NCBI GenBank assembly: GCA_023231475.1
Contig: JALJEE010001644.1
Span: 62,001-116,252, forward strand
From: Seison nebaliae
Taxonomy: Eukaryota
Direction: 5' to 3'
DNA: 54,252 nt
Part shown: positions 1 to 54,252 of the stretch, piece after piece
Layout of the letters: each line of letters starts with the position of its first letter
Numbering within the stretch: position 1 is the stretch's first letter
The notes under the pieces: generated by a model
The model's input: only the letters and a program-made list of their open reading frames with translations
The model's database searches: none
Told to the model about the DNA's origin: nothing
Made by a program: the position numbers and the translations under genes

Positions 1-1
1 T

Positions 2-226
2 CATGATAAATCAAAAGATCATCTATCGATTAGTCAACACACAAAATCATCATCTATTGGAGGAATCACCAATAACAGTTTTGATCCATTCGCTAACACA
101 GATATGGGAACGAATAAAGTTGAATCGAATAAACAATCCAATAATCAAATGTTGGATGCATTATTTAATAGTTCGAATGACGGGACGAATCACGGATCAT
201 CATCTCTAAACGATTTATGGAATTAA
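2..226 (+). CDS. 3' end of a gene running in from the left edge (low-complexity tail ...NSFDPFAN...SSLNDLWN*)
   Basis: Frame 2 is open from the window edge to TAA at 224-226, followed by AT-rich UTR-like DNA. The DPF motif and terminal DLW resemble tails of endocytic accessory proteins; identity not determinable. Confidence 0.55.
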   Translation, partial: HDKSKDHLSISQHTKSSSIGGITNNSFDPFANTDMGTNKVESNKQSNNQMLDALFNSSNDGTNHGSSSLNDLWN

Positions 227-569
227 ATGACATTTCAAATAAAGGAGGGTTGAATTAAATATCATTCCGAAAAAAATATTATTTTCATTTATTTTAATTA
301 TTATTGTTGTAATAATAATATATCGACTCTTTTAATTATAACTTCAAACTTATATTGTTAAAATAACATTTTAAACAAATAAAATTTTAATCTAACGGAT
401 TTCTAGTTTTATATTGTTCGACTAATCATCTATCTGTTGATTGTTAAATAATTCTCTCTATATTTCAAAGTCTATTCTCTACAAAATACATTGCGAACGT
501 TAATTGTGTCTGTGAGCAGATAGTGTGCATATTCCGTGCACAAAATATATTTTATTAAAATTGAACGTT

Positions 570-3500
570 ATGAAGAAAGAAATTAATGTTGATGATGATG
601 ATGATAATTTTCTTACCTCATCAACGACTACTTCGTCATCCGTTAATGTATTGCATGCAGTCGACGATACGATTTATTATCTGTATGATAAACTCAAATT
701 GAGATTTCAAAGGAAAAAAACGAAACAGAGAGACGAAAGTAAAAAGAAATATCGGAGAGATGATAAAGATCAGACTTATGCTACTGAATTATCAGATCCA
801 AACATTAGAGGTGGTGGGAGTGGCGATGATAGTCGTCTGGTAATCGATAATAATGAAGTGACTTATAAGAAACCGGGACGAATAGTAATGCGTCCGAGAA
901 ACACATTGAGATTTATTGATGAATTACATGAAGCTCAATCACAAATCCAATCAGGATTTCGACATTATAAATATCTCATATTATTTTTCGCTACATTAAT
1001 CGTATTATTACTTCTGATTACCATATTTGCATTTCTTACTTATTATTATGGTGGTTTTGGTGCTGAAGGTTATTTGAATGAAAAGAAAGAAATAGTTACC
1101 GAATTTCTCATATTTCTTGATAAGGATGATATTAATGAAACGATATCGAGGAATATGTATCTGGTGTCATGGAAACCGGAATTCCGTCCTCAATGTGTCA
1201 GTTTATCGGAAACGCGACGTCCCAAAAGTACAAATTTTGCGAGAAAAATTAAACAGTTCGATGAATTGTTTATGGATCGACCGAGTTCAGTAGACGATAA
1301 TGAGAAATTAGTGAAGAACTTTTTAATGTTCTCTTGTTATGGATCGATTGATGAAACGGGTTTAAATCAGAATCTTGAAGAATTAAGTGACACATATAAA
1401 ATATTTGAAGTCAATCCAACTTCTCAATTGTTACGGGCAAAATTCAACGTAATCTCTTTACAAATGAGTCAACGAAAATTATTCGGTCCGATGATCGACA
1501 ATTTCGTCGATGTTCTACAAAGTTCTTATGAAAGTCTTCGATTGAAACATTTCAGACCAGATATTGATCAGTTTATTGAAGAGAAGGAATCGTTCAGCGA
1601 ATACATATCGCAACCATCCGATTATATTGATGAGTTTCCAAAAATATATCAGAAATTAACTGCTTTGTATCAAATGTGTCAATATTCGTTGAAAGATCAA
1701 CATCAACATCATTTAAGAACGAATGATAATCATTTATTGTTATTGAGACGATTGCAATGGTATTTGAAACATGAAGTATTTGACATGAAAGAATTCGTCA
1801 ATGACAATAACGATAAGGAGAATGATTTAACGAAATTAATTAAATCATGGACAATTAATAATGACGAAGATGAAGAAGATAAAGATAATTTATTTGATCT
1901 CATTGGAATTGATGATGAGACGGCAAGGATTTTTTTAAACGATGTTTTACTCAAAAGAAATTTAGGCATTGAATCGATTGATGATTTGAAGGGTTATGCA
2001 GAGAATAGTCATTCCATTATGAGATTATTCGCACAAATGAATGTTCGATGTCCGTCAAGTTTACGACGATCCATTTCAGCTGACATCTTCCAATTACACG
2101 CAGTGAATGATCCGAGATATAAAGATAAATTTATTTTAAGAGTTTATGTCAAGAAAACTTCTCAAGTTAATACGCTCAACAGAGACTTACTCTTTCAATC
2201 GATCAGTAAATATTTACCGAAATTTTTAACGGAATTCGGAATTGATGATTTCGTATCGCGATTTGATGATAATACGGTTCAGATATTGAAATCGGTATTT
2301 CCAACTATCAGCATTATGACTCCTTTACAATTATCAGAATATAGTATTATGGATTCCCAATATTTCATTGCTCCAATGAGAGTAATCGAAGAATTAACTG
2401 ATCTTCCTTTATATGAATATGTCGATGAATATTTAGCCACTTTGTTACTCTTCCATCATAACGATTCACCTGATGAATATACAACACGTGGAAAGAATCT
2501 AAGAGATGTTGAAATTATTTTTTCGATCGACGACTTAAATATCCTGAAACGATTTAGTAAATTTATTAGACTTCTCGAATTCGAATCAAAAACCGCTCAA
2601 TTAACCGGTGTTGACATTTCACCTCATAAATACACGAAAAGCGACTTAGCCATCCTAGGGAAATTCGGAATGAAAAATTCATGGGTTGCAGACTTGGAGA
2701 ATATGGTAAGTTCACTTTTTAAAAAAGTTAGACCAACTGATGGAGGTAACGAATCGAAAGCCGGTGGAACTGTACCAAAACCTGTTACTTCAGAAAAGGG
2801 AAATGAAGGAGTAAACACGAATGGTCAAAATGAAATAAAAGAACAAACAATTTCTGCTAGTCCTGTAGCTACCATAGACACAGACTCAATGAATCCGGTT
2901 GTTGTTAGTGCAGGTACTGGGAATGAAGAAATTGTAATCGGAGGAGGAGGAGTTGGTCAAATTTCGATAGGTACTGAAGGTGGTGGAATTCCAGTTATTA
3001 GTGAAGGTGCTACTGGTGTCACAATTCATGAGGAGAAGGAGATAAGTATAAATTTTCAAAAGAATAAAAGAGATGGAGAAGATTTATCGAACGACACACC
3101 GTTATTGCATTATGCGAAATATATCGTTTTGAAGTATATTAGTTCGACACATTATTATTTTTTGAATTATATGAAATTTTATCATCGATTTACTAAACGT
3201 AATTCGGAACAAAGTAATCGTGCCGAATTTTGTATTCGCTTATTATCGGCCGCATTCCCCCAAGCCATGCTCAGTCTTCATGCACATGCATTTCAAGTAG
3301 AGAATCGACAATTTGTCGGAGTTTCATACGATCGAATAAGAATGGAAGATCGAGTGAAAGATATGATAAAGAATTTAAGATCGAAAGCTTTAAAGAATAT
3401 TGATGAATTCGTTCGGAAAACATCATCACCTTCTTTAGATAAGAAATTGAAGAAAAAGTTGAATGATATGGTTGTTCGATTAGCTTTCGAAAATTGGATA

Positions 3501-4691
3501 ACGAATATAACCATCATTGAATATACAAGTAATCCAGTCACATTTGTACCAGGAAAGAAGATTCAGTATAATAATGCTCCTTATCGTCCTATGAGAAATA
3601 TGAAAACGACATTGACCGAGACTGAGGGATATTCTGTCACATTATTGTTGTTGATGATATTGGTAGATGGAAAGATTCGTTTGAGACAATTAGAAATGTT
3701 TCAAGTTTTACGAAAGAGTATTGAAACGGAATATGCGATTCAGTTGAAAAATGAAAAGATTCTAACTGAACATGACGCCCGAGAAATGCCCCTTTGGCTA
3801 CCTTATTATTTGGATGCCGATTCACCTTTATATTCATTTGAGAAATTGAAAGATCATTCTTCACATTATTCAAATAATTTGAATGAGGTGTACATTACAC
3901 CTTCTCTCTTATCTGCACCATTCTATCAGAATGATTATCCAACTGCTTATCTGTATGGAACTATCGGAATAATCATCGGTCGATATTTCTCCATTGCTCA
4001 TCTCCTCAAAATATTTCTGGAAGAACGAAGTGAAATGGATGACAATTTTCGATCAGATGATAATATTCATCGTTCATCGAAAAAGTATTATTCTGATACG
4101 ATCGGATGTTTAAGTCGTCAGAATGCTGAGCGATATGTTTATTTCGATCATATCGGACAATATGTTAAAATGGAAGATTTCTTGGAATTTTCTGCTAATG
4201 CATTTCCATTCATTCGAGATCGTAGTGGACTTAGTCCCACTAGAATCGACAAACCGTTAGATACGCGCATTAAGATGAATGTTGGATATCAGGCAATGAA
4301 AGAACATGACGGTCTTTATTTGAGTTTAGCTGCTCTTCAAAGTGCATTGAAGACAATGAAAACTTCACTTTATGATCAAACTTATTTTTCTTTGACTCAT
4401 ATTTTCATCTTCTATTTGGGCTACATGCAATCCAATTGTCAATTATTGTTACCTAATCTCTATTTCTTGTATCAACAGACATATTCGGAAGATCTCAAAG
4501 GAAATCTTCAATGGAACTATTATATTTTATATGCAGATCAGATGCATTTGACTCCGATGTTGTTGGCTTTACATAATTATGGGAAGGAATTTGACAAGTA
4601 TAACATAGCTCGCGTAGCAACCATGAACAAGAATTGTAATCAAATTCAATTGCTCAATATTGGCACGTATAGCGTTGGGAAATGTTACTAA
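570..4691 (+). CDS. Neprilysin/M13-family-like type II membrane protein, predicted catalytically inactive
   Basis: Uninterrupted ORF (first in-frame ATG 570). One N-proximal TM helix (YLILFFATLIVLLLLITIFAFLTYYYG). C-terminal NEVYITPSLLSAPFY...LYGTIGIIIGRYFSIAH aligns with M13 NQIVFPAGILQPPFF...NYGGIGMVIGHEITH, and FYLGYMQSNC with FFLNFAQVWC. HExxH is absent. Confidence 0.75.
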   Translation: MKKEINVDDDDDNFLTSSTTTSSSVNVLHAVDDTIYYLYDKLKLRFQRKKTKQRDESKKKYRRDDKDQTYATELSDPNIRGGGSGDDSRLVIDNNEVTYKKPGRIVMRPRNTLRFIDELHEAQSQIQSGFRHYKYLILFFATLIVLLLLITIFAFLTYYYGGFGAEGYLNEKKEIVTEFLIFLDKDDINETISRNMYLVSWKPEFRPQCVSLSETRRPKSTNFARKIKQFDELFMDRPSSVDDNEKLVKNFLMFSCYGSIDETGLNQNLEELSDTYKIFEVNPTSQLLRAKFNVISLQMSQRKLFGPMIDNFVDVLQSSYESLRLKHFRPDIDQFIEEKESFSEYISQPSDYIDEFPKIYQKLTALYQMCQYSLKDQHQHHLRTNDNHLLLLRRLQWYLKHEVFDMKEFVNDNNDKENDLTKLIKSWTINNDEDEEDKDNLFDLIGIDDETARIFLNDVLLKRNLGIESIDDLKGYAENSHSIMRLFAQMNVRCPSSLRRSISADIFQLHAVNDPRYKDKFILRVYVKKTSQVNTLNRDLLFQSISKYLPKFLTEFGIDDFVSRFDDNTVQILKSVFPTISIMTPLQLSEYSIMDSQYFIAPMRVIEELTDLPLYEYVDEYLATLLLFHHNDSPDEYTTRGKNLRDVEIIFSIDDLNILKRFSKFIRLLEFESKTAQLTGVDISPHKYTKSDLAILGKFGMKNSWVADLENMVSSLFKKVRPTDGGNESKAGGTVPKPVTSEKGNEGVNTNGQNEIKEQTISASPVATIDTDSMNPVVVSAGTGNEEIVIGGGGVGQISIGTEGGGIPVISEGATGVTIHEEKEISINFQKNKRDGEDLSNDTPLLHYAKYIVLKYISSTHYYFLNYMKFYHRFTKRNSEQSNRAEFCIRLLSAAFPQAMLSLHAHAFQVENRQFVGVSYDRIRMEDRVKDMIKNLRSKALKNIDEFVRKTSSPSLDKKLKKKLNDMVVRLAFENWITNITIIEYTSNPVTFVPGKKIQYNNAPYRPMRNMKTTLTETEGYSVTLLLLMILVDGKIRLRQLEMFQVLRKSIETEYAIQLKNEKILTEHDAREMPLWLPYYLDADSPLYSFEKLKDHSSHYSNNLNEVYITPSLLSAPFYQNDYPTAYLYGTIGIIIGRYFSIAHLLKIFLEERSEMDDNFRSDDNIHRSSKKYYSDTIGCLSRQNAERYVYFDHIGQYVKMEDFLEFSANAFPFIRDRSGLSPTRIDKPLDTRIKMNVGYQAMKEHDGLYLSLAALQSALKTMKTSLYDQTYFSLTHIFIFYLGYMQSNCQLLLPNLYFLYQQTYSEDLKGNLQWNYYILYADQMHLTPMLLALHNYGKEFDKYNIARVATMNKNCNQIQLLNIGTYSVGKCY

Positions 4692-5158
4692 AAGATGTGG
4701 TCTTTTCTTTTTTGTATTCATATATTCATCGTATATTCATTGATCTCATGAATTATTCATTTTAAATATCATTCATTGATTATATTCCGATTTATTAAGC
4801 ATCATATTAAATTGTCATTAGTTTCCTTTCAGAACTTTATTGTCATTTTACTCAATGTTTAAATGCCACGATAAATTATTGATTTCATTTTATTCATGGA
4901 ATAATCATAATAATAATTTTAATCAAATATGTATCAGAATTAGGAAAAAACCAGAGAAACACTTCATCTGGACTATATTACTTGGAAGTTATGGTGAATA
5001 ATCGAACAGATCAGTTTCTCTTTAATTGAAGGGAGAAATGTAGATTAATTTTTCGATTTTGAAGCATATTTCTTTATTATTTTATTCATTTAATTTATCA
5101 TTCCCTGGAAAAATTTAATTTAGTTTCGATTCGTTTTACGATAACAATTTAATAAAAA

Positions 5159-5941
5159 ATGGAAGAATTAATTCGAACTTTCCAATCGATTTATCACGAG
5201 AAACAAGAAGGAAGATTATGTGCACAACATTGTCTAAATAATTTGTTACAACAACGAGCGGTAACCGCCGTCCAATTAGGTATGATTGGTCAAAGACTAT
5301 TATCAGAAATGAATGGAATTTTAAATATTAACGATCAGGAAGGATTCCATGACGATACGGGATTCTTCAGTATAGAAGTTATAGAAAATTGCTTGAAACA
5401 ATATCAAATAAATTTGATAAGATTCAATTCGAAAACTAACGAATTGGCGACATTAGCGAGACAGTCACCATCTCAATCAGTTTTTCAGGCATATGTCTGT
5501 TGGCTTGATGCCCACTGGTTCACTGTGAGACGATTTGGCACTTATTGGTTTGATCTCAATTCGTCATTACGTCAACCAAAATATTTGAGTGATGTTTTAT
5601 TAGATGTCTTCCTCTCACAACTAATTGATGATGGATATTCCGTTTTTATTGTCGATGGAACAATTCCCGAATCAGTAGCTGACATTAATTTTGGTCAATT
5701 TGATCATAATGTTTGGATGAAGGAATATCTTTTATATGGTTTTTCCTAATTCTTCTTCTTCATTTAATATTAATTCATTTTAATCTTATTTTCAGTCTCA
5801 AGAATAAACAGGGTCGAAACGGAAACAATTCCTGTAGCGTCAACTTTAAAGGTCGACCATCCCATCGACTTGACTACGGAAGATTCAACTACCGACGTGG
5901 AACTCCAACGAGTCATAGCGAAGAGTTTATTCGAAAAATGA
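5159..5941 (+). CDS. ATXN3: Ataxin-3-like Josephin deubiquitinase, 241 aa, 2 exons (5159-5738, 5796-5941)
   Basis: IYHEKQEGRLCAQHCLNNLLQ, DDTGFFSIEVI, HWFTVRRFG.YWFDLNS with Cys/His/Asn triad intact. A 57-nt phase-1 intron GTTTTT..TTCAG joins an exon ending in UIM-like DVELQRVIAKSL. Confidence 0.93.
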
Positions 5942-6020
5942 AAATATCATTTGGTGACATTCATAAAATTAATTTTCTACTGATATTTTCTTGATAAATT
6001 TTTTTGAGTTTTCATTCGAA

Positions 6021-8364
6021 ATGTTTCTTATAAAACGAACATCGTTATTTCTCATCATTCTCATTCATCTTAATCTCCTCAAATTTTATTGTTATTTTCA
6101 TAAATTTCCATTATCATCATTATTAATTTTAGTTTCCATCTTTTGTCGATATTGCACTTTTCACACTTGTACGAAAGTTAAACGGATTAATTTATCTACC
6201 AACGTTGTCTTCGATATTCCTTTGGAATATATTCGTTGTAAGGAAACTAATGATAATGTTAAAGATTTATAAGAAATTTAAAACTTTTATCTTTTATGAT
6301 AAAGGAAACTATTCCTGTTTGTTATACGACGGTTTTGAAATGGAAAGAAATCTCTTTTTCTGGCAACATTTTCTATTCACAAACCAGTTCACAATTCTCT
6401 CATTATTATGAATTATAAATTAATTGAAGAAATTGAACGTTCATGTACTTATATCAAGAAAGAAGAATTTAAACATATTCAATCAAGTTTTACGACATTT
6501 GTCGATACGCAATTGAGATATTGTCGACACGATAAGTTTTTGAGGATTTCATCCAAAATTGAAATTAAAATTATTTCTCAGATGTAATTTCAATGATTCA
6601 GTAGCACCTGGAAAATTCCAACATATCAGTTACTATTTATGAAATTCGTAATTATTATTGTGATTATAGAGAACGAGAATTTTCCGATAATCTGCTTTAA
6701 TGGAAATCCGGACATGAATATCTCAAAATATATCAGTTGTCCGAAACTTTGTGGAGTTCGATTAATATCCAATAGTTCCATTCTATGTTCACAGCTATTA
6801 ATAATTTTCTTCAAAATAGCATTAATAGCTGGTTGTTCGTCTGAATTGTCCGGCTCCAATAATATCGTTGATTTCCAGGAAATTAATTGCGATGAAAATT
6901 TGTTTACTTTTAGTTTTATAATTTAAATTAAATTTGTTTGTTTGAAGTTGTAATGAAAATATTTATAATAAACTAAAAAAGAAATTGAATACAGTTTTAT
7001 CATCTACTTCTCCTTCAGAAACAGTGCCCAACATGAAACTACAACTAGACATACAACGAACAAGTCGATATCGATATCCGCCAAATGTTAAAAGTTCAAC
7101 TACTAGGAACTTTCATTTAGTAACGAAAAGAAATTCAACAAATTTCTACGAAACGTCAACAACAAAGAAACATATAAAGGAATCTTATGAGAAACGAATA
7201 AGTCCATTATCATCCACCACCACATTACCTAGTTATTCTTTTACATTTTCTCGTTATTATTCAGAAATTTTTCAGAAATATCTGAGAAATTCAGTTTGAT
7301 CAATCAGCAAATATCGAACCTATCCGATATTCAAAATTTGGTAAAGAAAAGAAACAATGATGAAAAAATGTTATCTTGTTTAGATAATTCTGGATTCTAG
7401 GGCTTTTTTGCACCCCCTAGGACTTTTTTGCACTCCTTTTTTTGAAAGATTGCGAGGTAGGACTTTTTTGCACTCCCATTTAACCTATTAAAAAAGTAAT
7501 ACCTTGCAATCTTTCAAAAAAAGGGGTGCAAAAAAGTCCGATAATGTAATTTTGAGATTCTAAAGTTTTTTCGATTTAGTTCCAAAGATAAAGAAGAAGA
7601 TTTAAATGCTAATTATAAAACGAATAATTCGGAGGAAAATAATCGAACGAATGAAGTTGATGATAATTCAGAAAATTTAATGACATCAATATCATCAACT
7701 AAATTGATTTCAAGTACCAAATCAAATACTTTAGTGACCACAATTAAATTATTTGAAGACAAAAATGAAAGTTATTTTATGATTTAATTCCAATAATAAA
7801 TATTTTATCAGCAGTTCAATTAGCGGAATATCCATGGCCACCTCCATCGGATCGTATTGGTAGAAATTTAAATTTAACTAAAATATTTTCTGATGTTGTC
7901 CTTGAATAGAAAAGAGTGTCATGACACGAGAAGGATATCGATGTGCATTCCCATTTCATTATAAGAATAAGATTTATCACAATTGTTTGGACGCGGGACG
8001 AGAAGGAAGATTTTGCCAGGTCTACAACCAATTCCCAACAACCAAATGGGGAAGATGTAGCGACGAGGCTTACATCGTCATTAATAAGACGATTGTTGAG
8101 AAAGGAATTTGTATGAGCCCTTGTCAATTCTATGCGAATTACGGAAGCTATTGTCAAATCGGACAGAAGATGTTAAAATGTAAAAGTTAGAGAATGATTA
8201 GAGAATTCCAAGTTCATTTTCTTTTATTAGAAATACAAAATTGTCACTTTCCCTTTTACCTTTATGATAAGTGGAATTATAATTGCGTGAATATGAGACA
8301 AGAAGATGATGAAAAGAATGTATTGATTTGCATGAATAAATTAAAAAGATTAATAAAATGTTGA
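6021..8364 (+). CDS. Secreted multidomain protein: signal peptide, two Ly6/uPAR-like Cys-rich modules, S/T-rich linker, two fibronectin type II-like domains (13 exons)
   Basis: Twelve short introns give one continuous frame: MFLIKRTSLFLIILIHL..; IFCRYC..C..VCY..IERSC..YCRHDKCN; IICFNG..SCPKLCG..AGCS..NCDENFCN; FN2-like GYRCAFPFHYKNKIYHNC..FC..WGRC and NCHFPFYLYDKWNYNC; stop TGA 8362-8364. Confidence 0.65.
7398..7539. mobile_element. MITE-like inverted-repeat element inside intron 9 (7370-7579) of the Ly6/FN2 gene
   Basis: 40-bp inverted repeats at 7420-7459 and 7500-7539 (2 mismatches). The motif GG(A/G)CTTTTTTGCAC occurs three times direct and once inverted. The host intron is 210 nt versus the usual ~50. 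Confidence 0.75.
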
Positions 8365-8424
8365 TAAAGGAAAAACTATGTGGAAAAATCTAAAATTTTC
8401 TCTCTTTTTCTCTTGCTTCACATC

Positions 8425-8914
8425 TTATCCTGTGAACGGTGTCATATCACAATAGCAAGCCAAAGTGGCAATGCCAATTGCACAGAGTTGTGGACAGACA
8501 TCATTTCCATTCATCATTCGTTTGTAGGTGGGATAAATGCGTTTCTTGAGGATCATATAATGTCGATTCTCATAGTCTGGCAACCAGTTATCATCTGTTG
8601 TTTTCATCGTTTTACGTTCTCCCAACGAACTTTTGATCAATTTGGACAATGCTTCCAATTGACGATCTGTATGAGATTTCTTCGATACTTCATCTTAGAA
8701 GAGATGAAATTAGACGGAAAAGAAAATTTAAATTGAACTAACAATTTTTATTGCATCGAGTTTGACAATAATAATGGGAATTAACTTCGCTATTCTTCAG
8801 ACAATTACTCATGCATTCATTGTCGTCGTTGTGATGGTTATTGTTCAAAACGAAACCGTTCGACGAATAGAAAATTACTGTAAGGATTAATGATGTTAAG
8901 ATAGAACGAAGCAT
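8425..8914 (-). CDS. Putative secreted peptide/neuropeptide precursor, 146 aa, 2 exons (8914-8743, 8693-8425)
   Basis: Signal peptide MLRSILTSLILTVIFYSSNG; 4-Cys segment ECMSNC..YCQTRC; 49-nt phase-1 intron GTTAGT..TAAG; KKR and KR sites preceding MMNGNDVCPQLCAIGIATLACYCDMTPFTG*. Confidence 0.7.
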
Positions 8915-10727
8915 TTCGATTGATGAAAATGATTTCCGAATGAGAATTCTACTCCAAACTGATTCTTTCTCTAGAAAATAAAGTTGAAATGATGAGTGTG
9001 ATAATGAATGAATGAATGTGGAAAATTTTAATTGATGAATATTGGACGATTTTTTTTTCTGGATGTTTTCAAATCGACTTTTTATCTGACTGTTCTCTGA
9101 CTAAAGTTTATGTGAATATTTATGATTGTAAAAGATTGGATGATAAGATAAGAAAGAAAACATGACTATTTTATTCAACCGCCTACAATATCTTCCTAAT
9201 GATAAGTTTGCCTGAGTTGATTCCCAGAATTAGATCGATTGATCGACAACTCCTCCTACTCTTATGCTAATAGAAAATAAGATTTTTTCTCATTCAATTC
9301 TCCTCGTATATTGGACCTACTCCTTCACTACGATCAGACGACACGCTCAAAATATGAAAGATAGATGAGGATAATTCCATCAGTTCCACCATGCAATAAT
9401 CGAATTAAAAGGAGAAATGAAAGGAAAAGATTTGGAAGTGAGCTAAGCCTATTTTGTTAAATGGAAAGGAAGAAATTGTATTTTGATCGTGAGAAAATTC
9501 TAAATTGGATGTTAATCCTTTTCAAATAAACTTACTTAATGTCGTCATGACATTGATTCGGAAGAATATCTGATGTTCTCATGGAAAACAATAGAAATTA
9601 CGTGGGCTACCAACATCCGTTAATTGTTACTCCATTCAAACAAGACTGTCGTGCTCGTCAAATCTTTGAAGAAAGATTGTATTCAATTCCTGTTTGAGAC
9701 TTTATCCGTTCCTTCTTACAATATCTTCCGCTATTCTAATTCCATTTCTTCCTCCTTTCTCTTAAAGGATACACGACATCTCTTAACATCAGCCGTTATG
9801 GTACAAGAGACTAACACAGCGACAATCAATTATGCCATTTCAATTAACAATAATTTGAAAAATATTCAAGAAACTGAGAAGAGAAATGACATTTCATTTA
9901 ATCGGAGAAAAATGTTGAAACAACAAGGACATCTCTCCTCGCTGATGTTGAGCCATGCATCCTCCCCCAATTCACCATCTTCTCATTTATCATGTCCTTC
10001 CTCAACACTTCATCGTCGTTAGTGAAAGTTTTTTGAAAGAATTCTCCCATCCAAATGTCCCACAAAAATTCTCTTAAATTTCTTCTAATTCCTTCCATTT
10101 TTATAGCGAATCATCAATCGTTTAAAGAACAGTTTAATGAAAAATTAGAGAAATTGAAGAAGAAGAATTTTGATCTAGTGAACAAATATTATCCTCATCT
10201 AATAGATGGGAATGATGAAGCAAAAAAATAAAATAAAAAAATTCAAAATTTTAAAATATTTAAAGTTTAATAATGTGATAATCCTTTTTAACTTTTTGAT
10301 GAAATATTTTATCTTCAAAAAACTATTAATATTGTTGATTCTCAAACTGATTAAGAGTTTCTATACAATTCACAGTTAAACAAGTTTCCAATTTGGGAAA
10401 ATATAAGTCAATTAGGAAAGTTCCTTTATTCTTCCAATCATCAGATTTTTCATCATCAGGAAAATAGAGCATTAAAAAATTTTAAGTTTTTAAACTTGTT
10501 TAATTGGCTAGTAAATTTATGAAAAGTATTGAAATTAAATTTCAGAGAGAACAATTATAAAATGAACAATAAAAGGTATAAAGGGAAATAGTTGCCTAAT
10601 TTTTGAATAAGAACTTAAGAAATAATAAAATTAATAATCAAAATTTCTATAAAATTTGGTGAATAAAGAAAATTCAAATATCATTCAAAACTTATATCTA
10701 AGGAATAGAATAGAAACAATTCGAAAG

Positions 10728-35387: not shown

Positions 35388-36883
35388 GTCGCTAAGCAAT
35401 GAAGATGAAATGTGTATTATTGGATAGAAATCATGAAATGCTTTTATCATAAATTAAAAGATTACACTTCACATGAGTAAAAAGGAGGAGGAAGAGATTG
35501 CATTCTGTGTAAAGTAACAATAAATTAGGCTAAATAGAAAATACTCAGATGAATAGGTGCCTTTCTATATTCCATTAGAGGTACATGGAATATGTTTCGA
35601 TCCATGTCGGTCCGAATAAATCTTTCCATCTTTGAATGAATGACTGAATGAAAAAAATAAAGATTTTCTCATCAATCACAATATTGTTACCATCGTATAA
35701 TGTTACTACTTTTATACGTATAATAATAGGAGAGAATAATAAGTTCACCTTTAATTTTTATCTGACACTACAAACCAACATTGAAATATACTTCCTTAGC
35801 ACACTATTCCTTTTAACAAGCCCTCTGTTTCTTTTACTATCACTCATAATTTCTCCGGAAAAATGGAAGCAGTTGTAAGAATTAAGAATAGTCATGATGG
35901 TGATGATGGAAATTTCACATCAATTACTCTTTGCTCCATGAATCAATGTTTTACATGAAATCCTTCGAAAACAACAACCTTTATTCCAGTTAGTTAATTC
36001 ATCTATAATTGTCGACTTGTACTATAAAGATAATGATATGGAATAATGATGCCTTAGTCTCTTAAATCATTTAATTTATATATAAATATATAGATGACTA
36101 AAATTAGACAGCATACTTCTTCTATATCATTTCCAATGAATTCACTATCGATTTTCCTTTCAATTTTATATTTTCTCCTTCCATCTTTACATTTAACCAA
36201 AATTTTTATTTATGAATTGCATAATTCCCGAATAATGATATCCTACGGAAATTTGAGAGTTCTCTTTCTTTTTTTTGTTTACTACTGAATAAATATGGAG
36301 TTCAATTGCACTTGCAAATTCTGCGAAAAACTTTTCCTCTAAATTTAGTTATCGAGCTACTTATCTTTTGAGCCACTTCCTAAGTAGCTCCAACGAACTA
36401 CTTCGTTGGTTAGTTGTCTAAGACTTTGAAAGAAATTGACATTTTTCGATTGGTTTATTTAATTGATTAAACTTATTTTATAAATGAAATATTGAGGTGC
36501 TGATTATATTACAAAATCAATCAGGATTTACAATGAAGAATTAAGTAGCGGATTTGAGAAGATGTAGGTAGATGGACAGGTAAACGGAGATAACTATGTT
36601 GAATAAATAAAAGGAGAAAATTAGAAATATAATTATTGTTCAGAGGAAAGTAATGACGATATTTAATTGGAAATGTAATACGAAAGTAATTTATATATTG
36701 CACTCGAGAAGTTCGGTACGTGATACGATAGTGCTCGGGGAGATGAATGCAATTTAAAATGTATTAGAACCAGTTCCTTCTTGTTAGTGGAATTACATGC
36801 TTTGGAATTATATTTCTTTGAATCACCAATTCTTGTTGATTTTATCATGATTATCTATTGGAGTTCGAAGAATATATCGTTCT

Positions 36884-39273
36884 TTATGCAACGTATACAA
36901 TCCAGTAAGTGAGACTAAATGCAAAGAATGCTAATGGAAAAATGATTCTTGCGAAATATTCTACATTATTCGCTCGGCAACGACCTCCACAATAATCGAT
37001 ATATTGCAAACGGTCCTCATAATAATCGTCATTCTCACAATGATTCCTGTTATTATTATTAGAGAAATTGATATCTTCTGATTTGTCATTTAAGCAGAAC
37101 GACAAATTCGTCTTTCTATTCTTTCCACCATTCCTATCTCGTCTAATATTCCGGTCATTCCAACACAATTCAATATCGTTCGTTTCTGATTTGGATAATT
37201 TGTTTTCTTTTGATGCATCTGAAGGGAATTGTGATTTTGGTAATGTCTTCCATTGATTATCATTACACGAATAAATAGTGACAGGCTGGCCAAAGGGGAA
37301 TTTAATTAATGATTTCGTATTGGTCATATCTTTCGTTAGAGTGAGATTTTCCTCCGAAAAATTATCTTCATCTAAAGTTGTCACGTTGCTACTTTCTTCA
37401 CTAACATCGTTGTTATTGTCGCTATTGTTGATATTATTGTTATTGTTGTTATTGGTATTGTTGTTATTGGTATAATGACTGGCATTATATAAAGTAAATG
37501 TTTGAGGTACTGAATGTTGAACGATGATAGATGAATTTTGATTTTGTATAGGAATTTGTCGAGGAGTCCCACCATGACGTTGACGGTTTATGGTTGATTG
37601 ACATCCAGGATTTTGGGTATGATTTGTGCAATTTGGATATATCTCATCAGTATGGACAGGAGAATAATAATTGTCTTTGTCCATTTTAGTTTGAACTAAC
37701 ATCGGAATAATCGCTTCATCTTCCGGATATGTCTGACTGTCTTTACTTCGTCGTTGAGTAATCGATTTTCTAATTTTCTTTCTTCGGCGTTCTTTATCAT
37801 TCCTCACTTTCTCTTGCCTTATCAGTACATTGACTATGGCAAATTCCAACAATGCGAAGAAGACAAAACTGAGACATGTGGCATTCCAGATGTCGATCGC
37901 TTTGACATACGACACTTTTGGAATATCTCGAACACCAGCCTTCTGAGTGATGATTGTTAGAACCTTGGAAAAGAAATCAAATTTATTTGAAAAGAACTAT
38001 CACAATGTCAACTGTTAATAATCCAAGTGTGACTCTTGCAGGAACAGCTTCAGCATCAATCCAAAATGAGAACCACGAAAGAATGACAATGAGAATTGTA
38101 GGAATATAAGTTTGAATTAAGAAATATCCAGATTGTCTCCTTAGAACAAACGTAAGAAGTAGACCGGAATATGTACCTGAAAATTGAATTTAGAAATCTC
38201 ATTTTCAAAAATTGAATAAAACCTGTACTATGAATTCGTGCCTCTGTTGAATGATTGTATTTCTTGAGGAAGAATTCTGGTAATTGAAGTTTTCGATTAA
38301 CTTCAACCGGAATTGTCTTATTTGTCCAAATTAATCGTATTTTCCGATTTGTATATGCATCTGGTATTTGAACAATTTTAAAATTGAAAATTTAAAAAAG
38401 AGAAATTAAACAGCTTGCCACTTCCATCACGCAGGTTTGTGTATCGAAAGGAAAATATCTCATATCCATCGGACAAGACATTCTTAGACTTAATCTAATT
38501 TTAAAAAAAAACCACTTGAAATTTTAATGAATGAATAAGATTCACCTCTGACTATAAAGAATATCACCGTTGCTTCTTATGCGGAGTAATTTGTTTGGTT
38601 TACTAACGTCATGTGAACGACCTTCACGATCGTTGGCGAAGAAGGTGTCAGGTAACCATAACTGATGAATATAATGAGTGAAAGATAATTGAAAATGAAA
38701 TTGGAACTTTAGATAATGTTTGAGAGTCGAGAGTCAACGTCAAATTCATTAATGATTTCTTTGACAAATGTGCAAATTGATCGTGCACTATATGATGCCA
38801 TTGAAGACGAGGATCATTCCAGCGTTGTCGAAGATATAATATTATCCAATAATCCTGTACAAATGGAATTTTAAAGGAGAAGATTTAACAATCGAACCAT
38901 ATTCACGTCGTTGACAGCATACATCTGTACCACATAAACATTAACTTCGACCGTTGTGGCTTTCGATCTTTGTGCTAGAAATTGTGTTTAATAATTTGAA
39001 TCGTCAGTGATGAGAAAAAGGAAAACCGTTTGGATGATCATTTGCATCATAATTGTTCATCAATTCACGGAAAACGTGTGTTACATTAACTTCGATATCG
39101 GAGGGAAACGTTTCCTTCACCTCTTCATCATCGGCGAATGTTTTGGGAGTTGGACCGTCGTAATTAGAATAATCAGAGAAACCAAGGGCACTTACAGATA
39201 TGTTGTTCCAGGAAAGGAGAGAAAGATAAAATAAGAATAATATTTTAATAATTATTGGACAATACTCATCCAT
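36884..39273 (-). CDS. Cys-loop ligand-gated anion-channel subunit 2, 8 exons, long Asn-rich M3-M4 loop
   Basis: [21 protein letters not shown]; Cys-loop [17 protein letters not shown]1 [18 protein letters not shown]2 [16 protein letters not shown] (PAR anion motif); [11 protein letters not shown]4 [12 protein letters not shown]. Confidence 0.95.
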
Positions 39274-42200
39274 AATCCATTCAATGAATGAAATTATTGT
39301 TATAGATGGTGAGAGACATCTAGACACTATATGAGAAGTTAAGGAGTAATAAGATGAAATTTTAGTAGAAATCTTTAAAAAAAGAAACTATCGAATATGA
39401 TGTAATGAATAATAAAAGAATGCGCTACCAAGATACGTATATGTTAAATAAGTTTGTATAACTTTCCTCATACTATCCATTTGATTAGTTCGATATGTTA
39501 CAGTCGAACATTAATGAATATATAGATCATCCAATCTGGTGTGATGGTTGATAGAAGGAGAGAGTATTACTATTACTACTAGTATAAGTAGACGTGTGAA
39601 AATAAGAAGTTTTGCTTTTCTGAAAATCCCAAATTGACGAATACGAGTTAGAAAGAAGAAAAAGAAGATTTTATTTATAGTTCGACTCCAAAACCCAAAT
39701 ACAACCTCTTCAATGTCAAGTATTCAATCGAACGCAACTTTCCACATGATACCACTAATCGTAATAACGATGATTGTGTTATTAACGGAAAAGGTAAAGT
39801 GTCGATCAGATGTATCATAAGATCAGTTTAACAAATCTTTTAATCTATATTTCTCTTCTCTATATTTCCCCACAAATACATGCGCGAATTAAAAAAATGC
39901 AGAGTCATTGCACTAATATTGCATAAAAGGCACGATTACTATTAGAGGAAGATGATATAACATTCTACTATTTACCATATGAACATAACGACATACTCAT
40001 ATCGGTACCTAAATATCAAATAGAAAACTGAAGACAACTAATGATATAAAATCAAATGGCATATTATTCTCGTAACATATTATTCTTCTCTTCAAATCTG
40101 AGGTGTCTTATTGTTCAAATACAAAAGTAGAAGATACCTCGTCTCTCCTCCATCTCTTCCTCATAAGATATTTCCTCTAAACTTTTCATTTCAAATATGA
40201 CTGACACCAAATTCCATATTGATAATATGTCTACCGATGTAATCATTAAAATTATTTTTTCTGTGCATAAACTTTGGTATTTGTTCGGTCATAAGAATTT
40301 TTCAATTCATCTTCCTATTTATTTTACCTCAATCCTTCTATTCAATTAGTGATATTTAAAGAACGAAAAGAAAGAAGTAATGTCTCTCCTACAAAATCAG
40401 AAAGTCAATAAGAACTGATGCCATTTCTTTAATTTTCCTTCAAATGACGAATTCATCTATATTCCCCCAACTTCAAAGTCGATATTGCCTTCAAAAAAAA
40501 AACGATAAAAATATTAAGAGATTGAATATTTTCTCCTAAATATCGTGATCGACCAAAAAGGAAATTTGATTGTTTATTATCACTTATCAACCAGATTGTA
40601 GACGACCTACTGAAAAATGACTACCTACTTCGACTACATAAGTCGACGGAAAATGTTTTATCTGTCGATAAAAATAGATGGAGAATAACTTACATAGGAA
40701 TCATCGTCTGATATCATTATCTTTCATTATATTAAACATCAACGATTTGTTGAAAGAGATCGTCTTTTTACTTAAAATCATCAAAACTCTTCGCTATTCA
40801 ACAATTCGAATATCTGAATTCATTTCAATGTAGCTTAGTCAATTTGACTCGTTTCATAACTAATCTATGTTAATTATTAATTTAATTTTGTTCATGGTTA
40901 AATTGTGTCGATCTTCTGATCTTCAAATAATAATATTGAATTTTTCGTCTATTCCGGATAATTGCAACCTTCGTCCCCAACTTCGATTATCTGTATTTCA
41001 TGACCAAAAAGAATTTCCGCGTCACACAGAATAATTAAGAGAAAATTATAGAAGAATTCTTTTCAACAACTTTTTTTTCATGGATGTCTCTGATTTTGAA
41101 GAACTAAAAGGAAACAGGAAATTTTAAAGAAAAATGAAAAACAAATTTTCTCGTTTTGTTACTAATTTTCTTCATTTGAATTTTTTTAAGGTGATTTAGC
41201 CGAAACATAATATTAACTAAAAAAAGGACATTATTGCTTTAATGGACATCCAACATACCTAATACTATACCTACTAAATACATAATAGTACCTAGAAGCT
41301 AAAACGTAGCTTATCCATTGGAAACAACTTGAATTACAATTCCTACTTTTTGACAAATGTAGAGTATATCCATTCAATGAATTGGTATACATAGAAAAGG
41401 AGAATTTTTGAAGGAAATTAGCTTTTACAAATTTTATGTAATAAATGAAGGTAAATTATTGATATGTTGTAACATAGTTTAGTCGAATGAACAAGCTGCT
41501 CTCATAGACAAAACAAATCGAAATTAGAGCAACATTAATTTCATAATTTTTAGCAATTAAAAATTTGTTTGCCTCATATATCATTAGAATATATATCAGG
41601 AGAATGTTCCAGCTTTACGTGTCGATGTTGTGTTTGAGTATAAACTTGATTCTCACTTAACAAACAAACGGCAAAGTACAAAAAAATGGTAAAGAAGAAA
41701 AGGAAGAACAATATTATCAAACATGTAATTTGATCGCGCTTCATATATGAAAGGAGAATGTGTAAACCGGGAAAGATTCTCATGTTTAATGATACAATTT
41801 CTAGGTCATCCCATCTATCTAAACAATTCCAATTGATAATAATCACTGCAATTTAGAGTCTCTTATCTTAACATCCAACTTTCTAACGTTTCGTTAATAT
41901 ATTCATTCCTTCTGATCATCTTCTCAAACGAAAAAGATTTGTTGTAAATATTTCGAGATATTAAAATTCAAAAATATTGACTTATATTTTAGTTTATCAA
42001 TTTATATTTATATATTCTGTCAGTCGATTTATCCTAACTATAAATGTTAAGTGGGAAAAATTCTCACCGGCTATTCTATGTACCACAACATAAAGACGGA
42101 TGATGATGAACATATTGGGATTCTCACATTTTGAGATTTTTACATCATGTCCCACCGGAAATATTACACCAGACTTTATTGTTTTCAGATCAGGCAATCA

Positions 42201-44081
42201 ATTTTTAAGAAACTGTCTACTAAATGTTGTTAAGACGAATTTGTGAAGGAAATGAAAAGAACTAATAGATTTTATGGAGTTTCAAAGAAATTCTCAAAAT
42301 ATTGTCATAAACGAACAGAAAACGATGAAACTAATTGCGTCTTGTTCGAAAATGCAAAGTTTCGGAGCCAAGTAGATGAATGTGAAAATATTGCTCGTGA
42401 TGAAAGCACTTGAATATGATGACAATAAGTACATAAGATTGAATAACATTTCAATGTCAATAGAGAAGGAAAACTTCAGTTTTTTATCAAGTAAACTCTA
42501 AGAAAAAAGGAAGAACATATTCCTTATTTAATAAAATGCCTTGGGTCTTTCTGTTCATATTTAATATATCGAAAATTCATAATAAGTACACATCCATTTT
42601 AAACTATACCATTTCGAACAAATGAGAATGATATATTTTGAATGAGAAGAAATTCATACAAATAAAATCACTTATTCGACAAAATAAACTGAAGTTGATT
42701 TCTATCCATGAGTCCAATTGAAAAAAAAAGGAATAAAGAACCCAATCTTATTCAATTCGAATGGACATTTTCTTTACTGATTTACTCAGTTTTCTCTGAT
42801 AGAACAAACAATTTGTGTTTATTTATGTAATATCTTATAAATAAAAATCATAGACAGGATTATGATAAGAAAATTTAATTAATTAATTAATTTCATTTTA
42901 AAAGAAATTAGTTTCGTATAATGCATTTCCTATCTTCCTTACTTTTTCATGTCCACTTATATGGTATTCTTATTCGATAAAAAAGAATTAATGTTTGAAT
43001 AATAATAATAATAATATCAGGCAGGCGATACATTCTTTCTGATCTCAAGGAAAGTTAGAAGTGAAATACTAAAATAACATTCCTATGAGTCCAATTGGCA
43101 TACGAAGGATGAATTGATACATGAGCATCTTGTGCTCTCTGAAACCTAATGACATCTACTGCTTCTCTCCTACTCTACTAATCTCATATTGCTGACATTT
43201 AATCAGAGCAAGTATTTTTGATTGTGGCACATTGTCTGTCAACTGAAATAAAATTGAAAAACAATTATCTTTCTAATCTGATCTAATCGAGACTTATTAT
43301 AATCTATTCCATCAAGTTTTACTGTTTCGATTTAATTTGATCGGTTAATATGAAGTTTTATTCATCCAATATCTGAAACTAACATAATAATTGTAAGAAA
43401 ACTCATTTGAATAATAGATGTTCTATTATTAATTCGGTTACTTTTTATTTCTATTAACAAATTATGTTCTTAAATAATTCAGGTTGGATTGGAATCAATT
43501 GAATGGAATTATTCGGAGAACAAAATTTAAGTGAGATTTCAAAAAATTATTTCAGAAAACTATTTTCTTTCCGTATTTATAGGCATTTATTAAACATAAT
43601 TATTTTACCTGCTTTCGTCAGAATGATATTATCACCATCGGAAATGGAAGAGAATTTGTATTAAATGGGAAATTATGTTGAATTGTAACAAATTAGTTTT
43701 CCCTTCACAAAATTTATTTTTCTGCAAATGACGCTCATCTATGTTTGTGTAATTACGTGAGAGTATTTTCTTTATCAGATTGTGACGTCGACTATAACAG
43801 ACTGGTAAACAAAGATTCGACTGTTAACTTACTTAACTCGACGTTCCCTCGACTGGAAAATACTTAAAAAAAGAATTTCAAATATTTTTATTTATTTAAC
43901 AGATTTCCATGTCGTTGAGATGACGTAAGAAGAAGAAAAAAAAGAAGAAACAATTATAATAATTCAATGTTCAAAGGAAATAGAATTATTATGAAAAAAA
44001 ATTAAATTTTTAATGAAAAAAAAATATTTTCCATCTTCACCAAATTAATTCCATTCGATGGAAGATGATCTGTTTTAACGA

Positions 44082-45003
44082 TTATTCAGCAAATGCTATT
44101 TGCAACTTATTCGTTTCATCCAGTTGATAATCAGACATATCCCGTTTGGCTACTGCTGCGTTCGCTTCCGAATCGAATTCGACGAAGGCTATTGTCGATT
44201 GATCAGGAACGATTCTCACATCTTTATATCCGACAAATCTACAAAATTATATGAATCAATAAAATTTAATGATGTGGATGATAAATAACCGTGAGAATAA
44301 TTCATGGATTTTATCCTTCGTTGTTCCTTCGATAAGATTCTTTAAGAATAATGTGTTACCTTCCGCCAATTCTCTATCCAAATCGAATACCATTAATTCA
44401 TATTAAATTTAAATAAAATCTAACCGATATTGAGGGACATGTTTCGGTTTCTTTCCTGTCATAATTCTCTTGTTCATTTCTATGTTAGATGTTCCTTTCT
44501 TTTGAGCAATTATATGAGAATTCGTCTTGGCAAATTGAATTCTCTAACATTCGAGAAAACATTTTCTTTTCTAAATCTCTAAATAAATTAACCATCGGTT
44601 TATCATAAAATGGAAATGATTGCATACATTTCAACGCATCACTCGCACTACTAATATCATCAAAGATAACGAACGCTTGTCCTCTCATTTTGAGCGTACG
44701 AAACGCTAGAATATCTAAAATCTTTCCGAATTGACTGAAAATCGCATGTAAACTCTTCTTTAAATCTTTGAAAAAAAAAAGTTGAATAATTTACAGAAAG
44801 AAATTGGAACCATTCTTCTTAATTTTCTCGTTTAAATTATTGATGTAAATCGTATGGTTTGGAACCGTTACCATGGTCGGCGGTGCCATTGGAGGTACGG
44901 GAATCGTATTAACCGGTATTGGTGGCATTTCATTTTGATTGGGAATAATTGGAGCATCAGGATGTGCCATTGGAACATCAGGTTGATTGGGGTCAGATAT
45001 CAT
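44082..45003 (-). CDS. snf: U1A/U2B''/SNF-family snRNP protein (two RRMs), 5 exons
   Basis: [71 protein letters not shown]2 [37 protein letters not shown]. Confidence 0.95.
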
Positions 45004-45566
45004 TCTGAATTTAAAACGCAATAAATTCGACAGAAATTTTTATTGAAAATTTCTCAGTTTATCTTAAGCTAAAAATAAAAAATTCTTAAAATGTTAAAAA
45101 AAATTGGTAAAAAACTTGAAAAATAATTTTCTGATTAAGCGAATTGGAAACATCTTCTCCCCCCAAATATTTTTAATTCTTAATATTTTGTGGTTAAATG
45201 TTCAGTTATAAAGTTTCTAATTGGAAACAGAAAATGGAAAAAAACATTACTAATTATAAAAGATAATCTAATTCATCTAAAGAATAGTCATAAAATGTTT
45301 ATTGTTAATTGTTTGTCCAGTTAAATTGGCGTATAACTTATACGTCATAATTAACTATGATCTGACGTCATTATGTCGATAAATGGATAAAATTGAAATA
45401 AAGTATTGGAAGATTCCTTTCGAAAGTAATTTATTTTTCTTTCGAATTGATATTTGGAGGAGAAAATGTTGGAAGACAATCGATAAATTGAATATTTTTT
45501 TTGCTATTAACCATAACCACTGATTAATTAATGAGAATTGTAAACTCATTTTCTTCTCTAATAAAG

Positions 45567-46386
45567 GGACAACGACGACGAAGAACCTGACGAGAATGAA
45601 GATAATGAAGATAATGGAGATAATGAAGATAATGAAGATAATGATGATGATAGTAGAACAACATTAAGTAACCCAGTTGTCAGAAATGAAACTAATTCTG
45701 AAAATTTGAATATTTCTTTGGAAATAACAAGTTCTTCGATAAATCATCTCTTTTCAGAAGATAATAGTTCTACATCTAATGGTCCACAGTACTCCACTAC
45801 TGAACCATTAACAATCAGAAGTTCCACAAGTTTATTCATAAAAGATTCTACGTTGACCGATCAATTGACAAGTATGATGAGTTCCATATCTGGAATATCG
45901 AGTACCAGAAGCACTGAGTTAGATGAAACTTCTTCGAAAATTTATCTCACATCTCTTAAAAGTAATAGAATATCATCTGGTGTGTCATCTACTGACGAGA
46001 TCGTACAACAGGAAGTAAGATCTTCAACTGAAGATTATTCTACTGATGATTCGACTGAAATAACGAATTTGATTTCTAGTGATTCGACATTAATATCTAC
46101 ACTTACAAAAACGACGACACAAACTACTACCAATCTTCCAACTAGTTTACCATTCATTTCAACATCGACAGCAAAAATTACAACAACAATAACAACTACA
46201 ATTACTACTATTAAAACTTTCAGAGATACTTCGTCATTAATTTCAACTTCCCTTATAACAACTACTACTCTAGGTAGTACTAGTACTAGTAGTGAAGATG
46301 GAACATCTATCAAGGATCGAGAAACTAGTTCCAATACTCTAATTTCTAGTCCTTCGTCCAATAACACAAATAACATCAATGTCTAA
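45567..46386 (+). CDS. Probable terminal exon encoding an acidic (EDN)n then Ser/Thr-rich mucin-like region; upstream exons unresolved
   Basis: Frame open from a candidate AG acceptor at 45565-45566 through a 9-bp GAAGATAAT repeat into the 226-aa S/T-rich ORF. No in-frame ATG at its start. Confidence 0.5.
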
Positions 46387-46626
46387 TTGATTCTTGTTCT
46401 TTAGGAATTAGTTTCATATTTTTTAGATAAAAAATTTCACATATTTAAATCTCAATTGTATTTTTAGTTAATAAATAATAAAATAAATAAAAATGGAATT
46501 TAATGTTATTTCATTTAGCTTTTCTTAAATAATAATCTTATTGTGATGATGAAAGGAACAAGATAAATAAATTTTATTTTCAATTAGAAAGCTTCCGAAT
46601 TCTTCAGTTAAACAAATTTTTTTTAA

Positions 46627-46964
46627 ATGCCGAAATCAGTTCCGAGAGACGTCGGTCCAATTATTCAATGGATCCGTAATCGTTTGTTAATGAGACAAGT
46701 GGTAACATCACATAGATTCGAGGAATATTATTCTCCTAGAACTTTACCCAAAGTTGAATTGCCGAAAGGTGAGAATGATCATATCAGTTCCAACGACTAT
46801 TTTCAACGTGATGGAAGACGAATGATGGGAAATCCAGAAAAAATCGACTTAAATTTAAGTTTATTCTTAATTTCCTTTCAAATTAATCAAAATTCTTTCT
46901 ATTTCCAGATAAGAAATTTACTGGCGAATCATATCAACCAGGAAAAATCCATCGATATGATTAA
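46627..46964 (+). CDS. NDUFA7: Complex I accessory subunit NDUFA7 (B14.5a), 2 exons (46627-46858, 46909-46964)
   Basis: IIQWIRNRL..SPRTLPKVELPKG..ISSNDYFQRDGRR matches NDUFA7 LIQRLRNW..SKRTQPPPKLPVG..LSNNYYCTRDGRR; 50-nt intron GTTTAT..TCCAG. Confidence 0.9.
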
Positions 46965-49900
46965 ATATTAATTTTATTTGAGAACAACATTTTTTGGAAA
47001 ATTTTTTTAATTAAAAATTTCATTTAGTTCGAGACAAAAAATCTATTTGACAATAAACAAGAAAAAATAAATTTATTAACTCGGAAGAAAAATAATTAAT
47101 AAAATTTTCTGGATGAATTTGATTAATTAGAGATGATGCGCTAAATTGACATTGTTTGAAATTGAGGAGATGTTTCATATAAAAAATTAATGAAAATTGA
47201 AGATGAGAAAGAGAGAGAGGCGTTCAATAAAAAATTTTACCGATTTGATTGATGAAAAATTATTTTTCCATCTTTTGTGGAAAAATCATTCGTCAAATGG
47301 AAAAAACGAATAAAAATGTTCGTCGGAAGATATGAAATGAGCGACGACATTTTCCTTTTGAGATATTATTTGCCGTTCTCATCCTCCTTTTGTCTTCTCT
47401 TCCATCAGATGATAGTCGTCATTAATTTATTTCCTTCCCTCGAATGCGCGTTATTCTTTTGTTGATCTTTTGTCTTATAAAGAATTTTAATGGAAATATA
47501 TTCATCTTTATCTCCCAATAATTATCTGCCTTAAAAAAATAAAGTTCCCTTCTACGAATTTCCATATAAACTTCATAGAAATCATTCTTCTTATTATTAT
47601 TGTTCTCATTCAACGAAGTTTTACGAGAAAGGAAATTTATTCAAAAATTTATTTATGATTCTCATTCATTTCATAATTTTGAGAATTCATCTGATTTTCA
47701 AATAGAAGAAATTTGCATATTTATTTCGATGATTCCTCAAAATAATCCTTTCCAATGAGATGCCGCCACAGTCAAGTCGAGTGGGACATGATCGTCAAAT
47801 TCTCCGCACGCATATCCGATTGCAGTTGAAGATGTATGCGGCCAATTCAAATCGATTCTATCTTCAATCATTTCATGATTATTGGAAGTAGTTGTCATCA
47901 TCGTTACTACTCCGCTTCGTCGGACGAATTAATCGAAAGAAAGTAGAATGAAGTGTCGGAAATTTGACTGTTGAATGTTTGGAGACATTCTCTCCGTTCT
48001 ATAGGTAATCAACAGTTCCAACTGACAACTTTCGTTTCTTCTCCTATTCATTCACGAGTCTATTCCCAAAGTGGTTGGAATCGAAATTGAGGAAAAATAA
48101 AAAAAATATTAAAAATTTAACAAAAAAAATTCGGTATCTCATTTTTAGTATTTGTTCATTTGGTATCCCATCGATTAAAGGATAATAAAATAGTCATAAC
48201 GATAATGTAAATGGATGTGTGAAATGTTTTCTCTCATTTCAATTTACACTCTAATTTACTCTAATTTACCACATTTAATTTAATGGAATTGAGTATAGAA
48301 CACAGGAAGGAATTTCAGTCTCAACTCTTTATTACCAATTATTCACTTAACTTCCATTTGTCTTTCTATTATTTCTTTCTCCTTTTCCTTAATTTGTTTA
48401 TTCTCCAAATATATTTTTTATGAAATTTCTCAATTTTAAGTTTTGTCGATTTTATCTCAATAATTTCTTTCATTATTAAGTCGTTGATGTTTAATGACTG
48501 ATAATATTGATGATAATATACTTCAATTCGTCTCTTGAGGAATTTAAAAGAAAAATGTTCAATTGCACGTGTGACTGTTTGAATAAAATATCTGGAATTT
48601 TTTATTATTCATTTTTTTATGGTGAATTTTTGAATTAGAGAAAAATTAGTGAGAACAATTATGAGAAAGATCGAGTATGTTAGAAATTCTTTTTCACAAT
48701 AGATAAACATCAATTGTAATTGATTCTAATCGATTCGAGAAGAAATTCATATTATTTTTGTAATTATACTCATTTTCCGTTTTCGTCACTTCGAGCAAAC
48801 TGTCCAAAACTATGGGAGTCATTAATAGGAAAGGAGGGAAACTAATAAAAAGAAATTAGGATTATTTATTTCATGAGTAGACGGAGAAGTTTGGTTTGTA
48901 TGATTTTCATCTTAAGTACCAGAAAGTTAGAGACTGATTATTATGATATTATTTTGGTTGCAACGAAAATTATTTTGATTGTTGGATGATTAATAATAGA
49001 AATAGGACTATTATTCTGCACATTAAGATTAGGCAGTACATTAATATTTTAGAAGTTATCCACATTAAGTTTCGGTAATTTTTGAATGAAAGTTAATCTC
49101 TAGTAAATTGCCACATTGCATGCATTCATTTCCCGTAGAAACGATACACCTTTCGACATTGATTGTCAGGCAATCAAAAATGAATTTGCCGTTCAATCTC
49201 CAATTTGCCTTCAGGTTATTTATGTAATCTGAAATTGATGCGAGAGCTTGTACTTGATTCACTTTCTCCATTTACTCAAATCGTCCATCCATTTCTAACA
49301 TCATCCGAGTAATACTCATCAACACTCCACCTTTAGAATGTCATCGAATCGTTTCTGGATTGGGGAAGGAGGACTCATATGATGGATATGTTAATTATGG
49401 TGATAATCCGTCATTAGCTAGATTTGAAGAGGTGACGAGAGAAACATCGATTAGTATAATGTAGTTTATGAGCACATTAACCATTTCCAGTGCATTAGAA
49501 GTAGCAAAAGGGGATGTATATCTCATTGTTTGAATATGTTTGTCAAATTGGGAAATTGAATTTGATGTGGCTGAAATAAACAAGAATAAGAATTTTGAAA
49601 AAAATTTTCTTTTTAGTAATTCAATCAAATTATCATCAGATTTTCATCGTTTTATCCACTTTCGTATTTTTGTCCATCTGATTTAAAATGCATCGAAACA
49701 GTATCGTATTCCGAATACAATTGTTTACATAAGGACTCGTTATAGAATATGGAAACAATGAGTAGGAGCGCAACGAATGGATGAATTATTCCGATTTAGC
49801 TATTAGTAATCATTTACGATTTGCTTCAAGAATATTGAGGCGGATATTTCATGGTGTCTACAGGCCCCAAATTTATGATTATGTTACCCTTATTCTGTCT

Positions 49901-52900
49901 ACTTGTGACTCATCGAAAATGAAAATATACTCAGCGGGAAGTCATTTCGAGTATATAATATCCAGTTCTACTACCAAGATATTTCATATTGACATTCCAT
50001 TATTAGATGTTACTATTATTCTAATTCAGAAGATTTTCATTAACGTCAATTTTTTTATTAATTCTATTCACTTATTATTCTTTCTCTCGAACAATTATCA
50101 TCGATTTCAAGTTGTTTTCTTCCCTATAACTTCCATCGAATTCACTAAACAGATTGCAGGAATAACTTTAGCAAGTTACGCTAAAGAAAGTCTAGAAAAC
50201 TTTAATTTGTTAGTTAAATTTGATCGTTATAATCCACACTCAATCCCTTCGAGTCCAATCCTGAATGGATCAATTTTTATCATATCTTTCTCTCCTACGA
50301 CATTCACACTCGCTCCACAGTTTCGTCAAGAAGAGAATCTATGTTTCCCAGAGGTGTGAGTAATTGTATTGATGCGACTTGAGATTGAACGCGATGAAAA
50401 CAACTAGTCAGTTATTGAATAGAAGTGAAAAAAACAAGTAGTTACAACCAATTCATATGTTTTTTATAAAGATAAGTTTTACATATTTCCCAATCTCATT
50501 TCGTATATTCATATACATATTCTCGCATCAAAACTCTATGTACAATTCAGTTACTATTTCGAAAACTTTTAAAGTTTAATCTCCGTTTTCATATTATTCC
50601 ATTTTTATGAATTTTACAAAAAATTCATAAAAAAAAAGTAGTATGCTCAATACAAATCAATTTTTCGTCTTTTTCAAAGTTGTTTCTCATAATTCTTCTA
50701 ATTGTGAAGTCCTGTCCTCTCGACAATGTGAATTAACAGTTACGTAAGTATATTCTCTAATGTCAAGAAAATGATTTATCTTCAATTAAAGTTTTATCCA
50801 AAAGACATGACTTATAAAGAAGAAGATATAAATACTATCGAAATCGTCTATCGTGCTTAGCTTACGTGTTTTCGTCTAGAAAGAATGTTGCGTTCGTTGA
50901 AAGAAATCATTATTACATCTTCACACGTTCGACTTCGTTGCTTGACTTCAACAAACATTCCAGAAATTTCTTCATCTTCCTCATTATCATTATCTTCGTT
51001 GTTTATAATCGGGAAAGGAGTTCTTAAAGGAAATGTTTTCTTTAAGAACTCGTTCCAGTCTAACGAGGTGTGCTTTTGCATAAATAAAGATGTTTAATTT
51101 AAAAACTACAATTTTATTCTCTTCTTCCCTTATTCATCAAGAAAATCTAATAAATTTACAATTGATGATCAAGTGAAGAATAGCTCCAATCGAGCGAAAA
51201 TGTCAGTTCTCTCATCTTCCTTATGTGGATGAAGTTCGTCTAATGTATTTTTGTGGACGAGAGTTAAGTAGTTTTCATTAATAAAAATGAAAACAAAAGA
51301 ATAAGATCATTAACCAACTCTCAATTTTGCACACGTTTCCGAATAATTTATCTTCTGTTATTCGATTATTGATATCTCTTCTGTTGTATTTTCGAATGTT
51401 TTATATTTTTATTTTTATTACTTTTCAAACGCATTTCACTACGTCTCAAACGATTTCCTAATTTGCTTGAAATGAGATTAATATTTTCACCAATTGCCTA
51501 TTGAAGTAAGAGAAATTTGAAAGAATTACTTTCCGTCCAAATGTGTAACGTGCTCATAACAATCCAATTAATCACATTCGAATGGTGCGATCAGATCCAA
51601 TTTACCTTCTCAACTTTTCCTTTATAAGAATAAGAAAAGTTTTCTCGCTTCCGCCTACCAAATATGCCTAGCGGTAACACGTTGCCATCGTGCATCTGAT
51701 GCCATTTCATTTCTCATATAAATATATCATATATGAGATGGTATATATCGATATAAGAAAAATTACACATTTCAACTAAAAATCCAATTTTCCTATAAAA
51801 TTCTATTTCTCAGCGTCCATACCGTTTGAGTGAAAAGTATTGATTTTTTTATCTTCTCAAATATTCACAACTTCTTATGAAGCGACGACGTATTCTGAAG
51901 ATTCTTATGATAAGATCGATATCGCGCTCAACAGAACTTGAAGGCCGTTATGTAATCGATTATCAATTAAGTGCAGTTAATGACTTCGTTAACTTCGATT
52001 TCTCCAATTTCCTTTTTTTTATTCATCAGTCGATTTCTCTTCATTATTTCCCTCGTTACTTGCGGTAAAGACAACGTTAGTGTTTTATGTAAAATGAATA
52101 TGGTCGTGTGTGCAAATGAGAGAAAATATTGACATCTAATTTACTATTTCCTGTCGAGGTGTAATTGGTATCGATTTTAAAGAGAGAGACAATACACTAA
52201 ATTATAATTGATGTATTTCCGATGAATTTCAAATGAAATATCCGTTCGTTAGATGATTTTTATCTTTTAATGATTTTATTGCTCCATAATTGTCTTCTGT
52301 TTCTTTTCCTTATCCGTTTCCCAACTGGAATTCGATTTCCTCTCGCGCAAAATTCCTTTCATAATTTTCATGAAATCCTCATCAAAACAAAAAAGCTTTT
52401 CCATATTTTCATTGTGTTACCGCCATCAATTGCCAACTGACAAAAAAGTTATTTTTTCTTCCTGACGATCTGTTCGCATGACATCGGAAAAATGTCGCGA
52501 TGGTTTGAAGGGCGGTCGACATTTCACTTTCCTTCACATCGACAACATTCATTCGAAAACGTCAGCTAATTGACAAAATAGTTTTTGGGATTTGTTTATC
52601 TTCTTCAAATTTTCCCATTATTCACTTGAACGAATGTGACTGTCGTCCAGATTATGATTTAATTAGAAGTTTCATTAATCAGAATATGGTCTGCTTCAAA
52701 ATAATACGTGATCGTTCACATTAATTCATTAATGTCATCGATTAAGTTTGGTGGAAAAGAAAACATTCTCACTTACTGCTATTTTCCCAGACATTCGTAT
52801 AAAGATCATGATGATCATATATTGGTGAGATCAGGTGAAGTTATTTGAATAGATTAGGGAAAGGTAAATAAGAATTTGCTTGCATAAATTAGAGAACGAT

Positions 52901-53414
52901 GTAGAATCTTATCATTTAATAAATAGACATTCTTTCTTTAATACATTCGTCTCCAATTATGATATTATTCGAATAATTCCAATTCCACCACACGAATAAT
53001 AATAAATTCTTCTCATTGTTCTTCGTTTGTTATCCGATTTCTTCTGGTCAAGTGTCCGAAAGTTAAAGAAGGAAAATACTCTAATTTCAAATAATAATGG
53101 AATGTCGTTTGACTTATAGTCCAATATCTCATGTTTGATAGGACGCAAATAGTAAATACTTTAGAAAATTTCGAAAGTTTCTTTTTGTGGAGTTTCAAAA
53201 ATATTTCTCTTCCTTCTCATTTGTTCTTAGCGATAACACTTAACCGATAATTGTTATGGTCGCAATTTCTCTCAATGTTCATATCTGTTTTCCGTTCTCT
53301 ATTTCCTTATTTCAAAAACTATTCCATAAAACGAAATTTAATATTTTTCTTTTTTTTTCTTTTCAGAATTAAAAATTCGATTTTATTAGAGTAATTCCAT
53401 TAAATCATCGAGAT

Positions 53415-54252
53415 ATGAAACGATATCCAACAATTGAGAATTGCGTGGCAATGCCAAAAAGCATGGATACAATGAATCATGTTTCATCAATTTTTAATGC
53501 GGAAAAACCGTTTCCATGGCAATTGGCGAGTTCAAGTGGTTATTCCAGTGACCATAATTCGGATGATCTCAATTATTTCCTACCAAAAACTCATGTGAAC
53601 GATATGATTGATCAAGCTAAAAGGAGAACATCATCAAATAAATATCCGAATGAATCGAAGGACTCCAACACTGATTCGTTGAATAACCAAAAAAAGAATT
53701 CGTTACATTCATCGTCTTTGCAAATTTCTGAATTGACCAGACGATTCTTAGAAGAGCCGACGATGAAAATGATGAAGTGTTTGAAGGAGAGTTTGAAACA
53801 GAAGAAAGCAATTAAAAACGAAACGATGGAGAGGAAGAATGGTCAATCAGTTTACAATACAATCGATAATAGAAATTATTATTCGCCGACGAAGAATAAT
53901 GAAACTTTTAATATTCAAATGGATTATTTGGAACCATCATTATCATCATGTACAACATCACTATCTTATAAATCGGAAGAAGAAGACGAAGAATTGAATG
54001 AATATGACGATAACATTCTTCCAATTCCATATCCAACAACAATTTATGAAACTGATTTATTTACATCTAAAACGAATAACTCAAATAAATCATCATCAAC
54101 TAACAATTCATTGAAGAACATAAATAATAATTCTCAATTCGCAAAATATTATAATATCGATGAAATTTTAGAAAGTTACAATTCTTTCCTGGTTACCAAC
54201 GGATTATCATCATCTGCATCAACTTCATTCACATCTTCAACCACACAAACTA
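53415..54252 (+). CDS. 5' part of a gene running off the right edge (Ser/Asn-rich, likely disordered N-terminus)
   Basis: 279 codons open from ATG 53415 (MKRYPTIENC..) to the window end, absent from the ORF track because it has no stop; polypyrimidine/TTTCAG acceptor ~50 nt upstream. Confidence 0.7.
   Translation, partial: MKRYPTIENCVAMPKSMDTMNHVSSIFNAEKPFPWQLASSSGYSSDHNSDDLNYFLPKTHVNDMIDQAKRRTSSNKYPNESKDSNTDSLNNQKKNSLHSSSLQISELTRRFLEEPTMKMMKCLKESLKQKKAIKNETMERKNGQSVYNTIDNRNYYSPTKNNETFNIQMDYLEPSLSSCTTSLSYKSEEEDEELNEYDDNILPIPYPTTIYETDLFTSKTNNSNKSSSTNNSLKNINNNSQFAKYYNIDEILESYNSFLVTNGLSSSASTSFTSSTTQT

Follow-up and report, generated by a model that had tools for sequence, protein, structure and literature searches.

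In animal splicing, few features are as constant as a purine at the third intron position (+3) and the pairing of that purine with U1. Transformed donors are known mostly from intron-poor lineages whose signals are tight. 5' splice sites in shifted and bulged registers, which begin GUU, have reportedly been described by Roca and Krainer. In published figures, 53.6% of human and 44% of C. elegans donors are GURAG, and the GURAG and AG//GU classes together cover about 99% and 76%, respectively. According to the preprint by Roy and Bowser (bioRxiv 10.1101/2022.06.08.495308), the +3U lineage Entamoeba combines a compensatory U1 with an unchanged U6 ACAGA; it is intron-poor and uses a strict donor hexamer, 88-90% GUUUGU, with U at +4. 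The same preprint describes yeasts, Giardia, Trichomonas, Thecamonas and Mamiellales as keeping a standard U1, their changes being at +4.

Seison nebaliae is a tiny marine animal of the rotifer-acanthocephalan clade. We analyzed 54,252 nucleotides of its contig JALJEE010001644.1 (the window; all positions are counted from its first letter). A literature search found neither a description of GTT-dominated donors in Seison nor figures on donor use in bdelloids, monogononts or acanthocephalans.

Donor sequences in the window

The analysis comprises 72 introns, all from one contig, of which 68 were modelled and four come from transcript alignments alone (Table 1); the count leaves out possible genes at 9100-10200, 39400-43800 and 47000-53400. 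Across gene models and transcript alignments, 67 of the 72 introns begin GTT, three GTG and two GTA, with a purine at +3 in only five and GTRAG in none. The GTT share is thus 93% (95% interval 85-98%). By comparison, GT dinucleotides followed by T make up 42.5% in the window as a whole (binomial p 1e-19) and 53.7% within intron bodies (p 3e-13); composition alone would put T at +3 in about 54% of introns and A in 21%, against the 93% and 3% observed. The initial annotation, made from the sequence alone, had reported GTT at 28 of 29 introns in nine named genes. Its finding of GTT dominance stands, at 29 of 30, the total having been one too low since receptor 1 has eight introns. The rest of its description was reproduced: the sole exception in these genes is GTGAAT (38545), seven of their introns carry G at +5, GTAAG starts are absent, and the donors it quoted are found at 5739 (GTTTTT), 11532 (GTTAAA), 13693 (GTTTAT), 33295 (GTTTGT) and 46859 (GTTTAT). 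The Ly6/FN2 gene likewise has GTT at 11 of 12 introns, the exception being GTAGAA at 7860. Addition of three tandem paralogues, a DCDC1-like gene and a second WD40 gene brings the modelled set to its 68 introns, 63 of them GTT.

Outside +3 the donor is plain. T makes up 31-56% at +4 to +8, positions that hold almost no information, and the signal amounts to GTT alone plus weak +4A, +5G and -1G. A occupies +4 in 33 of 72 introns (p 0.012) and T in 22, under the intron background of 48%; G occupies +5 in 15 (21%, against a 6.5% G background, p 5e-5). The pentamer GTTAG occurs in nine donors (p 2e-5) and the hexamer GTTTGT in two, while no intron has G at +6 (such a complete absence has p 0.008 at the background rate) and +7T, at 30 of 72, shows no enrichment. 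AG precedes GT at five donors. G at -1 is found in four of the five non-GTT donors and in 19 of 67 GTT donors (Fisher p 0.033), an excess expected if lost +3 pairing were offset upstream. U6 would account for the traces of +5G and +4A just as well, so that they need no change in U1.

The introns themselves are short, about 47 nt in length and 36-62 nt in 70 of 72, with U-rich, G-poor bodies (48% T) and relaxed acceptors (AAG in 13 of 72). A YTRAY branch-point motif is present in 35 of 68 introns, compared with 29 +/- 4 in shuffles (p 0.09). With 2.3-2.9 introns in each kb of coding sequence, the window is intron-rich. All 72 introns have GT-AG termini and no donor hexamer is GTATCC, the core of the U12 donor motif; in both respects they are U2-type (major) spliceosomal introns, departing from that class in the +3 purine.

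Table 1. Introns, genes and selected unused donors in the window
Feature	Position	Strand	Introns and donors	Evidence
ATXN3 intron	5739..5795	+	GTTTTT	Pfam Josephin; NCBI model SNEBB_008211 maps here but is wrong, fusing two genes
Ly6-like/FN2 gene (Ly6 label putative)	6091..8230	+	12, 11 GTT, GTAGAA at 7860; donors 6091, 6258, 6387, 6536, 6629, 6775, 6902, 7232, 7370, 7771, 7860, 8186	fn2 domain; 11 of 12 by exact mapping of NCBI protein, 6091 by our own model
Secreted peptide-precursor-like gene, intron	8694..8742	-	GTTAGT	Reading frame; identical transcript gap
WDR61	11384..11763	+	11384-11435, 11532-11638, 11718-11763, all GTT	Model equals NCBI protein SNEBB_008214; zero alternative frame-compatible donors
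YARS1	13334..13739	+	13334-13378, 13693-13739, both GTT	Exact mapping of SNEBB_008215; zero alternative donors
Intron just upstream of 377-aa ORF	14997..15047	-	GTTCGT	Transcript gap only
Three tandem paralogues	16334..22197	-	12 modelled, 11 GTT, GTGCTC at 21389	Gene models; donors 16383, 17512, 22026, 22197 equal transcript gaps; 17341, 16566 wholly or partly within unspliced transcript rows; 19410 ambiguous; five without coverage
Extra tandem-paralogue intron	19914-19866	-	GTTAGT	RNA only
DCDC1-like gene	22971..27914	-	7, 6 GTT, GTGATT at 23697	Pfam DCX2_DCDC1; 6 of 7 equal transcript gaps, 23471 without coverage
Second WD40 gene	28574..29972	-	9, 8 GTT, GTATTT at 29448	7 of 7 modelled introns equal transcript gaps; 28767-28723, 29972-29932 from RNA alone
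TAF11-like gene	33295..33624	+	33295-33337, 33426-33468, 33569-33624, all GTT	Pfam TAFII28; reading frame; in-frame GTG rival 3 nt upstream of 33569, no transcript row among those listed
Cys-loop (glycine-receptor-like) receptor 1	34155..35320	-	8, all GTT	Exact mapping of SNEBB_008221; 7 of 8 equal transcript gaps, 34906-34860 unspliced in sole row covering it
Cys-loop receptor 2	37964..39026	-	7, 6 GTT, GTGAAT at 38545	Exact mapping of SNEBB_008222; 7 of 7 equal transcript gaps
SNF (U1A/U2B'') gene	44239..44810	-	4, all GTT	RRM matches U1A and U2B'' chains; 4 of 4 equal transcript gaps
NDUFA7 intron	46859..46908	+	GTTTAT	Pfam CI-B14_5a; reading frame, zero alternative donors
Unused canonical-type donor	22030..22038	-	GAG/GTAATA (22035)	In frame, 9 nt upstream of used CAA/GTTGAT (22026)
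Unused strong canonical-looking donor	22215..22223	-	CAG/GTAGGT (22220)	Out of frame, 23 nt upstream of used CAA/GTTCTT (22197)

Transcripts and competing donors

Published transcript alignments contain at least 41 gaps in the window, and the 40 unambiguous ones comprise 37 GTT, two GTG and one GTA. Junctions at canonical GTR donors, which the initial annotation had named as speaking against its reading, did not occur among these listed junctions. Exact coincidence with the models from reading frame and homology, which predate our view of the RNA table, was found for 36 gaps. The gap at 19371-19415, which begins GTT and lies 2 bases off the modelled placement, was left out of the 40, as its only GT-AG solution is on the plus strand, within a gene of the minus strand. 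All listed transcript rows concern minus-strand genes. Reading the rows by hand, we found introns 34906, 17341, 16566, 44592 and 28631 wholly or partly unspliced in some of them. Five sequencing runs have the character of DNA, splice joints being absent from them, and a sixth gave no alignment. A search among sequencing runs listed none of RNA that contains the window, which has no bearing on expression.

Eight RNA-covered introns have an in-frame GTA or GTG rival of normal length, and GTT was chosen in all eight. For 41 of the 63 GTT introns in the models, a frame-compatible GTA or GTG donor is lacking within -45 to +30 nt, and for 53 there is no such alternative giving an intron of 36-62 nt. 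Every base occurs at +3 of the unused frame-compatible donors (C 20, T 20, A 15, G 15). Among 20 introns tested, homologue scores speak for the modelled donor in 19, and the exception, 34416, is RNA-confirmed. Intron-like exonic decoys show a weak depletion of GTT at one of five thresholds (3 of 17, p 0.04; at the next threshold 10 of 34, p 0.12). The DNA runs include, at low depth, a diverged relative that aligned through +3 of donor 34743 and was divergent from +4, in one clean case.

Since 67 of 72 introns begin GTT and published transcripts are spliced at such starts, it is likely that Seison reads intron starts by a changed rule. The view of the initial annotation that donor choice here is unlike the animal norm is thereby upheld: +3T is near-obligatory, transcript-confirmed and selected over GTA and GTG neighbors.

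Possible bases of the +3 preference

We propose, with about an even chance of being right, that an ordinary major spliceosome removes the short introns of Seison using a U1 with a predicted A, not U, opposite +3. A predicted U1 5' end of ACUAAC, replacing ACUUAC, would pair with GUUAGU; +3U would then become the rule, and the old preference for +4A and +5G would persist as a trace. Intron definition might be aided by the tight range of lengths and by a body rich in U and poor in G, and since the donor holds so little information, it would have to be. In-register traces of U1-type pairing are present as enrichment of +5G, +4A and GTTAG, and Entamoeba, with its compensatory U1, offers a precedent. 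Mean Watson-Crick pairing is 5.1 of nine positions with the predicted U1 and 4.2 with the standard U1, a gain that simply follows from +3T. From 72 introns on one contig we infer that the GTT pattern is genome-wide. The fuller proposal, that Seison is an intron-rich animal whose 5' splice-site code was rewritten genome-wide and whose U1, with A at position 6, reads information-poor GUU donors, is more tentative and falls a little short of an even chance. If true, U1 and its donors would have co-evolved in an animal without the loss of introns and the tightening of signals that went with this in Entamoeba.

An Rfam search of the window (E up to 1) found no snRNA genes, and only 5S rRNA passed its curated threshold. 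Scanning genome contigs for U1 gave seven loci, five of them standard U1 genes of other organisms and none of them Seison U1, and viral contigs gave no standard U1. A metagenome scan returned a single U1 candidate with an altered 5' end, which we rejected as a chance match on a bacterial-looking contig without an Rfam match. The supplements of PMC8351084 contain no annotation of U1C, LUC7, METTL16 or SNRNP27.

Alternatively, and possibly though with more doubt, U1 might be standard and the +3U preference might arise from changed proteins (U1C, LUC7 or TIA-1-type factors reading U-rich sequence) or from later steps, such as selection at transfer to U6, where the G of ACAGA could wobble-pair with +3U, or changes in PRP8 or SNRNP27. 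The T content of intron bodies would suit a U-rich preference, and donor commitment has been argued to occur at transfer to U5/U6, with SNRP-27 acting on the +3 position. According to the preprint, U1 is standard in most atypical-donor lineages, and better pairing with U6 ACAGA is conceivable for GUUUGU (10.1101/2022.06.08.495308). However, a U6-led shift predicts enrichment of +4U and is not suggested by these introns, since +4T lies below background and +4A is enriched; nor would a general U-rich preference single out +3 from +4 to +8.

It is unlikely, though still to be weighed seriously, that the +3U rule is a trait common to rotifers and acanthocephalans, or to several AT-rich compact animals, with Seison at the extreme. 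This would bear on novelty and is compatible with the changed-U1 reading. Sizeable minorities of GTT donors occur in nematodes, some mites and bdelloids, and examples of GUU donors in C. elegans appear in the literature, but our search found no GTT-dominated donor described in any rotifer.

It is very improbable that a standard U1 pairs in a register that is bulged or shifted by one base (GU-U-AAGU), as at rare human donors. Although +3U and mild +4A are compatible with it, this register needs +6G and +7U, and the enriched G sits at the in-register +5; with no +6G in 72 introns, it is not supported. The donor code that the initial annotation called shifted is therefore shifted in the sense of changed, and not by one base.

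We hold it equally improbable that recognition has relaxed to GT, with introns set by length and composition and GTT reflecting AT-rich mutation bias. The narrow range of intron lengths, nearly information-free +4 to +8, relaxed acceptors and a branch-point motif close to its shuffled frequency would all fit. This reading is nevertheless largely refuted, because composition predicts far less T and more A at +3, and because GTT is chosen even though unused frame-compatible donors carry any base there. Mainly length-based definition, an option raised in the initial annotation, is disfavored, as neither length nor AT richness accounts for the +3T.

An artefact of gene prediction or assembly is refuted: public models may derive from a trained predictor, SNEBB_008211 fuses two genes, and the splice-aware transcript aligner misplaced or ambiguously placed one of 41 listed gaps, but long stretches of three DNA runs agree with 27500-47400 without a single difference (one run possibly being the window's own source), the 36 coinciding junctions were modelled before the RNA was seen, and homologue scores favor the modelled donors.

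Comparison with known donor systems

With an animal that uses GTT almost to the exclusion of other donors, two questions can be put to public data: whether co-evolution of U1 and its targets is possible where introns are many, and whether the choice of the +3 base lies with U1, U6 or proteins. If U1 were changed, such co-evolution would be shown for animals; if it were standard, about four base pairs of contact with U1 would be seen to suffice for efficient splicing. The GTT donor rule also matters for gene prediction in the clade of Seison.

Seison shares with human and C. elegans the U2-type GT-AG intron and residual -1G, +4A and +5G, and differs from both in having no GURAG and few AG//GU donors. 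Its introns begin GUU, as do shifted- and bulged-register sites, yet those need a displaced consensus with +6G, which Seison lacks. Unlike the +4U lineages without METTL16/SNRNP27K, it has A more often than T at +4. With Entamoeba it shares GT-AG introns and near-universal +3U in place of A or G. However, only +3 is fixed in Seison, where +4A is commoner than +4T and +5G reaches 21%, and with GTTTGT at two of 72 donors its signal is distinct from that of Entamoeba. The two also differ in that Entamoeba is a protist poor in introns and Seison an animal rich in them.

Gene models and their introns

Four NCBI Seison nebaliae proteins were mapped exactly onto the window and the remaining models were based on reading frame, Pfam domain matches and comparison among paralogues, giving 15 gene models, all with an uninterrupted frame from start to stop across introns. 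SNEBB proteins match four window genes besides YARS1, and the WDR61 model, made before the NCBI protein was fetched, is identical to that protein. The names RRM, fn2 and other domains come from domain matches in this analysis; 'Ly6', 'peptide precursor' and 'SNF' are presumptive labels, in part taken over from the initial annotation. The 68 modelled introns (63 GTT, three GTG, two GTA) have a median length of 47 nt. GTT-dominated intron starts had been claimed for 5739-46908 from the sequence alone, and those coordinates and counts were borne out save for receptor-1, one of two Cys-loop (glycine-receptor-like) genes, which has eight introns and not seven; six of the eight share codon and phase with receptor-2. 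Seison is a member of the rotifer-acanthocephalan clade; its genome is compact, at ~46 Mb with 32% GC (PMC8351084). Eukaryotic U1 genes lie on contigs of five prokaryotic genome bins (two also with U2, one also with 5S); these contigs are host contamination.

Features of the window, in window positions
Position	Strand	Feature	Observation
570-4691	+	M13-peptidase-like protein, 1,373 aa	intronless; weak Pfam match; HExxH motif not found, and for that reason probably inactive as a protease
5159-8364	+	SNEBB_008211, 759 aa	merges ATXN3 and the Ly6-like/FN2 gene into one model across a 208-nt 'intron' (5925-6132); a separate stop ends ATXN3 (5939-5941), and the Ly6-like/FN2 gene has an ATG of its own (6021) and a hydrophobic start
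7370-7579	+	single 210-nt intron	long because of a palindromic, MITE-like insert (about 7400-7545)
12115-13335		YARS1 exon	100% identity to SNEBB_008215
15779-15897	+	5S rRNA gene	alone amid protein-coding genes
16116-22602	-	three tandem paralogues, 483-525 aa	highly diverged; common intron positions; C-terminal hydrophobic segment; no Pfam match in exons tested
20073-20730	-	ORF with in-frame stop, between paralogues	no Pfam match; by eye, may be a retroelement remnant
30209-33761	+	TAF11-like domain	preceded by a 1,030-residue first exon (25% Lys, 14% Ser, 32 SKK repeats); product resembles a fusion of TAF11 with a basic protein of chromatin or sperm type
34155-35320	-	receptor-1	
37964-39026	-	receptor-2	
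44082-45003	-	SNF (U1A/U2B'') gene	first RRM well conserved; N-terminal extension proline-rich
16514-16566, 17295-17341, 28574-28631, 34860-34906, 44544-44592		five introns	kept wholly or partly in some assembled transcripts

A donor signal nearly confined to GTT

The dominance of GTT donors is real: transcripts support it, and it greatly exceeds what chance would give. In the final set of 72 introns, which adds four seen in transcript alignments alone, 67 begin with GTT (93%, interval 85-98%), against a T frequency after GT of 42.5% in the window (p = 1e-19) and 53.7% in intron bodies (p = 3e-13). GTRAG does not occur (0/72) and AG|GT occurs five times; among human donors GURAG accounts for 53.6% and AG//GU for most of the remainder (PMC11732430), and in C. 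elegans the two classes make up 44% and 32% (PMC11347140). Past GTT the donor is nearly empty: position +3 carries ~1.1 bits and each of +4 to +8 at most 0.3 bits. Weak preferences in the normal register are present (+4A in 33 introns, +5G in 15, GTTAG in nine, -1G in 23), with -1G at four of five non-GTT donors versus 19 of 67 GTT donors, and +6G is absent from all 72. T makes up 48% and G 6.5% of intron bodies, against 17% G in exons, and 70 of the 72 introns measure 36-62 nt. The 3' splice sites are relaxed (TAG 34, CAG 25, AAG 13, GAG 0), no prominent branch-point motif was found in the introns, and GTT is weakly under-represented in intron-like decoys within exons.

For each intron, every other GT from -45 to +30 nt was considered as a donor, keeping the frame with any nearby AG. 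No GTA or GTG alternative existed for 41 of the 63 GTT introns, and none yielding a 36-62 nt intron for 53; all four bases occur at +3 of the unused donors. Alignment to outside homologues (20 introns in WDR61, YARS1 and the two receptors) left the modelled donor favoured or unrivalled in 19, and the donor of the exception, 34416, is confirmed in the transcript rows.

Transcripts and a diverged relative

RNA evidence was drawn from part of supplement 2 of PMC8351084, a table that places assembled transcripts on the S. nebaliae assembly; within it, the rows for one contig coincide with the window once a fixed offset is applied. The rows listed concern minus-strand genes, with plus-strand genes outside them; 29 in-window rows were converted, each gap being slid across all equivalent placements, and two additional rows over the 5S gene are gapless. 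Among the rows listed, 40 of 41 gaps resolve to a single minus-strand GT-AG intron (GTT 37, GTG 2, GTA 1), the ambiguous gap at 19371-19415 being excluded. They match 36 of the 46 minus-strand model introns exactly and add four, all GTT. The other ten model introns comprise six uncovered, one at the ambiguous gap and three that, by hand-reading of the same rows, are wholly or partly unspliced. The introns left unspliced in transcripts (table) may reflect inefficient splicing or pre-mRNA. Eight RNA-covered introns have an in-frame GTA or GTG rival that would give an intron of normal length, and all eight are spliced at GTT: CAA|GTTGAT at 22026 is spliced in preference to GAG|GTAATA, and ATG|GTTTTC at 35082 in preference to GAT|GTAAAT. 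A strong-looking but out-of-frame CAG|GTAGGT at 22220 is skipped.

In the DNA runs, low-depth contigs (depth 3-5 vs ~30) over 34120-35400 and other exons are ~82-90% identical to the window in exons, with unalignable introns. These contigs come from a diverged relative, and a second lineage of Seison nebaliae is described in PMC8351084. At donor 34743 the alignment to this relative continues through +3 and is lost from +4. A break after +3 would also fit three further donors, which are not decisive.

A possible basis in U1, and comparison with known systems

GT-AG termini and the absence of a U12 motif from the window introns make the major spliceosome their likely machine, and the window carries an intact SNF/U1A-type gene. 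In the standard register, U1 position 6 pairs opposite intron +3. With A in place of U at that U1 position, the ideal donor would become GUUAGU instead of GUAAGU, which would fit the fixed +3U, the residual +4A and +5G, and compensation by -1G in non-GTT donors. In Entamoeba, U1 has changed to compensate for +3U/+4U donors, and U6 is unchanged (bioRxiv 10.1101/2022.06.08.495308). With this precedent, we infer that a changed U1 (position 6 U-to-A) has an even chance of underlying the GTT donors. The main rival, a standard U1 with altered proteins or selection at the U6 stage, is possible though somewhat improbable: a standard U1 is retained in most lineages whose donors are unusual, according to the same preprint, but a U6-led change predicts a +4U preference, and none is observed. 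The 93% GTT speaks against pure length definition, and the missing +6G against a shifted register.

GTT donors form a sizeable minority in several invertebrates. In the full-text literature, with most subscription journals outside its coverage, we found neither an account of Seison splice signals nor a GTT-dominated animal, and such dominance is apparently undescribed in any animal. The window introns are Entamoeba-like in having U fixed at +3; they differ from the Entamoeba system, and are not a member of it, in lacking a strict hexamer and in lying in an intron-rich region.
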